Source: Candidatus Woesebacteria bacterium (GTDB taxonomy: Bacteria > Patescibacteriota > Microgenomatia > UBA12405). From it: a stretch of DNA of 64,000 nucleotides. Position 1 is the first letter of the stretch. Every line of letters begins with the position of its first letter. Positions 1-64,000 of this stretch are shown one piece after another. A model generated the notes under the pieces. That model was not told the origin of the DNA. It made no database searches and saw only the letters and a list, made by a program, of their open reading frames with translations. A program made the translations under genes and the position numbers. Location: positions 229,111 to 293,110 of the forward strand of contig DAONDY010000002.1 of the NCBI GenBank assembly GCA_035402805.1. Reading direction: 5' to 3'.

Positions 1-1365
1 TTTCAGGGATATAAATTTGAAGGAAAGGATTTGGCTTATGAGCTTAAAAGAACATATCCATATGGAGAATCGATGTCTTTTATAACGGGCTATGTGGGAA
101 AAGTTAACCAAAGCGATAAAGATAAGAATGAATGTGGAATAAAATTAGATGATGATGAAATAATAGGCAGAAGCGGGGTGGAATCGTTTTTAGATTGTCA
201 ATTAAGAGGGGAAGATGGAAGAAGATTGGTGGAAGTTGATGCTTTAGGAAAATATGTTAGAGAATTGGGAAGACAAGAACCGAAAGTATCTCCAGATTTA
301 GATCTATCAATAGATGCCTATTGGCAGGATAAAATTTATAAACTTTTGGATGGTAAAAAAGCGGTAGTAATTATTAGTGAACCAAAAACCGGAAAAATAA
401 TAAGTTTAGTATCTAGCCCAGGTTTTAATGCCAATGATTTTTCTTATGAGGTGGATTCGCTAAAGATTAAAGAATATTTGAATGATAATGAAAATTTACC
501 GATGATGAACAGGGCTATTTCTGGAAGATACAGTCCAGGGTCGGTCTTTAAAATAGTAATAGCAACGGCTGGTCTAGAAAGTGGAGTAATAAATAAAGAG
601 ACACAAATTGAAGACACTGGGATAATAAAGATTGGAGATTATTCTTATAAAACTTGGAGTGGAATTAGTGATGGGATGGTAAGTATAGTAAAAGCAATTA
701 AGAGATCAAACGATATCTTTTTTTATAAATTAGGAGAGATGTTAGGTTTGGATAGAATAGTTGATTGGGCTAAAAAATATGGTTATGGAACTAAAACAGG
801 AGTGGAATTAATTGGAGAATTAGATGGAATTGTGCCAGATTCGGAATGGAAAAAGAAGGTTAAAGGGGAAAATTGGTTTTTGGGAGATACTTATCATTTA
901 TCAATAGGACAGGGAGGCTTAAGTATTACTCCTTTGCAAGTTAATCAAATGACAAATATTATTGCCAATAAAGGAATGAAATGTAAAATGAGTATTTTGA
1001 AGAATAGTAAGGTTGAATGTGAAGATTTAAAACTGAAAAAAGAGAATGTGTCAACAATTATTGAGGGTATGAAAGCGGCTTGTAAAAGTGGAGGAACAGC
1101 TTGGCCTTTATTTAATTTTAAAACTGAAATTGCTTGTAAAACTGGAACAGCTGAAGTTGGTGATGGGAGTAAAGATACACAGGCTTGGTTGACAGCTTTT
1201 GCTCCGGCTGATGATCCTCAAATTTCAATTACAGTCTTGGTAGAAAGAGGCGGAGAGGGATCAGATGTGGCGGCGCCAATTGTGGGAGATATTTTAAAAG
1301 AATGGTTTGAAGAACCAAACACATTAGTGCCAAGATATACTAAAAATAGACAAGAAGCTGAATGA
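1..1365 (+). CDS. Penicillin-binding protein 2/FtsI-type transpeptidase, 5'-partial. The frame is open to the window start.
   Basis: Transpeptidase motifs SxxK (SVFK), SxN (SND) and KTG (KTGTAEVG). The ORF is open upstream of the first Met, and it ends at a TGA stop. Confidence 0.75.
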   Translation, partial: FQGYKFEGKDLAYELKRTYPYGESMSFITGYVGKVNQSDKDKNECGIKLDDDEIIGRSGVESFLDCQLRGEDGRRLVEVDALGKYVRELGRQEPKVSPDLDLSIDAYWQDKIYKLLDGKKAVVIISEPKTGKIISLVSSPGFNANDFSYEVDSLKIKEYLNDNENLPMMNRAISGRYSPGSVFKIVIATAGLESGVINKETQIEDTGIIKIGDYSYKTWSGISDGMVSIVKAIKRSNDIFFYKLGEMLGLDRIVDWAKKYGYGTKTGVELIGELDGIVPDSEWKKKVKGENWFLGDTYHLSIGQGGLSITPLQVNQMTNIIANKGMKCKMSILKNSKVECEDLKLKKENVSTIIEGMKAACKSGGTAWPLFNFKTEIACKTGTAEVGDGSKDTQAWLTAFAPADDPQISITVLVERGGEGSDVAAPIVGDILKEWFEEPNTLVPRYTKNRQEAE

Positions 1366-1406
1366 GATGGCATTTTTATCTGGCTTGACAAGGGGTGATA
1401 TTATAG

Positions 1407-3401
1407 ATGACAATGAAAGATAAAATGAAAAAATTATTAATTGTAGAGTCACCAACTAAAGCTAGAACTATTGGAAAATATTTAGGTAATGATTTTAAAG
1501 TATTGGCAACTGTAGGTCATATTCGTGATTTGCCGACTAATAAAATGGCAGTGGATTTGAAAAATTTTACAGTGGAATATGTCATTGATGCTAAGAAAAA
1601 AAAAGTAGTTGATGAGTTAATAAAGGCTTCAAAAAGCGCCGACCAAATATTTCTTGCCTCCGATCCTGATCGTGAGGGAGAAGCTATTTCTTGGCATGTA
1701 AATTGGATTTTATTAAATGCCAAAAAACCAGTTAAAAAAGAAATAATTTCCAGAGTGACTTTTCATGAAATTACCAAGGAAGCAGTAGAGGAAGCAATAA
1801 AGAATTCTCGAGAAATTGACATGAATTTGGTTCAAGCACAACAGGGTAGAAGAGTTTTAGACAGGGTGGTGGGTTATAGTTTATCTCCTCTTTTATGGAA
1901 AAAAGTTAGACGAGGATTATCGGCTGGCCGGGTTCAGTCAGTGGCAGTAAGACTCATTTGTGAAAGAGAAAAAGAAATTGAAGCTTTTAAAAAAGAAAAA
2001 TATTTTTCGGTTTATAGTGAATTGCAAAAAAACGGAGAAAAATTTAATGCTGAATTAATTAAAGTTGATCGAAAGAATGTTTATAAAACCGACAAAATAA
2101 AATTGTTTGACGGGGAATATTCTTTTACCAGTTCGATATTCAAGACACAGAATGATGCAGAAGAATATATTAAAAATTTAGAAAAGGATTTTTTAATAAC
2201 TAAAATTTCAGGGAAAGAAGTTCACAGATTGCCATTACCAGCATTTACGACATCAAAATTACAACAAGCGGCATCAAGAAAAATGGGTTGGTCGGGTAAG
2301 CAAACAATGAGTGTAGCTCAAAAACTTTATGAAAAAGGTTTAATTACTTATCACAGAACCGATTCTGTTTATTTATCAGAAAAATCAATTTTAGAATTTA
2401 GAAAATATATTAAAGAAAAATTTGGAGAAAATTATTTAGTTCCAAAAATTAGATTTTATAAAAATACTTCAAAAAATGCTCAAGAGGCACATGAGGCAAT
2501 CAGACCGACAAATGTATCAAAACCATTTATTGATGATGGTGATGTTAGAGAAAATAAATTGTATGAAATGATTTGGAAAAGGGCAGTGGCCACTCAAGGA
2601 GCGGCGGCAATCGTGCAAAATACTACTGTATTATTTTCCAATAAAAACGGTATTTTTGAATCAAAAGGAGTAAGAATGTTGTTCGATGGATTTTTAAAAA
2701 TTACTGGTGATAAACATGAGGATCAGTTGTTACCAGAGTTGAAAGAAAATGAAAAAATTAATGGTAAAAAAAATTGGTCGGTAGAGTCGGAAACTAATCC
2801 AATGCCGCGATATAGTGATGCCAGTTTAGTTTCTAGTTTAGAAAAACAAGGAATTGGTAGACCATCAACTTATGCACCAATTATTTCAACCATTTTATTA
2901 AGACAATATGTGGAAAGAGAAGAAGGTAAATTTAAACCGACAGTTTTAGGTCAAGCGACTAATGAGTTTTTAGTTAAGAATTTTGCCAATGTTTTATCTC
3001 TACCTTTTACAGCTGAAATGGAAGAAGACTTGGATAAAATTGCCTTGAATAAGATTGAGTGGGAAGAGATGATGAAAAATTTTTGGAAACAATTCGAAAA
3101 AGAGTTGAAACTAGCTGAAAGTGGAAGTGAAAGAGTAAAAGTGGAAGCAGAAAAAACTGGGGAAAAGTGTCCACAATGTGGCGAAGGAGAGTTGGTGATT
3201 AGATTAGGAAGATTTGGTAAGTTTATTTCTTGCAACAGATTTCCGGATTGCAAATATACTAGACCGTTTCAGGAAGCGGCTGGATTTAAATGTCCAGAAT
3301 GTGGAGCTGATGGAGTGGTTCGTAAAACTAAGACTGGTAGAAAGTTCTATGGATGTTCGAAATATCCGACCTGTAAATGGGCTGGGTGGAAAAAACCTTA
3401 A
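1407..3401 (+). CDS. topA: DNA topoisomerase I
   Basis: N-terminal TOPRIM (LLIVESPTKARTIGKYLG). C-terminal C4 zinc ribbons (CPQCGEGEL...CNRFPDC, CPECGADG...CSKYPTC). Confidence 0.9.
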   Translation: MTMKDKMKKLLIVESPTKARTIGKYLGNDFKVLATVGHIRDLPTNKMAVDLKNFTVEYVIDAKKKKVVDELIKASKSADQIFLASDPDREGEAISWHVNWILLNAKKPVKKEIISRVTFHEITKEAVEEAIKNSREIDMNLVQAQQGRRVLDRVVGYSLSPLLWKKVRRGLSAGRVQSVAVRLICEREKEIEAFKKEKYFSVYSELQKNGEKFNAELIKVDRKNVYKTDKIKLFDGEYSFTSSIFKTQNDAEEYIKNLEKDFLITKISGKEVHRLPLPAFTTSKLQQAASRKMGWSGKQTMSVAQKLYEKGLITYHRTDSVYLSEKSILEFRKYIKEKFGENYLVPKIRFYKNTSKNAQEAHEAIRPTNVSKPFIDDGDVRENKLYEMIWKRAVATQGAAAIVQNTTVLFSNKNGIFESKGVRMLFDGFLKITGDKHEDQLLPELKENEKINGKKNWSVESETNPMPRYSDASLVSSLEKQGIGRPSTYAPIISTILLRQYVEREEGKFKPTVLGQATNEFLVKNFANVLSLPFTAEMEEDLDKIALNKIEWEEMMKNFWKQFEKELKLAESGSERVKVEAEKTGEKCPQCGEGELVIRLGRFGKFISCNRFPDCKYTRPFQEAAGFKCPECGADGVVRKTKTGRKFYGCSKYPTCKWAGWKKP

Positions 3402-3609
3402 TCGTTTTTTAGATTCAGTTTTTTAAGATTTTCTTGGGAACATTTGGTGCAGTCAGACTTGAAAATTAATTTATCGACCCAAAAGAAAATTAAACCGCCA
3501 ATTAAATTAGCAAAAATGGTGGCTTTTATCCCGGTGCCAAGATTTTTAACAACCAACCAAAGAATAGGGGTGCTGAGTTGCCAACGAAAAAGATAGAGCA
3601 GAAATTTTT

Positions 3610-5778
3610 TTAAACTATTTTTTTGCCCCATCTTTGTTGAGAAGTATTTATAAGTTTGGCTCGTTGTTGATTTTTACAGGAAAGTGGGGCTAAAGTAGTG
3701 GCATAAAAAGGTTCGGTAGTTTCTGAGTCTATAGAAAGTTTACAGACAATTTGATATTTCCCAATTTTAATTAAATCTTCAGGAGGGAAGGCAGGTCCAA
3801 ATTCTTTAGCTAAGATAAAAGCATCCTGATTACCAACTACAAAAGACATAATTGAACCGACGTTGCCTAAAATGGCGTCTTGGATAGTTTTGTCGAGCTG
3901 TGACATATATTGGTTGGCGACGATTAAATTTAATTTAAATTTACGAGCTTCAGAAAGAATTTTAATAAAAGCTTCAGTGGCAAAATTTTGGAACTCATCA
4001 ACGTAGAGATAAAAATCGGAACGATCTTCACTGGCTTGAAAAACACGATTCATAGCTGAGAGTTGGATTTGAGTAATTAACATGGCGCCTAATAGAGAAG
4101 AATTATCTTCACCAAGACGACCAGTGGATAAATCAGCAATTAAAATCTTCTTTTGATCCATTATTTCTTGGATATTTATTTTTGATTTAGCATGGGCGAC
4201 AGTATTTCTAATATTTGTTGAAGAAATAAACTGGCCAACTTTATTTAAGATAGGGGAAACAGCTTCGTTTTGGAACTTAGGATCCATGCGATCGAATTCA
4301 TTATGCCAAAAATTAATTAAGGTTTGATTGGTTAATTGAGAGACTGCTTTTTGGCGGAAATTTTTATTAGTTAAAATTTCAACGATATGGGTCATATCGG
4401 ATCCTGGAATATTGACTAGAGTTAAAACGGCATTTCTTAAGATATGTTCAAGACGAGGACCCCAAGAAATATTGCCATAAAGTTTTTTAAAAATTGAAAG
4501 AACACCAGAAGCAATCAATTCTTTTTGATTTTCATTTTTGGCCTCTAAAACATTGAGAGGATAGGCATATTCTGGATCAGCTGGATTAAAATAACAACAA
4601 TCGTTAATACGATTACTAGGAATGTAATCAAGGATGGTATTACATAAATCACCGTGAGGATCGATAACAGCAACGCCTCGACCTTTACGAATATCGTCAA
4701 TGGCCATATTGGCAATTAAAGTTGTTTTACCAGTACCAGATTTACCGATAATGTAGGTATGGCGGCGGCGATCTTCGCCTTGTTTAATACCAAAAATAGA
4801 GTCTTTATTTCTAAATTCAGTTTTAGCAAAAAAAGTAATTTCATTTTTTTGTTCAGGAGTGAGATTATCGGCAATTGGAAGATTTTCTGGCGGATCGGCA
4901 TAAAGTTTCTTACCCCAGGCAATATTGGGAAGCTTGGTATTTTGGTTGGGAAAATGCCAAATGGCGGCTAATTCTTCGGTATTAAATATTTGGCTTTTTA
5001 ACTTGGAATTAAATTTGCGAAGGCAAATAGATTCTCGAAGTTTCTTTTTAGTGAAGAAAACAGGGGTAAAATTTTTAATAAAATTACCACGAGGGTTGGT
5101 GTAGGCACCAAAAGAAGAGGAAACTGAAGAAATAAGTCCGGGATTATTGCTCAAAAGATTAATTTGGGTATAAAGACCGGGAAATTGAATTTTTTGTTCA
5201 AAAATGGCTTTGTCAGGATGGGCGGTACGAATATTTCTTTCTTTATCGACCAAAATGCCATTTTGAATGGTGCCAATAATTCCACTTTGCCAATTTTTGG
5301 GAGCACCGCTTAAAAGAATTTGGAAGAGAAAAAAATCTTTATTGTTATTAGACCTGGAAAGGGGAGCTAAAACGGAAGTTAAAGGATCGGTATCTTTAAA
5401 ATCTTTGGCGGTTTTAGTGGGGTAATCGTAAGATCGGCCTAAACCAAGCTGAGTAAAACTAATGGGTAATTGAGGATCGAGTTCTAAAAGGTAATCTTTG
5501 GTTTCTCGTAAAATAGCAGTGGAATACTGGGCGAGGATTTGGGAACGAAGAAACTCACTATTATTAGAAAGGGCGGCGATATAAAAATGAATTTGGCCAT
5601 CTTTCAAAACTATTTCTAACGAAACAATGGTTTTCTTTTTGCCAATTATTTTTTCAAAAAACGAAAGATTGGAAAATTGGGTGAAATTTGATAAAAGGGC
5701 AGACATCGATTCAAAAGTGTGTTCATTGGTTTGAGGTAGACGAACTTCAAAAATTGAAAGACTGGCAGTGTCAGACAT
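3610..5778 (-). CDS. FtsK/HerA/TraG-superfamily P-loop ATPase, resembling a type IV secretion coupling protein or DUF87
   Basis: Walker A GKSGTGKT is followed by DPHGDL. A Walker B-like YLYVDEFQNF and an ANQYMSQL tail are typical of TraD/VirD4/HerA-like ATPases. No N-terminal TM segments. Confidence 0.5.
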   Translation of the reverse strand: MSDTASLSIFEVRLPQTNEHTFESMSALLSNFTQFSNLSFFEKIIGKKKTIVSLEIVLKDGQIHFYIAALSNNSEFLRSQILAQYSTAILRETKDYLLELDPQLPISFTQLGLGRSYDYPTKTAKDFKDTDPLTSVLAPLSRSNNNKDFFLFQILLSGAPKNWQSGIIGTIQNGILVDKERNIRTAHPDKAIFEQKIQFPGLYTQINLLSNNPGLISSVSSSFGAYTNPRGNFIKNFTPVFFTKKKLRESICLRKFNSKLKSQIFNTEELAAIWHFPNQNTKLPNIAWGKKLYADPPENLPIADNLTPEQKNEITFFAKTEFRNKDSIFGIKQGEDRRRHTYIIGKSGTGKTTLIANMAIDDIRKGRGVAVIDPHGDLCNTILDYIPSNRINDCCYFNPADPEYAYPLNVLEAKNENQKELIASGVLSIFKKLYGNISWGPRLEHILRNAVLTLVNIPGSDMTHIVEILTNKNFRQKAVSQLTNQTLINFWHNEFDRMDPKFQNEAVSPILNKVGQFISSTNIRNTVAHAKSKINIQEIMDQKKILIADLSTGRLGEDNSSLLGAMLITQIQLSAMNRVFQASEDRSDFYLYVDEFQNFATEAFIKILSEARKFKLNLIVANQYMSQLDKTIQDAILGNVGSIMSFVVGNQDAFILAKEFGPAFPPEDLIKIGKYQIVCKLSIDSETTEPFYATTLAPLSCKNQQRAKLINTSQQRWGKKIV

Positions 5779-5835
5779 AAAACTATTTTAGCAATATTTT
5801 AAGTAAAATGATGAAACTACAGAGATTTGTTTTTG

Positions 5836-5844
5836 TGATATAAT
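5836..5844 (+). promoter_or_regulatory. Extended -10 element (TGaTATAAT) upstream of rpsB
   Basis: tgatataat lies about 90 nt upstream of the rpsB ATG, in the divergent intergenic region. Confidence 0.35.
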
Positions 5845-5934
5845 TTCCAAGTTAATATTTTTTAAATTTTTAACACTTATTTATCCTGGGCAAATTATTC
5901 CCTGTGTTAAAAATCAATAATAAGGAAAAACAAA

Positions 5935-6843
5935 ATGGTAGACAAAAAAAAGATCAAGGTAAAAACCGTTAACCGAAGTGGAAAATCTTTGGTTAAAAAA
6001 GCTTTAGTGGTTAAGACTAAAATTCAAAGCAATATCACTTCAGAAAACATCAAAAAGATGAATGAAAAAGTGGCAGCGCAAAAGGAAGCTTTGGCAAATA
6101 AAAAGAACGAGGAAGTGGAAACAGTTAAGAAGGAAGTTGTCAAAGAAGATAAAAAATACAATTTAACTATTGGATTAAAAGATTTATTAAATGCTGGAAG
6201 CCATTTAGGACACAAGATTTCTAAGACTCATCCAAAATCTTTGGTAAACGTTTATACCCAAAAAGATGGGGTTCAAGTTTTTGATTTAGTTAAAACCCTT
6301 GATGCTTTAGAAAAAGCCTGCAATTTTATTTATAATGCCAAAAGAAATGGTAAACAGATAGTTTTATTGGGAACAAAAAGACAAGCCAGAGAAGTTGTTA
6401 GACGAGTAGCTATGGAAGCTGGGGTTCCTTATGTCACAGACAGATGGTTAGGTGGAACAATTACTAATTGGGAACAAATTAAAAAGAATACTAAAAAACT
6501 AACTGATCTTAGAGATGGTATTTCAAAGGGAAAATTTGCTGAGGCAACCAAAAAAGAAATATCAGAAATCAATAAAGAAATTGCTAGATTAGAAAAAATA
6601 GTTGGTGGTTTAGTTAATGTTGATAAATTTTTTGATATTTTATTTGTAGTTGATGCTGGTTTTGAAAAAACTGCCATTAAAGAGGCCAGTATTAGAAATG
6701 TTAAAACCGTGGGAATAGTTGATAGTGATACTAACCCATTTAAAATCAATTTTGCAATCCCAGCAAATGATGACAGTGTTAAAAGTGTGACTTTAATTGT
6801 GGAAGAAATTGGAAAGGCAATTAAAGCAGCAGGAGTTAAATAA
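5935..6843 (+). CDS. rpsB: 30S ribosomal protein S2 with a ~75-aa Lys/Glu-rich N-terminal extension
   Basis: The core LLNAGSHLGHKISKTHPKS matches the S2 N-terminal signature. The canonical S2 start aligns near residue 78. rpsB-tsf synteny. Confidence 0.85.
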   Translation: MVDKKKIKVKTVNRSGKSLVKKALVVKTKIQSNITSENIKKMNEKVAAQKEALANKKNEEVETVKKEVVKEDKKYNLTIGLKDLLNAGSHLGHKISKTHPKSLVNVYTQKDGVQVFDLVKTLDALEKACNFIYNAKRNGKQIVLLGTKRQAREVVRRVAMEAGVPYVTDRWLGGTITNWEQIKKNTKKLTDLRDGISKGKFAEATKKEISEINKEIARLEKIVGGLVNVDKFFDILFVVDAGFEKTAIKEASIRNVKTVGIVDSDTNPFKINFAIPANDDSVKSVTLIVEEIGKAIKAAGVK

Positions 6844-6876
6844 GTTTAAAGTTATAAAGTTTATAAAGTTAAAAGT

Positions 6877-7335
6877 ATGGATAACAATAAAATAATTGAA
6901 TTAGTTAAAAAAATTAGAGCTGAATTAGGCTTGGGAATTATGGAAATAAAATCTGCTTTAGAAGAGGCGGATGGTGATGAAAAAAAAGCCAAAGAAATTT
7001 TAAAAGAAAAAGGTTTTAAAAAAGCAGAAAGTAAAGCTGAAAGAGAAACTCATCAAGGAAGAGTGGCAACTTATACTCATGCTACTGGTAAGATCGGTGT
7101 CATGGTGGAGTTACTTTGTGAAACTGATTTCGTGGCTAAACATGAAGATTTTTTGGCCTTAACCAAAGACCTTTGTTTGCAAATTGCGGCTATGAATCCA
7201 GAAACTGTCGAAGATTTAATGAAGCAAGAATTTATTAAAGATCCAAGTAAAACTATTGAAGAAATGGTCAAAACCTTGATTTCTAAATTTGGCGAAAATA
7301 TGAAAATCAACCGTTTTGCTAGATTTGAGATTTAG
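6877..7335 (+). CDS. tsf: Elongation factor Ts (short form)
   Basis: UBA-like N-terminus (IMEIKSALEEADGDEKKAKEILKEKG). C-terminal RFARFEI resembles the FVRFEVG end. Lies downstream of rpsB. Confidence 0.85.
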   Translation: MDNNKIIELVKKIRAELGLGIMEIKSALEEADGDEKKAKEILKEKGFKKAESKAERETHQGRVATYTHATGKIGVMVELLCETDFVAKHEDFLALTKDLCLQIAAMNPETVEDLMKQEFIKDPSKTIEEMVKTLISKFGENMKINRFARFEI

Positions 7336-7344
7336 AAATATAAA

Positions 7345-7424
7345 TTTTCGTCACAAATTTTTTATGTCTGATGAATGTGCGGTGCACGTTCAAGGCCATA
7401 AAAAATTATGACTTCAAATTTAAT
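7345..7424. repeat. Copy 1 of a ~85-nt conserved structured repeat element. A second copy lies at 14646-14728.
   Basis: About 85% identity to 14646-14728. AT-rich outer arms (gtcacaaattttttatg / cataaaaaattatgac) enclose an inner stem GAATGTGC-ggt-GCACGTTC. Copy 2 carries a compensatory stem change (GTGG...CCAC). Confidence 0.6.
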
Positions 7425-7432
7425 TAGTTTAG

Positions 7433-7457
7433 CCCTCCGAGAAATCGGAGGGTTTTT
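7433..7457 (+). terminator. Rho-independent terminator after tsf
   Basis: ccctccga-gaaa-tcggaggg stem-loop followed by ttttt. Confidence 0.75.
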
Positions 7458-7473
7458 GGTATAATTTAAGCAT

Positions 7474-8025
7474 ATGATAAATTTCACCGACGTAAAAACG
7501 AGAATGGAAAAGATTAGTGGTTTATTTGTTAATGACATTGCTTCAATAAGAACAGGTCGAGCTACCCCAGGATTGATTGAAAATGTGGTAGTGACTGTTT
7601 ATGGTGGCCAAAAAATGAAATTAATCGAATTAGGATCGATCGGGGTGCCGGATGTTCGTAGTTTAACTTTTGAAGCTTGGGATCAAACCTTGACTAGAGA
7701 AATTGCTAATGGAATAGCGGCGGCTAATATTGGAATGACACCAGCAGTTGATGGAAATACTATTAGAATGAGTTTGCCAATGTTGACAGTGGAACAGAGA
7801 GAGGATTATATAAAACTTTTAGGGAGAAAATTAGAAGGAGCTAGAGTAATGATTCGTGATGCTAGAGGCGATTTTAGAAATGGTTTACAAAAAGCTAAAA
7901 ACGATAAAACTATTTCCGAAGATGAATTTAAGAAAGATGAAACTGAACTACAAAAAACAACCGACCTTTATATAAATAAATTAGAAGAAATTGCTAAGAA
8001 GAAGGAATTAGAAATAAGGGGCTAA
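7474..8025 (+). CDS. frr: Ribosome recycling factor
   Basis: MINFTDVKTRMEKISGLF...IRTGRATPGLIE aligns with RRF. TATAAT at 7460-7465 lies only 8 nt before the ATG. Confidence 0.9.
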   Translation: MINFTDVKTRMEKISGLFVNDIASIRTGRATPGLIENVVVTVYGGQKMKLIELGSIGVPDVRSLTFEAWDQTLTREIANGIAAANIGMTPAVDGNTIRMSLPMLTVEQREDYIKLLGRKLEGARVMIRDARGDFRNGLQKAKNDKTISEDEFKKDETELQKTTDLYINKLEEIAKKKELEIRG

Positions 8026-8027
8026 TT

Positions 8028-9080
8028 ATGGATTTAATAATTTTTATAGTGGCTCTTTCCATTTTAGTTTTAGTTCATGAATTTGGACATTTTTTTGCAG
8101 CCAGAAGAACTGGAGTGAAAGTGGAGGAATTTGGTTTAGGTTTACCACCTAGAATATTTGGTAAAAAAATTAAAGATACTATATATAGTATAAATTGGTT
8201 GCCGATTGGTGGTTTTTGTAAATTATATGGTGAGGATGGTGATGGAAAAGGCGGAGAAGCTTTTAATCATAAAAAACCGTGGCAGAAATTGATAATAGTT
8301 TTGGGCGGGGTATTAATGAATTTGATTTTGGCAATTTTAATCTTTAGTGTGGTTTACACAATTTTGGGAATTCCAAAACAGACAGATAAAGTAAAAATTA
8401 TTGAAATTTCAAAAAATTCGCCGGCGGAAAAAGTTGGTTTAAAAGAAGAGGATGTCATTTTGAAAGTGGCTGATAAAGAAATTAAAGATCCAAATGAATT
8501 GACGGCTGAGGTGGCTAAATATAAAGGACAGTTTATCAAGTTAAAAGTTTATCAAGTTGATAAAGTTGAAAGAGAAATAAGTGTTGAGGTAAGAGAAAAC
8601 CCGCCAGAAGGGGAAGGGTCAATGGGAATTGCCATTTCTAATACGGAAATGGTCAAGATGCCTTGGTATAGAATTGATCAAGGAATTGTAGCTGGTTTTA
8701 AAGAAGCCTATTTTTGGGGTAAAATTATAGCTAGTGGAGTGTTTAAAATGATTGGAGGATTGTTTATGGGCCAGCTTCCAAAAGATGTTAGTGGTCCGAT
8801 TGGAATGTATGAAGCAACTAGTTCTATTAATAAAAATCAGGGATTTTTGGCAGTGGTTCATTTTTTTGGAATTGTGTCGGTTAATTTGGCGGTGGTAAAT
8901 ATTTTGCCTTTTCCAGCATTGGATGGAGGCAGAATTATTTTTGTGTTATATGAAATGATTACCAAGAAAAAAGCTAACCAGAAATTAGAAATGGTAGTGA
9001 ATAATATTGGAATGATATTATTATTGACTTTAATTTTGTTGATAACAGTGGGGGATATAAGCAGAGTGTTGGGAAAATAA
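8028..9080 (+). CDS. rseP: RIP site-2 zinc metalloprotease (RseP family) with PDZ domain
   Basis: HEFGHFFAARR (HExxH) in TM1, a central PDZ-like segment, and a C-terminal LDGG motif. Confidence 0.85.
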   Translation: MDLIIFIVALSILVLVHEFGHFFAARRTGVKVEEFGLGLPPRIFGKKIKDTIYSINWLPIGGFCKLYGEDGDGKGGEAFNHKKPWQKLIIVLGGVLMNLILAILIFSVVYTILGIPKQTDKVKIIEISKNSPAEKVGLKEEDVILKVADKEIKDPNELTAEVAKYKGQFIKLKVYQVDKVEREISVEVRENPPEGEGSMGIAISNTEMVKMPWYRIDQGIVAGFKEAYFWGKIIASGVFKMIGGLFMGQLPKDVSGPIGMYEATSSINKNQGFLAVVHFFGIVSVNLAVVNILPFPALDGGRIIFVLYEMITKKKANQKLEMVVNNIGMILLLTLILLITVGDISRVLGK

Positions 9081-9173
9081 AAATCAGTTTATCTTCAGTT
9101 GTTTTAGTAACTGATACGTTGACTTAATTTTTTAAAAGTGTTTTACTTTTCTATAAGATATTTTTTATAAAAA

Positions 9174-11627
9174 ATGAAAAAACAAAAAGGTATTTCCCAA
9201 ATTGCAGTGATGATTGTTATGTTAGTTTTGGCAATCGCACTTCCAATAACAACAAATTTAGTTAAAAAGAGTCAAGAGAATAGAAGTAAAGCGGCTACAT
9301 TTGATTGTACTATTTTTAATAAAGAAACGTGTTTACAAAACAAAGAGGAATGTTGGTTTAATGGCGGTAATTGTTACAATTTGATTGAGAATGGTTTCGA
9401 ATGTATTCATGATTCTATAATTGGTTTCCCTGGGAGTTGTAAAAGTGGTATTCAAAAAGATATGTATTGTGTTGGTTCTAAAAATGATTGTGTCGATCGG
9501 GATGCTAACAGAGTTATTGTTAGTGGAGAAATTAGTTGTTGGGATTGGGCGGTGCAAATTTGTGAATATGGAAGTTTTAAATCACTTTCTGGAGATAAAT
9601 GGGGAGAATCATCCTGCGATGATAACTCTTTATTAGAAGGAGGTACTTGTAGTGGAAATAAAACAGGTTCTTGTACATATACAAAATCTACACCGCCTCC
9701 AGCTTCAACTTGTTCTTCTGATTGTAAAGGTTGTAACCAACTTGAATGTTCTTATCAAACTGGTTGTACTTGGAGTTGGAATAATTATTCTTGTGTTAAA
9801 AATTCAGGAGATCAACCACCAATTACTAATCCTACTGGATCTGATCAAGGATGTATAAATAAAGGTGGTACTTGTAAAACTATTTCAAATGATACGTGTG
9901 GTAGTGGTTATACAACGTATATAGACGGTGGTTTATGTACTACAATTCCTGATCATAGTTATCAGTGTTGTGTTCCGTCAACTAATCCTAATCCTCAACC
10001 TGTTATTAGTAGTACTTGTGATAGTCAAACTGGGGCTGCCTGTATTAATTCTTATAGTGGAGTGACAAATGGTCTTACTTGTACTGGTAGTAGTGGAGGG
10101 ACTAATGGTGGAACGATAAATACTAGTTTTACTTGTTCTACTATTGGAAAGGTTTGTTGTGTACCAAAATCCACTACTGATACTCCTGTTATAAATACTC
10201 CTGTTACAGATATTACTTATGATTTTACGAATGCAGTTTGTGTTGACAGTAGTGATACATGTCGTGCTAATTATGGTACGGTTATTTCCGGAACGACTAA
10301 ATGTACAAATACATCAAATCCAATTTATTGCATAGTTGATACATGTAAGAAAAATGAAGGTGGTACTTGTAGAGATTTAACATCAAGCAATAATGTTTGT
10401 CCTAATGGTGAACATGTAGGTAATGGTTTGTGTCCTATACTTGGTAATTATTGTTGTAACCCTGCTTCTGATCCTACAGAGGGCGCAAATACTTATGCAT
10501 GTGTACAGGAGGGTGGTATCTGTTATGACTTAGGATTAAGTCAAAATGTTTGTCCTAATGGGGGAACAGCATCTACAACTAGTGGATGTCTTAATACAAA
10601 AGGTAAAAATTATCAATGTTGTGTCAAATCTACTAGTACTCCTACCACTCCTGTAGATAGTTGTACTGGTTTACTTGGAATGCAAAAATGTATTGGAGAT
10701 AATAAATACGTTAATTGTCAGATAGATACTAATAATTATTTAGGTAATCCTACATATAATCAAACAATATGGTGGACTATTAGTCCTCAAAGTTGTCCTA
10801 CTGGACAAGTTTGTACAAGTGGTAATATAGCAGGTTTTGTTTGTGGAGCTCCTACTCCAGTTACCCCTGTTACTCCAACTAGTGTTTGTATAAGCGGTAA
10901 TCAAAAATGTACTGCGACAAACAAATACTTTACTTGTAATAGTGGTCAATGGTCAACCTCAACAACTAATTGTCCATCTGGACAGATTTGTACAAATGAT
11001 GCCATTGGAACCAATGTTTGTAGAGCGACTGATTATACAGCTCCAAGTTTAAATCTGTTCTTTGCCGTTTCTGGAGTTAAAGCAGTTAATCCATGTTTTG
11101 GAGATCTTAGTTTCAAAGTTAATGTAGCTAAGGATGGTCAAGATGGAATGACTGGAAATGTAACAGCTACAGTCGTGGCTAATAAATTTAATTCTTTAGG
11201 TGATCAAGTATTTAAAATTAGTAATTTTGCTTTGGATAATACTTATGCCTTAACTGATAAAATTAAGGTTTTTGTCTCCGGAAAGAAAACATTGGCGACT
11301 TTGTATGGTAAGAATAACCAGGTTGGAGGATTTGGAGCTTTAAATAGCAGCCAAATACTGGTTTCCAGCTTAAGCAATGGCGCTATTTTGGATTTCTCTG
11401 GCTATCCAGTTCTCAATGGAGATGTTGGACAAGTAGGTCAATTGGGAGTTCAAGATGGAGTGGTTAATGCGGCTGATTTTGGTCATATGAAAAATCAGTG
11501 GGGAAAGACTTGCAGTGATGGTCAGAATTTAGAAGCTGACTTAAATGGAGACTGCCGAGTTGATACTTTTGATTTACAAATTTTGAAGAATGCAAATGCA
11601 GAACAATATGCCCAAAAAACATTTTAA
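9174..11627 (+). CDS. Large secreted/anchored cysteine-rich modular protein with a C-terminal dockerin-like module
   Basis: N-terminal hydrophobic anchor. Many repeats of a Cys module (GGTC...C.NG...C...CC[VN]P). The C-terminus contains DGVVNAADF...ADLNGDCRVDTFDLQILK, resembling tandem dockerin Ca-binding repeats. Confidence 0.55.
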   Translation: MKKQKGISQIAVMIVMLVLAIALPITTNLVKKSQENRSKAATFDCTIFNKETCLQNKEECWFNGGNCYNLIENGFECIHDSIIGFPGSCKSGIQKDMYCVGSKNDCVDRDANRVIVSGEISCWDWAVQICEYGSFKSLSGDKWGESSCDDNSLLEGGTCSGNKTGSCTYTKSTPPPASTCSSDCKGCNQLECSYQTGCTWSWNNYSCVKNSGDQPPITNPTGSDQGCINKGGTCKTISNDTCGSGYTTYIDGGLCTTIPDHSYQCCVPSTNPNPQPVISSTCDSQTGAACINSYSGVTNGLTCTGSSGGTNGGTINTSFTCSTIGKVCCVPKSTTDTPVINTPVTDITYDFTNAVCVDSSDTCRANYGTVISGTTKCTNTSNPIYCIVDTCKKNEGGTCRDLTSSNNVCPNGEHVGNGLCPILGNYCCNPASDPTEGANTYACVQEGGICYDLGLSQNVCPNGGTASTTSGCLNTKGKNYQCCVKSTSTPTTPVDSCTGLLGMQKCIGDNKYVNCQIDTNNYLGNPTYNQTIWWTISPQSCPTGQVCTSGNIAGFVCGAPTPVTPVTPTSVCISGNQKCTATNKYFTCNSGQWSTSTTNCPSGQICTNDAIGTNVCRATDYTAPSLNLFFAVSGVKAVNPCFGDLSFKVNVAKDGQDGMTGNVTATVVANKFNSLGDQVFKISNFALDNTYALTDKIKVFVSGKKTLATLYGKNNQVGGFGALNSSQILVSSLSNGAILDFSGYPVLNGDVGQVGQLGVQDGVVNAADFGHMKNQWGKTCSDGQNLEADLNGDCRVDTFDLQILKNANAEQYAQKTF

Positions 11628-11643
11628 ATGTTTATAAAAAAAT

Positions 11644-12249
11644 ATGGAAAAAAATAATAAAATATTCAAAATTTTTATCCCGATAATTGCAGTAATAGTA
11701 ATTTTTGAAAGTGTGATGTTGGTTTCTGGCTTAGAAAAAAATAGTGGAGTAGTCAAAGAATCAACCAATTCGGCTGAAGTGAAAAAAAATGAGGTAGTTA
11801 ATAATGCTTTTGATTTGGTTTTTTCAACTGATAAAAAAGAAATGGTAGTTGAAAAAAATTATCAAGTTAAGCTACAGGCTTTAGTTAAAGAACAAAGAAC
11901 AATAGATGCCATTGATGTGGCTATTAAATATGACGCTAAGAGTCTAGACATCACGGGTTTAGTTTTTGACGAGAAACTACCAAAGCCGTTCATTGGTCAG
12001 GTATTAAAAACTGATGGAATGATAGTAGTTAAATATTTAATAGAGACTAAGCAGGGGATGACTTTTAATGTTAATGATGTTATTTCTTTGGTTAGTTTTA
12101 ATGTTAAAGCAAAAACAGCTGGTAATTATCAATTTGAGATTGCTACTGGTAATGAAGATAAAAAATTTGCTACTATGTTTATAGAAACTACTTCGGTTAA
12201 GGCTTTGCCTTTTTCAAGTAATAAATTAGAAATTAATGTAACTAAATAA
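11644..12249 (+). CDS. Cohesin-like domain protein with an N-terminal TM anchor
   Basis: N-terminal TM. KYDAKSLDITGLVFDE and LVSFNVKAKTAGNYQFEI segments match the cohesin domain pattern (YDpnvLev..., tikFkvksg). Confidence 0.5.
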   Translation: MEKNNKIFKIFIPIIAVIVIFESVMLVSGLEKNSGVVKESTNSAEVKKNEVVNNAFDLVFSTDKKEMVVEKNYQVKLQALVKEQRTIDAIDVAIKYDAKSLDITGLVFDEKLPKPFIGQVLKTDGMIVVKYLIETKQGMTFNVNDVISLVSFNVKAKTAGNYQFEIATGNEDKKFATMFIETTSVKALPFSSNKLEINVTK

Positions 12250-12251
12250 AA

Positions 12252-12962
12252 ATGAAAAGGACTGTCCAAAATTTGTTGATTTTAAGCGCATTTTTATTGT
12301 TATCTACTAAGGTGGCAGCAGCAGCAGATCCAAGATTTTCATTAAATCCAGCCACTGGAAATTATAAGGTGAATGATACTTTTACGGTGACTATAGCAAT
12401 AGATTCAGCTGGCCAGGTGGTTGGTGCTGCTGATGCAGTCGGTACTTTTGATTCAAATATATTAGAGTTAACTTCGTTAAATGCGGCGACGGATATGGTT
12501 TTTAATTCAACTCAAACTGGTGGTTCTTGTATGCCAAGCAGTAGTTCTGAATGGGCCAGTGGTAAATTTTCAATTACTTGTTACTCTAATATGAGTTCGG
12601 GCGATGAAGCAGTTAGTGGAAATTTAGCAGTATTGACTTTTAAAGCCAAGACAACTGGAACTGCTAATGTTAATTTTACTTGTAATGGAGGAGCTGGTGA
12701 TTCAAATATAATTCAATCAGCAACTGTAAAAGATCTAATTGTTTGTTCAGCTAATGGCAGTGGCTCTTATACAATTTCTGCGGGATCTAGCACTTCAACG
12801 GTGACTTCGACTCCAACTCCGACAATAAAAGCTTCAACAACAACTACTACAACAACCACAACAACTGAATTACCTCAGACTGGAGGAATTGCAACAACCT
12901 TGGGTTTGATTGTTTTTGGAGCGATTAGTTTAGCTTCGGCATTGTTTTTAAAATTCTTATGA
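12252..12962 (+). CDS. Cohesin-like domain surface protein with Thr-rich linker and LPXTG sortase anchor
   Basis: Signal peptide. Cohesin-like segments (FTVTIAIDSAGQVVGAADAVGTFDSNILELTSL; LAVLTFKAKTTGTANVNF). A Thr10 linker, LPQTG, and a hydrophobic tail. Confidence 0.55.
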   Translation: MKRTVQNLLILSAFLLLSTKVAAAADPRFSLNPATGNYKVNDTFTVTIAIDSAGQVVGAADAVGTFDSNILELTSLNAATDMVFNSTQTGGSCMPSSSSEWASGKFSITCYSNMSSGDEAVSGNLAVLTFKAKTTGTANVNFTCNGGAGDSNIIQSATVKDLIVCSANGSGSYTISAGSSTSTVTSTPTPTIKASTTTTTTTTTTELPQTGGIATTLGLIVFGAISLASALFLKFL

Positions 12963-13603
12963 AGGGTAAAGTCAATTTAAAAACGATTATTATTCTGGCA
13001 ATATTGGTTTTAGTAATTATTCTGTCTGTTTTGGTGGTAAACACGGCCAAGACTTTTATAAGTGGAGCGGCGGCTGATTATGAGCCACAAAATTTAATGG
13101 CCGTTCCTAAAGAGGATGGAAAAACAGCAGTGGTTTCTTGGACAACTGATAAAGAAGTAAGAGCATCTATTTTTTATGGAACTAATATGGCTAGCTTACT
13201 TTTAATGGCTGAAGATATAGAGGCAACAATTGATCATAATATTTTATTAACAAATTTAAAAAGCGACACAACTTATTATTACAAAATAGTGATAGATAAC
13301 GATAATATTTTTGATAATGGTGGATTAATGTATAACTTCAAAACTAATGCTAGCTTAGAACCCGTAGTTACAATTCAGCCTACCTTAATTCCAACGATAG
13401 CAGCGTCTTCTAGTGGTTCTTCAGCTTGTGATAGAACTACTGATTATAATAAAGATGGGACTGTTAACAGCATAGATTATATTTCTTGTACTAAAGGGGC
13501 AATTACTCCTGGAGTCAGTGATGTGTGTGCTGGTGATTATAATAAAGATGGAGTTACTAATAGTCTTGATAGAATAAAGTGTTTACAAGAGACCAAAAGA
13601 TAG
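12959..13603 (+). CDS. FN3-like domain protein with a C-terminal tandem dockerin-like module
   Basis: N-terminal TM. A purple-acid-phosphatase-N/FN3-like segment (AVVSWTTDKE...TTYYYKI). C-terminal DYNKDGTVNSIDY and GDYNKDGVTNSLDRIKCL repeats (dockerin type I-like). Confidence 0.5.
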   Translation: MKGKVNLKTIIILAILVLVIILSVLVVNTAKTFISGAAADYEPQNLMAVPKEDGKTAVVSWTTDKEVRASIFYGTNMASLLLMAEDIEATIDHNILLTNLKSDTTYYYKIVIDNDNIFDNGGLMYNFKTNASLEPVVTIQPTLIPTIAASSSGSSACDRTTDYNKDGTVNSIDYISCTKGAITPGVSDVCAGDYNKDGVTNSLDRIKCLQETKR

Positions 13604-13643
13604 GTAAAATAAGAAACTTTAAATTAAAGGAGGTGTGAGTTTA

Positions 13644-13862
13644 ATGCCAATTATAGTAAAGAAAAAGAAAGGCGAATCAAAAGACGATATTATCGGTAAA
13701 TTTAGAAGACTTTGTTTAGAAGAGGATATTACAGAAGAAGTAAGAAAAAGAACTTCTTATGTAAAGCCATCTGAAGAAAGATACGCTAAAAAGAAAATAA
13801 TTGTTTGGCGAGATAAATGCCGCCGAAAAGCAAAAAATTCCAGAAGACACGATGCGAAATAA
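13644..13862 (+). CDS. rpsU: 30S ribosomal protein S21
   Basis: MPIIVKKKKGESKDDIIGKFRRLC...ERYAKKK matches S21. SD aaaggagg lies 9 nt upstream of the ATG at 13644. The upstream GTG in the ORF track is unlikely to be the start. Confidence 0.85.
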   Translation: MPIIVKKKKGESKDDIIGKFRRLCLEEDITEEVRKRTSYVKPSEERYAKKKIIVWRDKCRRKAKNSRRHDAK

Positions 13863-14283
13863 ATTAAAACAAGACAGTTTTGATGCTTTAAAGAACCGTG
13901 ATAACAAGCGGGTGGATGTGTTGCGATTTTTAATTTCATTAATTGATAAAAAAGAATTACAACTGCCACCCGGTGGTATGACAGAAGCTGAAGAAATTGG
14001 AGTTTTAAGAAAAGAATTAAAAAACAAAGAAGAGTCAAGAGAAATGTTTTTAAAGGCTGCTAGACAAGATTTAGTAGATCAACTTGATTATGAAATAACA
14101 ATAGTTAAGGAATATTTACCGGCAGAAGTTAGTGAAGAAAAAATTATTGAAATAATAGAACAAGTAATGGCGGAAAAAGGAAATAATTTTGGATTAATTA
14201 TGAAGGAAGTGATGATAAAAATGGGTGGAGCTGTAGATGGTGGAGTGATTTCAAAAATTGTAAAAGAAAAGATTAATGGATAA
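13852..14283 (+). CDS. yqeY: GatB/YqeY domain protein
   Basis: YqeY-like sequence (DALKNRDNKRVDVLRFLIS...EYLPAEVSEEKIIEII...GLIMKEVMIKMGG). rpsU-yqeY synteny. The start is placed at the internal Met, because the ORF-track start overlaps rpsU. Confidence 0.7.
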   Translation: MRNKLKQDSFDALKNRDNKRVDVLRFLISLIDKKELQLPPGGMTEAEEIGVLRKELKNKEESREMFLKAARQDLVDQLDYEITIVKEYLPAEVSEEKIIEIIEQVMAEKGNNFGLIMKEVMIKMGGAVDGGVISKIVKEKING

Positions 14284-14638
14284 TTTAATTTTGATAAATC
14301 ATAATAAGAATTGGGGTTTGAATGAAAGTTTGGTTGAAGAACTGGCAAAAAAAGTACTTAAAGAAAAGGGATTTAAACAGAATGTTGAACTGAGTATTTA
14401 TTTTGTAGGAAGAAAAAAGGCTAAGGATTTAAATGTAAATTATCGAAAGATGGGCTATATACCTCAAGTTTTGGGTTTTCCAATGTCAAAAGAAAAAGAT
14501 GCGGATGGAATAATCAGATTGGGTGATATTGTAATTTGTACTCAAAAATTAAAGTATGAAATAAAATTTCAAAAATCGAATTTAGATACTGTTTTATACA
14601 GTTGGTTGATTCATGGAGTTGAAAATTTATTAAAGTAG
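14276..14638 (+). CDS. YbeY-like endoribonuclease homolog. It is C-terminally truncated and lacks the His triad, so it may be degenerate.
   Basis: GDIVICTQ...SWLIHGVENLLK* aligns with YbeY GDLVIC...HMVVHGSLHLLGYDH. The second His is replaced by Asn and the third is absent. The stop abuts repeat copy 2. Confidence 0.55.
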   Translation: MDNLILINHNKNWGLNESLVEELAKKVLKEKGFKQNVELSIYFVGRKKAKDLNVNYRKMGYIPQVLGFPMSKEKDADGIIRLGDIVICTQKLKYEIKFQKSNLDTVLYSWLIHGVENLLK

Positions 14639-14645
14639 TTTTAAA

Positions 14646-14728
14646 TTTTTGTCACAGAATTTTTTATGTCTGGTGAATGTGGTCGCCCACGTTCAAGGCC
14701 ATAAAAAATTGTGACTTCAAATTTAAAT
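14646..14728. repeat. Copy 2 of the ~85-nt structured repeat element
   Basis: gtcacagaattttttatg...GAATGTGG-tcgc-CCACGTTC...cataaaaaattgtgac with conserved flanks. Lies between the truncated ybeY-like gene and dnaX. Confidence 0.6.
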
Positions 14729-14791
14729 TATTTTAATAATGATACAGTTACGAATATTGTAAATGGGACTGGATTTTGGTTTAATCGTTTG

Positions 14792-16345
14792 ATGTCAGTT
14801 TTTCACTTAAAATATAGACCAATTAAGTTTTCTGATCTTGATTTGAATGATGTGGCGAATAGTTTAAAAAAATATTTGAGTGCTAAAGATGTTCCGCAAT
14901 CCTTTTTATTTTCCGGTCCTAAGGGGGCTGGAAAAACTTCAGCGGCCAGAATTTTAGCCAGGGCAGTAAATTGTAGTAATCTTAAAGACGGTGAGCCTTG
15001 TGGAGAATGTGATAATTGTAAGGAAATAATAAAAGGCGGGGCTATGGATATTATTGAAATGGATGGGGCTTCAAATCGAGGAATTGAAGATGTCAGAAGT
15101 TTAAAAGATAAAGCTTATTTGTTGCCAAGTAAATTGGATAAAAAAGTTTTTATTATAGATGAAGTTCATATGTTAACTAAAGATGCGTTTAATGCACTTT
15201 TAAAGTTGATTGAGGAACCACCAAAGCATACAATTTTTGTTTTATGCACTACAGATGCAGAAAAAATTCCGGAAACGGTGTTGTCACGATTAGTAAGAGT
15301 TGATTTTAGAAAGGGTGGAAAAAATGAACTAATGAATTCACTTAAAAAAATTATTGATGGGGAAGGAATTGAAATTGCCAAGGAAGCTATTGAATTTATA
15401 GTCGAAAGAAGTGACGGCAGTTTTAGAAATTTACAAAGAAGTTTTAATGAACTTTATCTACAATTAGGAAAAAAATTAAAGACAGATGATGTTTTTAAAT
15501 TTTATTTAGATAAAAGTGGAAGTTATGACGAAGAAAGTTTTGACAAGGATTTAAATGATGGAAATACAAAATTGATTTTGGAAAAATTGGAAAAAATGGC
15601 GGAAGATGGAATTGATTTTTCTAGTTTTAGATTAAAATTAATGAACTATTTTCAAAAAAAGATTTTGTCATTTTATGGAGTCGGGGAAGATAAAAAAAAA
15701 TATTTAAATTTGGAAGAATCGGAGTTTTTAATAAATTTATTAGTCAAAGCATCTAAACAAGAAAAAGAAGTAGAAATAGATCAATTACCGTTGGAATTGG
15801 CAGTAATAGAATTTGCGGGACAAAAAGGATCTCAAGTGTCAGAAGTTAGAAGTCGGGATCAAGAAGACAAAAAGGAAGAATCTAAAAAAGAGGAAAAAAT
15901 AGTAGAAAAAAAGGTAGAAACTAAAGAAATTGAAGAAATAGTAACAATAGAATCGGATTGTTCGATAGGGGTGGAAACGGTTGAGGAAAAATGGGGAAAT
16001 TTATTGATGACAATCAAACCTTTTAACCACTCAGTTGAAGCATTTTTAAGAGCATCTAGACCAAAATCAATTAGAGGAAAGACTTTGCTTTTGGAAGTTT
16101 TTTATCCTTTTCATAAAGATAGGTTGGAAGAGGCAAAGAATAGAAAAATAGTTGAAGAATGTATGTCCAAGGTTTTTGGAATCGATTTATGTTTTGAATG
16201 TATTTTGGGAAAAAGCAGAAAGGGGCCATTAATTATTAAAAATGATACCCCTATTAAAAATATTAGCGAACAGTTAGTAGATGGTAAAGAAGGCGAAAAG
16301 GCTGGCGGAGATATTTATGATGTAGCAAAAGAGATATTTGGATAA
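14792..16345 (+). CDS. dnaX: DNA polymerase III gamma/tau subunit
   Basis: LKYRPIKFSDL start, Walker A GPKGAGKTS, zinc module CGECDNC, GASNRGIEDVR, and SRLV sensor. The start is placed at the internal Met (14792), because the ORF-track start lies inside the repeat element. Confidence 0.85.
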   Translation: MSVFHLKYRPIKFSDLDLNDVANSLKKYLSAKDVPQSFLFSGPKGAGKTSAARILARAVNCSNLKDGEPCGECDNCKEIIKGGAMDIIEMDGASNRGIEDVRSLKDKAYLLPSKLDKKVFIIDEVHMLTKDAFNALLKLIEEPPKHTIFVLCTTDAEKIPETVLSRLVRVDFRKGGKNELMNSLKKIIDGEGIEIAKEAIEFIVERSDGSFRNLQRSFNELYLQLGKKLKTDDVFKFYLDKSGSYDEESFDKDLNDGNTKLILEKLEKMAEDGIDFSSFRLKLMNYFQKKILSFYGVGEDKKKYLNLEESEFLINLLVKASKQEKEVEIDQLPLELAVIEFAGQKGSQVSEVRSRDQEDKKEESKKEEKIVEKKVETKEIEEIVTIESDCSIGVETVEEKWGNLLMTIKPFNHSVEAFLRASRPKSIRGKTLLLEVFYPFHKDRLEEAKNRKIVEECMSKVFGIDLCFECILGKSRKGPLIIKNDTPIKNISEQLVDGKEGEKAGGDIYDVAKEIFG

Positions 16346-16394
16346 GATATAATATCAATTAATAATTAATAATTAAGAATTAATAAAAATATTT

Positions 16395-16643
16395 ATGTTT
16401 GATAAAGCAAAAATGTTAGCTCAAGCTTATAAATTAAAGAAAGCAATTGAAGCTGAATCTTTTGAGATTGAGGAGAATGGAATTAAGGTAACTGTGACTG
16501 GTGATCAAAAAATTAAATTTTTATCTGTAAACGGAATGGAAAATAAGGTTTTGGTTGACACTATAAATAAGGCAATGAAAAAATCACAAGAGATGGCGGC
16601 AAAAAGAATGAAAGATATGGGTGGGCTTGAGGGTTTGTTTTAA
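16395..16643 (+). CDS. ybaB: Nucleoid-associated protein YbaB/EbfC
   Basis: YbaB-like sequence. dnaX-ybaB-recR synteny. Confidence 0.8.
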   Translation: MFDKAKMLAQAYKLKKAIEAESFEIEENGIKVTVTGDQKIKFLSVNGMENKVLVDTINKAMKKSQEMAAKRMKDMGGLEGLF

Positions 16644-16667
16644 ATTAATAATTAATAATTAATAATT

Positions 16668-17270
16668 GTGGCGGAGTTACCAAAAAGCATTAAAAATTTA
16701 ATTGCGTCTTTTGAAAGATTGCCGAGTATTGGTCCAAAAAGTGCCAGTCGATTGGTTTTTTATTTACTTAATACGCCGGAATCTTATGTGGCAGAAATGG
16801 CCCGATCGTTATTAGCGATTAAAAAAGAAATAAAAATTTGTAAGCAATGTTTTTCGGTGTGTGAAGGTGAAATCTGTTCGATTTGTGGAGATGAAAAAAG
16901 AAATAAAAAAATAATTTGTGTTGTAGAAAGGGCAATTGACGTTATGGCAATTGAAAATATCGGCGGTTTTAATGGTGTTTATCATGTTTTGGGTGGAGTG
17001 GTTAATCCGTTGGAACATGTGAGCCCTGATGATTTAAAAATTGATGAATTAATAAATCGAATCACTGATGATATGGAGATTGTTTTGGCAACTAACCCGA
17101 CAATGGAAGGGGAGGCAACGGCTCTTTATATTAAGAAAAAAATTGAAAATTTGGGTAAGAAAAATGTTAAAATTTCTCGAATTGGCAGTGGTTTACCGAT
17201 GGGAGCTGATTTGGAATACGCAGATCAGGCGACCTTGAGTAGGGCGATGGAAGGACGAAGAGAGCTATAA
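16668..17270 (+). CDS. recR: Recombination protein RecR
   Basis: LPSIGPKSASRL HhH, C4 zinc finger CKQC...CSIC, and a Toprim region. GTG start. Confidence 0.9.
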   Translation: MAELPKSIKNLIASFERLPSIGPKSASRLVFYLLNTPESYVAEMARSLLAIKKEIKICKQCFSVCEGEICSICGDEKRNKKIICVVERAIDVMAIENIGGFNGVYHVLGGVVNPLEHVSPDDLKIDELINRITDDMEIVLATNPTMEGEATALYIKKKIENLGKKNVKISRIGSGLPMGADLEYADQATLSRAMEGRREL

Positions 17271-17276
17271 TAAATT

Positions 17277-17771
17277 ATGAATCAAGTTGTGAATGACTTT
17301 GGAAAAGGATTTAAACAATTAGGTCAGGAGACAGCCGAAAAATTGGTTGAGAATGCAGGAAAAATTGCGGAGTCGATAATTACAGCACAAGAACTTTTGG
17401 GAGATATTAGACCATTAGATGATCAAGAAATGGCTCAAAAAAAGGCAGAAGATGAAAGGAAAAAACAGAAGGAGATTGCGGACGTAAAATCTCAGATGTC
17501 AGGCAGACCTGTGGAAAATGAAATGGAACAGATTAGAAGACAAAAAGAAAAAGAGGAAGAAGAAAAGGAAAAATATTTTGAACAAGTGGAAGAGCAAAAA
17601 GAAAGGGAAAGACAACGACAAGAGGCGGAATATAATGGTTTAATGGTGGAATCAACAAATCCATCAAAACAAAAGAAAAGTAGAGGAAGTGCTTTAGTGC
17701 ATAAGAAAAAAAGTCAACCAGACCAAAGTCAGATGTCGCAAACAACTGAATTTAAGGGTAAAATTGATTAA
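17277..17771 (+). CDS. Hypothetical charged (K/E/Q-rich) coiled-coil protein
   Basis: ORF only. Low complexity and no recognisable motif. Confidence 0.3.
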   Translation: MNQVVNDFGKGFKQLGQETAEKLVENAGKIAESIITAQELLGDIRPLDDQEMAQKKAEDERKKQKEIADVKSQMSGRPVENEMEQIRRQKEKEEEEKEKYFEQVEEQKERERQRQEAEYNGLMVESTNPSKQKKSRGSALVHKKKSQPDQSQMSQTTEFKGKID

Positions 17772-17774
17772 AAG

Positions 17775-19139
17775 ATGAAACTTTACAACACTTTAACTAG
17801 ACAAAAACAGGAATTTAAACCAATAAAAGAAAAGGAAGTGGGTATTTATTCTTGTGGACCAACAGTTTATTCAAGTCCTCATATTGGAAATATGTATGCT
17901 TATGTTTGCTGGGATGTATTGGTAAGGACATTAAAATATCTAGGTTATAACATTAATAATGTAATAAATATTACTGATGTTGGGCATTTAACTAGCGATG
18001 AAGATGTTGGGGAGGATAAAATGGAAAAAGGTTCAAAAAAAGAGGGTTTGACGGTTTGGGAAATTGCCAAGAAATATGAAAATGAGTTTTTGGATAATTT
18101 AAGAGAATTGAATATTGAATTGCCTTGGAAAATGCCAAAGGCAACTGATCATATTCAAGAACAGATTGATTTAATTAAAAAAATTGAGGCAAATGGTTTT
18201 ACTTATAAAACAAGTGACGGAATTTACTTTGATACTTCTAAATTTGTTGATTATAAAAAATTTACTAATTTGAATTTGGAAAAAATAAAAGAAGGAGCCA
18301 GGGTGGAGATTAATAAAGAAAAGAAAAATCCGACGGATTTTGCTTTATGGAAGTTTTCTCCTAAGAACCAAAAAAGACAAATGGAATGGGAGAGCCCATG
18401 GGGAGTAGGCTTCCCGGGTTGGCATATTGAGTGTACGGCCATGTCGACTAAATATTTAGGTGAAACTTTTGATATACATACAGGCGGAGAAGATCATATT
18501 AATATTCACCATACTAATGAAATTGCCCAAGGATACGGTGCTTTTGGTCATAATACAGCAAATTATTGGATGCACAATGCTTTTATAACTTTTAAAGGTG
18601 AAAAAATAAGTAAAAGTAGTGGAGGATTGTTTACGGTTAAAGATTTAATAGAGATGGATTTTGATCCAATGGCTTTTAGGTATATGGTTTTGGGTTCACA
18701 TTACAGAAAAGGGATGGAATTTTCTTTAGAAAATTTAAAAATGGCCCAAACTGCCCTTAATAAGTTAAAAGGTTATAAAGTTGAAAGTTTATCAAGTGTA
18801 AATCAAACTTTTAAAAATGAATTTATTGAAAAAATTAGTGATGACTTGGCAATGCCAGAGGTTTTGGCTTTGGTATGGAAAGTGGCTAAATCAGATTTAA
18901 GTCCGGAAGAAAAATGGGCAACAATTTTGGATTTTGATAAAGTTTTAGGATTAAATTTGAATAAAGAAATTGAAGACAAAGAAATTCCTGAAGAAATTTT
19001 AAAATTAGTTGAAGAGAGAAACCAAGCAAGAGAAATTAAAAATTGGGGTGAATCTGATAGATTGAGAGAAGTTATTAAAAATAAAGGTTATCTAGTTGAA
19101 GATTTAGGAAATACCTGTAAAATAAGACCAATAAAGTAA
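17775..19139 (+). CDS. cysS: Cysteinyl-tRNA synthetase
   Basis: HIGN (HIGH motif), KISKS (KMSKS motif), and zinc-binding Cys/His positions typical of CysRS. Confidence 0.9.
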   Translation: MKLYNTLTRQKQEFKPIKEKEVGIYSCGPTVYSSPHIGNMYAYVCWDVLVRTLKYLGYNINNVINITDVGHLTSDEDVGEDKMEKGSKKEGLTVWEIAKKYENEFLDNLRELNIELPWKMPKATDHIQEQIDLIKKIEANGFTYKTSDGIYFDTSKFVDYKKFTNLNLEKIKEGARVEINKEKKNPTDFALWKFSPKNQKRQMEWESPWGVGFPGWHIECTAMSTKYLGETFDIHTGGEDHINIHHTNEIAQGYGAFGHNTANYWMHNAFITFKGEKISKSSGGLFTVKDLIEMDFDPMAFRYMVLGSHYRKGMEFSLENLKMAQTALNKLKGYKVESLSSVNQTFKNEFIEKISDDLAMPEVLALVWKVAKSDLSPEEKWATILDFDKVLGLNLNKEIEDKEIPEEILKLVEERNQAREIKNWGESDRLREVIKNKGYLVEDLGNTCKIRPIK

Positions 19140-19177
19140 TTGTCAAATTACGCTTAATATGTTAACCTAAAAGGTTC

Positions 19178-19468
19178 ATGAAAGGAAGTAAATATCAATA
19201 TCAAATCATAATGGTTTTGGACCCCAAAACCGAAGACAAAGAAAAAGTTTTAACAAAAGCTTGTTCTTGGTTAGAAAGTAATAAAGCTGAAATTTCTAAT
19301 AAAGACCACATGGGTCTTAAGGAATTGGCTTATGAAATAAAAGATCACGATAAAGGTGATTTTTGGGTTTTAGATGTAGAGTCTAAAGAACCTTTAAAAA
19401 TAAAAGGTTTCAATCTTTTATTGGATAGAGAAATAAATATTATTCGTTATTTAATATTAAAAAAGTAA
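19178..19468 (+). CDS. rpsF: 30S ribosomal protein S6
   Basis: S6-like sequence. rpsF-ssb-rpsR synteny. Confidence 0.75.
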   Translation: MKGSKYQYQIIMVLDPKTEDKEKVLTKACSWLESNKAEISNKDHMGLKELAYEIKDHDKGDFWVLDVESKEPLKIKGFNLLLDREINIIRYLILKK

Positions 19469-19480
19469 AAAGGGGGAATT

Positions 19481-19978
19481 ATGCCAAGTAGATGTCTCAA
19501 TAGGGTAATGTTAATCGGTAATTTAACTCGTGACCCAGAGTTAAGATATACTCCAGCTGGTATGGCTGTAGCTTCTTTTGGTTTAGCTACCAATAGAGTT
19601 TGGGTGACCAAACAAGGTGAAAGAAAAGAAGATGCTCAATTTCATCGAATTGTAGCTTGGAATAAATTAGCTGAACTTTGTTCACAGCTTTTATCCAAAG
19701 GTCGAAGAGTTTATGTCGATGGTAGAATTCAATACCGAGAATTCAATGATCAAGAAAATAATAAAAAGCAAATTACAGAAATAGTAATTGACGATATGAT
19801 TATTCTTGATAATAAAGGCAACAATGATCACAATGTGAATGGAGATTTGAGTGGTGAAGCAGAAATGCCAGTAGCTGAAGGTGAACACGAAGCTCCAATT
19901 GAGGATATTGTGATTCCAGATGATTTAGGAGAAATCCCGGTTACTGAAGAAAAAAAAGATGAAGAAATGCCTTTTTAA
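19481..19978 (+). CDS. ssb: Single-stranded DNA-binding protein
   Basis: OB fold (NRVMLIGNLTRDPELRYTPAG...RIVAWNKLAE) and an acidic C-terminal tail ending in F. Confidence 0.9.
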   Translation: MPSRCLNRVMLIGNLTRDPELRYTPAGMAVASFGLATNRVWVTKQGERKEDAQFHRIVAWNKLAELCSQLLSKGRRVYVDGRIQYREFNDQENNKKQITEIVIDDMIILDNKGNNDHNVNGDLSGEAEMPVAEGEHEAPIEDIVIPDDLGEIPVTEEKKDEEMPF

Positions 19979-19987
19979 GGAGAAGAT

Positions 19988-20239
19988 ATGATAAAAAAAA
20001 GCAAAAAAGACAATATATTAGCAGCAAAAAGAAGGGGTAGAGAAAAGGGCTGTTCTTATTGTAAAACTAACACAACTCCAAGTTGGCAAGATTATGAAAA
20101 AATGGGTGAATTTTTATCGGCTAGATCGAGAATATTAGGAGCTCAGTTTAGTGGTGTTTGTGCCAACCATCAGAGAAAATTAGTTAAGGCAATTAAACAA
20201 GCTCGACATTTAGCTTTGATGCCTTTTACAACTAAATAA
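19988..20239 (+). CDS. rpsR: 30S ribosomal protein S18
   Basis: CSYCK...ARSRILGA...QRKLVKAIKQARHLALMPF is typical of S18. Confidence 0.85.
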   Translation: MIKKSKKDNILAAKRRGREKGCSYCKTNTTPSWQDYEKMGEFLSARSRILGAQFSGVCANHQRKLVKAIKQARHLALMPFTTK

Positions 20240-20258
20240 AGTTAAACCGTAAACAAGA

Positions 20259-20283
20259 CCTCCCTTAAAAAGGGAGGTTTTTT
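20259..20283 (+). terminator. Rho-independent terminator after rpsR
   Basis: cctccct-taaaa-agggagg followed by tttttt. TATAAT at 20288-20293, and the next ATG at 20301. Confidence 0.75.
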
Positions 20284-20300
20284 GTTGATATAATTTAACA

Positions 20301-21044
20301 ATGAAGACGAAAGATAAGGCTATTTGGGTAATTAAATTACCGTCTAAAGCCAAAATATTGGTTAAGGTTGGCGATAAGGTTGATAATGATCAAAAGTTAG
20401 CTATTTTTAGTAGCCACAAGATAGAAACTTTTGATTATAGTGGTCCATTGTCAAAAATGGATGAAACTAAAAGGCAGGATTTAGATAATTTTATTAGAGG
20501 TAAACAGGTGAATTCTGGTGATATGTTTTGTGATTTAGGAATTTTTAAAAATAAAATTTTTTTCCCATTGACTGGTTTATGCTTGGGTTTGGATGAATTT
20601 AAAAATTTGAGAATTGAAAAGATAGAAGAAGACAAAAAAGAGATTTTGTCTCCGGTTGAAGCTAAAGTAAGTAAAATAGAGGAGGGGAAGATGGTTTTAG
20701 AGTTCAAAGCAAAAGAATATAGTGGTACTGGGTTAAATCAGTTGAAGGCTTGGGGTAACGGGGAAATTAAAATTGTGGACGATATTAAACTTTTAAATTT
20801 TGAGTTGGATGATAATGTTTTATTTACAGAAAATTTAGATAAAACCTTTTTATTGAAAGCACAGGTTATTGGAGTTAGGGCAGTGGTAACCCCTAATGAG
20901 GATGTTAAAGAGGTGGACATTAACATTCCGGTGTTGAGATTAGAAAAAAAAGTTTGGGAGGATTTTATGAAAGAAAACCTAGGTAAAAAGAGAAAGATGT
21001 TAGTAAATGCTTCGAAAGAGAAATTGTTATTAGTGTTAGAATAG
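20301..21044 (+). CDS. Hypothetical protein
   Basis: ORF with no recognisable motif. Precedes ctpA and htrA. Confidence 0.35.
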   Translation: MKTKDKAIWVIKLPSKAKILVKVGDKVDNDQKLAIFSSHKIETFDYSGPLSKMDETKRQDLDNFIRGKQVNSGDMFCDLGIFKNKIFFPLTGLCLGLDEFKNLRIEKIEEDKKEILSPVEAKVSKIEEGKMVLEFKAKEYSGTGLNQLKAWGNGEIKIVDDIKLLNFELDDNVLFTENLDKTFLLKAQVIGVRAVVTPNEDVKEVDINIPVLRLEKKVWEDFMKENLGKKRKMLVNASKEKLLLVLE

Positions 21045-22244
21045 ATGATGAAATTTAAATATATAAGAAATTTATTTGTAATTTTTGCCTTATTATCCGT
21101 AGTTTCTTTAGTTAGTTTTAAAATTGGCCAAGATACCAGTGGAAAAGTAATTGATTCTAATGGTGGTGGATTAAATTTATCCTTGATGTGGCAAGTAAAA
21201 GATAAATTAAGCCAAATGTTTTTGGAAAAAGATAAATTAGTTGACAAAAATATGGAGTATGGAGCGATTAAGGGAATGGTGGCGGCGTTAGATGATCCAT
21301 ACACGGTATTTTTGACACCAAAGGAAAATAAAAGCACAAATGAAACTTTAGCCGGGGAATTTGGTGGAGTAGGAATTTCTTTGGGATACAAAGATGGAGT
21401 ATTGGCGGTAGTGTCTCCTTTAAAAGGGACACCGGCAGAAAAAGCAGGAGTAAAGGCAGGTGATTTAATTGTCCATATAACCGATACCTTAAATAAGGTT
21501 GATAGAGATACTAACGACATTACCTTAGATGAAGCCGTGAGTTTAATTAGGGGTAAAATTGGTACCGAAGTGACTTTAAAAATGTATCGCGAAGGCAAGA
21601 GTGATTATTTTGATGTGGTTTTAAAAAGAGACAATATTGTGGTTCCAAACATAACTTTAGAATGGAAAGAAAAGGATGGTAAAAAAATAGCTTATATTCA
21701 GTTAAGTCAATTTAGTGAGACATTGTTTACTGATTGGCCCAAAATGGTTCAAGAAATTAAAAAAGAAAAGAATTTGGGTGGAGTTATTTTGGATTTAAGA
21801 AATAATCCGGGTGGATATTTACAGGCCAGTGTCTTGGTGGCTTCTGATTTTGTTAAAGAAGGAGTAATCGTGACCCAAGAATCTTATGACGGAAAGAAAG
21901 AGGTCTATAAGGTTGAAGAAGGGAATGGAAATCTGTTGAATGAAAAATTAGTGGTTTTAATTAATGGCGGTTCAGCGTCGGCATCGGAAATCTTGGCTGG
22001 AGCCTTAAAAGACTATAATAGAGCAAAATTAGTTGGAGAAAAAAGTTTTGGAAAAGGGACGGTCCAACAACCGGAGGATTTTAAGGATGGCAGTGGTTTG
22101 CATATAACCATCGCTAAGTGGTTACTACCCAGTGGAAAAAATATTCATAAAGTAGGAATCGAACCAGATATTGAAATTAAGTCTGGTGACGATATCAAAA
22201 TAGATTTACAGCTAAATAAAGCTTTGGAAGTAATTCTAAAATAG
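21045..22244 (+). CDS. ctpA: Carboxy-terminal processing peptidase (S41 family)
   Basis: PDZ segment (GVGISLGY...), LDLRNNPGGY, and INGGSASASEILAGAL. Confidence 0.85.
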   Translation: MMKFKYIRNLFVIFALLSVVSLVSFKIGQDTSGKVIDSNGGGLNLSLMWQVKDKLSQMFLEKDKLVDKNMEYGAIKGMVAALDDPYTVFLTPKENKSTNETLAGEFGGVGISLGYKDGVLAVVSPLKGTPAEKAGVKAGDLIVHITDTLNKVDRDTNDITLDEAVSLIRGKIGTEVTLKMYREGKSDYFDVVLKRDNIVVPNITLEWKEKDGKKIAYIQLSQFSETLFTDWPKMVQEIKKEKNLGGVILDLRNNPGGYLQASVLVASDFVKEGVIVTQESYDGKKEVYKVEEGNGNLLNEKLVVLINGGSASASEILAGALKDYNRAKLVGEKSFGKGTVQQPEDFKDGSGLHITIAKWLLPSGKNIHKVGIEPDIEIKSGDDIKIDLQLNKALEVILK

Positions 22245-22249
22245 ATTTT

Positions 22250-23227
22250 ATGAAAAAAGGAATAGTGATAGGATTATTTTTGGGAGTTTTTGTAATGAGT
22301 CTGTTTTTTTTATTTTTAAATAAAAAAGAGACTATTAAAATTAAAAAAGAGATTATCGATGAAGAATCGGTGGTGACAGAAGTGGTTGAAAAAGCAACTC
22401 CAAGTGTAGTAACAATAAGAACTGAAAGGGATATTGGAACGGGATTTATAGTTAGTTCTGATGGTTTAATTGTGACTAATAAACATGTAGTGGCTGATAT
22501 TGGGACTAAATATAAAGTGATAATTGATAAAGAGGAAATTGAGGTTAAAGATATTTACCGGGATCCTTTAAATGATTTGGCCATTATAAAGATAGAAAAA
22601 AATAATTTAAATAAAGTTGATCTTGGTGATTCTGATAAATTAAAAGTAGGACAATCGGTGATTGCCATTGGGACAGCTTTGGGTGAATTTAGGTCAACAG
22701 TGACGACTGGAGTGATTTCGGGATTAGGGAGGGGAATTACGGCAGGCGAAGTGGGTGAGGTGGAAAAATTAACTAATGTAATTCAAACTGATGCGGCAAT
22801 TAATCCTGGTAATTCTGGTGGTCCATTATTTAACTCTAGCGGTCAGGTGATTGGAGTTAATGTAGCCGTGTCACAAAGCGGACAAAATATCGGTTTTGCT
22901 TTGCCAATAAATTTAGTTAAAGAATCGATTGACTATTTTAGGGAAACAGGGGAGTTTGAAAGACCTTATTTGGGAGTGGGTTATAAAATGATGGAAAAAG
23001 GGGCTTGGGTGGAAAGTATTTTGGAAAATAGTCCGGCAAGTAAGGCAGATATTAAAATCGGTGACATAATTATTGAAATTGATGGACAAAAAATAAATAA
23101 AAGCGATAATGGGGATTTGGTAAAAATAATCAATCAGAAAAAAATAGGACAGATAATTAATATAAAAATTCAAAGAGAAAAAACGGAAAAAATAGTTGAT
23201 GTAAATTTAGAAAAGAAAATTAATTAA
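22250..23227 (+). CDS. htrA: HtrA/DegP-family serine protease with PDZ domain
   Basis: Catalytic triad context (TNKHVV, D, GNSGGPL) and a C-terminal PDZ. Confidence 0.85.
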
Positions 23228-23953
23228 TTTTCTTTTTTTTTCAGTTGGTTGGTCGAGGACAGTGAGTTCGAGAAGTAAATCGTCTAGATTGCCTTGTAAG
23301 ATACTGTCCAAGTTATTGAAGGTTTTGTCTATTCTATGGTCTTTTATTTGATTTCTTGGGTAATTGTATGTTCGAATTTTATCAGCTCGGCCTGATTGGC
23401 TGATACCGGATCGACCGGCGGCCAATTGAGCTTGTTTTTTTTCTTCTTCTATTTGATAAAGTTTATTTTGTAAAAGCTTTAAAGCGATTTCGCGGTTTTG
23501 TTGTTGATAGCGTTCTGTACGAACATCAAACATTAATCCAGTTGGTTTGTGAACCAAATGGACGGCAGTGGACACCTTATTGACGTTTTGACCACCATTG
23601 CCTCCAGCTCGACTGGCGGTGATGACAACATCATCCATACTAAAATTAATTTCTTTTGATTCAATCTGGGGCATAATAGCAATAGAAGCAGTAGAAGTTT
23701 GAAGACGACCACGTTTTTCAGTTATGGGAATTCTTTGGACACGATGGGTACCGGCCTCATATTTTAATTGATTATAAGCATCAAATCCGGAAATTTGGAT
23801 TATAAAACCATCAATCTGTCTAACTTTCCAACCGACTTTATTGGCGTAGCGGACATACATATTCATTAAATCCTGAGCCCAGAGAGATGCTTCTTGACCT
23901 CCCGGACCTGGGTGAAATTCCATGATGGCGATATTGGGATTAATTGTTGGCAT
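23207..23953 (-). CDS. prfA: Class I peptide chain release factor (RF1-like, PxT = PIT) lacking N-terminal domain 1
   Basis: GGQ motif ([13 protein letters not shown]) and the codon-recognition region [10 protein letters not shown] (PxT type). The alignment to RF1 starts at about residue 105 of the E. coli protein. The rpmE stop lies 11 nt upstream of the ATG. Confidence 0.7.
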
Positions 23954-23964
23954 GTAAGCAAAAC

Positions 23965-24219
23965 CTAGTTTGATTTTTTGGCTTCTTTTTTAGCGGCTTT
24001 ATCAGCGGCGTATTTTTTACCCTGACCAACTTTTTCGTTGAATTTATCAATTCTACCTTTAATGTCGACAAATTTTTGTTGACCAGTAAAGAAAGGATGA
24101 CATTTAGAACAAACTTCAACGTCGATTTTTTCTAAAGTTGAACCAGTAGTAAATTTATTGCCACAAGCACAAGTGACTTGGCAATTGTCAAAATATTGAG
24201 GATGAATTCCTTGTTTCAT
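23965..24219 (-). CDS. rpmE: 50S ribosomal protein L31
   Basis: MKQGIHPQY...C..C...C..CHPFFTG is typical of L31. Confidence 0.85.
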
Positions 24220-24227
24220 AGGGTTTA

Positions 24228-25463
24228 TTATAGCATACTAATCAGTTCTTCTAATCCAACTGATTTTTGTTCGGTAGTAGCTAGATTTTTAACTGTAATT
24301 TGATTATTTTTTGCTTCGTCGGTACCAATGATAGCTACGTAATTAACACCTAAATTATCGGCATATTTTATTTGTTTGCCAAGCTTGTCTGGATCAGGAT
24401 AGACAATGCAGGAAATATTATTTTGTCGGAGAGTTGAACTTAAGTTTAAGATATTACTTTCTGTTTCTGGACCAAAATTGGCAATTAAAATTTTCGTTTT
24501 TGATTTATTGGCCTCTGGGAGAAGATCGAGCTCTTTAATAACATCGATAACCCGTTCAAATCCAAAAGCGAAACCAACAGCGGGGATATTAGGTCCACCA
24601 AGAGTGGAGACTAAATTATCATAACGACCACCACCACCGATGGCACCAATTTTTGGTTCCAACACACTAACTTCAAAAATGGTTCCAGTATAATAATCAC
24701 AACCGCGAACTAGAGTTGGATCAAAAACATAAGCATTATCTGGGAGTCCAAAAATCTTTAATTTGTCTAAGACTTGTTTTAAGTTTTCATCTGGTTGAGC
24801 TTCTTTGATATATTTAAAGAGATTGTTAATTTGGGTTTGTACTAAACCCTTAGAATTGAGCTCATCTTTTACTCCATTTTCACCTATTTTCCCTAACTTA
24901 TCAAGAGATTGAAGTATACTATTTTGATCTTTTTCAATGCCACTTTTGGCCAAAATATCAAAAAGAACCTGACGACTATTTATGGAGATAATAGTATTTT
25001 TAAAATTCAATTTTTGGACGCCAGCATAAATTATGGAAATTATTTCGGCATCAGCGATAGGGGATAAAGTCCCAAAAATATCTACATCGCATTGGACAAA
25101 TTCTCGATAACGGCCCTTTTGGGTGTTTTCAGCTCGCCAAACTGGTTGAATTTGATAGCGTTTAAAAGGAAGTTGAATTTCGTTATTATAAATAGCTAAA
25201 ACCTTAGAAGCGGGAACAGTTAAATCGTAACGAAGACCGACTTCGCGATCACCATTATCTTTAAAGAAATAGCCTAATTTGTCATCAGTTTCGTTACTGT
25301 ATTTACCTTTTAAAACCGAAGCATATTCTAGAGCTGGGGTTTCCAACGGGGAAAAACCATATTTTTCAAAAATATCAATTAAGGTATTTTTGACATAGTT
25401 ACGGATACCCATGTCTTTAGGCAAAAAATCTCTGAAACCTTTTAATGTTTGTGGTTTGATCAT
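24228..25463 (-). CDS. hisS: Histidyl-tRNA synthetase
   Basis: [15 protein letters not shown] start. Class II motifs and GGGRYD. The start is taken at the internal Met (25463). Confidence 0.85.
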
Positions 25464-25505
25464 GATGTATTTTAAATGAAAGCGACTTTGAAGTAAAATA
25501 GAGTA

Positions 25506-26228
25506 ATGAATATGGTGCAATTATTTTTTGATGATTGGGAATTAACTGTAGATTTGGAAGGTGGAAGAATTGATAGTCTTAAAAATAGGGGAATATTAAT
25601 TTTAGGGAGTTTTGAAAGAATTGATGGGAAAAGGGGTAATACTCATGTGTGTGTGCCAAATTTTGCTAATGATGGAGTTAAAAAATATGGATTGCCATTT
25701 CATGGATTTTTTAGAAATGCGCCATGGGTTTTAGTGCAAAAGACAGAAAATTTATTAGAAATAAGTTGCGAAACAATGGGTTTTGATGTCCATCAAATTT
25801 TTTCTTTAAATAAAGAATATTTTAATCAGAAATTAACAGTGGAAAATAAAAATGATGAAGAAAAACCGGTAAATGTGGCAATTCATAACTATTGGTCAAG
25901 TGAATTGGGTTGGCAAGGAGCAACATTAAATGGTTTTGATTTGAGTATGGGAATAAAAAATAATGATTTTAATAATTTACGTCAGTTAAATGATATTGAT
26001 ATTCCAGGAAAGCCTCTGATTAAATGGCAATTAATAGGTTTTAATTATGCTAAATTGTGGACTGGTTTTTTGGAGGAGGGAAATAATAAAATTTTTGATA
26101 ATAATTATTTTTGTGTAGAACCAATCATGGAAAAGGACGAAAATTATTTTGGAAGTGAAAAATCAATGTTGCAGCCAAAAACAAAAATAGAGTTAAGGCA
26201 AATGATTGGGGTGGTATATCGGACTTGA
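25506..26228 (+). CDS. Aldose 1-epimerase family protein (YeaD/hexose-6-P mutarotase-like)
   Basis: HGFFRNAPW (HGFAR motif) and an N-terminal mutarotase-like segment. The 3' end overlaps tRNA-His by about 20 nt. Confidence 0.45.
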   Translation: MNMVQLFFDDWELTVDLEGGRIDSLKNRGILILGSFERIDGKRGNTHVCVPNFANDGVKKYGLPFHGFFRNAPWVLVQKTENLLEISCETMGFDVHQIFSLNKEYFNQKLTVENKNDEEKPVNVAIHNYWSSELGWQGATLNGFDLSMGIKNNDFNNLRQLNDIDIPGKPLIKWQLIGFNYAKLWTGFLEEGNNKIFDNNYFCVEPIMEKDENYFGSEKSMLQPKTKIELRQMIGVVYRT

Positions 26229-26284
26229 ACCGACAACCTCAGCTTTCACAGAGCTGCGCTCTAACCAATTGAGCTAATACCACC
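26207..26284 (-). tRNA. tRNA-His (anticodon GUG) with genomically encoded G-1 and 3' CCA
   Basis: Cloverleaf: G(-1)+GTGGTAT/ATACCAC acceptor, D-arm GCTC/GAGC, anticodon stem CAGCT/AGCTG with loop CTGTGAA, T-arm GTCGG-TTCAAGT-CCGAT, discriminator C, then CCA. Confidence 0.85.
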
Positions 26285-26358
26285 ATGAGATTGGGTGTAA
26301 TTTCCTATGACGAATGTCAGAAGAAAATAGTGGTTTATTTTAACATGAAGGGAAGTAT

Positions 26359-27054
26359 TTAGTTGTTTGTTGAAGTATTTGAAGCTTGAGCGGTAACAGA
26401 ATCCATAGTGATAATCTTAGAAACATAGAAAGTTTTGGCGATTTTGGCGTCTGGTTGAATAATTACAACGATTTTTTGGCCAGCTTTTAATTTGTCGAGG
26501 GCTAATTTATTGTTATCTTTATCTAATATTTCGGTTTTAGCGTCGGTTTTGATTTGATATTGGATTTCTTTATTTTTAATAGGGATAAGAACAAAAACAG
26601 GTGACGATTGGGAAATATCGACAATTTTTCCTAGAACTATTTCATTTTTATTTTGGATGGTTTTTAAGTCAGTGACAACGACTCTTTTGGCCTCAAAATT
26701 ACCATATTGATTTAAATAACCCATGGCTAAAATATCTTGTCCAGATTTTATATTTTCAACTTTAGTTTTATTTCTTTTAATATCAATAAAAACAGTGTCT
26801 TCGGTTATGGTAATAGATTTAGATTCGTTTTTATAGCTAACAACTATTTGGCTGGAATCGATTTGGGTAATGGTACCAATAATTGATCTTGGCTCAACGG
26901 AAGTAGAATCAGTGTTTTGAAGTAGGTCTTTAACTTTTTGTTGAACCATTTGTAAAACTTCTCTATTAGGAGCAATAGTAGGGACGGCGGTGACTTCCTG
27001 AGCAAAAACTGGTGAAGAGAAAAAAACAGAAAGAATGAATAAAAATAAATACAT
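26359..27054 (-). CDS. Hypothetical secreted protein (signal peptide)
   Basis: N-terminal MYLFLFILSVFFSSPVFAQE signal peptide. No other recognisable motif. Confidence 0.4.
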   Translation of the reverse strand: MYLFLFILSVFFSSPVFAQEVTAVPTIAPNREVLQMVQQKVKDLLQNTDSTSVEPRSIIGTITQIDSSQIVVSYKNESKSITITEDTVFIDIKRNKTKVENIKSGQDILAMGYLNQYGNFEAKRVVVTDLKTIQNKNEIVLGKIVDISQSSPVFVLIPIKNKEIQYQIKTDAKTEILDKDNNKLALDKLKAGQKIVVIIQPDAKIAKTFYVSKIITMDSVTAQASNTSTNN

Positions 27055-27058
27055 AAAA

Positions 27059-27520
27059 TTAAATTTTAGCAGTGGAATAAATAAGATTTAACTCAGTTTC
27101 GCTTTGATTATCTTCAGAATCTATGCTGTCAATTTTAATTAGATTAAGACCACTATCTAGCTCAATACTAATACTAAAAACGCCGTTGGCATTACTTTTG
27201 CCACTAAAAGTTTTAGTTGGGGTGGAAATAATGATTAAACTATTTGGTTTACTGTCGCCCTTAATACTAATTTTCGAATTAGAAAGAACGGCGTTGTTTT
27301 CTGGGGAAGTAATATTGATGGAAGATTCGGTTTTAGAAACGCTGGGAGTAGTTGAAATTTGGGTTGACATTTGTAAATCAGTGATGGTTGGGGTAGGAAT
27401 AGTCTCGGTTTGATTTTGTCTAGGTACGCTTTTATTTTTATTGAGAGCAAAAAAAGCTCCGGTAATACCGAATCCTAGAATTGATCCGAGAGCGATGGCT
27501 AAAATAAGTTCTTTAATCAT
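27059..27520 (-). CDS. Hypothetical membrane-anchored Ser/Thr-rich surface protein
   Basis: TM anchor, an S/T/P-rich linker, and a beta-rich C-terminus. The start is taken at the internal Met. Confidence 0.35.
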   Translation of the reverse strand: MIKELILAIALGSILGFGITGAFFALNKNKSVPRQNQTETIPTPTITDLQMSTQISTTPSVSKTESSINITSPENNAVLSNSKISIKGDSKPNSLIIISTPTKTFSGKSNANGVFSISIELDSGLNLIKIDSIDSEDNQSETELNLIYSTAKI

Positions 27521-27576
27521 TTTACTATTATAGATGATATCACAAATAGTCAAAAGTTGATGATAGAATTGAAGAT

Positions 27577-28155
27577 ATGGAAATAAAAAATCTAGAAAAT
27601 CAATCAATTTATTTAAAGGGTAAAAAAGAGAGTGTTTTGATTAATCCGGCTAAAGAGATAAGAAATGATAGTAAATATTTATCAAGGATATTTTTGTTTA
27701 CATCAGAAAAATACGACGGAATGGGTTTCGATGGAGATAAAATATTGATTAGGGCTCCTGGCGAATATGAGGTTGGTGGGGTGGAAATAAATGGTTATAA
27801 TTCAGGAAATAGTAATACGCTTTATGTTTTATATATAGATGGAATTAAAGTAGTATTTTTAGGAGATTTGGAGGAAGCTTTAAGTGATAAAAGAATTGAA
27901 AAAATAGATTCGGCTGATGTGTTGATAGCTCCAGTTTTGATAAAAGAAAGTGCTAGTGGAAAGTTAGTTTTAGAGTGGGCTAAAAAATGGGGAGTAAATT
28001 ATTTAATTCCTGTTGGCTATGATGAAAATAAAGAGGCTTTAGATAAATTTTTGGATCAGGCAGATCAAGAAGGATTGGAAGCAGTAGAGTCTTTAAAAGT
28101 AGATAAAGATGATCTTCCAGATGGCTTAGAGTTGAAAGTATTAAAAAAGGTATAA
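27577..28155 (+). CDS. Hypothetical protein. A metallo-beta-lactamase-like fold is possible, but the metal ligands are not evident.
   Basis: Weak resemblance to Lactamase_B_3-type proteins. No HxHxDH motif. Confidence 0.25.
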   Translation: MEIKNLENQSIYLKGKKESVLINPAKEIRNDSKYLSRIFLFTSEKYDGMGFDGDKILIRAPGEYEVGGVEINGYNSGNSNTLYVLYIDGIKVVFLGDLEEALSDKRIEKIDSADVLIAPVLIKESASGKLVLEWAKKWGVNYLIPVGYDENKEALDKFLDQADQEGLEAVESLKVDKDDLPDGLELKVLKKV

Positions 28156-28161
28156 TAACGT

Positions 28162-29472
28162 ATGAATACAGATGCTATCAGACTGCCCCCCAGCTCTGAA
28201 GAAGCTGAAGTTTGTGTACTAGGTTCGATTTTAATTGATAATGATGCAATTTTGGCAGTGTCGGAATTTTTAAGACCAGAACATTTTTATAATTCCAATT
28301 ATGGAAAGATTTATGAGGGGATGATGAAGCTTTATGAGGATAGAATGCCGATTGATATCGTGACGGTAGCAGAAAAATTAAAGGAACTTAATATCTTAAA
28401 AAAGATTGGAGGAAAAGGATTTTTGACTAGATTGGCTAGTGAAGTGCCAACTGCGGCTAATGTTGAAAGTTACGGACATATTATTAAGTCATTGTCGGCC
28501 AAGAGGGAGTTAATTTCGGCGGCGGGAAGAATTAGTGAAAAAGCTTTCGATCCGACATTACCAGCTGATCAACTTTTAGATATTGCCGAGCAAGAGGTTT
28601 TTTCCTTATCCCAAAAACATTTAAAATCGATTCCAACATCATTAAAAGAGGTTTTGACAGCTAGTTTCGATAGATTAGATGAACTGCAAAAAATGGGAAC
28701 AGGATTGAGGGGAGTGCCTAGTGGTTTTAAAGGTTTGGATAATATTTTGGCGGGAATGCAGGATAGTAACTTATTAATTTTGGCAGCTAGACCAGGGGTT
28801 GGTAAAACTGCTTTTGGTTTAAATATCGCCAGATATGTGGCAGTAGAACAAAAGATTCCGGTTTGTATGTTTTCTTTGGAAATGAGTAAAGAGGAATTAG
28901 TTGATCGTTTATTAGTCAGACAAGGTTTGATTGATGCCTGGAAATTAAAAACAGGGCAGTTGTCGGCAACTGATTTTGATGCATTATCGGAAGCTATGGG
29001 AGTTTTAGCTGAAGCACCGCTTTATATTGATGATACTCCGGGGCTAACAGTAACTGAGTTAAGGACTAAGGCAAGAAGATTGCAGGTGGATAAGGGAATT
29101 AAATTTATAATTGTCGATTATTTACAATTAATGCATGGATCAACTCGAGACAACAGAGTCCAAGAAGTTTCAGAAATTTCACAAGGGTTAAAAAATTTAG
29201 CTAGAGAATTAAAAGTACCAGTATTGGCATTGGCTCAGCTTTCTAGAGCCATGGAGGCGAGGGGAGGAAAACCAAGATTATCAGACTTAAGAGAATCGGG
29301 AAGTATCGAACAGGATGCAGATGTGGTTTTCTTTTTGTCGAGAGAGGACGAAGAAGTTAGAGAGTTGGTAACTTGTAGTGTGGAAAAGCATCGAAATGGT
29401 CCAACAGGAAGTTTTAATTTGTATTTTAATGGAAAACAGGTCAGCTTTTTTGATGTAGAAAAGAAACAATAA
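28162..29472 (+). CDS. dnaB: Replicative DNA helicase
   Basis: GFKGLDNILAGMQDSNLLILAARPGVGKTAF Walker A. RecA-like motifs, including SLEMS. Confidence 0.9.
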   Translation: MNTDAIRLPPSSEEAEVCVLGSILIDNDAILAVSEFLRPEHFYNSNYGKIYEGMMKLYEDRMPIDIVTVAEKLKELNILKKIGGKGFLTRLASEVPTAANVESYGHIIKSLSAKRELISAAGRISEKAFDPTLPADQLLDIAEQEVFSLSQKHLKSIPTSLKEVLTASFDRLDELQKMGTGLRGVPSGFKGLDNILAGMQDSNLLILAARPGVGKTAFGLNIARYVAVEQKIPVCMFSLEMSKEELVDRLLVRQGLIDAWKLKTGQLSATDFDALSEAMGVLAEAPLYIDDTPGLTVTELRTKARRLQVDKGIKFIIVDYLQLMHGSTRDNRVQEVSEISQGLKNLARELKVPVLALAQLSRAMEARGGKPRLSDLRESGSIEQDADVVFFLSREDEEVRELVTCSVEKHRNGPTGSFNLYFNGKQVSFFDVEKKQ

Positions 29473-29476
29473 ACTG

Positions 29477-29559
29477 TGCCGAAGGAGGGACTTGAACCCC
29501 CATGACATTGCTGCCACACGCTCTTGAGGCGTGCGTGTCTACCATTCCACCACTTCGGC
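29477..29559 (-). tRNA. tRNA-Leu (anticodon CAA), long variable arm
   Basis: Acceptor GCCGAAG/CTTCGGC, anticodon stem CACGC/GCGTG with loop CTCAAGA, long variable arm, T-loop TTCAAGT. Confidence 0.8.
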
Positions 29560-29614
29560 TAAATTAATCTATATTATAACCTAATTAGTGGTTTTTTAAA
29601 TGTTAAAATAAAGT

Positions 29615-30280
29615 ATGAACTTAGGTATTTTTAGAATAGTGGGAATAATACTTTTTGCCTATTTAACTTGGAGAAATCTAAGAAATAGCTACGAAGAAGA
29701 TAAAATCGTAACCTATTCTTGGGTGGCTTTATTAGCGTTTTTTATTGGAGGAAGAATTACCTATGGTTTGGTTAATTTTGGTGTTTGGAACGATAGCTGG
29801 TTAAGTTGGTTGTCGGTCTGGGATAAACCAGGAATGGATTATGTTGGTGGTTTTTTATCCTTGATATTAGTTAACTTTATTTTTTCTAAAGTAAATAGTT
29901 GGAAATTTATACCGTTTTGTGAGGATGGTTTAATTAATTCGTTGTTTTTATTTCTATTTTTATTGGTGGATGAATTTCTTAGAAGCCGGTTTGATTTGAA
30001 AGTGGGTATTTATTTACTATTTATAATTTTGATGGTTTTTTTGGTAAATTTGGCTAAAAGAAAATATCGATCTTTGGTTTGGTATAAAAGTGGTAAGAAG
30101 GGTTTTGCTTTTTTGGCAACTGGATTTATCGGGTTTTTAATATTGGGATTTTTGGGACTTTATTTAAAAGTTAATTTGATTTATTTAATTTTATATTGGG
30201 TTATTAGTTTGATTTCTGCGGTGGGATTGTGTATTTTAGGTGAAGTATTTAATTTTTTATTAATTAATAAGAGGAGATAA
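29615..30280 (+). CDS. Prolipoprotein diacylglyceryl transferase-like membrane protein (divergent and short)
   Basis: FFIGGRITYGLVNF...VWDKPGMDYVGGFLSLIL aligns with the Lgt core FLGGRIGYVLFYNF...VWDGGMSFHGGLIGVI. The Lgt N-terminal TM and the C-terminal GRLGNF region are not recognisable. Confidence 0.45.
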   Translation: MNLGIFRIVGIILFAYLTWRNLRNSYEEDKIVTYSWVALLAFFIGGRITYGLVNFGVWNDSWLSWLSVWDKPGMDYVGGFLSLILVNFIFSKVNSWKFIPFCEDGLINSLFLFLFLLVDEFLRSRFDLKVGIYLLFIILMVFLVNLAKRKYRSLVWYKSGKKGFAFLATGFIGFLILGFLGLYLKVNLIYLILYWVISLISAVGLCILGEVFNFLLINKRR

Positions 30281-30281
30281 T

Positions 30282-30665
30282 ATGATAAAAGAAAAAAAGA
30301 GGACGAATTTAAGTTTTCCCAGCCGATTATTATCGCCAATCAGAGTTTTTTTAGAGAAGAGATTGGTTTCTCTTAAAAAAGGGAAGAAACAATTAAAAAA
30401 GAATGATCCGTTTTTTGCCGAAAATAGGGCTAATGAAAATGCCTTTGAGGATGATTTAGACGAGCAAATTGGTCATTTTGATAATGAAATTAAAACTAAA
30501 TTTTTAAGTAGAGAAATTGTTCAGCTCAGAAAGGCTTTAACAAGAATGAAAATTGGTAAATATGGTATTTGTGAGAAGTGTGGAAAGATGATTGACACTG
30601 ACAGATTGGCGGTCCATCCAGAAGCAACTTTGTGTATTAAGTGCAGCAAAAAAAGAGAAGAATAA
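30282..30665 (+). CDS. DksA/TraR-family C4 zinc-finger protein
   Basis: C-terminal CEKCGKMI...CIKC four-Cys finger after a coiled-coil region. Confidence 0.6.
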   Translation: MIKEKKRTNLSFPSRLLSPIRVFLEKRLVSLKKGKKQLKKNDPFFAENRANENAFEDDLDEQIGHFDNEIKTKFLSREIVQLRKALTRMKIGKYGICEKCGKMIDTDRLAVHPEATLCIKCSKKREE

Positions 30666-30962
30666 TTGATATTTATGGTCAAAAATTATGGTATAAGTTT
30701 TGGTATAAATGGGTTATTTTTTATTGTATTGAGTATAATTTTTATTCTATTTTTTCTCTATTTAAGTATTAAAAAAGGAGGAGGGTATTGGTTAATTTTT
30801 ATAGGTGGATTAGCTAATTTAATTGAGAGAATAATTTTAGGTTATGTCAGAGATTATTGGAATTTTTTAGGATTAGGACTTTACAATAATATTAATGATT
30901 GGATAATTGGAATAGGAGTTTTATTTTGTTTAAAAGATTTGCTATGGAAGAAATCAAAATAG
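30666..30962 (+). CDS. Lipoprotein signal peptidase II-like protein (short; lacks first TM; catalytic Asp1 replaced by Glu)
   Basis: NYGISFG (NxGAAF-like), GGLANLIERIILGYVRDY (cf. GGAIGNFIDR...VVDF), and NNINDW (cf. FNIAD). It starts immediately after the dksA-like stop, in the same frame. Confidence 0.5.
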   Translation: MIFMVKNYGISFGINGLFFIVLSIIFILFFLYLSIKKGGGYWLIFIGGLANLIERIILGYVRDYWNFLGLGLYNNINDWIIGIGVLFCLKDLLWKKSK

Positions 30963-31618
30963 TTTTTGAAGATAAGGATTTAATGGTGGTGGAAAAACCG
31001 CCATTAATGACAACAACTAAGGAAAAAAAAGGAGAAAATGGGACGTTAGAAGATTGTCTTAAAAAAAATAGACCAAATAATTTACCGAGAAATGGGATTC
31101 TTCATAGATTGGATAAGGGGACTTCTGGATTGATAATGGTGGCAAAAACAGAAGAAGCATTTTTGGGTCTTAAAAAACAATTTAAAGAGAGATCTCTGAC
31201 AAAAAAGTACTATTGTTTAGTTGGAGGAGAAACTCCTTTTGAAGGAGAAATAGATATGCCGATCGCCAGATCAAAATATTCTTTTTCAAAGTTTGGAGTG
31301 AATGAAGAGGGTAAACGAGCGTTAACTAAATTTACCTTGGTTAGAAAATATAGAAGTGGTGAAAAAATTTACAGCTTATTGGATATTGATTTAAAGACCG
31401 GTAGAACTCATCAAATTAGAGTTCATTTAAGTTATTTAAGATGGCCATTGGTAGGGGATAAAACTTATGGTGGAGAAGAAATAAATGGTTTGAAAAGGCC
31501 ATTTTTACATGCTTATAAAATAATTTTTAAACATCCAGTTAATAAGGGGGATGTGGAAATAAAAATAGATTTACCTAAAGATCTAACTGAGGTTTTAAAT
31601 AAATATGAAAAATTTTAA
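30944..31618 (+). CDS. RluA-family pseudouridine synthase (no S4 domain)
   Basis: HRLDKGTSGLIMVAKT catalytic motif. The start is taken at the internal MEEIKIVFEDKDLMVVEKP. Confidence 0.8.
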   Translation: MEEIKIVFEDKDLMVVEKPPLMTTTKEKKGENGTLEDCLKKNRPNNLPRNGILHRLDKGTSGLIMVAKTEEAFLGLKKQFKERSLTKKYYCLVGGETPFEGEIDMPIARSKYSFSKFGVNEEGKRALTKFTLVRKYRSGEKIYSLLDIDLKTGRTHQIRVHLSYLRWPLVGDKTYGGEEINGLKRPFLHAYKIIFKHPVNKGDVEIKIDLPKDLTEVLNKYEKF

Positions 31619-32420
31619 GATAAAAAGAAAAATTAATCTGAAATTGATATTAGGAATAATTTTGTTGTTATTTTTGGCAATTTTAATGTCGATTAACTTC
31701 TTAAGAAGAGAAAATAATGACAAGAATTTAGACTATAAATTGGGGATAATTGCAAATGACGGAATTACTTTAGTGTCAATTTCTACCGAAAGAAAAATGA
31801 TTAATGTTTTAAATTTAGGCGATGAAGCTTCTGCTCAATTTAAAAATGTCTTGGAAAAAGAAGAGGATAAAAAAATAACCAACCATATTTTTTGGTATAA
31901 CTTTGGATTTTTTCCAGATAAAATTTTAAACCTAGATTCGGTTAATAGCTGGAAAAATAATGATGTTTTAATTAAAAATTTAGGGTTTTTAAATTGGATA
32001 AAATATAAAAAAAATTATGGAAAGATGCTTTTAAAGCAAGAAAAGATAAATGGGTTATTGAAAGATAACGGATTGGTTCTAGATGAGATTTTAGTTCGAG
32101 ATTTTTCGGAAAGTAAATTAAATAATGAAGAATTAAGATTATCCGTTTTTAATAATACTGATGAAAGTGGTTTGGCTAGTTTTATGGCAAAAAGATTAGA
32201 ATGGTCGGGTTTTTCAGTGGTTTCGACTGATAATGACCTTAGAGAAATTGACAACTGTTTGGTTATTTATGGAAAGATGGTTGATAAAAGTTATGGCTGG
32301 AAAATGATAAATAAGATTTTTGATTGTGAGCAAAGATTTGATGAGAGTTTGAATGAAAATGAACTAGAAATATATTTTGGCGATAATTTAGCTTCGATGA
32401 TAAAATACTCTAATTATTAA
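31605..32420 (+). CDS. Membrane-anchored protein with a LytR_C-like C-terminal domain (possible LCP family)
   Basis: N-terminal TM. C-terminal LRLSVFNNTDESGLASFMAKRLEWSGFSVVST resembles LytR_C. Confidence 0.4.
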   Translation: MKNFKIKRKINLKLILGIILLLFLAILMSINFLRRENNDKNLDYKLGIIANDGITLVSISTERKMINVLNLGDEASAQFKNVLEKEEDKKITNHIFWYNFGFFPDKILNLDSVNSWKNNDVLIKNLGFLNWIKYKKNYGKMLLKQEKINGLLKDNGLVLDEILVRDFSESKLNNEELRLSVFNNTDESGLASFMAKRLEWSGFSVVSTDNDLREIDNCLVIYGKMVDKSYGWKMINKIFDCEQRFDESLNENELEIYFGDNLASMIKYSNY

Positions 32421-32433
32421 ATGAAGACAAATT

Positions 32434-33120
32434 ATGTCAGGTCATTCCAAATGGGCAAATATCAAAAATAGAAAAGGAGCCCAGGACAAAAAAAGAAGTG
32501 AAACTTTTACTAAAGTGTCAAGAGATATATTGACGGCACTTAGGACTGGAACTGGTCTAAAATCGGCAATTGATAAGGCAAGAGAGGCTAATATGCCCAA
32601 TGAAAATGTTGATAGATTAATTGCCAAGTTTGAAGAGAGAAAAGCAAATTTGACAGCGGTGACAATGGAAGGTTATGGACCTTTTGGAGTGCCGATGGTG
32701 ATTGAATTGGAAACAGATAATAAAAATAGAATTTTGGGAGAAATTAAATTGATTTTTAGAAATTATAGTGGAAATTTAGGTGAAAATAACTCTGTTATGT
32801 TTCAGTTTAAGAGGGTAGGGGAAATAGAGTTAAAAGAAGAGTTAACGGAGGAAATGGAGCTTAATTTAATTGATGCAGGAGCGATTGATTTTGAAGAAAA
32901 TGTTATTTTAAGCGAAGTAGCAGATTTAAATAATTTGGTTAAAAAAGTTGAAGAAATGGGTTTAGAAATCGAAAGGTCTGGCTTATCAATGAGATCAATT
33001 AACCCAATTATGCTTAATTCTGAGGAAGAAGTGGCTAAAATTATGGACATGATTGAAGAATTGGAAGATAATGATGACGTAGTAAATGTTTTTGCCGGAT
33101 TTGATTATAAGAAGGTATAA
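32434..33120 (+). CDS. yebC: YebC/PmpR-family transcriptional regulator
   Basis: MSGHSKWANIKNRKGAQDKKRS N-terminal signature. Confidence 0.85.
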   Translation: MSGHSKWANIKNRKGAQDKKRSETFTKVSRDILTALRTGTGLKSAIDKAREANMPNENVDRLIAKFEERKANLTAVTMEGYGPFGVPMVIELETDNKNRILGEIKLIFRNYSGNLGENNSVMFQFKRVGEIELKEELTEEMELNLIDAGAIDFEENVILSEVADLNNLVKKVEEMGLEIERSGLSMRSINPIMLNSEEEVAKIMDMIEELEDNDDVVNVFAGFDYKKV

Positions 33121-33128
33121 TTTAATTA

Positions 33129-33911
33129 ATGTCAAAAAGACTCAAATATTTTATTTCATCATTATTAGCTAGTGTTGGTTTTTATTTCTTTTTAGCCTTA
33201 CCATATGAATCCCATTATTACGGTTTATTGATAGGGATAGTATTGATAATTTTCTGTTTTTGGTTTGGATTGGGGATTGTTTTTGATAAAAGTATTTTTA
33301 TCAGATTAATCTCAATTGTGTTGCCGGTGGGTTTTTTTGTAGGTTTTGCCTTGTTTGTGACGTTATTACCACAGACTTTATTTTTAAGTTTAATTTATAG
33401 CTTATTTTTCGGCATAATACTTTATGTCATGTTTTTAGTAGAAAATGTTTTTTTGGTGGCAATTGGATTTAGAACTCCGCCCTTATATAGGGCAGCCTAT
33501 ACAGTTGGTTTAATTTTATTATTATTAACTTCTTTCTTTTTATTTGACAGCCTTTTTTCTTTCAAATTTATTTATTGGTTAAATGTTTTGCTGGTTTTAG
33601 TGATTTCAATGGTGATTTTTATATATGTATTTTTTAGTGTAACAATAGAACTGCCGGATGATGGAAAGGATAAAAATATTTGGTATTACATAATAACTCC
33701 GTCGCTTTTGATGTCAGAAGTGGCTTTGGTTTTAAGTTTTTGGCCAGTTGGAATTTTTAAAGGGTCTATTTATTTGGTAATGATGGTTTATATATTTAGT
33801 GGTTTGATGCATGCTGAATTGAGAGACAGATTGTTTAAAAAAACTTGGTTAATTTTTGTTTGGGTGGGAGTGGCGACAATTTTAGGAATTATTTTGACTG
33901 GATTGACGTAA
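33129..33911 (+). CDS. Hypothetical polytopic membrane protein
   Basis: Multiple hydrophobic segments. No recognisable motif. Confidence 0.35.
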   Translation: MSKRLKYFISSLLASVGFYFFLALPYESHYYGLLIGIVLIIFCFWFGLGIVFDKSIFIRLISIVLPVGFFVGFALFVTLLPQTLFLSLIYSLFFGIILYVMFLVENVFLVAIGFRTPPLYRAAYTVGLILLLLTSFFLFDSLFSFKFIYWLNVLLVLVISMVIFIYVFFSVTIELPDDGKDKNIWYYIITPSLLMSEVALVLSFWPVGIFKGSIYLVMMVYIFSGLMHAELRDRLFKKTWLIFVWVGVATILGIILTGLT

Positions 33912-34812
33912 TAGCAACGGTAGTAATAATGTCTTGAACATTACAACCTCTAGAGAGATCATTTATGGGTTTTTTAATGCCTTGTGTAAGAGGGCCGCAG
34001 GCGTTAATACCAGCAATTCTTTCGACTAATTTATAGGCAATATTGCCAGAGTCTAAATTAGGAAAAATTAAGATATTAGCTTGACCGCCAATACAATTTC
34101 CGGGGAATTTAAGGTCACAAACGCGAGGAACTAAAGCAGAATCAGATTGTAATTCACCTTCGATGATTAAATCAGGGTTTATTTGTTTGGCAATGAGGGT
34201 AGCTTGTTTAACCTTATCGACGGATTCTCCTTTGCCGCTACCGTTAGTAGAATAGGAAAGCATGGCGATTCTGGGAATCTTTTGAGTTAGGTCTTTAAAT
34301 GAGTTGGCGGTTTGAATGGCAATTTCGGCAAGTTCTTCGGCATTTGGATTAACATTTATTCCACAATCAGCGAAAAATAATAGCCCATTTTCACCTAAAT
34401 TTTGATTATTAGTTTCAATAACAAAAAAACTAGAAATTAATTTTGAATTTTTGGCAGTTTTAATAATTTGAAGAGCGGGAAGAACTGTTTGCAGGGTAGT
34501 GTGGTTAGCACCAGCCACCATACCATCGGCCAGGCCAGAATGAACCATCATGGTGCCAAAATATAGAGGATCTTTAGATAAAATTTTAGCTTGATCTAAA
34601 GTTAATCCTTTTTCTTTTCGGAGTTCAAAAAGGGTTTGGGTGAATTGATCTTGATATTGGGAATAGGGAAGATTAGTGATAATATCGGCAATTTTTTGAT
34701 CTCGGATAATTTTAGCGGCTTCGATAATTCGATCATCGTCTATTTCTGGTAAAACAATTTTTTTATATTTTTGTTTAGCTTGTTGATAGATATTTTCAAT
34801 AATCGGATTCAT
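33889..34812 (-). CDS. pta: Phosphate acetyl/butyryl-transferase
   Basis: Pta-family C-terminal half. The GELQ.D.A segment is typical. Confidence 0.7.
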   Translation of the reverse strand: MNPIIENIYQQAKQKYKKIVLPEIDDDRIIEAAKIIRDQKIADIITNLPYSQYQDQFTQTLFELRKEKGLTLDQAKILSKDPLYFGTMMVHSGLADGMVAGANHTTLQTVLPALQIIKTAKNSKLISSFFVIETNNQNLGENGLLFFADCGINVNPNAEELAEIAIQTANSFKDLTQKIPRIAMLSYSTNGSGKGESVDKVKQATLIAKQINPDLIIEGELQSDSALVPRVCDLKFPGNCIGGQANILIFPNLDSGNIAYKLVERIAGINACGPLTQGIKKPINDLSRGCNVQDIITTVAITSIQSK

Positions 34813-35045
34813 GTAGATAGTATATCTTAATTTAATTAAATTAGGTTTATGTTGTAATTTATCCTAAAAATAGGCAATATTTAATTAGAGAAGGGGAAGA
34901 CAGGGGAATATTTTAGTTTCATATATGGGTCTTTAAATATATGTAAAAATAAAAATACAGCTAAGGTTTAAAGGTTAAATCAACTGAATATTTTGAAGCT
35001 AAGTTAGGTTCAAAAAAAAGATGAAGGAACAGGGTGGAGGGGAGT

Positions 35046-35112
35046 CCTATAATATGTAAAAGATCCTATAATATTTTCACGAATTATCCTATAGTTTTCA
35101 CGGAGCAGGTGA
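35046..35112. promoter_or_regulatory. Three tandem imperfect ~22-bp direct repeats (TCCTATA[AT]AT[TTTTCACGRA]), iteron-like
   Basis: agtcctataatatgtaaaaga / atcctataatattttcacgaatt / atcctatagttttcacggagc. A DnaA-box-like tgtggaaaa and an AT-rich tract (35195-35250) follow. Confidence 0.4.
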
Positions 35113-35286
35113 TACAGTATGATATAGTCCCTGTGGAAAACTTATTTTTAGCCGAGTGTATCAAAATGAACCTGACGAGAGGGAGGAGGAAGGATTAATT
35201 AGAAGTTAATTAATAGTTTAGTAATTAATAATTAGATAAAAATACACAGAGGGAGGATAGTAGTTTTAATTCCTATCTCCTAGCAG

Positions 35287-35338
35287 AAGGAGGTTAAATA
35301 TGCTATGTCGCACAATGTATCTTTTGCGACTCTATTAA
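35287..35338 (+). other. Strong Shine-Dalgarno (AAGGAGG) plus a 12-codon mini-ORF (MLCRTMYLLRLY) inside the ORF-free region
   Basis: aaggaggttaaatATG...taa. Preceded by a hairpin (ggaggatag...ctatctcc). Most genes in this window lack strong SD sequences. Confidence 0.3.
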
Positions 35339-35660
35339 AAGATTTAACCAGGGGGAGTACTGTTTTAGTAAATTAATTTTTGGTTTTAAATTTCCAATTT
35401 TTAGTCTCTGTTTTTATTTGATTATTTTTATTTATTAATTTAATTAAATTCCCCATTTAGCCTTCCGGCTTGGATTTTGGATTTATTAAGAAGAAATTTT
35501 AAAATTTGACTCCCCTATACCTTTTTAAGGCGGGAGACTTTGGGTATTGTGCCTAAAGATAGGCAAAATGAACCTAAAACACTACCAGAGCCCCTAGAAA
35601 TGAAGATCTAAAAAATACCGGATACTTTTACCTCTTATTTATTAAATTGTTTGTAAGGTC

Positions 35661-36638
35661 TTGGCAAAACTGTCCATCATGGTAAGATTGTTTATGGAAA
35701 ATGATTTAGATATTTTGATTAGACGATTTCTAGAACATTTGGAAATTGAAAAGAACTGTTCAAGGTTAACAATTAGAAACTATCAACATTATTTAGAAGT
35801 TTTGGTTCATTTTTTATCAGAAGAGAATAAGGAAAAAAGATTAACAGTGAACTGCATAACTTCAGACGTAGTGAGAAGGTTCAGGTTGTTTTTAGCTAGA
35901 CAGAAGGGAAGTATTGGAGAAATGAAATTGGTGACGCAGGGTTATTATGTTATTGCTTTAAGGTCATTTTTAAAATGGTTAATAAAAAACGACTATAAAG
36001 TGTTGCAGCCGGAAAAATTAGATGTTCCCAAAGTTAAGGATCATTCTTTAAAGTTTTTAGACGGGGATCAGATGAACAGGCTTTTAGTGCAACCTCTCCC
36101 CTCCTCAAAAAATGGTTTTAGAGACAGAGCAATTTTAGAGCTTTTATTTTCAACTGGATTACGTGTTTCGGAGTTAGTTCATCTTAATCGAGATCAAATT
36201 AATTTAAAAACGAGAGAATTTGGAGTGATCGGTAAAGGTGGTCGAGCGAGAGTGGTTTTCATCTCAAAACAAGCGGCTGATCATGTCGCAAAATATTTAA
36301 TGAGCCGAGAAGATAAGTATAAGCCCCTATTTATAAGAATTTTAAGAACAAATGAAATTCCAGTTAGCGATGAAGCTGTAAGATTAACAGCCAGGTCAGT
36401 GCAAAGGTTGGTAAAGCATTATGTAAAGTTGGCCAATTTGCCAGTGGAGGCAACACCTCATACTTTAAGACATTCAATGGCTACTGACATGTTAAGGTCA
36501 GGTGCCGATCTTAGGTCGATTCAGGAAATTTTGGGTCATAAAAACATTGCTACGACGCAGATTTATACCCACGTAACCAATGCAGGATTACGCGAGGTTC
36601 ACGAAAAATTTCATAGCGGCAATCAACCTAAAAAATAA
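35661..36638 (+). CDS. xerD: XerD/XerC-like tyrosine site-specific recombinase
   Basis: Catalytic R...HxxR...Y region (ATPHTLRHSMATDMLRSGADLRSIQEILGHKNIATTQIYTHV) and an N-terminal SAM-like core-binding domain. Confidence 0.8.
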   Translation: MAKLSIMVRLFMENDLDILIRRFLEHLEIEKNCSRLTIRNYQHYLEVLVHFLSEENKEKRLTVNCITSDVVRRFRLFLARQKGSIGEMKLVTQGYYVIALRSFLKWLIKNDYKVLQPEKLDVPKVKDHSLKFLDGDQMNRLLVQPLPSSKNGFRDRAILELLFSTGLRVSELVHLNRDQINLKTREFGVIGKGGRARVVFISKQAADHVAKYLMSREDKYKPLFIRILRTNEIPVSDEAVRLTARSVQRLVKHYVKLANLPVEATPHTLRHSMATDMLRSGADLRSIQEILGHKNIATTQIYTHVTNAGLREVHEKFHSGNQPKK

Positions 36639-36647
36639 ATTTTGTCT

Positions 36648-36679
36648 ATGTAGAGACGCGATTAATCGCGTCTCTACAT
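36648..36679. repeat. Perfect 32-bp palindrome A (ATGTAGAGACGCG-attaat-CGCGTCTCTACAT), a terminator-like hairpin
   Basis: Read directly from the sequence. TATAAT at 36686-36691 and an ATG at 36697 follow. Confidence 0.7.
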
Positions 36680-36696
36680 GTTTGTTATAATCGGTT

Positions 36697-37017
36697 ATGT
36701 ATAAAATGTTTGTGTTTTGTCCAGATGACGAGAAAATTATTTTTGACATTATTGAAGCGGTGGCTGGAGTTGGCGCTGGAATAATGGGAAATTATACACA
36801 CACATGTTTTTATACAAAAGGAATTGGAAATTGGAAATCAGAAGAAGGATCAAATCCAACAATTGGAAAAGTTGGAGAATTTTCTCATGAATCCGAAGTT
36901 AGAATTGAAATGATTTGTCCTGAAGAAAAAGCTAAGGCAATAAAAGAAGCTATTAAAATAATTCATCCATACGAGGAACCGGAAATTGATTTTGTAAAAT
37001 TGGTTGATGTCGAATAA
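36697..37017 (+). CDS. Small Nif3/YqfO-insert-like (PII-fold-like) domain protein
   Basis: The C-terminal IHPYEEPEIDF resembles the NIF3-family HPYEEP motif. 106 aa. Confidence 0.4.
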   Translation: MYKMFVFCPDDEKIIFDIIEAVAGVGAGIMGNYTHTCFYTKGIGNWKSEEGSNPTIGKVGEFSHESEVRIEMICPEEKAKAIKEAIKIIHPYEEPEIDFVKLVDVE

Positions 37018-37047
37018 TTTTAATATCAATCCCCTTTTGTTTTTATA

Positions 37048-37079
37048 ATGTAGAGACGCCCCGCGGGGCGTCTCTACAT
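37048..37079. repeat. Perfect 32-bp palindrome B (ATGTAGAGACGCC-ccgcgg-GGCGTCTCTACAT), with the same 12-nt arms as palindrome A
   Basis: Read directly. The central 8 nt differ in a compensatory way (G..C versus C..G at the stem top). Confidence 0.7.
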
Positions 37080-37297
37080 TTAATTCTATAATACCCTATA
37101 TTTTCGGTAAATTACTCAAAATCCCCTTTTTGGTCTGTTTTTACCAGATTTGGTTTAGACCATCTAAAATTTATCCCTAAATTACGGTAAAATTGAAAAA
37201 TGCTAGTATATTAGCAATCATTAATCTAGTCTGCTAACTGATACCTACTTAATGTGTATGTCCTATAATAGCTTTAAAAATCAGCTGAGAACAAATC

Positions 37298-39943
37298 TTA
37301 TTTCGTTTTATTTTCAGCTTCTGATTCAGGATCATTCTTGTCAAGAATAGTCATGGCGTTCAATTTATCATCAGTTGATTTAAAACGCATAAGGATAACA
37401 CCTTTAGTATTGCGGCTAAGAGTAGGGATATTTTTTAAAGGTAGTTTAATGGTTATGGCTTTTTTGGAAACTAAGACAACTTGGTCGTTAATTTCAGAAA
37501 CGACTTGGGCGGCGGCAATTTTACCGGTTTTAGTACTTAGGTTAGCCACCTTAATGCCAATACCACCTCGTTTTTGTGACGGATAGAGATAAACATCAGT
37601 TCGCTTTCCGACACCATTTTCTGTGACCACTAGGAGATGTCTAAAGGTTCCTTTTTCCTTTTTATCAAGACCAGTGGGAACAACATCCATACCGACTAAA
37701 GTGTCGTTTTCTTTTAAGAGAATTCCACGGACACCTCGGGTTTGTCGGCCCATAGGTCGGCAATCTTTTTCATCGAAGCGAATGCATTTACCATTGGCAG
37801 TAACTAAAAATATATGATTATTACCTTCGGTTAACTTAGCCCAAATAAGCTGATCGTTAAGATCTAGTTTTATTGAAGCTAACCCGGTTTGGCGAATATT
37901 TTTGAATTTATCAATTGAAGTCTTTTTAACGACTCCGTTTTTAGTAGCAAGTAAAATAAATTTAGCTTTAGTGTTTTTACCAATAGGTAAAACTGTTTGA
38001 ACGGTTTCACCTTGAACAATATTAATTAAATTAATCACAGCTTGACCTTTACCTTGTCGTGATCCTTCTTGGATATCCCAAACTTTAGTTCTGAAAACAC
38101 GACCACGATTGGTAAAGAATAATAAATCGTCGTGAGTATCCACTGAAAGCATACATTCAATTTCATCCTCTTGCTTAGTGGTCATACCAACAACGCCGAC
38201 TCCTCCACGTTTTTGAGTGTGATAAGTTTCTTTGGCAACTCTTTTAATATAACCAGTTTTGGTTAAAGCAATTAAAACTTCTTCGTTGGGTATTAGGTCT
38301 TCTTCACTAAATTCTTCCAATCCACGGGCATAAATTTTGGTTTTTCGGACGTCACCATATTTTTCCATGATTTCTTTATTTTCTTGCTTAAGAACACTGA
38401 TCATAACTTCTGGTTTGGTAATAATGCTGGTTAAATAGGCAATAGTTTTTTCAATTTCATTATATTCTTCATCAAGTTTTTGTCTTTCAAGTCCAGAAAG
38501 CTTTTTAAGCTGCATTTCCAAAATGGCTTGAGCTTGGAGATCGGTGAATCCAAACTTTTCCATTAATTTAATTTTTGGATCTTCATCTGGTTTAGTGCCA
38601 CGAATAGTTTTAATGACTTCATCAATAACATCGAGAGCTTTTTTGAGACCTTCCAAAATGTGGGCTCGCATTAAATCGCCTTTTAGGTCAAAAATGGTTC
38701 GGCGACGAACAACATTTTCTCGGTGGCGCAAGAAAAGGAGTAACATTTGGCGGAGGTTTAAGGTTTGGGGAACATTATCAACTAATGCCAACATATTGGC
38801 AGAATATGATGATTGAAGAGAGGTATATTTGAAAAGCTTATTTAGAACAGATTTGGGTTTACCGATTTTTTTAATTTCAACAACAATGCGAATACCATGA
38901 CGGTCTGATTCATCACGAAGATCAGAAATGCCAATAATTTTTTTATCGTGAACTAAGTCAGCAATTTTTTTAACTAATTCAGCTTTGTTAACCTGATATG
39001 GAAGTTCAGTAATAATAATTCTTACCTTGCCGGATTTAGTTTCCTCGATGTTAGTTTTACCGCGGACAATAAATTTACCTCGGCCGGTGGTATACATTTC
39101 AGTAATTCCACTTTTTCCGTAAATTTCGGCAGCAGTTGGAAAATCTGGTCCTTGGACAAATTTTATTAGATCTTCAACGTTGGCTGTAGTCTCAAAATTA
39201 AAATGTTCTTTAGATAATTCGTAAGCTGGTCTTAAAACCATTTCTTGAGTGTTTTTAGGTGAAGCTAAGAGATTATTTAATTCACTTTCTGAATTAATTC
39301 TTTCTAGTCGGCTATGATCCAAAATAAAATCAATGGCTTGGCAAATTTCTTTTAGATTATGGGGAGGAATACGAGTGGCCATACCGACAGCAATACCGTC
39401 AGCACCATTTAAAAGCAATGTAGGAATTCTAGTTGGAAGAACGGATGGTTCTTTTTCGGTGGCATCGAAATTGTCGATCATATCAACGGTTTCTTTGTTT
39501 ATATCAGCAACAATTTCAGTGGTGATTTTATCCATTTTAACTTCGGTGTAACGCATAGCGGCCGGAGGGTCGCCATCGATAGAACCAAAATTTCCTTGAC
39601 CTTTGATTAAGGTATAACGCATAGAAAAATCTTGAGCTAAACGAACCAGAGCACCATAGACAGACATATCACCATGAGGATGATATTTACCTAAAACATC
39701 ACCAACAACTTTTGCCGATTTACAGGTTTTTCCACCGCTTCCTAAACCCATTTTATCCATGCCAAAAATTATACGGCGGTGAACTGGTTTAAGACCATCT
39801 CGAACATCAGGCAAAGCTCTGGCGACAATGACCGACATAGCGTAATCCAAATAGGATGTTTCCATTTCTGGAACTATGTCAACTTCTATAAGTTTGCCAA
39901 TATTATTTTTTTGAATATCAATGATTTTATTTTCGTCAGCCAT
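37298..39943 (-). CDS. gyrA: DNA gyrase subunit A
   Basis: N-terminal [27 protein letters not shown] and the active-site Tyr region. Lies downstream of gyrB. Confidence 0.95.
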
Positions 39944-39951
39944 ATTTTAAA

Positions 39952-41898
<1,947 letters not shown>

Positions 41899-41984
41899 TC
41901 AATTCTAGCAGAGAAAAACAGCTTTACAATAAGCAAATAATACGTATCTTTAGGGTAAAATTACTATATATAAAATGCCTAAAA

Positions 41985-42527
41985 TTAGGCATTTTTTGAT
42001 GTTGATTTAGAAATAACATCAAAACTGATAATTGAAGTAGCAACTAAAACATTCATGGAAATATTTATCCCAAACATAGGGATTTCTACAACTTTATCAA
42101 CTAACTTTAAAACTTCTTTTGAGATTCCAAAAGATTCACTACCGGCAATTATGGCAACGGGAAATTTATATTTAGCTTTTAGATAATTAACACTATCCTT
42201 GGTTTGTTCACAAGCAACAATTTGATAGCCATTTTTTTTAAGTTGTTGAATGCAATCCTTAGTATTTTGGCATTGTTCCCAGGGAACCCATTTCCAGGTA
42301 CCAATTGAGGCTCGATGAATTTTAATGTTGGGAGGAGTGACAACTGGTCCACAAAGATAAATTTTTTTGACGGCCAAAGCATCGGCTAATCTAAAAAAGG
42401 AACCAATGTTATAAGTATCTAAAACATTGTCTAATACTAAAACAATTGGGTTACGTTTAATTTCTTTTTGTAATTTTTGTGATTCCCCTATTCTTGATTT
42501 GCGGATTTGGTGAGAATTTAATTTCAT
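41985..42527 (-). CDS. SpoU/TrmH-family RNA 2'-O-methyltransferase
   Basis: SPOUT motifs: NIGSFFRLADALAV, AIIAGSES, and IPMFGINISMNVLVATSI. Confidence 0.75.
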   Translation of the reverse strand: MKLNSHQIRKSRIGESQKLQKEIKRNPIVLVLDNVLDTYNIGSFFRLADALAVKKIYLCGPVVTPPNIKIHRASIGTWKWVPWEQCQNTKDCIQQLKKNGYQIVACEQTKDSVNYLKAKYKFPVAIIAGSESFGISKEVLKLVDKVVEIPMFGINISMNVLVATSIISFDVISKSTSKNA

Positions 42528-42601
42528 AGGTAGATTTTATGGCTAAATTATAACAAAAAACCCTCCAAAAAATTGGAGGGTTTTTAAATTATAAAGTTGT
42601 G

Positions 42602-43624
42602 TTAGCAACCACCATTAGCATCGGCTTGTTGACCAGATTCAGCAGCAGGATCGATTAAAACAGTTTTGCATTCTTTTGGAGCTTTATTAAAGGCACTGCA
42701 AAGAGCTTCTTTAATAACATCTGGAGTTCTAACTTGGCTTAAACTGAAAACTTTTTTACCAATTTTGAGATTTTGGTCAGTTGAGGCAGAATCAACTTCT
42801 GGAGGGAAAACCTGTTCGCCAATCATTAAAGAAGGTGAACCCTGAATTTTATTTTTAGTAGTATCAGCGATTTCCTTTTCGATTAAACTGGCGGCGTCAT
42901 TATTAAAACATTCAGTGATTTTATTAGTATCTAAACCAGCCTTCTTAGCTTGTTCTTCCCAACAAGTGTCGGCGTTGGTGGAGCTACAATTATTATTGAC
43001 ATTTTCAACAAAATTCCACCAAAGCTTTTTGTCTTCAACTAAATTATAAGCACATATTTCTCTAACATCTTGGTTGGCTTCAACTCGACCATGGAGGGAT
43101 GAATAAAGATTGTTGCCTATTTTTAGATATTTACTTTCATCATTACAATTTCTGACCATGGTGGCAATTTGATTTTGACAATCAGCTTTATCTTTGAGTT
43201 GACCACCGCTGTTTTTAACGTAGGTGTCACATTGAGCTGGGTCTGGATTATTATTTTTACAATAAGTAGCTAGGTTGCCTTCAATTTTGTCAAATATATA
43301 TCTAGGTCTGAGTTCTACTTTATTACCAAGAAGATCAAAAACTGGTCTAAGAATAGTTTCCATTTGGTTGCCATATGGACAAAAACTCATGACATAGAAA
43401 TCTAGTACAGGCTTATTACTTTTGGCGGCAGTAAAAACATTTTGGGAAGTCAATTTAGTATTTGAAGTGCTTCCATTCTTTTTAATTTTTATCCAAGCGG
43501 CACCAGCAAAAAATGAAGAGGTAGCAAGTAGTAATGAAAAAACAATGGTTCCAACCAAAGGAATTTTTACATAATTATTAGTGCTTTCTTTTAAGATCTT
43601 TTTAGTGATTATTTTTTTTGGCAT
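42602..43624 (-). CDS. DsbA-like thiol:disulfide oxidoreductase (membrane-anchored, thioredoxin fold)
   Basis: N-terminal TM, a CPYG active site, and a GSPSLMIGEQ cis-Pro loop region. Confidence 0.6.
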   Translation of the reverse strand: MPKKIITKKILKESTNNYVKIPLVGTIVFSLLLATSSFFAGAAWIKIKKNGSTSNTKLTSQNVFTAAKSNKPVLDFYVMSFCPYGNQMETILRPVFDLLGNKVELRPRYIFDKIEGNLATYCKNNNPDPAQCDTYVKNSGGQLKDKADCQNQIATMVRNCNDESKYLKIGNNLYSSLHGRVEANQDVREICAYNLVEDKKLWWNFVENVNNNCSSTNADTCWEEQAKKAGLDTNKITECFNNDAASLIEKEIADTTKNKIQGSPSLMIGEQVFPPEVDSASTDQNLKIGKKVFSLSQVRTPDVIKEALCSAFNKAPKECKTVLIDPAAESGQQADANGGC

Positions 43625-43639
43625 TATTTTTTTAAATTA

Positions 43640-43834
43640 TTAATTTTGTTCAACACTAATGGCCCCAACTGGACAAGCGTCAACGGCTGATTTGACAGCA
43701 TCATTGATTTCTTTCGGTTGTTTTTTTACCTTAGCTTTATAGATAGTAGTATCCATTTCGAAATGGTCTGGATCCATCATGGGACAAGTATTACAACCGA
43801 TGCATTTATTTTGATCAAGTATTATTTTAGACAT
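43640..43834 (-). CDS. 4Fe-4S ferredoxin (small)
   Basis: CIGCNTC and C-terminal CPVGAI cluster motifs. Confidence 0.7.
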   Translation of the reverse strand: MSKIILDQNKCIGCNTCPMMDPDHFEMDTTIYKAKVKKQPKEINDAVKSAVDACPVGAISVEQN

Positions 43835-43896
43835 GCTTTTATATTACTTGATTTAGTTTCTATGTCAATATCATTTACTTGATATAATAAGATTCT

Positions 43897-44886
43897 ATGG
43901 AAATTAAGTCTCAAATTAATAATTTAAAGAACCATCGGATTTTTTTGGAAGTAAAAAGACTAATTGGAGTTTTTTTACAAAAAGAAGGTTTTCAAGAAGT
44001 AGATACTCCCCTTCTTTCCCCTAAATTAATCCCAGAATCCTATTTAGAAATTTTTGAGACAGAGAATTTGTATTCTGATAAAAAGGAAAAACTCTATTTA
44101 ATTCCATCACCGGAATTGTTTTTAAAAAGATTAATAGTTGATGAAATTGGTGATTGTTATGCTTTGGTAAAATCTTTTAGAAATAATGAGCCGGTAGAAA
44201 AAAAACATTCATATGAATTTACAATGTTGGAATTTTATAGGTTGAAGGCTGATTATTTTGATATTGCCGAAGATGTCATGAATTTAATTCGATTTATATC
44301 CAAAAATTTATATGGCCAAGAAAAAATTAAATATCAGAACAAAACTATTGATCTAGAAAAATTTGAAAAAATAACAGTGGCTGAGGCTTTTAAAAAATAT
44401 GCAGGGATAACTGATATTTTTAATCATAAAGTATTTTTTGAGCAGGCAAAAGAAAAAGGTTATCGGGTGAAAAATATGGATTATGTTGATGTATGGTCAC
44501 AAATTTATGGAATAGAAATAGAAAAAAAATTAGGGAAAAATGGTTTAGTAACTTTTATCTATGAATACCCGCCTGAATTAGCAGCAATTACTAAAATAAA
44601 CGAAAGAAATATTGCTGAGAGATTTGAATTTTATATTGAAGGAATTGAATTGGGTAATTGTGGTAATGAAGGAGTAATTATCAAAGAATATCGAGAAAGG
44701 TTCTATAAAGACATTGATATTCGTAAAAAGTTAGGATTAATAGATTACAAATCTGATGATGATTTTATTAAAATTTTGGAAAAACTGCCAAAATGTAGCG
44801 GAATTGCGATCGGTGTAGACAGATTGGCGATGATTTTTGCTGGTGTAAAAAGCATTAATGAATTAAAGTTAATTTCGATTGAGTAA
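43897..44886 (+). CDS. epmA: EF-P lysine aminoacylase (EpmA/GenX/PoxA; truncated class II LysRS paralog)
   Basis: Class II aaRS core without the anticodon-binding domain (FRNNEP...EFTMLEFY; GIAIGVDRL). Adjacent to epmB. Confidence 0.7.
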   Translation: MEIKSQINNLKNHRIFLEVKRLIGVFLQKEGFQEVDTPLLSPKLIPESYLEIFETENLYSDKKEKLYLIPSPELFLKRLIVDEIGDCYALVKSFRNNEPVEKKHSYEFTMLEFYRLKADYFDIAEDVMNLIRFISKNLYGQEKIKYQNKTIDLEKFEKITVAEAFKKYAGITDIFNHKVFFEQAKEKGYRVKNMDYVDVWSQIYGIEIEKKLGKNGLVTFIYEYPPELAAITKINERNIAERFEFYIEGIELGNCGNEGVIIKEYRERFYKDIDIRKKLGLIDYKSDDDFIKILEKLPKCSGIAIGVDRLAMIFAGVKSINELKLISIE

Positions 44887-45700
44887 TATGAAAGATATTT
44901 TTTTTGAAGATAAAATTACGCCAGTAAAAGGTTTGATTAGAAGATACCAAAAAAGAGTTTTAATTGAGTTGACAATGAAGTGTCCGGTGGAGTGTGAGTT
45001 TTGCTTTAGAAAATGGAAAAAAGAAGAAAAAAGACAAACTTTAACTAAAGAAGAAGCAAATAAAATCGTTGAATATATTTCTAAACATAAAGAAATTACA
45101 GAAGTAATTTTTTCTGGCGGTGAGCCTTTAATGGTAGTTGATTTAATGGGTTTTTTAATTGAAAAATTAAAAAAATTAGATCAAATAAAAATTTTTAGAA
45201 TTCATACCCGAGCGGTGGTCACTTCTCCGGTATTGGTTTCAGAAAAACTTCTAAAAATTTTAAAACAAAAATATAAACAAATAATTTATCTTTCTATTCA
45301 TATTAATAGCGATAAAGAATTAAATTCAGAAGTAGAGTCAGCTATTAGAAAGATAAGAGAAACAGGCGTAATTTTATACTCCCAATCGGTTTTTTTAAAA
45401 GGAATTAATGATTCTGTGGAAGTTTTAAAAAAACTTTTTTCCAGATTAGTGGAGATAGGAGTAAGACCGTACAATATTTATCAATGTAATAAAATTGAAG
45501 GTATAGAGAAATTTATTGTACCTTTTGAAAAAGAAGTAAAAATAATGACGGAATTAAGAAAAACACTTTCCGGATTAGCTTGCCCAACTTTGATTTTTGA
45601 TGTTCCAGTTAATGCCAATAAAATTCCGGTACCGTTAAATTTTTGGGAAAGTAAAAAGACAATAATAGATTTTAATGGAAAGAGGTTTTCGATCGATTAA
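44879..45700 (+). CDS. epmB: EF-P beta-lysylation radical SAM protein (EpmB/KamA-like lysine 2,3-aminomutase family)
   Basis: CPVECEFCFRK (CxxxCxxC). Confidence 0.65.
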   Translation: MSNMKDIFFEDKITPVKGLIRRYQKRVLIELTMKCPVECEFCFRKWKKEEKRQTLTKEEANKIVEYISKHKEITEVIFSGGEPLMVVDLMGFLIEKLKKLDQIKIFRIHTRAVVTSPVLVSEKLLKILKQKYKQIIYLSIHINSDKELNSEVESAIRKIRETGVILYSQSVFLKGINDSVEVLKKLFSRLVEIGVRPYNIYQCNKIEGIEKFIVPFEKEVKIMTELRKTLSGLACPTLIFDVPVNANKIPVPLNFWESKKTIIDFNGKRFSID

Positions 45701-46193
45701 TAATGTCCTGATTTTTAATCAGAAATTCACCGGCTTTGATTATAGCTTTTAATAATAGGTCAATTCTATCCTCTGCTTCGTTTCGGGATAAGTTTTGAGA
45801 GGTTCCAGGAAAATAATGAAAAATTTCATTGCGCCCAAATTTCCAAGCATTCCAAAGGTTTTCGGCTAATTCTTCACCGTTTTCATGAATGTCGGATAGT
45901 TTTTGAAAAACAGAAAATCTTTTATAACGGAGCGATGGGTTTAAAGTTTTGCCGACACGAAAGCGATCACTTTCATAATCATTATCAGAGATTATTCCTA
46001 TTTTAAGGAAAAAATCTTTTAAAAATCCTTCGTAGGCTTTAGAAATTGGAGCCACAAAAAAAGCATAATCGTAAATATGATCATCAGTGTTTATTTTTTG
46101 AATAATGGTTTGAACATCATTTAATAAATTTTGCTGGTGTGGCGTTAAAAACTTTTTAGCATCGTCAAAAAGTTGGGGTGATGACATGATCAT
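45672..46193 (-). CDS. Hypothetical protein with a possible HEPN-like Rx4H motif
   Basis: GRNEIFHY near the C-terminus. Confidence 0.25.
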   Translation of the reverse strand: MIMSSPQLFDDAKKFLTPHQQNLLNDVQTIIQKINTDDHIYDYAFFVAPISKAYEGFLKDFFLKIGIISDNDYESDRFRVGKTLNPSLRYKRFSVFQKLSDIHENGEELAENLWNAWKFGRNEIFHYFPGTSQNLSRNEAEDRIDLLLKAIIKAGEFLIKNQDIINRSKTSFH

Positions 46194-46431
46194 GTTTTAG
46201 ATTTTACAAGAAGAAAAAGAAATATAAAGAAGAAAAGACTGAAAATTATTAGATATTTTTTTAAATATTTAAGAGGAATCTGTTTATCTTCCCTGGCGAA
46301 GAGCCAATTTTGAAGAAATTTGGGATTATTAAAATAATCTGTAATTTCATCAATTAATAGATGTAAATTTACAGCTAAAAGAAAGGAAAGAATGAGAGTA
46401 TTTGTATAAGAAATAAAGATAAAGAAAGAAA

Positions 46432-46752
46432 TTAAGTTAAGACTAATTTGAAAAAATAATGATGAAAAATTAAATTATCGTGACTGTGTCTAGCTACTCT
46501 GACTAATTTATAAATAGATTTAAAATCTTTATTCTCAATTGTAGTTTTAACTATTCGGCTTTCGTCAGTGTTAGGTTTTCGATAAAACCAATAGATAAAA
46601 TAATCAATGTCAAGGAAAAGAGTTCCTAAAAACAGGCCAATAAAAAGATGAAAAATTTCAAGATTGGAGACTCCAAATATAACCCAAAAAAGGGAAACTA
46701 TTGTAAAAACAATAAAAGTTGGCAATAAATGAAGGACTAATTCACGTTTCAC
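46432..46752 (-). CDS. Hypothetical small membrane protein
   Basis: Two or three hydrophobic helices. Confidence 0.3.
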   Translation of the reverse strand: MKRELVLHLLPTFIVFTIVSLFWVIFGVSNLEIFHLFIGLFLGTLFLDIDYFIYWFYRKPNTDESRIVKTTIENKDFKSIYKLVRVARHSHDNLIFHHYFFKLVLT

Positions 46753-46774
46753 TAATTAATAATAGCAGATTGAA

Positions 46775-47998
46775 TTATTCGTATCGGAGAGCTTCAATAG
46801 GAGAAAGTTTTGAAGCTTTACGGGCTGGAGCAACACCAAAAATTATACCAACGGCAGAAGAAACAGCAAAAGCTAATATAACGGAAGAAATAGTGATTTC
46901 AGCTGGAAAGAAACTATTAATAGCTAGAGCCCCAAGACTTCCCAAAATTACACCAACTAATCCGCCAAAACAAGAAAGAATGATGGCTTCTATTAAGAAT
47001 TGAATAAGAATAGCTCGAGGATAGGCGCCAATAGCTTTGCGAAGACCAATCTCTCTGGTTCTTTCTGTAACCGAAACTAACATAATATTCATGATACCGA
47101 CTCCACCGACAATTAAGGAAATAGCCGCAATACCGGTTAAAGCGATAGTTAAAACACTAATGATGGAATTAATAGAAGTTAAAAGCTGTGAACTATCAAA
47201 AACAGAAAAAGCGTCGGAATCGTATTTTTCTAACATAATTTTAGTGATGCTTTTTTTGGTGTCATTAATTAAATCTTTGTTGGGAGCCCTGACAACAAAA
47301 GTATTAATATTATCATTACCAGCCAAGTCAGAAACAACTGAAAAGGGAGCGTAAACAGCGTCGTCAACACTAGGTCCACCAAAAGAAGCTCCTTTTTGGT
47401 CAACTACACCAATTACCTTTAGGGTTTTACCTTTGATAATAACTTTTTTGCCAATAGCGGTTGATTTTGGAAATAGAGTTTGGGCGATTTTATAACCCAA
47501 AACAACAACCGGAGTTTTTTTATTATCTTCTTCGTTAGTAAACCAGCGGCCATTGCCTTCTGAAGGAACAACATTATTACTTTTTCCGTATTCTTCAGTT
47601 GAACCATCAATTTCTATGCTTTTTTTAATGGCATAAGTTGATTTAACGTCAGCATAAGTAGCATTGACGGGCATAACAACAGTATTTTTAAGTTTTCGAT
47701 CGAGAAGGTTGAGATCTTTTTTGGTAAAAGTAGTGGTCATAGCAGTGGCCATACTGCTTTGAGAAAAACCGCCATTGTCATTAAAAATTTTTCCTGGACT
47801 AATAAAAATTGAATTAGCACCGAGGGCATCAAATTGTTTGGTTACATAACTTTTTAAACCATTACCAATAGAGGTGAGTAAAATAACAGAGGTAACTCCG
47901 ATGATAATTCCCAATGAAGTCAATATAGTTCGGCTTTTATTTTTTAAAATAGATCTAAGACTTGATTTTAGTAAATCTCTAAATGATGGTTTAAGCAT
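46775..47998 (-). CDS. ABC transporter permease, MacB/FtsX family
   Basis: N-terminal TM, a large periplasmic domain, and a C-terminal FtsX 3-TM bundle. Confidence 0.8.
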   Translation of the reverse strand: MLKPSFRDLLKSSLRSILKNKSRTILTSLGIIIGVTSVILLTSIGNGLKSYVTKQFDALGANSIFISPGKIFNDNGGFSQSSMATAMTTTFTKKDLNLLDRKLKNTVVMPVNATYADVKSTYAIKKSIEIDGSTEEYGKSNNVVPSEGNGRWFTNEEDNKKTPVVVLGYKIAQTLFPKSTAIGKKVIIKGKTLKVIGVVDQKGASFGGPSVDDAVYAPFSVVSDLAGNDNINTFVVRAPNKDLINDTKKSITKIMLEKYDSDAFSVFDSSQLLTSINSIISVLTIALTGIAAISLIVGGVGIMNIMLVSVTERTREIGLRKAIGAYPRAILIQFLIEAIILSCFGGLVGVILGSLGALAINSFFPAEITISSVILAFAVSSAVGIIFGVAPARKASKLSPIEALRYE

Positions 47999-48713
47999 TT
48001 TTACTCTCCAAAATTTTGCCGTCTTTAATAATAATAGTTCGTTTAGCTTGTTTAGCTAAATCCATATCGTGGGTGACAAAAACAATAGTCCTCCCCTCTT
48101 TTTGGTTTAGCTGATGAAAAAAATTCATAATTTCACTACCGGATTTACTGTCTAAATTACCAGTTGGTTCATCGGCTAGGATTATTTGAGGGTTGTTAAT
48201 TAAGGCTCTGGCGATGGCAACTCGTTGTTGTTGTCCACCTGATAATTGAGCGGGGGTATTTTTAATTTTGTCTAAAAGTCCAACTTTAGTTAACATTTTA
48301 ATTCCCATTTCTTGGCGTTGATGTTTGGGAACATCGGAATAAAGTAGAGGTAGTAAAACATTCTCTAAGGCTGAGGTTTTGGCTAATAAGTTAAATTGTT
48401 GAAAAACAAATCCAAGAGTAACATTTCTAATTTGAGCTAATTGATGTTCTTTAAATTTAGAAATATCTTTTCCATTTAATAAAATTTCTCCAGACGTAGG
48501 GTTATCAAGAAGTCCGACAATGTGCATTAAAGTTGATTTTCCTGAACCTGATGGTCCAGTGATAGAAACAAATTCTCCTTGATGAATTTTAAGACTGACA
48601 TTATCCAGAGCAGTAAAACAATTAGTGCCAGTGAGATAGGTTTTGGTAATGTTTTTTAATTCTAAAATGACTTTAGAATTATTTTTGGATAACGATTTGA
48701 TCATCTTCATCAA
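47991..48713 (-). CDS. ABC transporter ATP-binding protein (MacB/LolD-like)
   Basis: GPSGSGKST Walker A, LSGGQQQRVAIARAL signature, and ILADEPTGNLD. Confidence 0.9.
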   Translation of the reverse strand: MMKMIKSLSKNNSKVILELKNITKTYLTGTNCFTALDNVSLKIHQGEFVSITGPSGSGKSTLMHIVGLLDNPTSGEILLNGKDISKFKEHQLAQIRNVTLGFVFQQFNLLAKTSALENVLLPLLYSDVPKHQRQEMGIKMLTKVGLLDKIKNTPAQLSGGQQQRVAIARALINNPQIILADEPTGNLDSKSGSEIMNFFHQLNQKEGRTIVFVTHDMDLAKQAKRTIIIKDGKILESKNA

Positions 48714-49710
48714 CTCCCTCTAAAATTTCAATTTCAGTGTCGGTTTCGATTCCAGTTTTAATTATTTTTTTAATCAAATTTTTGTTTTGATCAATAGTAT
48801 AAACATAACTTTCATTTATATCTTGGTAAATCGATTCAATTGGTAGAGTTAGAGCGTTCGATACTTGTCTTAGAATAATATCAACATCTCCATCAAGACC
48901 TAAACGATAGTTGGTTTCTTTATTCTCTGAAAGAAGCTTGAATCTAACTTCGTAAACAGTAGAAGTTTGTCCAGAAATTGGCACAAAGGAAATATAAGTA
49001 ATTTCAGAATCAAAAATTTGATCAGGAAAACTATCTATTTTTATTTGGGCTTTATCACCGACTTTAATTTTGACCACATCTTCCTGATCTACCTGTGATT
49101 TAAAATAAATACTTTGAGGGTCAATAATGAAAGCAATACTGTCGGCTGAGGTGATATTGATTCCAGAATTTGGCTGACCAACAGCGACGACGATTCCAGA
49201 AATGGGACTGGAAATATGAGAATATTTTATAGCTAAGTCACTTAACTCGTACTTAGCAACAGAATTATTGAGAGTGTTTTGATTACGTTCAAGAATGCGC
49301 CTAACTTCGGTAGTTAATATAGAGTCTTTATACTGGTCATTGGTGTCGTAAAAATTGGAAGCAGTAGTTTTGTAGTTATTAAAATCAATTTCTAATTGCT
49401 TTTGAAGTTGGTCCTTATTAAGACTGGCAATTGATTGATATTTTTTAACTTTGTCACCAATTTTGACTCCAACCCAAGCTAATTGACCACCGGTTTGAAA
49501 TCTAAGGTCGGCTTTAGTTGAGGCATCAATAGATCCAGCTAAAGTTATTTTTTCAGTTATATCTTTCTTTTGAGCCTTAACGATAGTTTCTTTTTTGGGA
49601 TTAAATTTTTGATCGCTGGGTTTGCTAAAAATTTTAGAAACAACAAATATAACAGCGATTATGATCGTGGCGATTAAAATTTTTTTGAAATGTTTTTTGA
49701 GAAATGACAT
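48679..49710 (-). CDS. Efflux periplasmic adaptor (HlyD/MacA family)
   Basis: N-terminal TM, coiled-coil, and beta-barrel segments. Confidence 0.7.
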   Translation of the reverse strand: MSFLKKHFKKILIATIIIAVIFVVSKIFSKPSDQKFNPKKETIVKAQKKDITEKITLAGSIDASTKADLRFQTGGQLAWVGVKIGDKVKKYQSIASLNKDQLQKQLEIDFNNYKTTASNFYDTNDQYKDSILTTEVRRILERNQNTLNNSVAKYELSDLAIKYSHISSPISGIVVAVGQPNSGINITSADSIAFIIDPQSIYFKSQVDQEDVVKIKVGDKAQIKIDSFPDQIFDSEITYISFVPISGQTSTVYEVRFKLLSENKETNYRLGLDGDVDIILRQVSNALTLPIESIYQDINESYVYTIDQNKNLIKKIIKTGIETDTEIEILEGVDEDDQIVIQK

Positions 49711-49739
49711 ATAGGTTGTTATTATACTCCAATTTTAGC

Positions 49740-50033
49740 TTATTTTTGCTCTTTTTTTAATTCTTTTAGCTTCCACATAAAAAGTTTATATGGGGTTCTG
49801 ATGGTGCCTGGGTTTTGATCTTTAACAAAATACCTAGCCTTTTCTAAAATATCTCTGGGAGTATTTTTGGCCAATCGAAGATAAAGAGAGCGATTTTTCC
49901 AATCATCAAGTTCTTTGGCCAAATCTAAACCATAGGATTGGAATTCATTTTTGACATATTTGCCTCTTTTTTCTAGGGTTTCTTTGAATTTAAATAATTG
50001 ATCACCAATAGAAGTGGCGGAATTTTTTATCAT
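49740..50033 (-). CDS. Hypothetical protein
   Basis: ORF only. Confidence 0.3.
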   Translation of the reverse strand: MIKNSATSIGDQLFKFKETLEKRGKYVKNEFQSYGLDLAKELDDWKNRSLYLRLAKNTPRDILEKARYFVKDQNPGTIRTPYKLFMWKLKELKKEQK

Positions 50034-51559
50034 TTTTGTTGTAGATAAAGAATATAAGCTTGACCATCGGTTAAAAAGTTATTGCCACTTTTTTTGGTGC
50101 CATAGGATAAACCGGTTAAATCGATTTTTTCAAAAGATTTTATAAATCCATTTTTTTCTAGATCAGATTTAATTTCTTCTCTTTCTTTATCCACAAGTAG
50201 TTCAGTGCTGTGAATTGGTAATATTAGAAATCCTTTTTTTTGGATTGATCGGTCAAAATGAGCAGTTCCAACCCAGATTGATTGACCATCGGGAGTTATG
50301 AAAGATGTTTCCCAAAAATGAATATGATGACGAGAATTGGCAAGATTTTCAATGGTTGGTTTACCAAATCCGAGATCATTGGAACGAGCATCCCAAAAAA
50401 CTGGAAGACCTGGAGTTTTAGGATAAGGTTTCTTATTAATAATGGAGTTAATTATTTTAAAAGTATTTTTAGGGCTAATTGGGTCTAACTTAGACCAACC
50501 AGAATTTATAAAAGCATTGTTTAAATTCTTTTCATTAGTAATGACGATGATATTGATGGGTTCGGCTGGAGCACCAGTAAGGGTTTCACTGATTTTGGGT
50601 AAATTTTCGAATAATTTTTTATCAATTTCGTTAATTTGAATAATTGTTTTAGAAATTGGAGAAGGAGTAATTTGTTTTAAGGGATGGGTATGATAAAAAA
50701 TGGAGGCAAAAATAAGAAAAATAATTATTAAAGCTAATGATATTTTTTTAATCGTTTTAGTTTCCAAATTGGGGGTATGAATAATTTTAGGATTAAACTT
50801 TTTTTTAATATGGCTAATGGTGATTATGATTGAAAGCCAAGCTAAACCGGAAGCAAAACTGACTAGAACGTCTGAAGGCCAATGGGCTCCGAGATAAATT
50901 CTAGACGCCCCTATTAATAGAACAAGAATAATACCTAAAATCAAAGAAATGTTTTTGAGCCATTTTTTCTTTAAGCTTTCGAAAAGAAAAAAAGTAATTA
51001 GTCCATAAAAAGCGATGGCAACAAAACTGTGACCACTGGGAAAACTGTAACTGGTTTCAGCTACTAAAGCTTCGGTTAATGGCGGTCGAGGTCGATCGAT
51101 AATATTTTTTATGATCCAAACAAAAAGTTCACCACCAAGTACAAAAATTAAAAGACTACGAAAGTAAGACCATTTGCGAAGTAAAAATAAAATAATTAGA
51201 GAAAAAATAACGGCGACGGTAATAACTTCAGCTTTAGCCAGGTAAGTGATAAAAAGCATGAATTGATTTATACCGGGAGTGCGAAAATGACTGATGAGAT
51301 TAATTATCCTAAGATCAGCTCGAATTAAAGCTTCTTGACCAACATAATCTTGGATAATGCCAAAGAAGAGGTAAATAAAAAATAGAGTAACAAAAACCCC
51401 AATAGTTAAATAAAGACCATATTTTTCACCTGGAGTTAACCTTTTTTTAATAAATCTAAAAAAACGAGGATATCGATTTTTAATACGTTGAAGTTCGGGG
51501 TCGTTTTTGATTCCATGACCAACGGATTTAAAAACTGATTTAAAGATGGTTTTTACCAT
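50030..51559 (-). CDS. PAP2-family phosphatase fused to an LssY_C-like C-terminal domain
   Basis: PAP2 motifs (IIDRPRPP, PSGHS, SRIYLGAHWPSD). Confidence 0.7.
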   Translation of the reverse strand: MVKTIFKSVFKSVGHGIKNDPELQRIKNRYPRFFRFIKKRLTPGEKYGLYLTIGVFVTLFFIYLFFGIIQDYVGQEALIRADLRIINLISHFRTPGINQFMLFITYLAKAEVITVAVIFSLIILFLLRKWSYFRSLLIFVLGGELFVWIIKNIIDRPRPPLTEALVAETSYSFPSGHSFVAIAFYGLITFFLFESLKKKWLKNISLILGIILVLLIGASRIYLGAHWPSDVLVSFASGLAWLSIIITISHIKKKFNPKIIHTPNLETKTIKKISLALIIIFLIFASIFYHTHPLKQITPSPISKTIIQINEIDKKLFENLPKISETLTGAPAEPINIIVITNEKNLNNAFINSGWSKLDPISPKNTFKIINSIINKKPYPKTPGLPVFWDARSNDLGFGKPTIENLANSRHHIHFWETSFITPDGQSIWVGTAHFDRSIQKKGFLILPIHSTELLVDKEREEIKSDLEKNGFIKSFEKIDLTGLSYGTKKSGNNFLTDGQAYILYLQQK

Positions 51560-51632
51560 GGTGGACTTACTGGGAATTGAACCCAGAACACATCAATGCG
51601 AATGATGTATTATACCGTTTAACTATAAGCCC
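51559..51632 (-). tRNA. tRNA-Ala (anticodon CGC) with G3:U70 and an encoded CCA
   Basis: Acceptor GGGCTTA/TAAGTCC with a G3-U70 wobble, anticodon stem CATCA/TGATG with loop TTCGCAT, T-arm CTGGG-TTCAATT-CCCAG, then ACCA. The final A is the first base of the downstream ATG. Confidence 0.8.
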
Positions 51633-51635
51633 TTG

Positions 51636-52136
51636 TTAAAATTTTTTGATTTCTTCAAAAATTTTGGGAGTAATGGAAGATATTATAGTGGATTCTTCTT
51701 GAGAAAAGTTTTGGAGGACGTAATCTTCGACAGGAATATTATTTTGAGGTTTGCCGATGCCAACGCGAAGGCGATAAAACTCTTGGGTTCCTAACTGATC
51801 AATTATTGACTTAATGCCATTATGTCCGGCTGAGCCTCGGTCAAATTGAAGACGATATTCCCCTGCTGGTAAATCAAGATCGTCGTGAATTATCAAGATG
51901 TCATTGGCAGAAATTTTATAAAATTGAGAAATTTTTTGGACGGCGATGCCAGAATTGTTCATATATTCGTTAGGAACGGCAAAAATTTTATTTTTGTCTT
52001 CAAAAATTTGGGCGGATAATTTTGTTTTGTTGAAAAATTTTTGATCAATCAAATTTTTAATTAAAGTTGAACCAAGATTGTGACGGTTTTTTTGGTACTT
52101 TTTGTCTGGATTACCTAGACCGACGATTAGTTTCAT
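51636..52136 (-). CDS. pth: Peptidyl-tRNA hydrolase
   Basis: MKLIVGLGNPDKKYQKNRHN signature. Confidence 0.9.
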   Translation of the reverse strand: MKLIVGLGNPDKKYQKNRHNLGSTLIKNLIDQKFFNKTKLSAQIFEDKNKIFAVPNEYMNNSGIAVQKISQFYKISANDILIIHDDLDLPAGEYRLQFDRGSAGHNGIKSIIDQLGTQEFYRLRVGIGKPQNNIPVEDYVLQNFSQEESTIISSITPKIFEEIKKF

Positions 52137-52265
52137 AAATTATTCTAACATTATATTTTTGATATATATAATAGTATATATATAGTATAAAGATATATAA
52201 TGATATTTATTTATACCTAAAGATAGGGAAAAGTAGAAAAAGTATTATAATTAGCAGTCAACTGG

Positions 52266-54215
52266 TTAGACTGCTAATTGGTCAAACTCACCTTCAGAAA
52301 TGATTTTTGTGCCAAATTTTTGGGCATTTTTAAATTTAGAGGAGTTAGATTCGGTTTCGTTAGTAATCAAATAGTCAGTATTGGAAGTGACCGATGATGA
52401 AAGTTGACCGCCAAAAGAAACAATTTGATCTTCGATTTCTTGGCGAGGACGAGAAAGAGCGCCGGTGATGGCGAATGATTTACCAGAAATATTAGAAGAT
52501 AGATGATGATTAGTAGATTTAAGGCTGACTTGAGAAAGAATAGAGTTAATCCAAATTTTTTTGGCATTAATCCCCTCTTTTATTTTTTTAGCCAAGGTAA
52601 TTTGAATCATAGGAAGAGATTCTAATTGGGAAATAGTGATATTTAGAATTTTGTCGGGAGTATCAAACCCGGAATTAATTAATTGCTGGATTCTTTTTCC
52701 ACTAAAATTGGGAATACAGGCGGCAGTTAAAATTTGTTTTAAAGTTAAGTTCTTTTTGGCTTGAATTTGATTAACAATATTAGTGCCAGATTTATTGCCT
52801 AAACCGGCCAAATTGGTAAAGTCGGAGACAGTTAACTTATAAAAATCACCAGGGTTTTGAATAAGTTTGGCTTGATAAAGTTTTTGAATAGTTTTATCTG
52901 AGATGCCTTTTATTTCTAGGACGTCACAAAAAAGTTTTAAGGATCCCAAAATTTGGGCCAAGCAATTTTGAGTGTTAGGACACTTTAAAAATTTGGATTC
53001 GACAATTAATTTGGTACCGCAAGAGGGACAATTAGTTGGGGCTAAAACATGATTTGGGGTAACTTTATTAATAACATTTTCAATATGGGGAATAACATCA
53101 CCACGACGTTGGATCTCAACAATATCGTCAATATTAATATTTTTTTCTTTGATTAGATCGTAATTAGCCAAAGAGGCAAAGGTAATAATGGCTCCGGAAA
53201 TTTCAATCGGGTCAACTTGAGCAACTGGAGTGATCATACCCAGTGGACCAACTTGCCAATCAATAGAAATAATTCTGGTTTGAGAAGATCGTGAAGGAAA
53301 TTTATAAGCCACTTGGCCTTTTGGACGGTTATCGCGGGAACCAAGCTGCTGCTGAATTTTAGTGTCATTAATTTTGATGACTAGACCGTCGATTTCAAAA
53401 GGATAGTTAATTCTGTCTTTGGTTAAAAATTTTTGATAAATTTCTTCGATTTTATTAAAACTGGTGCAGTGAAAAGTTTCGACTGGAGTAAAACCAATTG
53501 TTTTTAAAAAATTTATTTTTTCTAACTCGGTTTCGAAATTTTTTGTTGGAGAAAAAATATTAACAGCAATTAAACTGCAATATTCGGAAAATTCACTATC
53601 GAGACGTTGAGAGATGCCAGAAACAGCATTACGAGAATTAGAATATTTTTCTTCTGATACCTGATTTATTTTTTGGAAATCTTTTTCTGTCATGATAATC
53701 TCACATCGAACAGAGCCAGAAAAATCATTTGGTAAATTTAGGACAAAATTCTTCATTTTAACGACATTTTGAGTAATGACATCCCCTCTTTCCCCATCAC
53801 CACGAGTGACAGCGTCAACTAATTTGCCGTTTTGATATTCAATTTCAAGGGAAATACCGTCACATTTTGGTTGAACTATAAAATCAGTATTGGCAGAAAT
53901 TTTTTTTAATTCAAAATAATGAACCAGATCATCAAATTTATTTACTTTATTTTGCGATCCCATGGGCATGAAATGCTTTTTTTTATCAAAACCGGTATTG
54001 AAGTGAGAAGTACCGACTTTAGTAAAAATACGATGATAAGGGTTTTTTTGACGCAAAATATCTTCTAAAACATCCCAAGTATGATCATCCATAATGGGTT
54101 TTCCGGTATTGTAGTAGGCTTTTTTGGCCTCAATCATTAATTCTCCTAACTTTTGTGGAGAAATATTTTTAATTTCAGGGGAATCAAGAGTGATCATGAC
54201 TTGATTATAAAGCAA
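52266..54215 (-). CDS. ligA: NAD-dependent DNA ligase
   Basis: KxDG adenylation motif (VQPKCDGIS), zinc finger CPSCGTKL...C, HhH, and a C-terminal BRCT. Confidence 0.9.
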   Translation of the reverse strand: MLYNQVMITLDSPEIKNISPQKLGELMIEAKKAYYNTGKPIMDDHTWDVLEDILRQKNPYHRIFTKVGTSHFNTGFDKKKHFMPMGSQNKVNKFDDLVHYFELKKISANTDFIVQPKCDGISLEIEYQNGKLVDAVTRGDGERGDVITQNVVKMKNFVLNLPNDFSGSVRCEIIMTEKDFQKINQVSEEKYSNSRNAVSGISQRLDSEFSEYCSLIAVNIFSPTKNFETELEKINFLKTIGFTPVETFHCTSFNKIEEIYQKFLTKDRINYPFEIDGLVIKINDTKIQQQLGSRDNRPKGQVAYKFPSRSSQTRIISIDWQVGPLGMITPVAQVDPIEISGAIITFASLANYDLIKEKNINIDDIVEIQRRGDVIPHIENVINKVTPNHVLAPTNCPSCGTKLIVESKFLKCPNTQNCLAQILGSLKLFCDVLEIKGISDKTIQKLYQAKLIQNPGDFYKLTVSDFTNLAGLGNKSGTNIVNQIQAKKNLTLKQILTAACIPNFSGKRIQQLINSGFDTPDKILNITISQLESLPMIQITLAKKIKEGINAKKIWINSILSQVSLKSTNHHLSSNISGKSFAITGALSRPRQEIEDQIVSFGGQLSSSVTSNTDYLITNETESNSSKFKNAQKFGTKIISEGEFDQLAV

Positions 54216-55346
54216 TTAGGCGTTGGCGAGGCAATAATAGGCACCTTTAGTAGAACCACGTTTTTCAACAGCACCACTATCGACCAATTTTTTAAGGTCA
54301 CGCCAAATAGTATCGTCGGAAACCATAGGAAGAAGTTGTTGAGCATCGGGCATTCTGAGTCCACCGAATTGCTGCATGTATTCGACTAATTTAATTTGTC
54401 TTTCAGTTAAATGGAGTTGCTTACCGCCAAGTTTTTGTTTCAATTTAATATCTCTAGAAAGAGATTGAACTTTGGTTTTGACACGAGATAATTCGATAGA
54501 TAAGGCTTCAGTAAAATAACTGATCCAATTGGTTAAATCTCTTTTAAAAATATCAGACGAGAGTTCGTGGGTAGATTGAAGGGTGTTGTAATAAATTTCA
54601 GCATTACGATCAAAATATTCTTCAAGAGAAAAAAGACGACGAATGTCGTAACCTTCAACATAAAGAGGCAACATAGCAAAGGCACGGCTGACACGGCCAT
54701 TACCCTCAACAAAAGGATGAATGGCAACTAAAATATATTGAGCAATGGCGGCGCGGATGGCAGGATGAATTTCTCGTGAAGCAGAGTTGTTCAACCAGTC
54801 AACAAAATCGGTAATTAAATAAGGAACTTCAATGGCCGGTGGTGGTCGATGAGCAATTTCGCCGGTACGGGTATTTTTAAGAACAACCTGTTGGTGTCGG
54901 TATTTTCCACAATCGATTTCGGGAATGATTTTGGCAGTAGTTAGCTCGTGAATTCTTTTAACAATAGTTTCACTATAAAAGAAAGGACGATTTTTATCTG
55001 AATTGGCTGGGACAGATTTTTCTTCTGGAAGAGGCATGTTGGCGTCATAAAGTGACCAAAGCTCTTCAAGATAAGAGACAACGTTTCGGTAGTTGATTAC
55101 TTCTTGAATATCACGTTCAGTGGCAGTTATTTGTTGACCTTCGACTAATTTAGCAACTTCTTGAAAGGTAAGATCGTTACCTTCTATTCTGGTACCAAAG
55201 TGGACAGTGCGGACTATAGCTTCTTGTTGAAATTGTTTTTCGTAAGCAGGAATTAAGGGAGCTTCATCAATAATAGCTTTAGCACCTTCAATTATGCCAA
55301 TGTTTTTTAAAATTTGATTATTGATTGAAAATACGGGATAAAACAT
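54216..55346 (-). CDS. Fic-family protein (AMPylator-like) with a C-terminal winged-helix domain
   Basis: HPFVEGNGRVSR Fic motif. Confidence 0.8.
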   Translation of the reverse strand: MFYPVFSINNQILKNIGIIEGAKAIIDEAPLIPAYEKQFQQEAIVRTVHFGTRIEGNDLTFQEVAKLVEGQQITATERDIQEVINYRNVVSYLEELWSLYDANMPLPEEKSVPANSDKNRPFFYSETIVKRIHELTTAKIIPEIDCGKYRHQQVVLKNTRTGEIAHRPPPAIEVPYLITDFVDWLNNSASREIHPAIRAAIAQYILVAIHPFVEGNGRVSRAFAMLPLYVEGYDIRRLFSLEEYFDRNAEIYYNTLQSTHELSSDIFKRDLTNWISYFTEALSIELSRVKTKVQSLSRDIKLKQKLGGKQLHLTERQIKLVEYMQQFGGLRMPDAQQLLPMVSDDTIWRDLKKLVDSGAVEKRGSTKGAYYCLANA

Positions 55347-55402
55347 CTAGCTTGATTATAACACTTTTTGAAAAATCAATAAGGGGAAAATGCGGAAATT
55401 GA

Positions 55403-56044
55403 TTAAGCTAAAAAAATAAAATCAAGAGCATTTCTGGGGTCGACATTGGCATTTATCATTTGGATGGATCGAATTATTTTTTCGATTAAAAATCTAGTTT
55501 TTTGGTTGGGATCTTTAATTAGAGATTGCTGATAAAAATAAAGTTCATCTTCAAGTAACGGTAAAATCCCCTCTTTATCTTTACCTAATTTTTCTGACAA
55601 AGCCAGATCTTTTGATAAATTTCCGGAAATAATGATCTGACTGGATAGATGTGATGTATTTTTAATGTCTTTAATCTTAATGGTTTGGCAGCGAGAAAGA
55701 ATTGTTGGCAAAATAGTTTTAATTTTGTTGGTTGATAAAATAAAATAATTATTGTCACCAGGTTCTTCAAGATTTTTTAGAAGAGCATTTTGAGATTCAG
55801 TGTTAAGATTTTGAGTTTCCAATATAATAATGATTTTATTTTGATGAGAAAAGGGTTTTTGGCAAAGAAAACTATTAATTTTTCTAATTTGGTCGATCCC
55901 CCACCCGGAATTTTGATCCACTGATAAGATGTCAGGATTTTTTTGGTTTAATTGATGACCCAAAGAAGAACATATTTGACAGATTTTTTCATCGACCAAT
56001 TTTTTATTTTTAGCGATGATTAAGGTTGAAGGAAAAATATCCAT
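55403..56044 (-). CDS. holB: DNA polymerase III delta' subunit-like (short, degenerate P-loop)
   Basis: NALLKNLEEP and TILSRCQ motifs. Confidence 0.6.
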   Translation of the reverse strand: MDIFPSTLIIAKNKKLVDEKICQICSSLGHQLNQKNPDILSVDQNSGWGIDQIRKINSFLCQKPFSHQNKIIIILETQNLNTESQNALLKNLEEPGDNNYFILSTNKIKTILPTILSRCQTIKIKDIKNTSHLSSQIIISGNLSKDLALSEKLGKDKEGILPLLEDELYFYQQSLIKDPNQKTRFLIEKIIRSIQMINANVDPRNALDFIFLA

Positions 56045-56089
56045 AATGCTTGTTTTGCGTTTAAAAAGAATGTACTATGATTATATATT

Positions 56090-57829
56090 ATGAATGATCC
56101 TGCCTCAAAAATATACAAGAACTTAAAGGATGCCCTTTTAGAAAAAGGTTTGATTAATCAGGAAAAATACGAGGAGATTAATTTAAGACAACTAAAAACC
56201 GGGGAAACAGAGGAAGAAGTTATCAAGGCGTTGAGATTGGTTTCAGATATTGATTTTGTTAAATGCAAAGCTTTGTTTTTGAGGGTACCTTACGTTGATT
56301 TAGAAACGATTGGTTTTTCGCCGGAAGCTTTGACTTTAGTACCGGAAAGTGTGGCTCAAAAATATAAAATAGTTCCTTACGGCCTGGATACAAAAAATAA
56401 AGTTTTGTCTATCGCTATGGTTAATCCATTAGATTTGGAAACCATTGAATTTTTGGAAAAAAAGACAGATTTGAAAATAAAGGTAGCAATTTCTTTAGAG
56501 AAGCAAATTAACTCTTATATTAAAGAAAAATACATTCGAGAAAAAAATATCACTTCTGAAGTGACTAGGGCTTTAAATGAAAGAAAGGATGACGAAAAGG
56601 TAACAAAGTTAGCTGATGAAAAGGTGGCGGTTGAAGCTCCAGTGGCAAAAATAGTATCGACTATTTTGGAATATGCTGTTAAATCTAGAGCTTCAGATGT
56701 CCATATTGAACCTCAAGAAGATAATGTCAGAATTAGATATCGAATAGATGGTATTTTGCAGGAAAAATATTTATTGCCGAGAAATGTTCATGACGCAGTC
56801 GTGTCGAGAATTAAAATCTTATCTAACTTAAAGATCGATGAAAAGAGAATCCCTCAAGATGGACGATTTTTCTTTTCAGCTGATGGCAATGATGTAGATT
56901 TACGTATATCAACTTTACCGACAACTTACGGTGAAAAAGTCGTTATGCGTTTACTTAAAAAAGCTCAGAAAGTACCAACATTACAGGAATTGGGTTTAAG
57001 AGGTATGGCTCTAAAAAATTTGATGAATTCGATTCAAAGACCTCATGGAATCATTATTGTTTGTGGACCAACTGGTTCAGGAAAAACAACGACTTTATAT
57101 TCGGTATTGGATATTGTGGCGACATCAAAAGTAAATGTAGTAACAGTGGAAGATCCAGTTGAATATCAAATGAAAGGAGTTAATCAGGTTCAGGTTAACG
57201 TTCAGGCCGGTTTAACTTTTGCTTCGGCGTTACGCTCTTTTTTACGTCAAGATCCTAACGTAATCATGGTTGGAGAAATTCGTGATCAAGAGACTGCAGA
57301 TTTGGCTGTTAATGCTGCCTTAACTGGACATTTAGTTTTTTCAACTTTACATACAAATGATGCGTCTGGCGTTCCGCCAAGATTATTGGATATGGGAGTG
57401 GAACCGTTTTTGCTGACATCATCTTTGAATTGTGTGGTTGGACAGAGAGTTTTACGAAAAGTTTGTAAAAACTGTGTACAAGAAATGGAAATTCCATCGG
57501 AAAGTATTAGAGAACTTAAAGAAACACTGGGTCCTATTTACAATATGATCGAGGATAAGTTTGCCAAAGATGGTAAAAAATTAACGTTACCCAAAATTGT
57601 TGGATGTGAGAAGTGTAATAATACTGGATATTTAGGGCGAGTTGCTATATATGAGGTAATGCCAATTACAGAAAAATTAAGTAAATTAATTGTGGAAAAG
57701 GCAGCAGCTTCGGATATTCAGAAACAGGCAATGGAAGAAGGAATGTTGACGATGAAACAGGATGGTTATGTAAAAGTTTTAGAAGGAGTAACTAGTATGG
57801 ATGAAGTTATTAGAGTTGCTCAATATTAG
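56090..57829 (+). CDS. pilB: Type IV pilus assembly ATPase PilB (GspE family)
   Basis: GPTGSGKTTTLYS Walker A, tetracysteine CKNC...CEKC. Confidence 0.9.
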   Translation: MNDPASKIYKNLKDALLEKGLINQEKYEEINLRQLKTGETEEEVIKALRLVSDIDFVKCKALFLRVPYVDLETIGFSPEALTLVPESVAQKYKIVPYGLDTKNKVLSIAMVNPLDLETIEFLEKKTDLKIKVAISLEKQINSYIKEKYIREKNITSEVTRALNERKDDEKVTKLADEKVAVEAPVAKIVSTILEYAVKSRASDVHIEPQEDNVRIRYRIDGILQEKYLLPRNVHDAVVSRIKILSNLKIDEKRIPQDGRFFFSADGNDVDLRISTLPTTYGEKVVMRLLKKAQKVPTLQELGLRGMALKNLMNSIQRPHGIIIVCGPTGSGKTTTLYSVLDIVATSKVNVVTVEDPVEYQMKGVNQVQVNVQAGLTFASALRSFLRQDPNVIMVGEIRDQETADLAVNAALTGHLVFSTLHTNDASGVPPRLLDMGVEPFLLTSSLNCVVGQRVLRKVCKNCVQEMEIPSESIRELKETLGPIYNMIEDKFAKDGKKLTLPKIVGCEKCNNTGYLGRVAIYEVMPITEKLSKLIVEKAAASDIQKQAMEEGMLTMKQDGYVKVLEGVTSMDEVIRVAQY

Positions 57830-57849
57830 TTAATATAAATTAAAAAAAT

Positions 57850-58920
57850 ATGAATATAAAAATGGAGGAAATTTTAAAATTTGCGGTGGCAAATAAGGCT
57901 TCTGATATTCATCTTATTTCTGATGTTCCCCCAAAAGTTAGGGTTAATGGCGATCTCTTAAATATATCTGGTTTTGAAAATACCGACAAAAAAGGAATTA
58001 GAGAAATGGTTTTATCTCTTTTGGATGAAAAACAACTGGAGGCATTTAATAAGGAAAAAGAATTAGACTTTTCTTTTGATGCAGTGGATGGAACTCGTAT
58101 TAGAGCTAACGTTTATTTTCAAAAAGGTGAACCAGCTTGTGCCTTAAGATTAATAGCTTCGAAAATCCCCTCTTTTGAAGAACTAGGAATTCCAGATATT
58201 TTGAAAACTTTTACTAAATATAAACAAGGGTTTGTATTAGTGACTGGTCCAACAGGTCACGGAAAATCAACCACAGTAGCAGCTATGTTGGAAGAAATTA
58301 ATGCAACTAGAGGTGGACACATTGTGACAATAGAAGATCCAATAGAATATTTGATTAAGCCGGAAAAGGCAATTATTTCTCAAAGGGAGATGGGCGGAGA
58401 TACTAACAGTTTTGATTTGTCTTTGAGATCGTGTCTTAGACAGGATCCTAATGTGGTATTTTTGGGAGAAATGAGAGATTTGGAATCAACATCTTCGGCT
58501 TTGACAATTGCGGAAACTGGTCATTTAGTTTTTTCAGTTTTACACACCAATTCAGCTGCCCAGACTATAGATAGAATTATTGATGTTTTTCCAGCTGACG
58601 CTAAAGATCAAATTAGAGTTCAGTTATCAACGGTAATTACGGCTATTATTTCACAAAGATTAGTGCCAGCGATTGATGGAGGCAGAATCCCAGTTTTTGA
58701 AATTTTAATAGCGACTCCAGCTGTTAGAAATGTGATTAGGGAAGGAAAATCTTTTATGATTGATAATATTATCCAAACTAGCTCGGATATTGGAATGATA
58801 AGTTTTGATGCTTATATGGCCAAACTAGTTTTAGATGGTAAAGTCTCTGAGGAAGTGGCAATGAGTTATTCGACAAATCCAGTTGAATTACAGGGTAAAT
58901 TAAGAAGACAAAAAATATGA
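57850..58920 (+). CDS. pilT: Twitching motility ATPase PilT
   Basis: GPTGHGKSTT, and a short PilT-like length with no N-terminal extension. Confidence 0.85.
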   Translation: MNIKMEEILKFAVANKASDIHLISDVPPKVRVNGDLLNISGFENTDKKGIREMVLSLLDEKQLEAFNKEKELDFSFDAVDGTRIRANVYFQKGEPACALRLIASKIPSFEELGIPDILKTFTKYKQGFVLVTGPTGHGKSTTVAAMLEEINATRGGHIVTIEDPIEYLIKPEKAIISQREMGGDTNSFDLSLRSCLRQDPNVVFLGEMRDLESTSSALTIAETGHLVFSVLHTNSAAQTIDRIIDVFPADAKDQIRVQLSTVITAIISQRLVPAIDGGRIPVFEILIATPAVRNVIREGKSFMIDNIIQTSSDIGMISFDAYMAKLVLDGKVSEEVAMSYSTNPVELQGKLRRQKI

Positions 58921-60128
58921 CGAAATTTTTTTATAAAGCTAAAGATTGGAATGGAAAAGCCATAAAGGGGGTGTTGGATTCTCAAGATAAAAAAAGTGCC
59001 TTAGAGTCAATAAAAAGTGGAGGCTTGATACCATTAGCAATTATGGCTGAAAGTACTTCAGTTTTTAATGATATTTATAAAAGATTGTTTTCAAAAATTA
59101 GTCTAAAACAAATTTCTAATTTCACTAGACAGTTGTCAACAATGATGAATTCCGGTTTGGCTTTAACCGATGCTTTAGCACTATTAAAAAATCAAACGGA
59201 TAAAAAAAGTTTAATGTTTGAAATTTTAGATTACACTTTAACGACGGTTCAGGGCGGGCATTCTTTGGCGGATGGTTTGGGAAAATATAAAAAGAATTTT
59301 GGTGAGGCCTATATTGCTTCAATTGAGGCTGGTGAGGAAGGAGGAGTTTTAGAGGAAGTTTTGACAAAATTAGCTGATAACTTGGAAAAACAAAATGATT
59401 TTGCTAGTAAAGTAAAAGGAGCAATGATTTATCCAATAATAGTCATTGTCGGCATGATTGCAGTGGTAATTATTATGATGATTTTTGTCATTCCTAAATT
59501 AATGGGTCTATATTCTGATTTTGGAGCGAAAATGCCCGCATCAACTCAATTATTGATGGATATATCAGGATTCATGACTAAATTTTGGTTTTTGATTCCG
59601 ATTATAGTTGTTGGCGTTTTTGCTTTTTTTAAGATTGGCGGACAAAATGCTGATTTTAGGTTGAAAAGAGATGTTTTAAAATTAAAAATTCCTATCATAG
59701 GAGTTCTGAACCAAAAAACTATTTTATCAACGACAATAAGAACTATGTCGATGCTTTTGTCGGCGGGTATTCCTTTAGTAGAGGCACTTAAAATTGTTTC
59801 TAGTGTGGCGGCTAATGAACTTTTTAGAGGAGCCTATTTAAAAATTTCGGAAAGAGTTCAAAAAGGTTTTTCGATTGCTAATTCTTTTGAAGAAACTGGG
59901 GTTTTTCCAGTTATTGTTAATCAAATGGTGGCAACTGGAGAAGCGACGGGAAAATTGGATACAGTTTTATTAAAAGTTTCTGATTATTTTTCGGCTGAAG
60001 CTGAACAATCGGTAAAATCATTAACTTCAGCTATTGAACCAATAATCATGATTCTTTTGGGATTAGGGGTGGCATTTTTGGTCGTGGCGGTTTTAATGCC
60101 AATTTATAATTTGACTTCCAGTATGTAG
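58917..60128 (+). CDS. pilC: Type IV pilus inner-membrane platform protein PilC (GspF)
   Basis: Two GspF repeats, a 3-TM topology, and pilB/pilT synteny. Confidence 0.85.
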   Translation: MTKFFYKAKDWNGKAIKGVLDSQDKKSALESIKSGGLIPLAIMAESTSVFNDIYKRLFSKISLKQISNFTRQLSTMMNSGLALTDALALLKNQTDKKSLMFEILDYTLTTVQGGHSLADGLGKYKKNFGEAYIASIEAGEEGGVLEEVLTKLADNLEKQNDFASKVKGAMIYPIIVIVGMIAVVIIMMIFVIPKLMGLYSDFGAKMPASTQLLMDISGFMTKFWFLIPIIVVGVFAFFKIGGQNADFRLKRDVLKLKIPIIGVLNQKTILSTTIRTMSMLLSAGIPLVEALKIVSSVAANELFRGAYLKISERVQKGFSIANSFEETGVFPVIVNQMVATGEATGKLDTVLLKVSDYFSAEAEQSVKSLTSAIEPIIMILLGLGVAFLVVAVLMPIYNLTSSM

Positions 60129-60206
60129 TTTCAGTAGCTGTCACTTGACAGCTTAATTTTAGTGGTGAATAATGAATTAATAGCATTAAATATTTATTAG
60201 GAAAAA

Positions 60207-60887
60207 ATGAAAAACAAGATAAAAGAAATGAAGGGTTTTACCCTAGTGGAACTCTTAATCGTTATCGCTTTAATCGCGATTTTATCAGTGGCAGTGTTGG
60301 CAACAATTAATCCTATTGAACAAGCAAATAAAGCAAAAGATTCAACAACACAGAATGACGCAGCTGAAATGATGAATGCTTATGAGAGGTATTACGCTAA
60401 TGCTCAGAGATATCCATGGATGGAATATACCGATGGATCAAGTATTACTGTTGATAGTGCGGTTAACTATTCTTCAAAACAAGTTGGTTTTGGTATTTGT
60501 TATGGTAATAAAGGAACTGTTGATTCAGATGAAGTTGGAAGTTGTAACACTACCGGTACTGAGATGGGTTTGTTAGTGGAAACTGATGAGCTCAAATCTT
60601 CTTTCGCTAATAAGACTGAATTCCAAAGTGCTAATGACGAAGATCAATTGTGGGCAATTAAATTAGCTGGTTCTGGTGGTGGAATCTACGTTTGTTATAT
60701 TCCAAAGGCAAAAGCCAATCGACAATTGACTGATAAGTTGTATTGTATTGATTCAACTAATTCAACTTTAATTAAAGTTAGTGCTAGCGCTACTGATAGT
60801 TGTGTGGCTTTACCAACTACCGATGCGGGTTGGTCAACACCAACTTTAACTGGAGAAGTTGGTATGTTTAGATGTGTACCAGAGTAA
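60207..60887 (+). CDS. Type IV pilin (likely major pilin)
   Basis: Class III signal MKNKIKEMKG|FTLVELLIVIALIA. Strong terminator immediately downstream. Confidence 0.8.
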   Translation: MKNKIKEMKGFTLVELLIVIALIAILSVAVLATINPIEQANKAKDSTTQNDAAEMMNAYERYYANAQRYPWMEYTDGSSITVDSAVNYSSKQVGFGICYGNKGTVDSDEVGSCNTTGTEMGLLVETDELKSSFANKTEFQSANDEDQLWAIKLAGSGGGIYVCYIPKAKANRQLTDKLYCIDSTNSTLIKVSASATDSCVALPTTDAGWSTPTLTGEVGMFRCVPE

Positions 60888-60908
60888 ACTCTAAATTAGA
60901 GATAATTA

Positions 60909-60935
60909 AAACCCCGCTTAAAGGCGGGGTTTTTT
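60909..60935 (+). terminator. Rho-independent terminator after the pilin gene
   Basis: aaccccgc-ttaaag-gcggggtt followed by tttttt. A second weaker hairpin and T-run lie at about 60934-60972. Confidence 0.8.
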
Positions 60936-60985
60936 CGGCCAGAGGCCGATCAGCCTGTGACTGAGGTTTTTTGTTAAAATGATTT

Positions 60986-61780
60986 ATGGAAATTTTATTG
61001 GCAATAATTACTTTTGTTTTAGGGTTATGTTTCGGGAGTTTTGTGAATATGTTGATTTATCGAACAGCGATTAAATATAAATTGGATAAAAAAAAATTTA
61101 AGACAAATAAGAACCGAAGTTTTTGTGATTACTGTGGAAGACAATTGAAATGGTATGAAAATATACCCGTGTTTTCTTGGTTGTTTTTAAAAGGGAAAAC
61201 TAAATGTTGCCATAAAAAACTATCAGTCTCCTACCCTATTGTGGAACTTTTAATGGGAATTATTTTTGTAATTTTTAATTTTCAATTTTCAATTTTCAAT
61301 CAAATTAAAATTTTCAATTTTCAATTTTTATTAGGATTAGTGATTGTTGTTTTGTTGGTTTTTAGTGCGGCATTTGATTGGAAATATATGATTTTGCCTG
61401 ATTTTTCGACAATTATATTAATAATAGTGGCTTTTTTGGGAGTTGTCTTTGATGAAACTAACATAATCCCCTATTTACTGTCATCATTAGTGGCTGCTGG
61501 TTTTTTGTTAATTTTAAATTTAATTACCAAAGGTAAAGGAATGGGAATGGGAGATGTAAAATTAGCCATTTTTATGGGATTATTTTTGGGATATCCAAAT
61601 ATTATTGTAGCTTTTTATGTGGCTTTTATAATTGGAGCAATATACGGATTAGGGTTGATAATTTTAAAAAAGGCCAATAAAAAAAGTCAGCTACCATTTG
61701 GACCATTTTTAATAATAGGAACATTAACGTCTTGGTGGTTTGGACAAAAAATTGTAGAATTAATAAAAATTATATTATGA
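60986..61780 (+). CDS. pilD: Prepilin peptidase PilD (A24 family) with an N-terminal zinc-binding CxxC pair
   Basis: CDYCGRQL...KCCHKKL and a polytopic TM region containing an aspartyl protease motif. Contains a 7-nt tandem repeat (61279-61324). Confidence 0.8.
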   Translation: MEILLAIITFVLGLCFGSFVNMLIYRTAIKYKLDKKKFKTNKNRSFCDYCGRQLKWYENIPVFSWLFLKGKTKCCHKKLSVSYPIVELLMGIIFVIFNFQFSIFNQIKIFNFQFLLGLVIVVLLVFSAAFDWKYMILPDFSTIILIIVAFLGVVFDETNIIPYLLSSLVAAGFLLILNLITKGKGMGMGDVKLAIFMGLFLGYPNIIVAFYVAFIIGAIYGLGLIILKKANKKSQLPFGPFLIIGTLTSWWFGQKIVELIKIIL

Positions 61781-62436
61781 GAAAAAATGGTTTTACTTTA
61801 GTGGAAATATTGATTGTGATGGTAATTTTGGTAATGATAGCAATGATGATGATTGGAACTTTTAACGCAATAGGAGTGACCAATAAAGGTAGAGACGCTA
61901 GAAGAAAAAAGGATTTAAACAGGATTAAAATTGCTTTTGAAGAATATTTTAATGATAAGGGTGAATTTCCAACCGGTACTTTATTGGTTGACTTAAAAGA
62001 TAAAAAAAATTGTGGAAGTTCAAGTGTTTTTGCACCATATTTAAATCCTTGGCCTTGTGACCCAAATGGTAACCCTTATTATATACATGTGGAAAATAAC
62101 CAGTTTAGAATAATTACTAACTTGGAAAACAAAAAAGATAAAGATATCCCTGAGGGATGGTATATAAAAAATGATTTTAATTTTCCGGTTTTAAGTTTAG
62201 CTACTAATGATGCAAATTACGGTGTTTCTAGCGCCAATATTTTATGGTATGACGGTTTAGTACGTGATTATTCTATGTGTAATGTAACTGAATGTTTCAA
62301 TGGTGATGAAGGCTGTAAAGATGTTACTCACAGTGGTGGTTGTTTTGGTAATGATTGTTTTTATAGTAATAGCAGTCTAGGAGGCTGTATTCCTGAATGC
62401 TCGGTTCCCTGTTGTGGTGATAAATGTAATCAATAA
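61777..62436 (+). CDS. Type IV pilin-like protein (Cys-rich C-terminus)
   Basis: MRKNG|FTLVEILIVMVIL prepilin N-terminus. The start is taken at the internal Met. Confidence 0.65.
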   Translation: MRKNGFTLVEILIVMVILVMIAMMMIGTFNAIGVTNKGRDARRKKDLNRIKIAFEEYFNDKGEFPTGTLLVDLKDKKNCGSSSVFAPYLNPWPCDPNGNPYYIHVENNQFRIITNLENKKDKDIPEGWYIKNDFNFPVLSLATNDANYGVSSANILWYDGLVRDYSMCNVTECFNGDEGCKDVTHSGGCFGNDCFYSNSSLGGCIPECSVPCCGDKCNQ

Positions 62437-62453
62437 AAATAGTAAAATGACTT

Positions 62454-62894
62454 ATGAAAAAAAATTTTAATGTTTTTGAATTATTAATAATAATTATTGT
62501 TATATCTGTACTATCATTTATAACTTATCGTCAATTTGTTTTGGCCCAAGAAAAATCCAGAGACTTACAGAGAAGATCTGATTTACATGAATTTTCGAAA
62601 ATAATCAAATTATATTATGGTGATTATAAAAAATTACCAGATGAGGAATTAATCAATAATCTTTGGGGAAAAAGTTTTATAGACAGTGGTTATACTTATG
62701 CTGATTCGGTTCCAAAAGAGAAAAATGGGGAAAAGGAATATTGTTATCAAATTGGAGAGGATGGTCTTTCCTTTAAAATATCGGCTGAGTTTGAAAATAA
62801 AAATGATCCGGAGTGCAAAACAGAGGGGCAGTTGTGCGGCGGAGTTAAATATTGCTATACTGATATTGTCTATGTTAATAAAACATCAAAGTAA
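62454..62894 (+). CDS. Pilin-like protein with an atypical prepilin N-terminus
   Basis: MKKNFNVFELLIIIIV hydrophobic N-terminal helix with Glu5. Confidence 0.5.
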   Translation: MKKNFNVFELLIIIIVISVLSFITYRQFVLAQEKSRDLQRRSDLHEFSKIIKLYYGDYKKLPDEELINNLWGKSFIDSGYTYADSVPKEKNGEKEYCYQIGEDGLSFKISAEFENKNDPECKTEGQLCGGVKYCYTDIVYVNKTSK

Positions 62895-63300
62895 AGGTAT
62901 TTTTGGTTTTAGTTTAATAGAGCTTTTAGTAGTTATTTCAATTATTGGAGTATTAACAGCGGTATTAACAGCTAATTTTATGGGGATGAGAGAAAGAGCT
63001 AGAGATGCTCAAAAAATTCAAGATCTAAATTCGATGAAGAGTGCCTTGAGGATATACTATAATGATCATCAAAGTTATCCAGCCACACAGGCTGATTTTG
63101 TTAAAGATGTTGGGACGAGTAATTATATGCCAAATTTAATGGGTATTGGCTTTAGTTATAATTATTTGGTTACTTCGGGTGGAGATGGTTTCGTTTTAAC
63201 AGCTCCATTGGAATCTGGAGCTGGAACTGATGATACTGACTCTCAAACTAAATGTGGGCTTGGAGCTTCTGATAAAATTTTTGCAGTTTGTGCAAATTAA
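62872..63300 (+). CDS. Type IV pilin-like protein
   Basis: KGIFG|FSLIELLVVISIIGVL. The start is taken at the internal Met (MLIKHQSKG). Confidence 0.6.
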   Translation: MLIKHQSKGIFGFSLIELLVVISIIGVLTAVLTANFMGMRERARDAQKIQDLNSMKSALRIYYNDHQSYPATQADFVKDVGTSNYMPNLMGIGFSYNYLVTSGGDGFVLTAPLESGAGTDDTDSQTKCGLGASDKIFAVCAN

Positions 63301-63302
63301 TA

Positions 63303-63779
63303 AAAATGAAAAAAATAAAAAATAATTTAGGGTTTACATTAGTTGAATTATTGGTAGTGATCTCAATCATGGGAATTTTAACGGTTATTTCGGTGGCTTC
63401 TTTTACTAGTGCCCAAATTAAAGCTCGTGACTCTCAAAGAAAATCTGATTTAGATCAGACTGCAAAAGCTTTAATGTTGTATTACGGTGATACTGGGACA
63501 TTTCCGGCTGAAGGTGATTTTAAATTTGGATATGAAGAAGATAATGGTTTTAAAATTGGAGAAACTATTTATATGAGAAAAACACCTAAAGATCCGAAAG
63601 ATTCTAGTGATTATGTCTATGTTTATAAAACTGATGGTAAGTCCTTTAATTTATTTGCTAATTTAGAAAACAAAAAAGACTCCCAATGTAATGGTTCTTA
63701 TGCTATTACTGGTGTGGGTAGTACCTTTTGTTATGGTGTTTCTAGTCCAAATTCATTAGTTAAAAGTTGGTTAGAATAA
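63303..63779 (+). CDS. Type IV pilin-like protein
   Basis: MKKIKNNLG|FTLVELLVVISIMGIL. Confidence 0.7.
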   Translation, partial: KMKKIKNNLGFTLVELLVVISIMGILTVISVASFTSAQIKARDSQRKSDLDQTAKALMLYYGDTGTFPAEGDFKFGYEEDNGFKIGETIYMRKTPKDPKDSSDYVYVYKTDGKSFNLFANLENKKDSQCNGSYAITGVGSTFCYGVSSPNSLVKSWLE

Positions 63780-63781
63780 AT

Positions 63782-64000
63782 TATGAAAAAAAATAAAAAC
63801 GAAAAAGGATTTACACTTTTTGAACTTTTGGTTAGTATTTCAATTATTGGAATTTTGACAGCCTTGGCTTCGGTGGCTTTTTCAGGAGCACAAAAGAAAG
63901 CTAGAGATGCTAGAAGAGTTCAAGATATTAAAGCAATTCAGACTGCTGCGGAACAATACTATTCACAGAATAGCTATGTTTATCCTACTAACAGCACAAC
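63782..64000 (+). CDS. Type IV pilin-like protein, 3'-partial at the window end
   Basis: MKKNKNEKG|FTLFELLVSISIIGIL. Runs off the window. Confidence 0.65.

Follow-up and report, generated by a model that had tools for sequence, protein, structure and literature searches.

Two imperfect palindromes in the window, as we call the whole 64-kb stretch of DNA that was analyzed, are probably copies of a strand-specific, non-autonomous mobile palindromic element of Candidatus Shapirobacteria that is co-transcribed as an mRNA hairpin; we put the probability of this reading at about 0.6. The element is a previously undescribed family of a familiar kind, the small palindromic repeat, and not a new kind of RNA gene. 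In the literature on CPR, Shapirobacteria, structured RNA and MITEs, we found no description of it.

The preliminary description of this DNA had reported a structured element in two copies. Both are present at the places it gave, and 73 of 83 aligned positions match (88%) over its coordinates; the identity is 84% once flanks are included, and the longest exact word in common is 23 nt. A 28-mer from the right arm, with at most three mismatches allowed, matched the window twice, at copies 1 and 2, where shuffled sequences are expected to give 0 matches. No third copy was found in the 64-kb window by repeat finding or by a covariance model run without filters. The inner stems were given correctly (copy 1, GAAUGUGC-GGU-GCACGUUC; copy 2, GAAUGUGG-UCGC-CCACGUUC). 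The extent was too short, as an extra outer 6-bp helix (AAAUUU/AAAUUU) brings the hairpins to 7342-7421 and 14643-14724, and copy 1, which had been assigned to the tsf 3′ region, actually lies past the tsf stop codon (7333-7335) and not in tsf. The features of the window are as follows (L numbers denote loci from other assemblies).

6877..7335, + strand: tsf (EF-Ts, 152 aa), from a Pfam search; stop codon 6 nt before P1 of copy 1
7342..7421, + strand: whole hairpin of copy 1, from sequence, fold and a covariance-model match at 7336-7435 (101 bits)
7342-7347/7416-7421, + strand: P1 of copy 1
7350-7354/7408-7412, + strand: P2 of copy 1
7356-7366/7397-7407, + strand: P3 of copy 1
7367-7371/7393-7396, + strand: internal loop of copy 1
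7372-7380/7384-7392, + strand: P4 of copy 1, with loop GGU at 7381-7383
7356..7407, + strand: apical core of copy 1 (P3, internal loop and P4), nearly invariant, of the triloop and C-G apex variant, from alignments and strain comparison
7431..7454, + strand: canonical intrinsic terminator of tsf, AGCCCTCCGAGAAATCGGAGGGTT followed by TTT, from a terminator scan and alignment with L037
7474-8025, + strand: frr (RRF), the next gene after copy 1, from a Pfam search
14276..14638, + strand: ybeY, from a Pfam search; stop codon 4 nt before P1 of copy 2
14635..14739, + strand: inserted segment at ybeY|dnaX, absent from the empty sites of L033, L037 and L039, from alignments of filled and empty sites
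14643..14724, + strand: whole hairpin of copy 2, from sequence, fold and a covariance-model match at 14637-14738 (114 bits)
14643-14648/14719-14724, + strand: P1 of copy 2
14651-14655/14711-14715, + strand: P2 of copy 2
14658-14668/14700-14710, + strand: P3 of copy 2
14669-14673/14696-14699, + strand: internal loop of copy 2
14674-14682/14687-14695, + strand: P4 of copy 2, with loop UCGC at 14683-14686

On the + strand, copy 1 folds at -26.5 kcal/mol (z -5.7) and copy 2 at -32.6 kcal/mol (z -5.9), and for either copy 0 of 200 shuffles folded as well; the - strand of both copies folds nearly as well as the + strand. The EF-Ts encoded upstream of copy 1 is only 152 aa long, about half the usual bacterial length, and has the same length in all relatives fetched.

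Further copies do exist in related genomes. An exact core 20-mer was found at 10 loci in a species-representative genome collection, and a gapped pattern gave 11 metagenome loci with the core. With a covariance model trained on 15 copies, additional and more divergent members came to light in these loci, with three copies in L007 (8 kb), three in L014 (9.8 kb) and two in each of L002 and L012; L003 adjoins L007, and the joined 11 kb contain four copies. The copies within any one locus are always on one strand. The family collected in this way comprises 25 distinct copies at about 17 independent sites, at a density of about 1-4 copies per 10-60 kb in carrier genomes and 2 copies in about 72 kb in the window species. 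Carriers were found only among Candidatus Shapirobacteria-like genomes. Four of the MAGs with a 20-mer match are named Candidatus Shapirobacteria, and four others are labelled 'uncultured Gammaproteobacteria' (CAYUUU, CAYSME, CAYPBP and CAYRMT, with loci L002, L005, L008, L009 and L010). The loci under the latter label have gene order and 75-78% DNA identity in common with the Shapirobacteria MAG loci, and the label is therefore probably wrong. Contigs break at or beside the element in L002, L005, L010 and L016, as expected for a repeat.

The earlier statement that the element matches no known RNA family was borne out. Rfam 15 at the gathering threshold, applied to the window and nine related loci, returned only the window tRNAs and one cobalamin riboswitch, and at a permissive E-value the best matches to the two copies had E-values of 0.1-0.25 and scores far under gathering. 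The riboswitch lies at L012:3963-4117 on a Shapirobacteria-like metagenome contig and scored 33.3 bits against a gathering threshold of 31.5. BLAST against phage, plasmid and E. coli collections gave no match to the element. Pattern matches in viral_contigs were due to chance, with no covariance-model match there.

The consensus is a four-helix hairpin, in an element of about 85-105 nt. From the ends inwards, P1 (AAAUUY/RAAUUU) is followed by UC/UUC, P2 (GUCAC/GUGAC), P3 (AAUUUUUUAUG/CAUAAAAAAUU), an internal loop (UCUGG/AGGC), P4 (UGAAUGUGS/SCACGUUCA) and a loop of 3 or 4 nt; the termini are imperfect inverted repeats of 13-14 nt (AAATTYTCGTCAC ... GTGACTTCRAATTT). When an unfitted MAFFT alignment was scored, 95% of cells were paired and double changes occurred in 9 pairs, a level that 0 of 500 shuffles reached, and slid-partner controls on the same alignment brought pairing down to 29-53%. 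When the 25 distinct copies were aligned to the model, 96% of cells were paired and 15 pairs had double changes. The fold of the proposed conserved hairpin family is strongly supported by this covariation. Covariation is free in the outer helices, P1 and P2. The inner ~52 nt, made up of P3, the internal loop and P4, hardly vary, and the two U.G wobbles that they contain are, like the internal loop, unchanged in 22-24 of the 25 copies. Paired indels occur in P3 of L014 and L020. An A in the core of copy 1, A39 (TCTGATGA), is a strain-level variant among the window, L031 and L032; position 7371 is A in the window and G in L032.

The preliminary description had taken the apical C-G pair of copy 1 and the G-C pair of copy 2 as evidence of selection on structure. 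The difference itself is real, but it is coupled to a change in loop length (triloop vs tetraloop). Across the family, C-G forms the apex in 11 copies, G-C in 9 and G-U in 1, and the pair follows loop length, as GUGC-GNN-GCAC vs GUGG-UCGC-CCAC; the two forms differ by indels around a common GTCGC and not by two point changes. To infer structural selection from this single flip was too strong, since the dimorphism runs through the whole family and goes with loop length. Evidence on which strand folds is mixed. The two invariant U.G wobbles favor the + strand, whereas at variable positions the + strand has A.C/C.A mismatches in 19 cells vs about 5 with G.U, the A.C mismatches being frequent in P2.

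One strain of the window species bears on whether the hairpin forms in DNA. At L031:9862-9962 (equivalent to window 7336-7435), copy 1 has the 3′ internal loop AAGGCC changed to ATCAGAC, the exact complement of the 5′ arm GTCTGAT, in a loop that is otherwise invariant. The change looks like a quasipalindrome template-switch correction. Such a correction would mean that the DNA itself acts as a hairpin and that palindrome-driven mutation can make complementary changes without selection, which weakens the argument that compensation means selection on RNA structure.

Alignment of filled and empty sites places both window copies among recent insertions. Copy 1 is also present in two other assemblies of the window species (L032 and L040). 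Six relatives, with an RRF 83-92% identical, provided seven loci for comparison (L033-L039; L037 and L038 carry the same RRF, from two samples). In these, gene order is kept, no covariance-model match was found in about 125 kb, and both tsf|frr and ybeY|dnaX are empty. At ybeY|dnaX, the relatives read ...GTTGAAA|TGATATAG..., and the window carries at that point an insertion of about 104 nt (boundaries +/-2) with a clean alignment. The insert supplies the present TAG stop codon of ybeY (14636-14638), and the ancestral TGA is now downstream at 14740-14742. At tsf|frr, terminator and promoter are the same in L037, the closest relative, but a 33-nt spacer stands in place of the element; thus, the element was inserted between the tsf stop codon and a pre-existing terminator.

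The insertion also touches the annotation of dnaX. The longest dnaX ORF (14711-16345) begins at a GTG inside copy 2, as does the public call in L031 (544 aa). Since dnaX begins ~80 nt later in the element-free relatives (506-524 aa), the public gene model is probably overlong and the GTG at 14711 a mis-called start. Alignment with relatives places the real start near 14789-14795, preceded by a conserved promoter-like TTGTAA-17-TTTAAT that is common to the relatives. The element could explain such mis-called start codons as well as the contig breaks.

Given that both window copies are clean insertions missing from close relatives, the earlier verdict that the element is not a MITE was premature. 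As in TIR-type MITEs, the family is short, non-coding and multi-copy (25 distinct copies) with terminal inverted repeats, and it shows presence/absence polymorphism with clean empty sites at ybeY|dnaX, tsf|frr and the comE operon. No direct repeat stands out clearly when filled and empty sites are compared; any TA or TTAA duplication would be hidden by the AT-rich, palindromic ends (TTAAATTT...AAATTTAA). Some findings count against mobility. No transposase gene adjoins any copy or lies in the window (ORFs of at least 150 aa from 17.7 kb onward), and no HUH or RAYT gene was found among the scanned window ORFs, the fetched loci or the called genes of L031 (20.5 kb, overlapping the window start). 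The only recombinase in the window is one Xer-like tyrosine recombinase, 20 kb away from the element. In addition, the center of the element is more conserved than its termini, the reverse of most MITEs.

The comE operon, comEA-comEC(N)-comEC(MBL), illustrates how occupancy varies between species. L011 and L016 carry the element between comEA and comEC-N, L001 and L009 carry it between comEC-N and the MBL gene, and L002 has both spacers filled. In L011 (1216-1330) and L016 (~1128-1245), the element is in frame in the 5′ end of comEC-N, giving a predicted protein that begins MRSNYEN[LNSRHEFFMSGECAAHVQGHKKLGLRISS]FLVWILIF vs MKFNYK|FLVWIGIF in the empty L009. The consensus TGA of this frame is mutated to GGA or CGA in L011/L016, and in one of these loci the stem carries a compensating change. 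As no alternative start codon occurs between the element and the first transmembrane helix in either locus, part of the element is probably translated there. In L001, the element provides the C-terminal tail and stop codon of comEC-N.

Other palindromic sequences were seen in L001. At ~5885-5925 (- strand), an insert of a different, G+C-rich kind (KPSLSREGGRRPGG in frame) occupies the 5′ position of comEC-N that the element uses in L011 and L016, and at 4830-4910 (- strand) more G+C-rich hairpins (-40 kcal/mol, z -4.1) lie between the element and the MBL-domain gene. These may be a second family of small palindromic inserts. A 33-bit covariance-model match at L006:2255-2363 (- strand), the same as L013:5464-5572, has the same outer scaffold (P1, UC/UUC loops, P2, U7...A7) around an unrelated 46-nt G+C-rich center that folds poorly (z -1.6), a hint that the outer scaffold may carry alternative cores.

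The element is in sense orientation at 11 of 11 independent sites between co-directional genes. Its strand is the G-rich strand in all but one locus (L017, near zero), which includes 5 of the 6 convergent or divergent sites, L017 being the exception; such sites carry no information on transcription. None of the sampled copies lies in a lagging-strand operon; in this sample, replication-strand and transcription explanations are therefore inseparable, and the orientation fits the replication strand as well as it fits transcription. One copy is found in the divergent spacer dnaA <> rpmH-rnpA (L003:2232-4349). GC skew in L003 is positive on the rpmH strand across dnaA, so that dnaA appears to be encoded on the C-rich strand there.

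For the mobile palindromic element, we propose that it moves through, or is recognized as, a single-stranded hairpin. A putative enzyme would read the invariant core with its two fixed T.G/U.G wobbles and fixed internal loop, and the outer stems would need only to pair. Movement of this kind, inferred here, would explain the strand specificity, as single-stranded DNA transposition into one template strand at the replication fork. After insertion, the element would be co-transcribed with its host gene to give a stable RNA hairpin in a 3′UTR or between cistrons; this hairpin may modestly affect mRNA stability or processing and would not be needed by any particular gene. The copies land at gene ends, just past stop codons and occasionally in frame inside a gene end, typically starting 5-17 nt after the stop codon (median distance about 7-17 nt) and ahead of the promoter of the next gene. 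The neighbors are functionally unrelated (tsf, frr, ybeY, dnaX, comEA/EC, rpsA, radA, rho, nrdR, ftsH, glyA, murB, ruvC, dnaA/rpmH and others).

Strict sense orientation is also predicted by a function at the RNA level. The element could be a host-beneficial cis-acting module, a 3′UTR or intercistronic hairpin with a core that a specific protein or RNase binds or cleaves, spread by copying over many transcription units with mobility secondary, by analogy with the RNase III sites of phage T7 and the REP hairpins that protect mRNA 3′ ends. We regard this as possible but rather unlikely. It would account for the 11 informative sites all being in sense, for the short median distance past the upstream stop codon ahead of the next promoter and for the invariance of the wobbles and internal loop, and the covariation of P1 and P2 supports a folded state. 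The copies in L001, L002 and L009 look orthologous, with identical cores (100% conserved) where the flanking DNA and genes are 75-78% identical. Such identity suggests purifying selection on each copy, that is, a host function of the hairpin, or conversion between copies, or selection for mobilization competence with rapid turnover. However, the same genes are without the element in close relatives, where no other structure takes its place at the empty ybeY|dnaX site, and the tsf 3′ end is already set by a normal terminator. The conserved loop is lost in one strain (L031), and A.C mismatches are common in P2 on the + strand. For some Shapirobacteria (L033-L039), sampling of about 20 kb around frr gave no copy, and one further species was absent from the exact 20-mer matches of the genome scan.

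The functionally unrelated neighbors also make a discrete small-RNA gene or a gene-specific cis-regulator, both entertained in the preliminary description, unlikely. If the copies were trans-acting small RNA genes (about 90 nt) with promoters of their own, the conserved core and the several paralogous copies per genome would fit, and terminator-like hairpins do follow the element in copy 1, L001 and L009, with weak promoter-like hexamers upstream of copy 2. We nevertheless hold this to be very unlikely, for most copies start 5-17 nt past a stop codon, which leaves no room for a promoter outside the upstream gene, and most have no terminator; copy 1 has no promoter-like site upstream, two of the copies sit in frame within comEC, and the element is missing from close relatives. 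A riboswitch or gene-specific leader was rejected because the downstream genes (frr, dnaX, comEC, radA, rho, nrdR, rpsA, rpmH/rnpA, ruvC, RNHCP, DUF4012 and RimK-like) are unrelated and close relatives have no element at the same sites.

The imperfect palindrome has two similar half-sites (AATTTTTTATG...GAAYGTGG), often just upstream of promoters, and about 7 of the 17 sites adjoin genes for DNA uptake, replication or repair (comEA, comEC, radA, ruvC, dnaX-recR, dnaA, nrdR neighbors). This is what a double-stranded DNA operator or organizing site for a protein might look like, for instance the box of a competence or DNA-repair regulon. The enrichment is marginal and the sample biased, however, and many neighbors, such as tsf, frr, glyA, ftsH and rpsA, are unrelated. 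The compensatory changes in P1/P2 and the paired indels in P3 (L014 and L020) indicate intrastrand pairing, which a duplex site does not need; moreover, the 52-nt invariant stretch is far larger than an operator, and the spacing between the element and the next -10 box ranges from 9 to over 26 nt. An operator is very unlikely.

Several other identities were considered and rejected. The element is not a typical terminator, as had been noted: the terminator scan found no terminator-like site on either copy, picking only the separate hairpin at 7431-7454, and the element has no U tract 3′, with a U run 5′ and an A run 3′ of the core. A 12-codon ORF (ATG TCT GGT ... CCA TAA) loses its frame in every triloop variant, these being shorter by 1 nt, and the same applies to the - strand, so that a small protein is not encoded. 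A hammerhead-like 'CUGAUGA' box occurs only in copy 1 of the window strain, most other copies having CUGGUGA and two CUAGUGA. By eye, no GA/AG pairs are in the right place for a kink-turn, and the CATAA/TTATG arms have inverted polarity relative to a dif/Xer site. Integron attC was dismissed, as the ends have no R boxes (RYYYAAC ... GTTRRRY) and the neighbors are housekeeping genes, not cassettes. A GTGCGGT resembling the Haemophilus USS is not conserved across copies.

Among the options first offered for the element, a REP-like repeat was the closest. By behavior, the family is most like ERIC and the Rickettsia palindromic elements (RPE), being an imperfect palindrome of ~100 nt in transcribed intergenic DNA or in frame, with species-specific occupancy. 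The enterobacterial ERIC, or IRU, reportedly are ~127-bp imperfect palindromes. Like them, the element has a central inverted repeat better conserved than the ends, varies in occupancy between related species and would be co-transcribed as an mRNA hairpin; to our knowledge, ERIC also has neither coding capacity nor a transposase. In contrast, the element has no E. coli match, belongs to another phylum and seemingly has a low copy number, and it occurs strictly on one strand in our sample, whereas ERIC is found in both orientations. RPE are said to be palindromic repeats of ~100-150 nt that can sit in frame in genes. The likeness to RPE is one of behavior: both are palindromic repeats in small, reduced genomes and are found in frame in coding genes (here comEC-N of L011 and L016), although most copies here are intergenic. 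We know of no strand bias or invariant core in RPE.

The REP/REPIN-RAYT and IS200/IS605 systems resemble the element in their non-autonomous, intergenic hairpins with conserved mismatches and compensated stems, in a strand-specific orientation of the kind explained by single-strand-DNA transposition at forks and in the lack of an obvious target-site duplication. REP units number tens to hundreds, measure 20-40 nt and bear a conserved GTAG-type tetranucleotide at the 5′ end. The element differs in being a single ~85-nt hairpin with 2 copies in about 72 kb and a conserved center, where REPINs conserve the ends, and no RAYT or TnpA gene was found in the 64 kb or the fetched loci. TIR-type MITEs such as Correia/NEMIS and RUP are likewise small, non-coding and multi-copy, show insertion polymorphism and fold into a hairpin as RNA. 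In a MITE, conservation is normally highest at the termini, and a target-site duplication (e.g. TA) can be seen. Unlike in MITEs, the termini of the element covary, the center is fixed and the orientation is non-random. As a functional analogy only, the intercistronic RNase III processing hairpins of phage T7 are also ~60-90 nt, in sense, with an internal loop and a sequence common between sites. The element differs in being chromosomal and mobile between sites, and the analogy does not imply cleavage.

What is unusual in the element is its strict strand bias and center-conserved architecture; it is also recently active, in a genome-reduced, uncultivated phylum. The genomes of CPR/Patescibacteria, tiny and streamlined, are generally considered repeat-poor. 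A more far-reaching possibility, which we consider doubtful, is that the element is the single-stranded-DNA hairpin substrate of a new strand-specific CPR mobilization system that reads the 52-nt core and requires the ends only to pair, or else a domesticated RNA module with a sequence-specific partner. The former would invert the usual transposon logic of conserved ends and a free center; the latter would be a signal for processing or decay that many mRNAs carry, in a genome without many standard RNases. If strand bias and the invariant center do reflect a specific enzyme or RNA-binding partner, they would point to an uncharacterized mobilization or mRNA-processing system in an uncultivated phylum. 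As a recently active element, the family would be a marker for strain- and species-level dynamics in Shapirobacteria metagenomes and a natural experiment on the tolerance of insertions at gene ends.

Two further observations concern the genes of the window and its relatives. A TATAAT/TTTAAT box lies 5-10 nt before the ATG of many genes (frr, dnaX, radA, rpmH and RNHCP) with no obvious Shine-Dalgarno sequence; this short spacing was seen at window 7460-7476 and 14760-14795 and also in L004, L010, L014, L003 and L007, and suggests leaderless or very short-leader mRNAs in this lineage. The end of the window (56090-64000) carries a type IV pilus cluster with two T2SSE ATPases, a T2SSF protein, a prepilin peptidase and at least four pilin-like genes, whose repeated N-terminal methylation-motif sequences make up the repeat families D1 and D2 of the window.

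Follow-up and report, generated by a model that had tools for sequence, protein, structure and literature searches.

The trans-defensins (alpha-, beta- and big defensins) were assigned an animal-only origin in a 2020 review (PMC7203481), and the bacterial defensins reported so far are exclusively cis-defensins (PMC11561630). In Coprinopsis cinerea, the GH24 lysozymes LYS1-5 and the DLPs carry an N-terminal 12-Cys "defensin-like domain", the deletion of which did not measurably affect lysis (PMC6461984). Beyond these defensin-like/lysozyme fusions, we found nothing relevant in the literature on a beta-defensin-like domain in bacteria, Patescibacteria or fungi. The gene described here lies in a 64,000-nt stretch of DNA (the window) from Woesebacteria, which are CPR bacteria. 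Members of this group are believed to spend their lives attached to other cells, and few of their adhesins are known.

The ORF, which starts with ATG, encodes 817 amino acids, 62 of which (7.6%) are Cys, and NCBI holds an identical protein named "dockerin type I domain-containing protein" from Candidatus Woesebacteria bacterium. Four six-Cys modules come first, then another two Cys modules; a beta-sandwich and a dockerin lie C-terminal to these (Table 1). When the whole protein was compared with Pfam and NCBIfam, the dockerin was the only match, and phmmer against the PDB gave weak dockerin matches only. An earlier note on this DNA had described an ORF with a reiterated Cys module, followed toward the C terminus by further Cys-rich modules with P/T-rich linkers, a beta-rich region and a dockerin tail, all of which we found; the two peptides that it quoted lie at aa 396-432 and 446-487. 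Its word "giant" is an overstatement for 817 residues.

Table 1. Features of the Cys-rich dockerin gene and of the three genes downstream (positions in the window)
Feature	Position	Strand	Basis
Whole gene: Cys-rich, dockerin-bearing surface protein, 817 aa	9174..11627	+	ORF, 62 Cys, identical NCBI Woesebacteria protein
Conserved N-terminal leader, aa 1-40 (MKKQKGISQIAVMIVMLVLAIALPITTNLVKKSQENRSKA)	9174..9293	+	Hydrophobic helix and conserved QENRSKA motif
N-terminal Cys-rich region, aa 45-207, 19 Cys	9306..9794	+	Cys positions; CxxxCxxC...CxW motifs
Beta-defensin-like six-Cys module 1, aa 224-270	9843..9983	+	HMM without window rows, iE 8e-13
Beta-defensin-like six-Cys module 2, aa 280-333, long loops	10011..10172	+	HMM without window rows, iE 5e-7
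Possible degenerate fifth module, aa 355-386, without CC pair	10236..10331	+	Weak HMM match, iE 0.18-0.35
Beta-defensin-like six-Cys module 3, aa 389-432 (the one modelled)	10338..10469	+	HMM iE 1e-5, AF2 pLDDT 85.5, Foldseek defensins
Beta-defensin-like six-Cys module 4, aa 441-487	10494..10634	+	HMM iE 2e-6
Six-Cys module, aa 497-557, 25-residue insertion, presumed CBM19-like	10662..10844	+	Cys pattern shared with aa 572-616
CBM19-like (chitin-binding family) module, aa 572-616	10887..11021	+	PF03427 CBM_19; AF2 pLDDT 87-93
Conserved beta-sandwich, about aa 620-745, family-wide	11031..11408	+	AF2 pLDDT mostly >90, all-beta
Type I dockerin, aa 760-806	11451..11591	+	PF00404 E=6e-8, 33.2 bits (cut-off 22.9)
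Conserved 201-aa membrane-anchored beta protein, possibly a divergent cohesin	11644..12249	+	80-83% identical in Shapirobacteria
LPXTG-type (LPQTG) cell-wall-anchored cohesin protein	12252..12962	+	NCBI "cohesin domain-containing protein", homologues, synteny
Second dockerin protein (fn3-like Pur_ac_phosph_N and dockerin)	12959..13603	+	PF16656 E=1.8e-7, PF00404 E=9e-7

The four modules follow the pattern C-x6-7-C-x7-12-C-x10-17-C-x6-9-CC, which occurs in exactly four full copies. An HMM built solely from modules of other proteins, without window rows, recovered all four as full matches (aa 224-270, 280-333, 389-431 and 441-486; independent E 8e-13 to 1e-5), and the observation in the earlier note is confirmed. 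The real protein scored 36.9 bits; when the residues of aa 41-620 were shuffled 500 times, no positive score was obtained. The possible fifth module contains the stretch GTVISGTTKC, which resembles the short-loop modules of two homologues (P0018 and P0020). No Pfam family, the beta-defensin models included, matched the four CC modules at E<=10, and the 64,000-nt window holds no second module-bearing gene. A search of 1.84 billion proteins yielded approximately 96 clusters with the module, carried by CPR bacteria, a Polyangiaceae genome, chytrid fungi, a diplonemid and a hemichordate PGRP. These results support the view that the four CC modules represent a recurrent, uncurated disulfide-rich domain.

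The domain most resembles the beta-defensins. The AF2 model of module 3 (pLDDT 85.5) contains a helix (residues 3-8) followed by beta strands (11-14 and 38-42, with a bridge at 27-28), i.e. a predicted short N-terminal helix and antiparallel beta-sheet. All 15 matches of this model to the PDB in Foldseek were defensin-type structures, at E-values of at least 1.5; the best, human beta-defensin-1 (hBD1), aligned over 40 columns with an rmsd of 2.0 Å (TMq 0.59, TMt 0.71) and was followed by hBD3, AvBD11, sea-anemone defensin-like toxins and alpha-defensins, although AF2 training included defensin structures and a matching Cys pattern may have had that fold imposed on it. Foldseek against viral structures (BFVD) gave no match. 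A profile of 28 modules matched 14 PDB sequences, 13 of them beta-defensins with all six Cys in register, and 17 of the 18 matches of a larger, 148-module profile are peptides annotated as defensin or defensin-like (the best being platypus DLP-2, E=0.023), together with a tick carboxypeptidase inhibitor, a protein of beta-defensin fold. A hydrophobin (1r2m) matched once, over part of the module only, and was absent with the larger profile.

The likeness extends beyond the Cys residues themselves. In hhalign, the modules aligned with a beta-defensin alignment at a score of 15.6 (P=0.0019, probability 14%), 4 sd above loop-shuffled controls (9.1 +/- 1.6, n=100), not one of which reached the real score. 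Gly stands two positions before C2 in 144/148 modules and 8/10 beta-defensins, and two positions before C4 in 79/148 and 10/10, respectively; the corresponding GxC motif of the window modules reads GGTC, GAAC, GGTC and GGIC. Measured against the beta-defensin spacing C-x4-8-C-x3-5-C-x9-13-C-x4-7-CC, the Cys order and terminal CC of the window modules fit, as do loops 1 and 4 (6-7 and 6-9 residues), whereas loops 2 and 3 exceed the range; in modules of proteins that lack the CPR-type leader, eukaryotic ones included, median loops are 6/6/9/7. Pfam beta-defensin families matched none of 91 related proteins at E<=1e-3.

Each statistic that links the module to defensins is non-significant when taken alone (Foldseek E of at least 1.5, hmmsearch E of at least 0.023, hhalign probability 14%). 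Based on the AF2 model and the PDB profile searches, the module is best described as beta-defensin-like, and the in-register Cys residues and 2.0 Å superposition with hBD1 suggest that its disulfides would pair C1-C5, C2-C4 and C3-C6. Similarity of fold to the beta-defensins is likely, while homology is unproven, because the best profile E-value is only 0.023. The earlier note's view that this may be a novel domain outside the standard families therefore holds insofar as the module is recurrent, uncurated and without a Pfam match, but it is not supported as written, since the AF2 model and the PDB profiles point to defensin-like relatives. The Foldseek check that it proposed returned defensin structures exclusively, albeit at those E-values, and what it named as its refutation, an unambiguous placement of the modules in a family of known function, was not reached, since the beta-defensin link consists of weak statistics and a predicted structure.

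The remaining regions are diverse. The leader (aa 1-40) is 80-90% identical across homologues P0001-P0023, the rest of the protein being mosaic. It is not a canonical prepilin signal, because it had no match to N_methyl (PF07963), TIGR02532 or NCBIfam at E<=1, whereas three pilins in the window do match N_methyl; its KG|ISQIA sequence also lacks Glu at +5. The leader may serve in export or anchoring, and if it were an uncleaved anchor, the topology would differ from the one proposed below. The N-terminal Cys-rich region (aa 45-207) matched nothing in Pfam at E<=10. Downstream of the four CC modules, the modules at aa 497-557 and 572-616 are separated by a P/T linker and have in common the pattern C-x-C-NKY-x-C...CP(S/T)GQ(I/V)CT...VC. 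The first has no Pfam match of its own and low AF2 confidence; the second matches PF03427 (E=1.5e-6; 28.5 bits, cut-off 20.1), but only when scanned alone. The earlier note had seen no chitin-binding family here, yet the aa 572-616 module passes the CBM_19 threshold. The beta-sandwich is conserved in 22 homologues. The only PDB matches of the aa 490-817 model in Foldseek were of TEAD type and are meaningless (TM 0.12-0.15, rmsd 10-15 Å), so that the sandwich has no assigned family. The dockerin passes its gathering threshold, with DLNGDCRVDTFD as its second Ca-binding segment.

The neighboring genes suggest what this dockerin may bind. ORF 12252-12962, two genes downstream, is by name, homologues and synteny a cell-anchored cohesin encoded in the same genome: many of its homologues contain PF00963 and/or PF00746 and LPXTG and share contigs with relatives of the Cys-rich protein, while the window copy itself falls below Pfam thresholds. 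The four-gene order is identical in a Shapirobacteria genome (L002), in which the cohesin matches PF00963 and the counterparts of ORF 11644-12249 and ORF 12959-13603 hold the same positions; a search for related loci with the C-terminal sequence returned one Shapirobacteria contig only. For ORF 11644-12249, one distant homologue carries PF00963, comparison with the cohesin family by hhalign was weak (P=0.005, probability 7%) and BLASTP was negative. The window contains no sortase-like TLxTC motif. From these sequence relationships, the product of ORF 12252-12962 is likely the docking partner of the dockerin, and the dockerin, this LPXTG cohesin and the N-terminal leader together point to the surface location that the earlier note had suggested.

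Because dockerin and cohesin together are a hallmark of cellulosomes, the Cys modules might instead direct a polysaccharide-degrading complex to an insoluble substrate such as chitin, for feeding rather than for cell-cell attachment, an idea that agrees with the one module above the CBM_19 chitin-binding threshold. We consider this quite improbable. Catalytic domains, those of glycoside hydrolases included, were found neither in this protein nor in the products of the other three cassette genes. The cohesin protein contains just one cohesin domain and no scaffoldin repeats, and the cassette is surrounded by ribosomal and housekeeping genes.

We propose that the product of this gene is an adhesin, modular and rich in disulfides, which the Woesebacteria cell displays on its surface. 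After export, its dockerin would bind the sortase-anchored cohesin, and the protein would therefore hang from the cell wall. The variable distal part, with four predicted beta-defensin (trans-defensin-like) modules and two CBM19-like modules, would be the business end. This part differs greatly between strains: the P0002 homologue shares both ends of the protein (92% identity in the first 217 aa, 99% in the last 246 aa), while the 354 aa between them are replaced. The middle with its modules has been exchanged among near-identical strains, and module number and type vary freely between strains.

Such freedom to vary, along with the tandem arrangement of modules with P/T linkers and the weakness of every statistic of defensin similarity, would also suit modules of a purely structural kind, i.e. 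rigid disulfide-locked beads in a stalk resembling EGF repeats, their defensin likeness being convergent. They would then bind nothing themselves and would serve to keep the CBM19-like modules or the N-terminal region at a distance from the cell. This proposal seems unlikely to us: the glycines conserved on the surface and the similarity beyond Cys are common to modules and defensins, and a spacer role alone is hard to square with the repeated, independent fusions to cell-wall hydrolases that the module shows in fungi, in protists, in an animal PGRP and in bacteria. Many module-bearing clusters carry such fusions. Among 91 cluster representatives, the partners include NlpC/P60 (four), Phage_lysozyme, Phage_lysozyme2 and GH25 (two each), Amidase_2 (in the PGRP), GH19, Peptidase_M15_4 and dockerin (seven). 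The repeated association with muramidases, amidases and endopeptidases suggests, by analogy, an envelope-binding function.

The same lytic partners, together with the antimicrobial defensins that head the structural and profile matches, could indicate that the modules act as antimicrobial effectors. The protein would then be a polyprotein or a tethered array of defensin-like peptides, which would harm the envelope of a host cell or a competitor either in situ or once released by proteolysis at the P/T-rich linkers. Modules in other proteins are in some cases cationic, with net charges of up to +7. The window modules have net charges of -1 to 0, however, while human beta-defensins are strongly cationic, and these modules lie within a protein rather than being small, free secreted peptides. 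No dibasic processing sites flank any of the four, the dockerin is suited to stable attachment and the protein has no lytic domain; we regard an effector role as improbable. Because they are uncharged and embedded in an 817-aa protein, the defensin-like modules are most likely compact, disulfide-locked binding modules. Their likely target would be cell-envelope material (peptidoglycan, chitin-type GlcNAc polymers or associated lipid or glycan), in place of a free antimicrobial role. A cohesin-docked, hypervariable adhesin whose defensin-like modules bind the envelope of a target cell is, in our view, a somewhat probable account of this gene.

If the six-Cys module were a true homologue of the animal beta-defensin/big-defensin domain, which we consider doubtful, trans-defensins would not have been invented by animals. 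An older microbial domain directed at cell envelopes would be their ancestor or would have a common ancestor with them; joined to peptidoglycan hydrolases or to adhesins, it would now be scattered over CPR bacteria, Myxococcota, chytrid fungi, diplonemids, a hemichordate PGRP and possibly archaea. A bacterial, fungal and protist family with the beta-defensin Cys pattern, GxC motif and predicted fold would make the origin of this immune-peptide superfamily directly testable. The conserved cohesin-dockerin cassette with its rapidly reshuffled array of Cys modules also offers a concrete candidate for host recognition. Were the resemblance convergent, the useful if modest result would be a new family of small disulfide-rich domains, along with the use of cohesin and dockerin outside cellulosomes in CPR bacteria.

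Several known systems share individual properties with this locus. As in cohesin-dockerin systems with LPXTG and sortase, both cellulosomal and non-cellulosomal, a C-terminal type I dockerin is accompanied by an LPXTG-type cohesin, but here enzymes and a scaffoldin with several cohesins are absent, a putative Cys-rich adhesin would be the cargo and the organism is a CPR bacterium. The aa 572-616 module scores above the gathering threshold of CBM19, yet it covers only positions 23-58 of the 61 in that profile, and occurs in a bacterial protein; as a member of a chitin-binding family, it may bind chitin. The Coprinopsis LYS1-5 enzymes represent fusions similar in kind to those of the module in chytrids, the diplonemid and metagenomic eukaryotes, although their domain was modelled as a helix with two strands and discussed with the CS-alpha-beta (cis) defensins (PMC6461984). 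With the vertebrate beta-defensins and the C-terminal domain of big defensins, the module shares the C-C-C-C-CC order, equal lengths of loops 1 and 4, GxC at C2 and often Gly at -2 of C4, and its predicted N-terminal helix and beta-sheet superpose on those of hBD1. It differs from beta-defensins in its longer loops 2 and 3 (7-12 and 10-17 residues against 3-5 and 9-13), its net charge near zero and its failure to match Pfam defensin models; moreover, beta-defensins are free secreted peptides of about 40 aa, whereas these modules are four tandem domains inside an 817-aa bacterial surface protein. Tandem use of the beta-defensin fold is also seen in avian AvBD11 and the tick carboxypeptidase inhibitor (two domains each; PDB matches 6qet, 6qeu and 2k2z), including use of the fold for protein binding instead of antimicrobial activity. 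Those are small two-domain animal proteins, while here four such modules are combined with other domains and a dockerin in a bacterium.

The protein encoded at 9174-11627 contains four full copies of a six-cysteine module, C-x6-7-C-x7-12-C-x10-17-C-x6-9-CC-(V/N)-(P/K), in which G-G/A-x directly precedes the second Cys. The copies were recovered with an HMM built solely from modules of other proteins, and 0 of 500 shuffles of aa 41-620 scored positive with the module HMM; a degenerate fifth copy at aa 355-386 is doubtful. An earlier note had described a giant secreted protein with a repeated cysteine module of ~45 aa that might be novel; one of the two peptides that it quoted spans aa 396-432, the other aa 446-487. 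The repeat thus stands. A structural relative of the module can be recognised, which makes the finding more specific than the note supposed, and it is more unusual than a Cys-rich repeat of the generic kind; "giant" does not suit a protein of 817 aa. The six Cys are invariant in an alignment of 28 modules from this protein and its homologues, and none of the four window modules matched a Pfam family, even at E<=10.

Features of the Cys-rich dockerin protein, its downstream cassette and the type IV pilus locus
Feature	Position	Detail
Intact ORF	9174-11627	+ strand; ATG start; 817 aa
Leader	aa 1-40	80-90% identical in all relatives
Additional Cys-rich stretch	aa 45-207	no family match
Full module copy 1	aa 224-270	HMM independent E-value 8e-13
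Full module copy 2	aa 280-333	HMM independent E-value 5e-7
Full module copy 3	aa 389-431	HMM independent E-value 1e-5
Full module copy 4	aa 441-486	HMM independent E-value 2e-6
Different six-Cys module, copy 1	aa 497-557	P/T linker divides it from copy 2
Different six-Cys module, copy 2	aa 572-616	CBM_19 match
All-beta domain (beta-sandwich)	aa ~620-745	AF2 pLDDT mostly above 90
Type I dockerin	aa 760-806	
201-aa membrane-anchored beta protein	11644-12249	first gene directly downstream
236-aa protein	12252-12962	second gene downstream; ends LPQTG + hydrophobic tail
214-aa fn3-like protein	12959-13603	third gene downstream; own dockerin
PilB-type ATPase	56090-57829	type IV pilus locus
PilT-like ATPase	57850-58920	type IV pilus locus
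PilC	58917-60128	type IV pilus locus
Pilin	60207-60887	type IV pilus locus
Prepilin peptidase A24	60986-61780	type IV pilus locus
234-aa pilin	61732-62436	type IV pilus locus; unusually Cys-rich (5.2%)
Another pilin	63288-63779	type IV pilus locus

An AF2 model of module 3, computed with the 28-module alignment as input (pLDDT 85.5), has a short N-terminal helix followed by beta strands. All 15 of its Foldseek matches in the PDB are defensin-type peptides, with E-values of at least 1.5 that are not significant, as is often the case with peptides this small. The best, human beta-defensin-1 (TM 0.59 when normalised to the query, 0.71 to the target), superposes with an rmsd of 2.0 Å over 40 columns at 25% identity, and is followed by hBD3, AvBD11, two sea-anemone defensin-like toxins and then alpha-defensins. 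When module profiles were searched against all PDB sequences with hmmsearch, independently of any structure, 13 of the 14 matches of the 28-module profile, including the leading ranks, were to beta-defensin-1 and gallinacin-11, all six Cys being in register. With a broader 148-module profile (best E=0.023), the leading ranks and 17 of the 18 matches went to platypus defensin-like peptides, beta-defensin-1, defensin-BvL, tick carboxypeptidase inhibitor and gallinacin-11. The N-terminal Cys-rich stretch (SCEAKEGECIDSSCGTCTRDILSDGLCENKPGKTCC) of a solved 'luciferase' (PDB 24ne_A, residues 17-53) scores against the module profile on a par with the defensins (E=0.22), and may be a further unrecognised copy of the fold.

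Aligned by hhalign to a hand-typed beta-defensin alignment, whose hBD1 and DLP-2 rows agree with the PDB output, the modules matched with P=0.0019 and with all six Cys in line. The score of 15.6 was reached by none of 100 controls in which loop columns were shuffled and Cys kept (9.1 +/- 1.6), and therefore the similarity exceeds cysteine spacing. Much of the signal beyond Cys comes from two glycines, one at -2 of C2 (the defensin GxC motif; 144/148 modules) and one at -2 of C4 (79/148 modules and 10/10 beta-defensins). Given a predicted structure and statistics that are individually weak and concordant, the reading of the modules with the best support is a beta-defensin-like fold, which we favour with moderate confidence, and the protein probably works with this fold. 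It does not belong to the curated beta-defensin families, because Pfam does not match it to them, it is not cationic and it is not a free peptide, and true homology of the modules to animal trans-defensins seems to us unlikely.

All 62 cysteines (7.6%) lie C-terminal to the hydrophobic leader (window 9174-9293), whose pattern, M-x-KQKG-ISQI-x-VM..MLVLAIALP-x-TT-x-LV-x-KSQENRSKA, also heads the relatives P0002-P0023 and many of the further proteins P0029-P0110. Conserved far above the mature protein, it had no match among Pfam or NCBIfam models and differs from the N_methyl pilins of the same window. It may serve as a Sec signal cleaved at a fixed S-K-A site, or else as a sorting signal dedicated to CPR. 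A looser CPR-type leader (a TM helix, then LVQKNQENRS-x-A/AA) occurs in 52 of 120 proteins examined, the majority of which bear the module. The window also holds a complete type IV pilus locus (56090-63779) and, elsewhere, a tyrosine recombinase (35661-36638, +).

Near-identical strains carry middles swapped for different Cys-module sets between flanks that are 92-100% identical. In the close relative P0002 the N-terminus (200/217) and C-terminus (244/246) are nearly identical to those of the window protein. The intervening 354 aa (aa 218-571; window 9825-10886) include the first CBM19-like module and all four that are defensin-like, and in their place P0002 has an unrelated Cys-module set of 526 aa. 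The final 642 residues of P0003 are identical to those of P0002, and the two differ after the leader. Across the family, leader, beta-sandwich and dockerin are constant and the module complement varies. The exchange suggests cassette-like recombination, and such a mosaic would be expected if the distal part of a surface protein were under diversifying pressure.

A protein identical to this one has been deposited for Candidatus Woesebacteria under the name "dockerin type I domain-containing protein", and relatives come from metagenome bins of Woesebacteria and Shapirobacteria type. The 236-aa neighbour carries the NCBI name "cohesin domain-containing protein"; most of its homologues have PF00963 and/or an LPXTG anchor, and several share contigs with homologues of the Cys-rich protein. 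A Shapirobacteria genome (L002) has the identical gene order: S2, EF-Ts, RRF, M50 protease, Cys-rich dockerin protein, 201-aa protein, cohesin, fn3-dockerin, S21, YqeY, YbeY. The unannotated 201-aa protein is the most conserved cassette gene (80-83% identity, Woesebacteria versus Shapirobacteria bins); it may be a divergent cohesin. A cohesin domain is present in a single distant homologue, but the profile match to the neighbouring cohesin family is weak (P=0.005). A TrwB/HerA-like coupling ATPase (3610-5778, -) lies upstream of the cassette, and one also adjoins the cassette in L002.

We propose that the protein would be exported and its dockerin would bind the sortase-anchored cohesin, the conserved beta-sandwich forming a base, and that the defensin-like and CBM19-like modules, as a variable array, would touch a target cell envelope. 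The aa 572-616 module, scanned alone, passes the Pfam threshold for the chitin-binding family CBM_19 (E=1.5e-6; 28.5 bits versus 20.1), and the beta domain has no meaningful counterpart in the PDB. The protein might instead be the substrate-binding part of a degradative complex, a tethered antimicrobial array or an inert stalk. For the window modules, binding is more likely than a free antimicrobial role because their net charge is -1 to 0 and no processing sites flank them.

HMMER over 1.84 billion representative proteins gave 96 clusters at E<=1e-3, 17 of them at E<=1e-10. These matches make up the 120 proteins examined together with homologues from the first search and a small number of cluster members. 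Cell-wall hydrolases predominate among the Pfam domains that accompany the module in this set: NlpC/P60 (4), Phage_lysozyme (2), Phage_lysozyme2 (2), GH25 (2), Amidase_2, GH19 and Peptidase_M15_4, besides Dockerin (7) and Big_2 (3). Those of the 120 without the CPR-type leader include proteins from the chytrids Cladochytrium replicatum and Rhizophlyctis rosea and from the diplonemid Namystynia karyoxenos, a PGRP3-like protein from the hemichordate Saccoglossus kowalevskii, a myxobacterial (Polyangiaceae) lipoprotein with six copies (L004, 5001-6014) and a protein (L005, 3392-4675) on a contig with archaeal-type replication genes. The L005 neighbours look archaeal (RFC-type clamp loader, PRC barrel, Cas4/Dna2-like).

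Median loop lengths are 6/11/13/8 in CPR modules and 6/6/9/7 in modules of proteins without the leader, including the eukaryotic ones, the latter close to the 6/4/9/6 of beta-defensins. Trans-defensins are held to have originated exclusively in animals (PMC7203481), and the bacterial defensins reported are cis-defensins only (PMC11561630). The nearest precedent in the literature searched, likened by description, is a 12-Cys "defensin-like domain" that Coprinopsis carries on GH24 lysozymes and whose removal left lysis unaltered (PMC6461984).

Follow-up and report, generated by a model that had tools for sequence, protein, structure and literature searches.

A prfA ortholog encoding an RF1-type release factor without domain 1 is conserved in Shapirobacteria-like Microgenomates

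The window, by which we mean the whole 64,000-nucleotide stretch of DNA that was analyzed, has a G+C content of 33% and, read with table 11, a high coding density. It contains a short prfA gene (prfA-short) as the last member of a tightly packed, co-directional hisS-rpmE-prfA unit, which has spacers of 8 and 11 nt and in which a terminator scanner found no terminator-like site. Convergent genes for HtrA and an S41 peptidase follow. The protein has been deposited as HPT66270.1, a "PCRF domain-containing protein", and related short proteins are publicly named in the same way or as "release factor-like" proteins. The unit and the relevant sites within it are as follows.

23207..23953, minus strand: prfA-short (RF1), ATG start, TAA stop, 248 aa, domains 2, 3 and 4 only.
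23588..23596, minus strand: GGQ catalytic motif, Gly120-Gly121-Gln122, invariant in all 120 of the best 120 relatives.
23699..23701, minus strand: Gln85, at the position of T. thermophilus (Tth) His193 (E. coli His197).
23720..23728, minus strand: PxT "tripeptide anticodon", Pro76-Ile77-Thr78 (PIT), equivalent to T. thermophilus RF1 P184-V185-T186.
23804..23815, minus strand: site of a 10-residue deletion in the domain-2 beta-hairpin, around Ile47-Phe50, replacing Tth "...SHPTDLGGFS..." in HMMER alignments to RF1s of the PDB.
23891..23902, minus strand: helix alpha5 tip, Gly18-Gly19-Gln20-Glu21, aligned with Tth Gly116...Glu119.
23954..23964, minus strand: rpmE-prfA spacer, 11 nt (GTTTTGCTTAC), without a terminator and without space for coding.
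23965..24219, minus strand: rpmE (ribosomal protein L31, 84 aa), Pfam E 1e-29, TAG stop at 23965-23967.
24228..25463, minus strand: hisS (histidyl-tRNA synthetase, 411 aa as called), Pfam tRNA-synt_His and HGTP_anticodon, 8 nt upstream of rpmE.

Several other features of the window deserve mention in their own right. A large type IV pilus cluster occupies 56090-63779 and extends beyond (locus L046), encoding PilB-like and PilT-like ATPases, PilC, a prepilin peptidase, PilM and at least 10 pilin-like proteins with N_methyl motifs. Two proteins, of 817 aa (9174-11627) and 214 aa (12959-13603), carry dockerin type I domains at their C termini, and the smaller one additionally carries a purple acid phosphatase N-terminal domain; one would not expect dockerins in a reduced CPR genome, and no obvious cohesin partner is in view. 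A 376-aa Fic-domain protein is encoded on the minus strand at 54216-55346, between a DNA polymerase III delta'-like gene and ligA. Finally, the region between pta and gyrA (34812-37300), which contains a tyrosine integrase (35661-36638), a small unannotated ORF and about 850 nt flanking the integrase without any ORF of at least 80 aa, may be the remnant of a mobile element.

The preliminary description had read prfA-short as an RF1-type factor with PIT and GGQ motifs that is missing all of domain 1. Both motifs are present, and the top NCBIfam match is prfA (NF001859, 270.8 bits), which begins at profile position 106 of 347. The best matches among solved structures are residues 87-321 of T. 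maritima RF1 and residues 105-345 of T. thermophilus RF1, with approximately 45-50% identity over the entire query, so that the protein starts where domain 1 gives way to domain 2, near residues 99-105 in T. thermophilus numbering. Pfam results agree with this picture, in that the RF-1 domain (PF00472) is complete at 106.5 bits and PCRF (PF03462), at 106.2 bits, is matched in its C-terminal half only (profile 101-194 of 194), both above the gathering cut-offs. The protein falls below the NCBIfam equivalog cut-offs (270.8 versus 400 for NF001859 and 266.6 versus 423.25 for TIGR00019), which is expected because about 30% of the model is missing from it. In an AF2 model, which is of moderate quality (mean pLDDT 70, with low values in the C-terminal 60 residues), the N-terminal peptide MPTINPN leads directly into the first domain-2 beta-strand (residues 3-15), and a Foldseek search with this model gave ribosome-bound RF1 as the best match (TM 0.66, E about 1e-19). 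The core of the preliminary description held up in all of the tests that were run, although the 10-residue deletion in domain 2 had escaped its notice. This deletion, seen relative to the RF1s of T. thermophilus, T. maritima and S. mutans, is common to all Microgenomates-type RF1s; because those that retain domain 1 share it, it must predate the loss of domain 1.

Since PrfH also lacks domain 1 (PMC1586002, PMC6514570), and since the window protein scores under the RF1 equivalog cut-off, one might suppose that prfA-short encodes a specialized rescue or alternative factor resembling PrfH or ArfB, and that a normal full-length RF1 is encoded elsewhere. The profile comparison proposed in the preliminary description speaks strongly against such a factor, as PrfH (62.4 bits, against a cut-off of 166.65 for TIGR03072) and ArfB (42.5 bits, against 100, with the match limited to residues 100-135) score far below prfA, and prfB reaches 195.3 bits. 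The Foldseek search likewise placed PrfH (E 2e-10) far below RF1. The window protein possesses a full decoding superdomain, which ArfB does not, and its motif is PIT, the SPF tripeptide of RF2 being absent. Its RF1-specific decoding residues are all invariant, while the decoding loops of PrfH are divergent (PMC1586002). Among the neighboring genes checked, which include rpmE and htrA, there was no rtcB adjoining prfA-short, and tblastn with the window protein matched only itself in the window, revealing no RF paralog there. A PrfH or ArfB identity is ruled out by these scores, residues and gene context, and the broader idea of a rescue factor beside a second, normal RF1 is very improbable, also in view of the ancestral rpmE-prfA locus, at which outgroups carry a domain-1-bearing RF1. 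The product of prfA-short is an RF1-type class-I release factor without domain 1.

Short ORFs demand caution, because truncation in metagenome-assembled genomes frequently turns out to be artefactual; prfA-short might have been in decay, have lost its 5' end, or owe its length to a misassembly or a wrongly called start. As the preliminary description had pointed out, there is no room for a missed N-terminus: rpmE fills the space upstream, its stop lies 11 nt before the ATG, and the RF1 frame remains free of stops for only 12 codons, which overlap the 3' end of rpmE and contain no ATG, GTG or TTG. The frame likewise closes 0-19 codons upstream of the match in about 30 GTDB species representatives, whose proteins are 233-245 aa in length. 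A hidden N-terminus was rejected for these reasons. An assembly artefact was rejected as well, since the identical protein is found on 11 contigs of separate assemblies, each with the same rpmE junction. Two candidate fusions, P0121 and P0126, which gave two-stretch matches in proteins of 477 and 481 aa, proved to be internal assembly duplications.

The pattern of conservation is that of a working gene. The best 120 homologs among 5.8 billion proteins are 64-92% identical to the window protein and 211-251 aa long (nearly all 233-251), and their named members belong to Candidatus Shapirobacteria or Patescibacteria. Length and N-terminal peptide are kept across about 30 species and these 120 protein clusters; in MPTINPN, residues M1, P2, N5 and N7 are at least 90% conserved among 30 relatives. 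Across 30 sequences, 83 columns are invariant, and the median pairwise dN/dS is 0.06 at a dS of about 1.5, or 0.07 for pairs with dS below 1. The gene is therefore under purifying selection and functionally constrained, and its interpretation as decay or artefact, to which we give almost no credence, is effectively refuted.

Conservation extends to the residues by which RF1 reads stop codons, as assigned in PMC3974865. At the alpha5 tip, where RF1 reads U1, the first base of the stop codon, the equivalents of Tth Gly116 and Glu119 are kept in 119 of the best 120 relatives, the remaining sequence being gapped there. Within PxT the Pro and Thr are invariant (120 of 120) and the x is variable, and the equivalents of Tth Q181, P184, T186, R191, T194 and S195, together with GGQ, are conserved in 119-120 of the same set. 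A variable position is that of Tth His193, whose E. coli counterpart, His197, stacks on stop-codon base 2 (PMC3974865). Here Gln is found in 97 and His in 23 of the best 120 short-clade members. We downgraded an initial view of the substitution as a special adaptation, since Gln recurs at this position in 8 of 146 diverse RF1 representatives (about 5%), seven of which are 296-462 aa long; it is a recurrent natural variant and not unique to the short clade.

Could domain 1 be supplied separately, either as a stand-alone small protein made by a split gene or through an L31-RF1 fusion produced by readthrough or frameshifting at the rpmE TAG? The proximity of this TAG to the prfA ATG (11 nt), the 12 stop-free codons that precede the ATG and the in-frame Amesbacteria junction, TAG-ATT-GTG, might be taken to favor the idea. 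Nevertheless, an HMM of domain 1, built from 133 sequences, gave no match in the Shapirobacteria-like loci when six-frame translations of all fetched loci were searched, and in the window it gave one marginal match (E 1.3e-3), which lies inside rpsB. All five positive controls were recovered, and beyond them the window and fetched loci yielded no convincing match, so that a detached domain 1 was rejected. The upstream in-frame exon or frameshift that might have restored domain 1, and which the preliminary description had named as the finding that would overturn it, was looked for and did not appear. The proposed fusion is countered by the fact that the window prfA lies in the -1 frame relative to rpmE, that most relatives have a 47-126-nt spacer, most with a terminator-like hairpin, and that L31 is not homologous to domain 1. 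Separate provision of the domain is thus highly unlikely.

Whether the loss of domain 1 is lineage-wide had been suggested as a check, and it proved to be so: about 30 species-level relatives, all Shapirobacteria-like Microgenomates, carry the same short gene in the same hisS-rpmE-prfA position, and the order, including the convergent htrA and S41 peptidase genes, is kept in all relatives. (The record titles of many of these metagenome-assembled genomes, including L001, L002, L004, L005 and others, read "uncultured Gammaproteobacteria bacterium" or "uncultured Pseudomonadales bacterium", which clashes with their gene content and with the 80-90% identity to Shapirobacteria proteins.) The same order is found in outgroups whose RF1 keeps its N-terminal domain, namely L030 (Cerribacteria), L033 and L034; in a further outgroup, L032, a 2.2-kb contig, only rpmE-prfA is visible. 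Because the locus is shared with these domain-1-bearing outgroups, the short gene is the positional ortholog of prfA and not a paralog of the PrfH or ArfB type.

We scored the length of domain 1 as the number of residues N-terminal to the start of the window protein, anchored on the GxGGxE motif. Canonical RF1s have 90-110 residues before this point, the "long" RF1s of Microgenomates have 46-70, forming a helical domain of reduced size, certain Amesbacteria RF1s have a stub of 14-19 residues (MDYFEWKK...), and the RF1s of the Shapirobacteria-like clade have none. The Amesbacteria short form (256 aa) and a 307-aa relative both begin 3 nt after rpmE, and the short form is therefore the product of an internal deletion, not of a miscalled start. 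In an unbootstrapped neighbor-joining tree of domains 2-4, complete or near-complete losses fall at three or more separate positions. Domain 1 has therefore undergone erosion across the Microgenomates and repeated loss, the Amesbacteria truncation being independent.

The use of stop codons in this lineage is relevant to the function of the protein. TGA does serve as a stop in the window, as had been claimed, ending 6 of its 66 ORFs, two of them within 4-base gene overlaps (12959-12962 and 58917-58920), and among 507 ORFs of related loci it accounts for 7.5% of the stops; the preliminary description took the use of TGA as a sign that an RF2 would be encoded elsewhere. TAG is the stop codon of 17% of the lineage's ORFs, rpmE included, and because it is read only by RF1, an RF1 activity is needed. 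Genes for frr, pth, tsf and rpsB are present in the window; prfB, prfC and prmC were found neither there nor in approximately 7-10 kb past its ends. The one CPR RF2 examined, from Nealsonbacteria (L040), is a full-length protein of 350 aa with the SPF tripeptide (RISPF).

Taken together, these findings make it very probable that prfA-short encodes an ordinary RF1, the positional ortholog of prfA, from which domain 1 was deleted in evolution and which works without contacts to L11 or RF3. Expressed in the window genome from the compact hisS-rpmE-prfA unit, the protein would use its domain 2/4 superdomain to read UAA and UAG in the 30S decoding center, through G18/E21, Gln73, Pro76-x-Thr78 and Thr86, and domain 3 would bring GGQ to the peptidyl-transferase center for peptidyl-tRNA hydrolysis; both the catalytic activity and the codon specificity are predicted from the conserved residues. 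Domain 1 of RF1 is known to touch the L11 N-terminal domain and domain 3 of RF3 (PMC3677378). As it is absent here, both contacts would be missing, and binding to and departure from the ribosome would have to proceed without them, amounting to a spontaneous recycling that is independent of RF3, a factor that the organism, as the preliminary description had surmised, may lack. In the account that PMC1586002 gives of Mora et al. 2003, E. coli RF1 without domain 1 keeps its specificity, its release activity in vitro and its function in vivo, and is no longer stimulated by RF3. These data and the known contacts of domain 1 suggest that the natural protein probably also recycles without RF3. A reviewer quoted in PMC1586002 states that E. 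coli RF1 is inactive on ribosomes lacking L11; because of this, loss of the L11 contact should not be trivially neutral and may require compensation.

A second line of observations concerns the junction of rpmE and prfA, which we compared in loci L001-L031 upstream of position ~10001. The rpmE stop codon is TAG in 28 of 30 Shapirobacteria-like genomes, against the TAG background of 17%, and in 3 of 3 Amesbacteria-type loci (L047-L049, at 3995-4003), while the genes neighboring rpmE change their stop codons freely. In 28 of 29 relatives measured, the spacer is 47-126 nt long and in most it holds a terminator hairpin; in L006 it is 19 nt. According to RNAfold, the hairpin begins about 7-12 nt past the rpmE TAG in most relatives, and the two Shapirobacteria-like genomes with rpmE TAA have no hairpin. 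In L007 the rpmE-proximal hairpin escaped a simple terminator scanner, probably owing to its bulge and long loop. The association has counter-examples in both directions: L032 and L034 combine TAA with a hairpin, and no terminator accompanies the TAG of the window and of L029.

In loci L001-L031 the rpmE terminator is separated from the prfA ATG by an AT-rich leader with short tandem-like repeats, e.g. CTTTATAA / ACTTTCTACTTTAAAC units, in variable copy number; in the window organism the whole leader has been deleted, leaving the 11-nt spacer. In L007 a strong terminator also lies between hisS and rpmE (9594-9631), such that rpmE there is an isolated unit flanked by terminators, as opposed to the window organism, in which hisS-rpmE-prfA is fused into one compact unit.

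By analogy, the UAG of rpmE and the terminator may constitute an RF1-sensing control element. A ribosome awaiting scarce RF1 at this UAG would cover the 5' arm of the terminator, allowing transcription to continue into prfA, and the TAG-ATT-GTG junction of Amesbacteria would tie the translation of prfA to events at the UAG, either termination or readthrough. Extending this, one could regard Microgenomates RF1 as a minimal self-regulating module, in which a two-module RF1 without L11 or RF3 contact is combined with a UAG-dependent attenuator, a notion that we consider speculative and rather unlikely. The precedent is the hemA-UAG-prfA arrangement of Salmonella and E. coli, from which Elliott 1989, as summarized in PMC2680264, proposed RF1 autocontrol; the proposed mechanism contributes little in E. 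coli (PMC2680264). In both cases the gene directly upstream of prfA stops with the RF1-specific UAG. Here, however, that gene is rpmE, and an intrinsic terminator follows the UAG after ~7-12 nt in most relatives.

To our knowledge, all bacterial and organellar RF1 and RF2 proteins that have been studied keep domain 1, even in bacteria without RF3. Searches of the full-text literature turned up no account of a housekeeping RF1 without domain 1 in CPR bacteria, although such proteins are already public under vague names. A lineage with this RF1, together with sister lineages that exhibit intermediates or independent truncations, is a natural experiment, which suggests that these cells can live without the L11 and RF3 contacts and that domain 1 can be dispensed with in nature, as it can in the test tube. 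Co-adaptations are likely in the CPR ribosome, at the L11/stalk base and in recycling by RRF and EF-G, and for structural and kinetic studies the short protein would be a natural RF1 of minimal size. There is also a practical consequence: prfA is a GTDB bac120 marker, and vague annotation could make such genomes appear to lack it.

Relative to canonical RF1 (prfA; TIGR00019 / NF001859; PDB 4V63 for T. thermophilus, 1RQ0 for T. maritima), domains 2-4 of the window protein align end to end with 40-50% identity, and PxT, GGQ, the G/E of the alpha5 tip, the equivalents of Gln181, Arg191 and Thr194 and the rpmE-linked prfA locus are all shared. The differences are the absence of domain 1, a helical bundle of ~100 residues that contacts the L11 N-terminal domain and RF3, the absence of the 10-residue domain-2 hairpin and, in a subclade, the replacement of His193 by Gln. 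Its closest relatives are other Microgenomates RF1s, comprising those with a reduced domain 1 (Cerribacteria L030, 306 aa; L032-L034, 317-318 aa; Amesbacteria-like P0350, 307 aa) and the Amesbacteria short form (P0123, KKU58406.1, 256 aa), which have the same synteny, domain-2 deletion and GGQNVNKV-type loop, but in which domain 2 is preceded by 46-70 residues or by the 14-19-residue stub, whereas nothing precedes it in the window protein.

PrfH/RFH (TIGR03072; PDB 9MOR, 7SA4) resembles the window protein in naturally combining a decoding-type domain and GGQ with the lack of domain 1 (PMC1586002, PMC6514570), and the survey of Burroughs and Aravind recognized it as the sole decoding-domain release factor without the N-terminal domain. 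The window protein, however, is characterized by RF1-type decoding residues, the lack of an rtcB neighbor and vertical inheritance at the prfA locus, whereas the decoding loops of PrfH are altered, its gene is coupled to rtcB and sporadic in distribution, and its role is the rescue of damaged ribosomes. The engineered E. coli RF1 of Mora et al. 2003, as presented in PMC1586002, likewise consists of domains 2-4 only. It is a laboratory construct in a host that has RF3 and an L11-dependent RF1 activity, whereas in the Shapirobacteria-like genomes the deletion is natural, fixed and conserved throughout the lineage, and no RF1 gene other than the affected one is seen at the ancestral locus.

Follow-up and report, generated by a model that had tools for sequence, protein, structure and literature searches.

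A gene-free gap next to a recombinase gene

Between pta and an XerD-like recombinase gene, the 64-kb stretch of DNA analyzed here (the window) contains about 850 bp in which no gene is apparent. What does this DNA do? An earlier note had proposed a replication-origin-like or partition locus, arm sites for the adjacent recombinase, or a gene for an unknown noncoding RNA (ncRNA). The window's ORF list places no ORF of 60 aa or more in the gap, as that note had stated; the longest is a 54-aa GTG ORF (35034 to 35198), and the public gene calls for 16 contigs of the same genome place no gene there. All of the sequence features that the note listed are present, some with small corrections. The features of the locus are as follows.

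33889 to 34812, minus strand: pta
34863 to 34880: left palindrome copy, CCTAAAAATAGG(CAATAT), 51 to 68 bp upstream of the pta start codon
35026 to 35044: left edge, G-rich block CAGGGTGGAGGGGAGTC with GGGGAGT; conservation begins here in six genomes and the metagenome loci
35045 to 35102: repeated block, TCCTATAAT three times (35045, 35064 and, as TCCTATAG, 35087) and TTTTCACG twice (35074 and 35095)
35110 to 35128, plus strand: doublet TGATACAGT / TGATATAGT, nearly invariant across the family
35132 to 35140, minus strand: DnaA-box-like 9-mer, TTTTCCACA here and TTATCCACA in most relatives
35178 to 35257: purine motif AGAGGGAGGA at 35178 and 35248 around an A+T-rich tract (~35195 to 35245)
35272 to 35296: pyrimidine-then-purine inverted repeat CCTATCTCCTAGCAGAAGGAGG, which includes AAGGAGG
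35305 to 35332: proposed Xer core site, 11-6-11, ATGTCGCACAA / TGTATC / TTTTGCGACTC, marked by an invariant 24-mer and similarity to dif
35350 to 35516: right flank with GGGGGAGT (35351 to 35358), a T-rich tract (35363 to 35447) and TTGACTCCCCT (35506 to 35516)
35552 to 35612: palindrome CCTAAAGATAGG and conserved tail CAAAATGAACCTAAAAC..CCAGAGCCCCTAGAAATGAAG
35661 to 35688, plus strand: predicted recombinase promoter, proximal to the gene, TTGGCA-16-TAAGAT, its -10 preceded by TG, conserved in the relative L137
35694 to 36638, plus strand: Xer-family tyrosine recombinase gene, 314 aa from ATG 35694, with Pfam Phage_integrase and SAM-like N-terminal domains

A conserved element of ~590 bp (window positions ~35026 to 35612) was found in at least 119 metagenomic contigs and in nine relatives, and all of its carriers belong to the Candidate Phyla Radiation (CPR); the window itself is most like Ca. 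Shapirobacteria. The nine relatives were retrieved independently of the core motif, five through Pta (L001 to L004 and L006) and four through the recombinase (L137 to L140). The metagenome loci were selected by the 24-mer motif itself, and the invariance of the motif among them is therefore a selection effect. Outside the specified core bases, the gap is 70 to 77% identical in the nine relatives. Across the element, conserved blocks alternate with A/T-rich inserts of variable length. The core always lies inside an ORF-free island of at least 600 nt, also in lineages with no adjacent xer gene. A phage or mobile-element origin was rejected, as the 24-mer had no match in viral contigs.

The core resembles a dif site

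What the earlier note had described as a hairpin plus a mini-ORF is a 28-bp imperfect palindrome, composed of ATGTCGCACAA, TGTATC and TTTTGCGAC(AT). Two inverted arms of ~11 bp surround a 6-bp center, which is the layout of an Xer/dif core. Each arm is nearly the inverse of its partner (GTCGCACAA, and GTCGCAAAA when the opposite strand is read), and outer positions 3 to 6 pair with positions 23 to 26 in four of four cases. The 22 specified bases of the core are identical in all nine relatives, each of which spans the site, and internal variation is confined to central position 5 and one base of the right arm.

The core matches six published or predicted dif sites at 16 to 21 of 28 positions (18 to 21 for five of them) and is thus similar, in register, to established sites. 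Twelve consecutive bases covering an arm and the central region, CGCACAATGTAT, are common to the core and the Shewanella dif, and AATGTATCTT is common to the core and the dif of Leptospira borgpetersenii chromosome I. As a measure of background, 11 of ~128,000 window positions reach 19/28 against any of the six sites. The core is not the unique best match in this identity scan, since two other window positions reach 20/28. For dif, Kono et al. (2011) required more than four complementary inner-arm pairs, whereas the core has four of six between positions 7 to 12 and 17 to 22 (C-G, A-T, A-T and A-T, with two mismatches). It occurs once in the 64-kb window with up to 5 mismatches allowed, and once per locus in ~1 Mb of DNA from the examined loci.

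An AAGGAGG Shine-Dalgarno sequence (35287 to 35293) and a 12-codon ORF (35300 to 35338), both reported in the earlier note, do exist, but the ORF is not conserved: across relatives it starts with ATG or TTG and its stop shifts, and what stays invariant instead is the 24-nt palindrome that overlaps it (35307 to 35330, inside the 28-bp core). A mini-ORF or small protein was therefore rejected, with neither start nor stop conserved. A possible leaderless GTG ORF at 35133 was rejected as well, because it is not conserved.

An Xer gene is linked to the core

The recombinase gene most likely starts at ATG 35694, and the predicted promoter at 35661 to 35688 leads to a leaderless start at this codon. 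Its relatives are 72 to 91% identical. Close homologues are found on two long public contigs, JAQWEN010000001.1 (735 kb, with the locus at about 270 kb) and Ga0395526_000001 (1.12 Mb, with the locus at about 36 kb). Against the NCBIfam models, the protein scored 238 bits for XerC, 232 for XerD and 213.5 for XerA, all below the equivalog cutoffs (220 bits for XerA), and 130 bits for XerS, against a cutoff of 267. The near-equal XerC and XerD scores and the near-threshold XerA score would fit a single, unspecialized Xer recombinase, a reading for which these scores are suggestive only. No second recombinase gene was found among the scanned ORFs of the 64-kb window, which are a part of its ORFs.

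In the window, the recombinase is encoded ~360 bp downstream of the core. The same arrangement recurs in 50 of the 71 informative loci (those with enough downstream sequence), in which an Xer homologue, 48 to 90% identical, lies on the same strand 289 to 1,343 bp downstream of the core, and the nine relatives retrieved without the motif show the linkage too. The distance is variable, and other genes sometimes intervene. In about 19 of the 71 loci, from other CPR lineages, the 24-mer is present and the examined DNA contains no xer gene.

The flanks carry discrete conserved motifs

On the left of the core, TCCTATAATAT occurs at 35045 and 35064, CCTATAA at 35046 and 35065, CCTATAG at 35088, and TTTTCAC at 35074 and 35095. 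The earlier note had read these as three tandem repeats of ~22 bp; the motifs are real and conserved in relatives, but Tandem Repeats Finder called no array at 35045 to 35102. In other clades, CCTATAA is found in inverted orientation or as a palindrome. The second copy of the doublet, TGATATAGT, fits the extended -10 form of this genome, TGnTATAAT, which was derived from nine gene-proximal promoters in the window, and on the strength of that fit the doublet may act as a promoter. The -10-like element points toward the core, ~175 nt upstream of it.

The start site predicted from this element coincides with the DnaA-box-like 9-mer, which the earlier note had correctly pointed out at about 35131. 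It reads TGTGGAAAA at 35132 to 35140, and most relatives have TGTGGATAA there, a perfect DnaA box. A single site is weak evidence alone, because the window contains 7 TTWTCCACA sites where 2.5 would be expected. Of 117 loci, 88 have a perfect or near-perfect box no more than 400 bp from the core, a ~20-fold enrichment over distant flanks. In non-Microgenomates loci the box is on the other side of the core and in the opposite orientation.

The purine motif AGAGGGAGGA has only its two copies in the window (0.09 expected). This pair agrees with the earlier description, but the tract between the copies, said to be AT-only, is ~88% A+T. Between 35178 and 35257 the sequence varies among relatives and the composition is kept. 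The place of the pyrimidine-rich/purine-rich inverted repeat (35272 to 35296) is taken by different sequences in different clades.

On the right, TTGACTCCCCT is the inverse of the GGGGAGT at 35039, so that the G-rich motifs are inverted across the core. GGGGAGT was considered as a KOPS-like motif and rejected; its copies show no consistent polarity about the core, with one of them facing the wrong way, and their number in the window is unremarkable. The inverted repeats of the right flank are invariant and hence hold no covariation information. The unit at 35552 to 35612 is duplicated in L139.

The 18-bp direct repeat that the earlier note had taken to bracket the region is present at 34863 to 34880 and 35552 to 35569 (not 35556), and its copies are 89% identical. 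Both are instances of the palindrome CCTA-N4-TAGG, which is also found at 41978 (upstream of gyrB), at 52216 (upstream of a gene starting at 52136) and, in relatives, upstream of gyrA. Because it recurs upstream of other genes, it is a promoter-linked motif rather than an element boundary. The left copy, kept in the close relative L137 and not conserved in L001 to L004, where another gene flanks that side, is promoter-linked and outside the widely conserved element. Flanking direct repeats as element ends were rejected: they are real only in some non-Microgenomates loci (GAAC-N7-GAAC), and no general co-occurrence signal was seen across loci.

Strand bias does not switch at the element

GC skew at four-fold sites has the same sign and similar size on both sides of the element, with values of 0.34 and 0.26 for plus-strand genes and 0.84 and 0.78 for minus-strand genes. 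Strongly skewed 7-mers stay on the plus strand on both sides. The skew plot suggested in the earlier note, made over the 64-kb window in place of the full genome, has no switch at the element, and neither skew nor skewed oligomers switch anywhere from -35 kb to +29 kb around the core. The skew of the window and of related locus flanks thus gave no support for an origin or a terminus. Predicted bacterial dif sites lie within ~3% of the genome length of the skew shift point (PMC3025954), and no such shift accompanies the core in the interval from -35 kb to +29 kb.

A bacterial oriC combines several DnaA boxes and an unwinding element with a sign change in strand bias, a combination that the element does not have. 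The DnaA boxes are usually one per locus (92 boxes in 88 loci), dnaA and dnaN were not found among the window genes scanned, and the genes on both sides point toward the element, which is the opposite of an origin. The region is not supported as a replication origin or terminus, and the earlier suggestion of an origin-like or partition locus is dropped.

Folding and covariation do not exceed controls

Rfam was searched at the gathering threshold over the window and 31 related loci, and the cmscan check advised in the earlier note was run on the region with E values up to 10. Together these returned tRNAs, a single unrelated riboswitch and noise, and no family matched the element. ARAGORN found no tmRNA. 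Set against the P4 and J18/2 motifs of RNase P and the tag region of tmRNA, the motifs of the element do not fit in order or partners. An RNase P or tmRNA identity was rejected.

RNAalifold, applied to 22 sequences over ~590 nt, gave 31 pairs at -13 kcal/mol; the covariation term was -0.8 kcal/mol. There were 3 compensatory pairs, compared with 1.7 in shuffles and 3 to 6 in slid controls. The mean minimum free energy (MFE) z-scores were -0.7 for the plus strand and -1.6 for the minus strand; single-sequence folds had z of about -1, and in the window the minus strand folded somewhat better than shuffles (z = -3.1). Consensus folds made per clade had similar energies on both strands, and the folding runs yielded no convincing consensus structure from which a covariance model could be seeded. 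An alignment of 112 nt around the core held only four invariant pairs, and next to the palindrome there was no pairing covariation, with the Watson-Crick frequency equal to the shuffle expectation. On the plus strand, 38 of 111 variants have a C.A mismatch in the core stem and another hairpin shows G.U, so the strand signals contradict each other. With neither a covariance-model match nor covariation and stability beyond controls, a structured RNA gene is not supported. Our literature search turned up no paper on ncRNAs, RNase P RNA, dif sites or oriC of CPR bacteria, nor anything relevant on structured RNAs in Patescibacteria.

A candidate single-recombinase Xer module

The reading we favor, at about even odds, is that the locus is a single-recombinase Xer module, with its core embedded in conserved accessory or regulatory DNA. 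The core (35305 to 35332) would be the recombination site, with an 11-bp arm on either side of 6 central base pairs; between two and four recombinase molecules would bind to it, and strand exchange would take place within those 6 bp. Binding and cutting of this core by the recombinase encoded alongside are inferred. The 250 to 300 bp on each side would be accessory or regulatory DNA, with the DnaA box, the extended -10-like element, the CCTATAA and TTTTCACG repeats and the inverted G-rich motifs. Proteins of the host would bind there and either time recombination or restrict it to sites on one molecule, as accessory sequences do at cer and psi. Conservation alone points to this accessory role, and the flanks are read as DNA sites rather than RNA because covariation is absent, z-scores are weak and motif orientation changes between clades. 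The reaction itself would probably be chromosome dimer resolution or decatenation. The earlier idea of sites for the adjacent recombinase thus survives in part: the candidate sites are physically linked to an Xer gene, but they look like a core-type Xer/dif site and not like arm sites.

Several observations count against the Xer reading, namely, the nonterminal position, the loci that lack xer (~19 of 71), the inner arms with 4 of 6 pairs and the two other window positions that reach 20/28. Also counted against it are the motif-selected metagenome set and the minus-strand fold at z = -3.1, which would be compatible with a transcript.

An alternative is that the element is a large (~400 to 600 nt) CPR-specific ncRNA gene, in which the 24-mer forms a hairpin with a 12-nt recognition loop, and the linkage to xer reflects conserved gene order or an RNA that works together with the recombinase. 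Such a gene would account for the persistent ORF-free island of at least 600 nt even where xer is not adjacent, the conserved blocks separated by A/T-rich inserts, the local inverted repeats that differ in sequence and share their place between clades, the -10-like element that precedes the core by ~175 nt, some plus-strand changes from G-C to G-U that affect one side of a pair, and the minus-strand z-scores (mean of -1.6, and -3.1 in the window). We nevertheless regard it as unlikely. No Rfam family matched at either threshold, the consensus fold of 31 pairs in ~590 nt is sparse in covariation (-0.8 kcal/mol), compensatory changes are no commoner than in controls, the hairpin stem is not extended by covariation, C.A and G.U signals on the plus strand conflict, and fold energies are alike on both strands. 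Between clades, CCTATAA and the DnaA box reverse their orientation with respect to the core, something that protein-binding DNA tolerates easily and an RNA hardly would, and the resemblance to dif would be left unexplained.

The same flexible orientation would also suit a dense transcription-control region with no recombination site, where one or more regulators and DnaA control xer and its neighbors through the CCTA..TAGG and GTCGCA-N12-TGCGAC palindromes and the TTTTCACG repeats. CCTA-N4-TAGG stands upstream of pta, xer, gyrB and another gene (and of gyrA in relatives), and -10-like elements are present, one with the DnaA box at its predicted start site. However, xer is served by a predicted nearby promoter of its own, which would give a leaderless mRNA; the core is 289 to 1,343 bp away from xer, at variable distances and sometimes across other genes; in other lineages it lies between convergent genes, with nothing there to regulate; and it would be unusual for an operator to keep 22 of 24 positions in lineages with nothing else in common. 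We find this explanation distinctly improbable. The least probable, and in our estimate a very unlikely one, is a DnaA-dependent replication element, that is, oriC, a secondary origin or a titrating or reactivating locus like datA/DARS, with the A+T tract as unwinding element. It would draw on the perfect or near-perfect box that 88 of 117 loci conserve no more than 400 bp from the core, the adjoining A+T-rich tract, the TTTTCAC(G/A) repeats, which look by eye like weak boxes, and the nearby dnaB, gyrA, gyrB and topA. Against it stand the unswitched strand bias, the flanking genes that converge on the element, the usually single box per locus and the lack of dnaA and dnaN among the scanned window genes, and it assigns no role to the dif-like core or the xer linkage.

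Comparison with known Xer systems

If the single-recombinase Xer reading is right, the locus offers a concrete candidate core site for the CPR Xer recombinase, with a 24-mer that marks at least 119 contigs, and a site-linked single-recombinase module outside Firmicutes and Epsilonproteobacteria; our literature search found no description of chromosome dimer resolution in CPR bacteria. A false lead is also removed: the origin reading fails, and that of a structured RNA gene finds no support. What puzzles is a site away from the terminus, in a long conserved flank with a DnaA box. To our knowledge, no chromosomal dif site needs hundreds of conserved flanking bases, a further point against the Xer reading. 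By this comparison, the closest analogues are cer/psi and xerS-difSL.

XerS/difSL of streptococci and lactococci and XerH/difH of Helicobacter and Campylobacter resemble the locus in that one xer gene and a nearby near-palindromic core make up a module. Their sites lie at the terminus, whereas the window site is not at a strand-bias switch and is embedded in ~500 bp of conserved flanks. Unlike difSL, which has an 11-bp central region and different arms, the window core keeps to the classical spacing of 6 bp, and one of its arms looks like a classical XerC arm; the XerS model matches the window protein only weakly (130 bits against 267). A dif site next to the xer gene is described as a hallmark of these single-recombinase systems, which depend on FtsK (PMC5357621).

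The Xer site cer spans 280 bp of noncoding DNA, in which a 30-bp core is accompanied by accessory DNA of ~180 bp and by an internal promoter, Pcer, that gives a small RNA; at cer and psi recombination requires the flanking accessory DNA and depends neither on FtsK nor on the position in the chromosome (PMC5357621). The locus likewise has a candidate 28- to 30-bp core inside a longer noncoding region, as in cer of ColE1 and psi of pSC101. Its flanks, which would be the accessory DNA, are 250 to 300 bp long and carry discrete conserved motifs. Accessory DNA at cer and psi lies on the XerC-arm side. In the window, the strongest conserved block (35045 to 35140) is on the side of the XerC-like arm and contains the promoter-like element. 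In contrast to cer and psi, the window site is chromosomal, single copy in the examined DNA, conserved across a phylum-level group and bordered left and right by conserved DNA. The window flanks yielded no sites of the ArgR, PepA or ArcA type. A further and rather doubtful extension is that CPR Xer recombination acts at a chromosomal site independently of the terminus and of FtsK-type positioning, with selectivity and timing drawn from ~500 bp of accessory DNA with a DnaA box and an internal promoter. If true, a chromosome would carry a topological or regulatory filter of the cer kind, which might tie dimer resolution or decatenation to the replication initiator.

With the canonical dif of XerC/XerD, the core has in common the 11-6-11 layout, CGCACAA/TGTAT (as in gammaproteobacterial dif), 18 to 21 of 28 matches and, in the examined DNA, a single copy. 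It differs in its palindromic outer arms, which suggest one recombinase, and in its position away from a GC-skew shift, with skewed oligomers that keep their polarity across it. In archaea, XerA acts on dif as a single recombinase without FtsK, and dif is reported in the terminus region while the position of xerA varies, unlinked to the site (PMC5357621). The window protein scores just under the XerA cutoff (213.5 against 220 bits), but its lineage is bacterial and its xer gene is linked to the site.

Conserved DNA beside a recombinase gene

The source of the window is a Candidate Phyla Radiation (CPR) bacterium whose nearest genomes, judged by Pta (62-70% identity), are Ca. Shapirobacteria MAGs; 16 public contigs carry the same genome. 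About 870 bp without an ORF of 60 aa or more separate pta from a tyrosine recombinase gene, and public assemblies have no gene calls in this gap. The elements that the earlier note had listed here are all present in the sequence, with coordinates slightly corrected.

Features of the locus (window coordinates)
33889-34812, minus strand: pta
~35026-35612: conserved element
35305-35332: 28-mer, proposed Xer core site
35307-35330: 24-mer palindrome, GTCGCACAATGTANCTTTTNCGAC
35661-35688: the recombinase gene's own promoter
35694-36638, plus strand: recombinase gene (xer)

In BLASTN and nhmmer comparisons with six relatives retrieved through Pta, the element was 70-77% identical, with perfectly identical blocks; conservation was absent from the ~215 bp at the pta end of the gap. 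Because an extra gene separates the element from pta in these relatives, the element goes with the recombinase side rather than with pta. Its most conserved block, the 24-mer, was matched exactly in at least 119 metagenome contigs (groundwater, sludge and sediment), and ~45 of those listed could be aligned across most of 590 bp. The common gene order is yebC, DUF5656, the element, xer and then gyrA on the opposite strand. Since the metagenome loci were fished with the 24-mer itself, its invariance among them is a consequence of retrieval; just nine loci were obtained by other routes.

A dif-like core and the adjacent recombinase

With two further bases on each side, the 24-mer consists of near-inverse 11-bp arms and six bases between them: ATGTCGCACAA, TGTATC, TTTTGCGAC(AT). 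It has CGCACAATGTAT in common with the dif site of Shewanella, GCTGCGCACAATGTATATTATGTTAAAT, and AATGTATCTT with that of Leptospira borgpetersenii chromosome I, ACTTCCCATAATGTATCTTATGTCACAT (Kono et al. 2011 supplement, PMC3025954). Compared in register with dif of E. coli, Shewanella, Leptospira and Lactobacillus casei, 18-21 of the 28 positions are identical, in a comparison set of six sequences all drawn from one paper's text and supplement. The match is not unique, as 19/28 is reached at 11 of ~128,000 positions in the A+T-rich window; even so, such a match is unlikely at a site picked beforehand for its conservation. The core occurs once per locus in ~1 Mb of DNA examined, and the 24-mer is absent from viral contigs. 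We consider that the 28-mer is probably a Xer-binding core.

By its SAM-like and catalytic domains, the neighboring protein is a tyrosine recombinase; its bit scores are 238 (XerC), 232 (XerD) and 213.5 (XerA), under the equivalog cutoffs for all three models. Its conservation is far above that of Pta (87-91% versus 70% identity in the same relatives). Of the 71 motif-bearing loci for which at least 1.5 kb of downstream sequence was available, 50 carry a Xer homologue (48-90% identical) on the strand of the core, starting 289-1343 bp past it. According to a review of Xer systems, a dif site close to its xer gene may be a hallmark of systems with a single recombinase (PMC5357621).

The window also encodes a 722-aa ATPase (3610-5778, minus strand) that cannot clearly be called an FtsK; its matches, to VirD4/TraD-type coupling proteins and to HerA/DUF87, are weak. 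Presence or absence of an FtsK translocase in the genome bears on the control of Xer recombination.

Flanking motifs and promoters

Motifs around the core (offsets relative to the core)
CCTATAA, as TCCTATAAT: three copies in the window
TTTTCACG: two copies, spacing 21 bp
TGATATAGT: two copies
DnaA box TGTGGA(T/A)AA: perfect in most relatives
GGGGAGT and its inverse: recurrent in the flanks
CCTA-N3-5-TAGG: window 34863, 35552, 41978 and 52216; related loci L001-L006, L037 and L101 at ~+1290 to +1470
GAAC-N7-GAAC, flanking copies: related loci L068, L102 and L105 at ~-200 to -265 and +390 to +420; also L085, L077 and L135

The orientation of CCTATAA differs by clade (direct, inverted or palindromic). 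Of 117 loci, 88 have a DnaA-type 9-mer no more than 400 bp from the core; the density there is 1.02 per kb, versus 0.05 per kb further out. In lineages outside Microgenomates, the DnaA box lies across the core from its usual side and in reversed orientation.

Promoters of this genome are of the extended -10 type (TGnTATAAT), 6-7 nt ahead of the start codon, a spacing that points to leaderless mRNAs. The copy of TGATATAGT at 35120-35128 has this form, and its predicted start site would fall on the DnaA box. Elsewhere in the window, the motif lies 6-15 nt before starts at 7474, 20301, 29559, 36697, 42527, 43897, 55346 and others, or before a tRNA 5' end, which suggests that transcripts are mostly leaderless or have very short leaders. 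Several of these promoter-like elements are directly preceded by the upstream gene's terminator-like GC hairpin and T-run.

An 18-bp direct repeat, reported earlier as bracketing the region, does exist; it is the palindrome CCTA-N4-TAGG, which recurs upstream of several genes. In the form CCTA-N3-5-TAGG, often followed by CAAAAT, it precedes pta, xer, gyrA, gyrB and one more gene by 50-125 bp, and could be the operator of one regulator common to these genes. A conserved tail, AAAATGAACCTAAGAC..CACCAGAGCCCCTA, lies upstream of the xer promoter. In the ~300 bp between core and xer of locus L139 (Ga0395526_000001), the unit of palindrome and tail is duplicated, an insertion of ~300 bp separating the copies. 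In other CPR lineages, beside an ftsQ-like gene, direct copies of GAACAAAAATAGAAC or GAACAAAAACCGAAC (GAAC-N7-GAAC) stand on both sides of the 24-mer and nowhere else within those loci. GAAC-N7-GAAC is the form of the alphaproteobacterial LexA box.

Proposed readings of the element

The simplest explanation would be a single-recombinase Xer module with its core within conserved accessory or regulatory DNA, to which we give an even chance. As a precedent for a Xer core within a longer functional noncoding region, cer comes closest: its 30-bp core is accompanied by ~180 bp of accessory sequence and by an internal promoter from which Rcd RNA is made (PMC5357621). Three difficulties are that ~19 of the 71 loci have no xer gene in reach, that no accessory protein was identified, and that the CPR site is non-terminal as judged by strand bias; predicted bacterial dif sites are no further than ~3% of genome length from the skew shift (Kono et al. 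2011, PMC3025954).

The proposal of an origin-like locus is not supported. GC skew is positive over the whole window. For plus-strand genes, the plus-strand skew at 4-fold degenerate sites is 0.34 to the left of the element and 0.26 to its right; for minus-strand genes the two values are 0.84 and 0.78. Since left and right are alike, replication-linked bias is unchanged across the element. On both sides, the 7-mers with the strongest skew all lie on the plus strand, the flanking genes point towards the element, and neither dnaA nor dnaN is among the window genes scanned. The element looks like neither a replication origin nor a terminus and is very improbable as a DnaA-dependent replication element.

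An ncRNA, also suggested earlier, is unlikely, and a structured RNA lacks support. Searches of Rfam 15 gave no match at the element, either in the window (gathering threshold; only noise at E up to 10) or in 31 related loci. Single-sequence folds gave z of about -1; between the DnaA-like box and a C-rich motif, 48 family members averaged -0.7 on the plus strand and -1.6 on the minus strand. RNAalifold on 22 sequences returned 31 pairs in ~590 nt (-13 kcal/mol, covariation share -0.8), with both-sided changes in 3 pairs, versus 1.7 in shuffles (3 reached in 99/500) and 3-6 in slid controls. Beside the 24-mer, five flanking position pairs showed Watson-Crick frequencies equal to the shuffle expectation. 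Strand signals are contradictory because, both on the plus strand, one 24-mer stem pair is C-G or C.A (38/111 variants) and a pair of another small palindrome is G-C or G.U; alifold energies, too, differ little between the strands. A purely regulatory region is quite unlikely.

Strand bias in the window is very strong, with GC skew of 0.2-0.45 in 2-kb windows and plus-strand skew near 0.8 at 4-fold sites of minus-strand genes. Between 37 and 56 kb, gyrA, gyrB and 11 further genes are oriented head-on to replication in its inferred direction.

Separately, a ~70-nt intergenic element without Rfam matches above noise occurs in two copies, 87% identical, at 7336-7410 and 14636-14710, upstream of genes starting at 7474 and 14711. 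In each copy, TTTTTTATG...CATAAAAAA forms an outer inverted repeat; the inner hairpin is GTGC..GCAC in one and GTGG..CCAC in the other, a change that looks compensatory.
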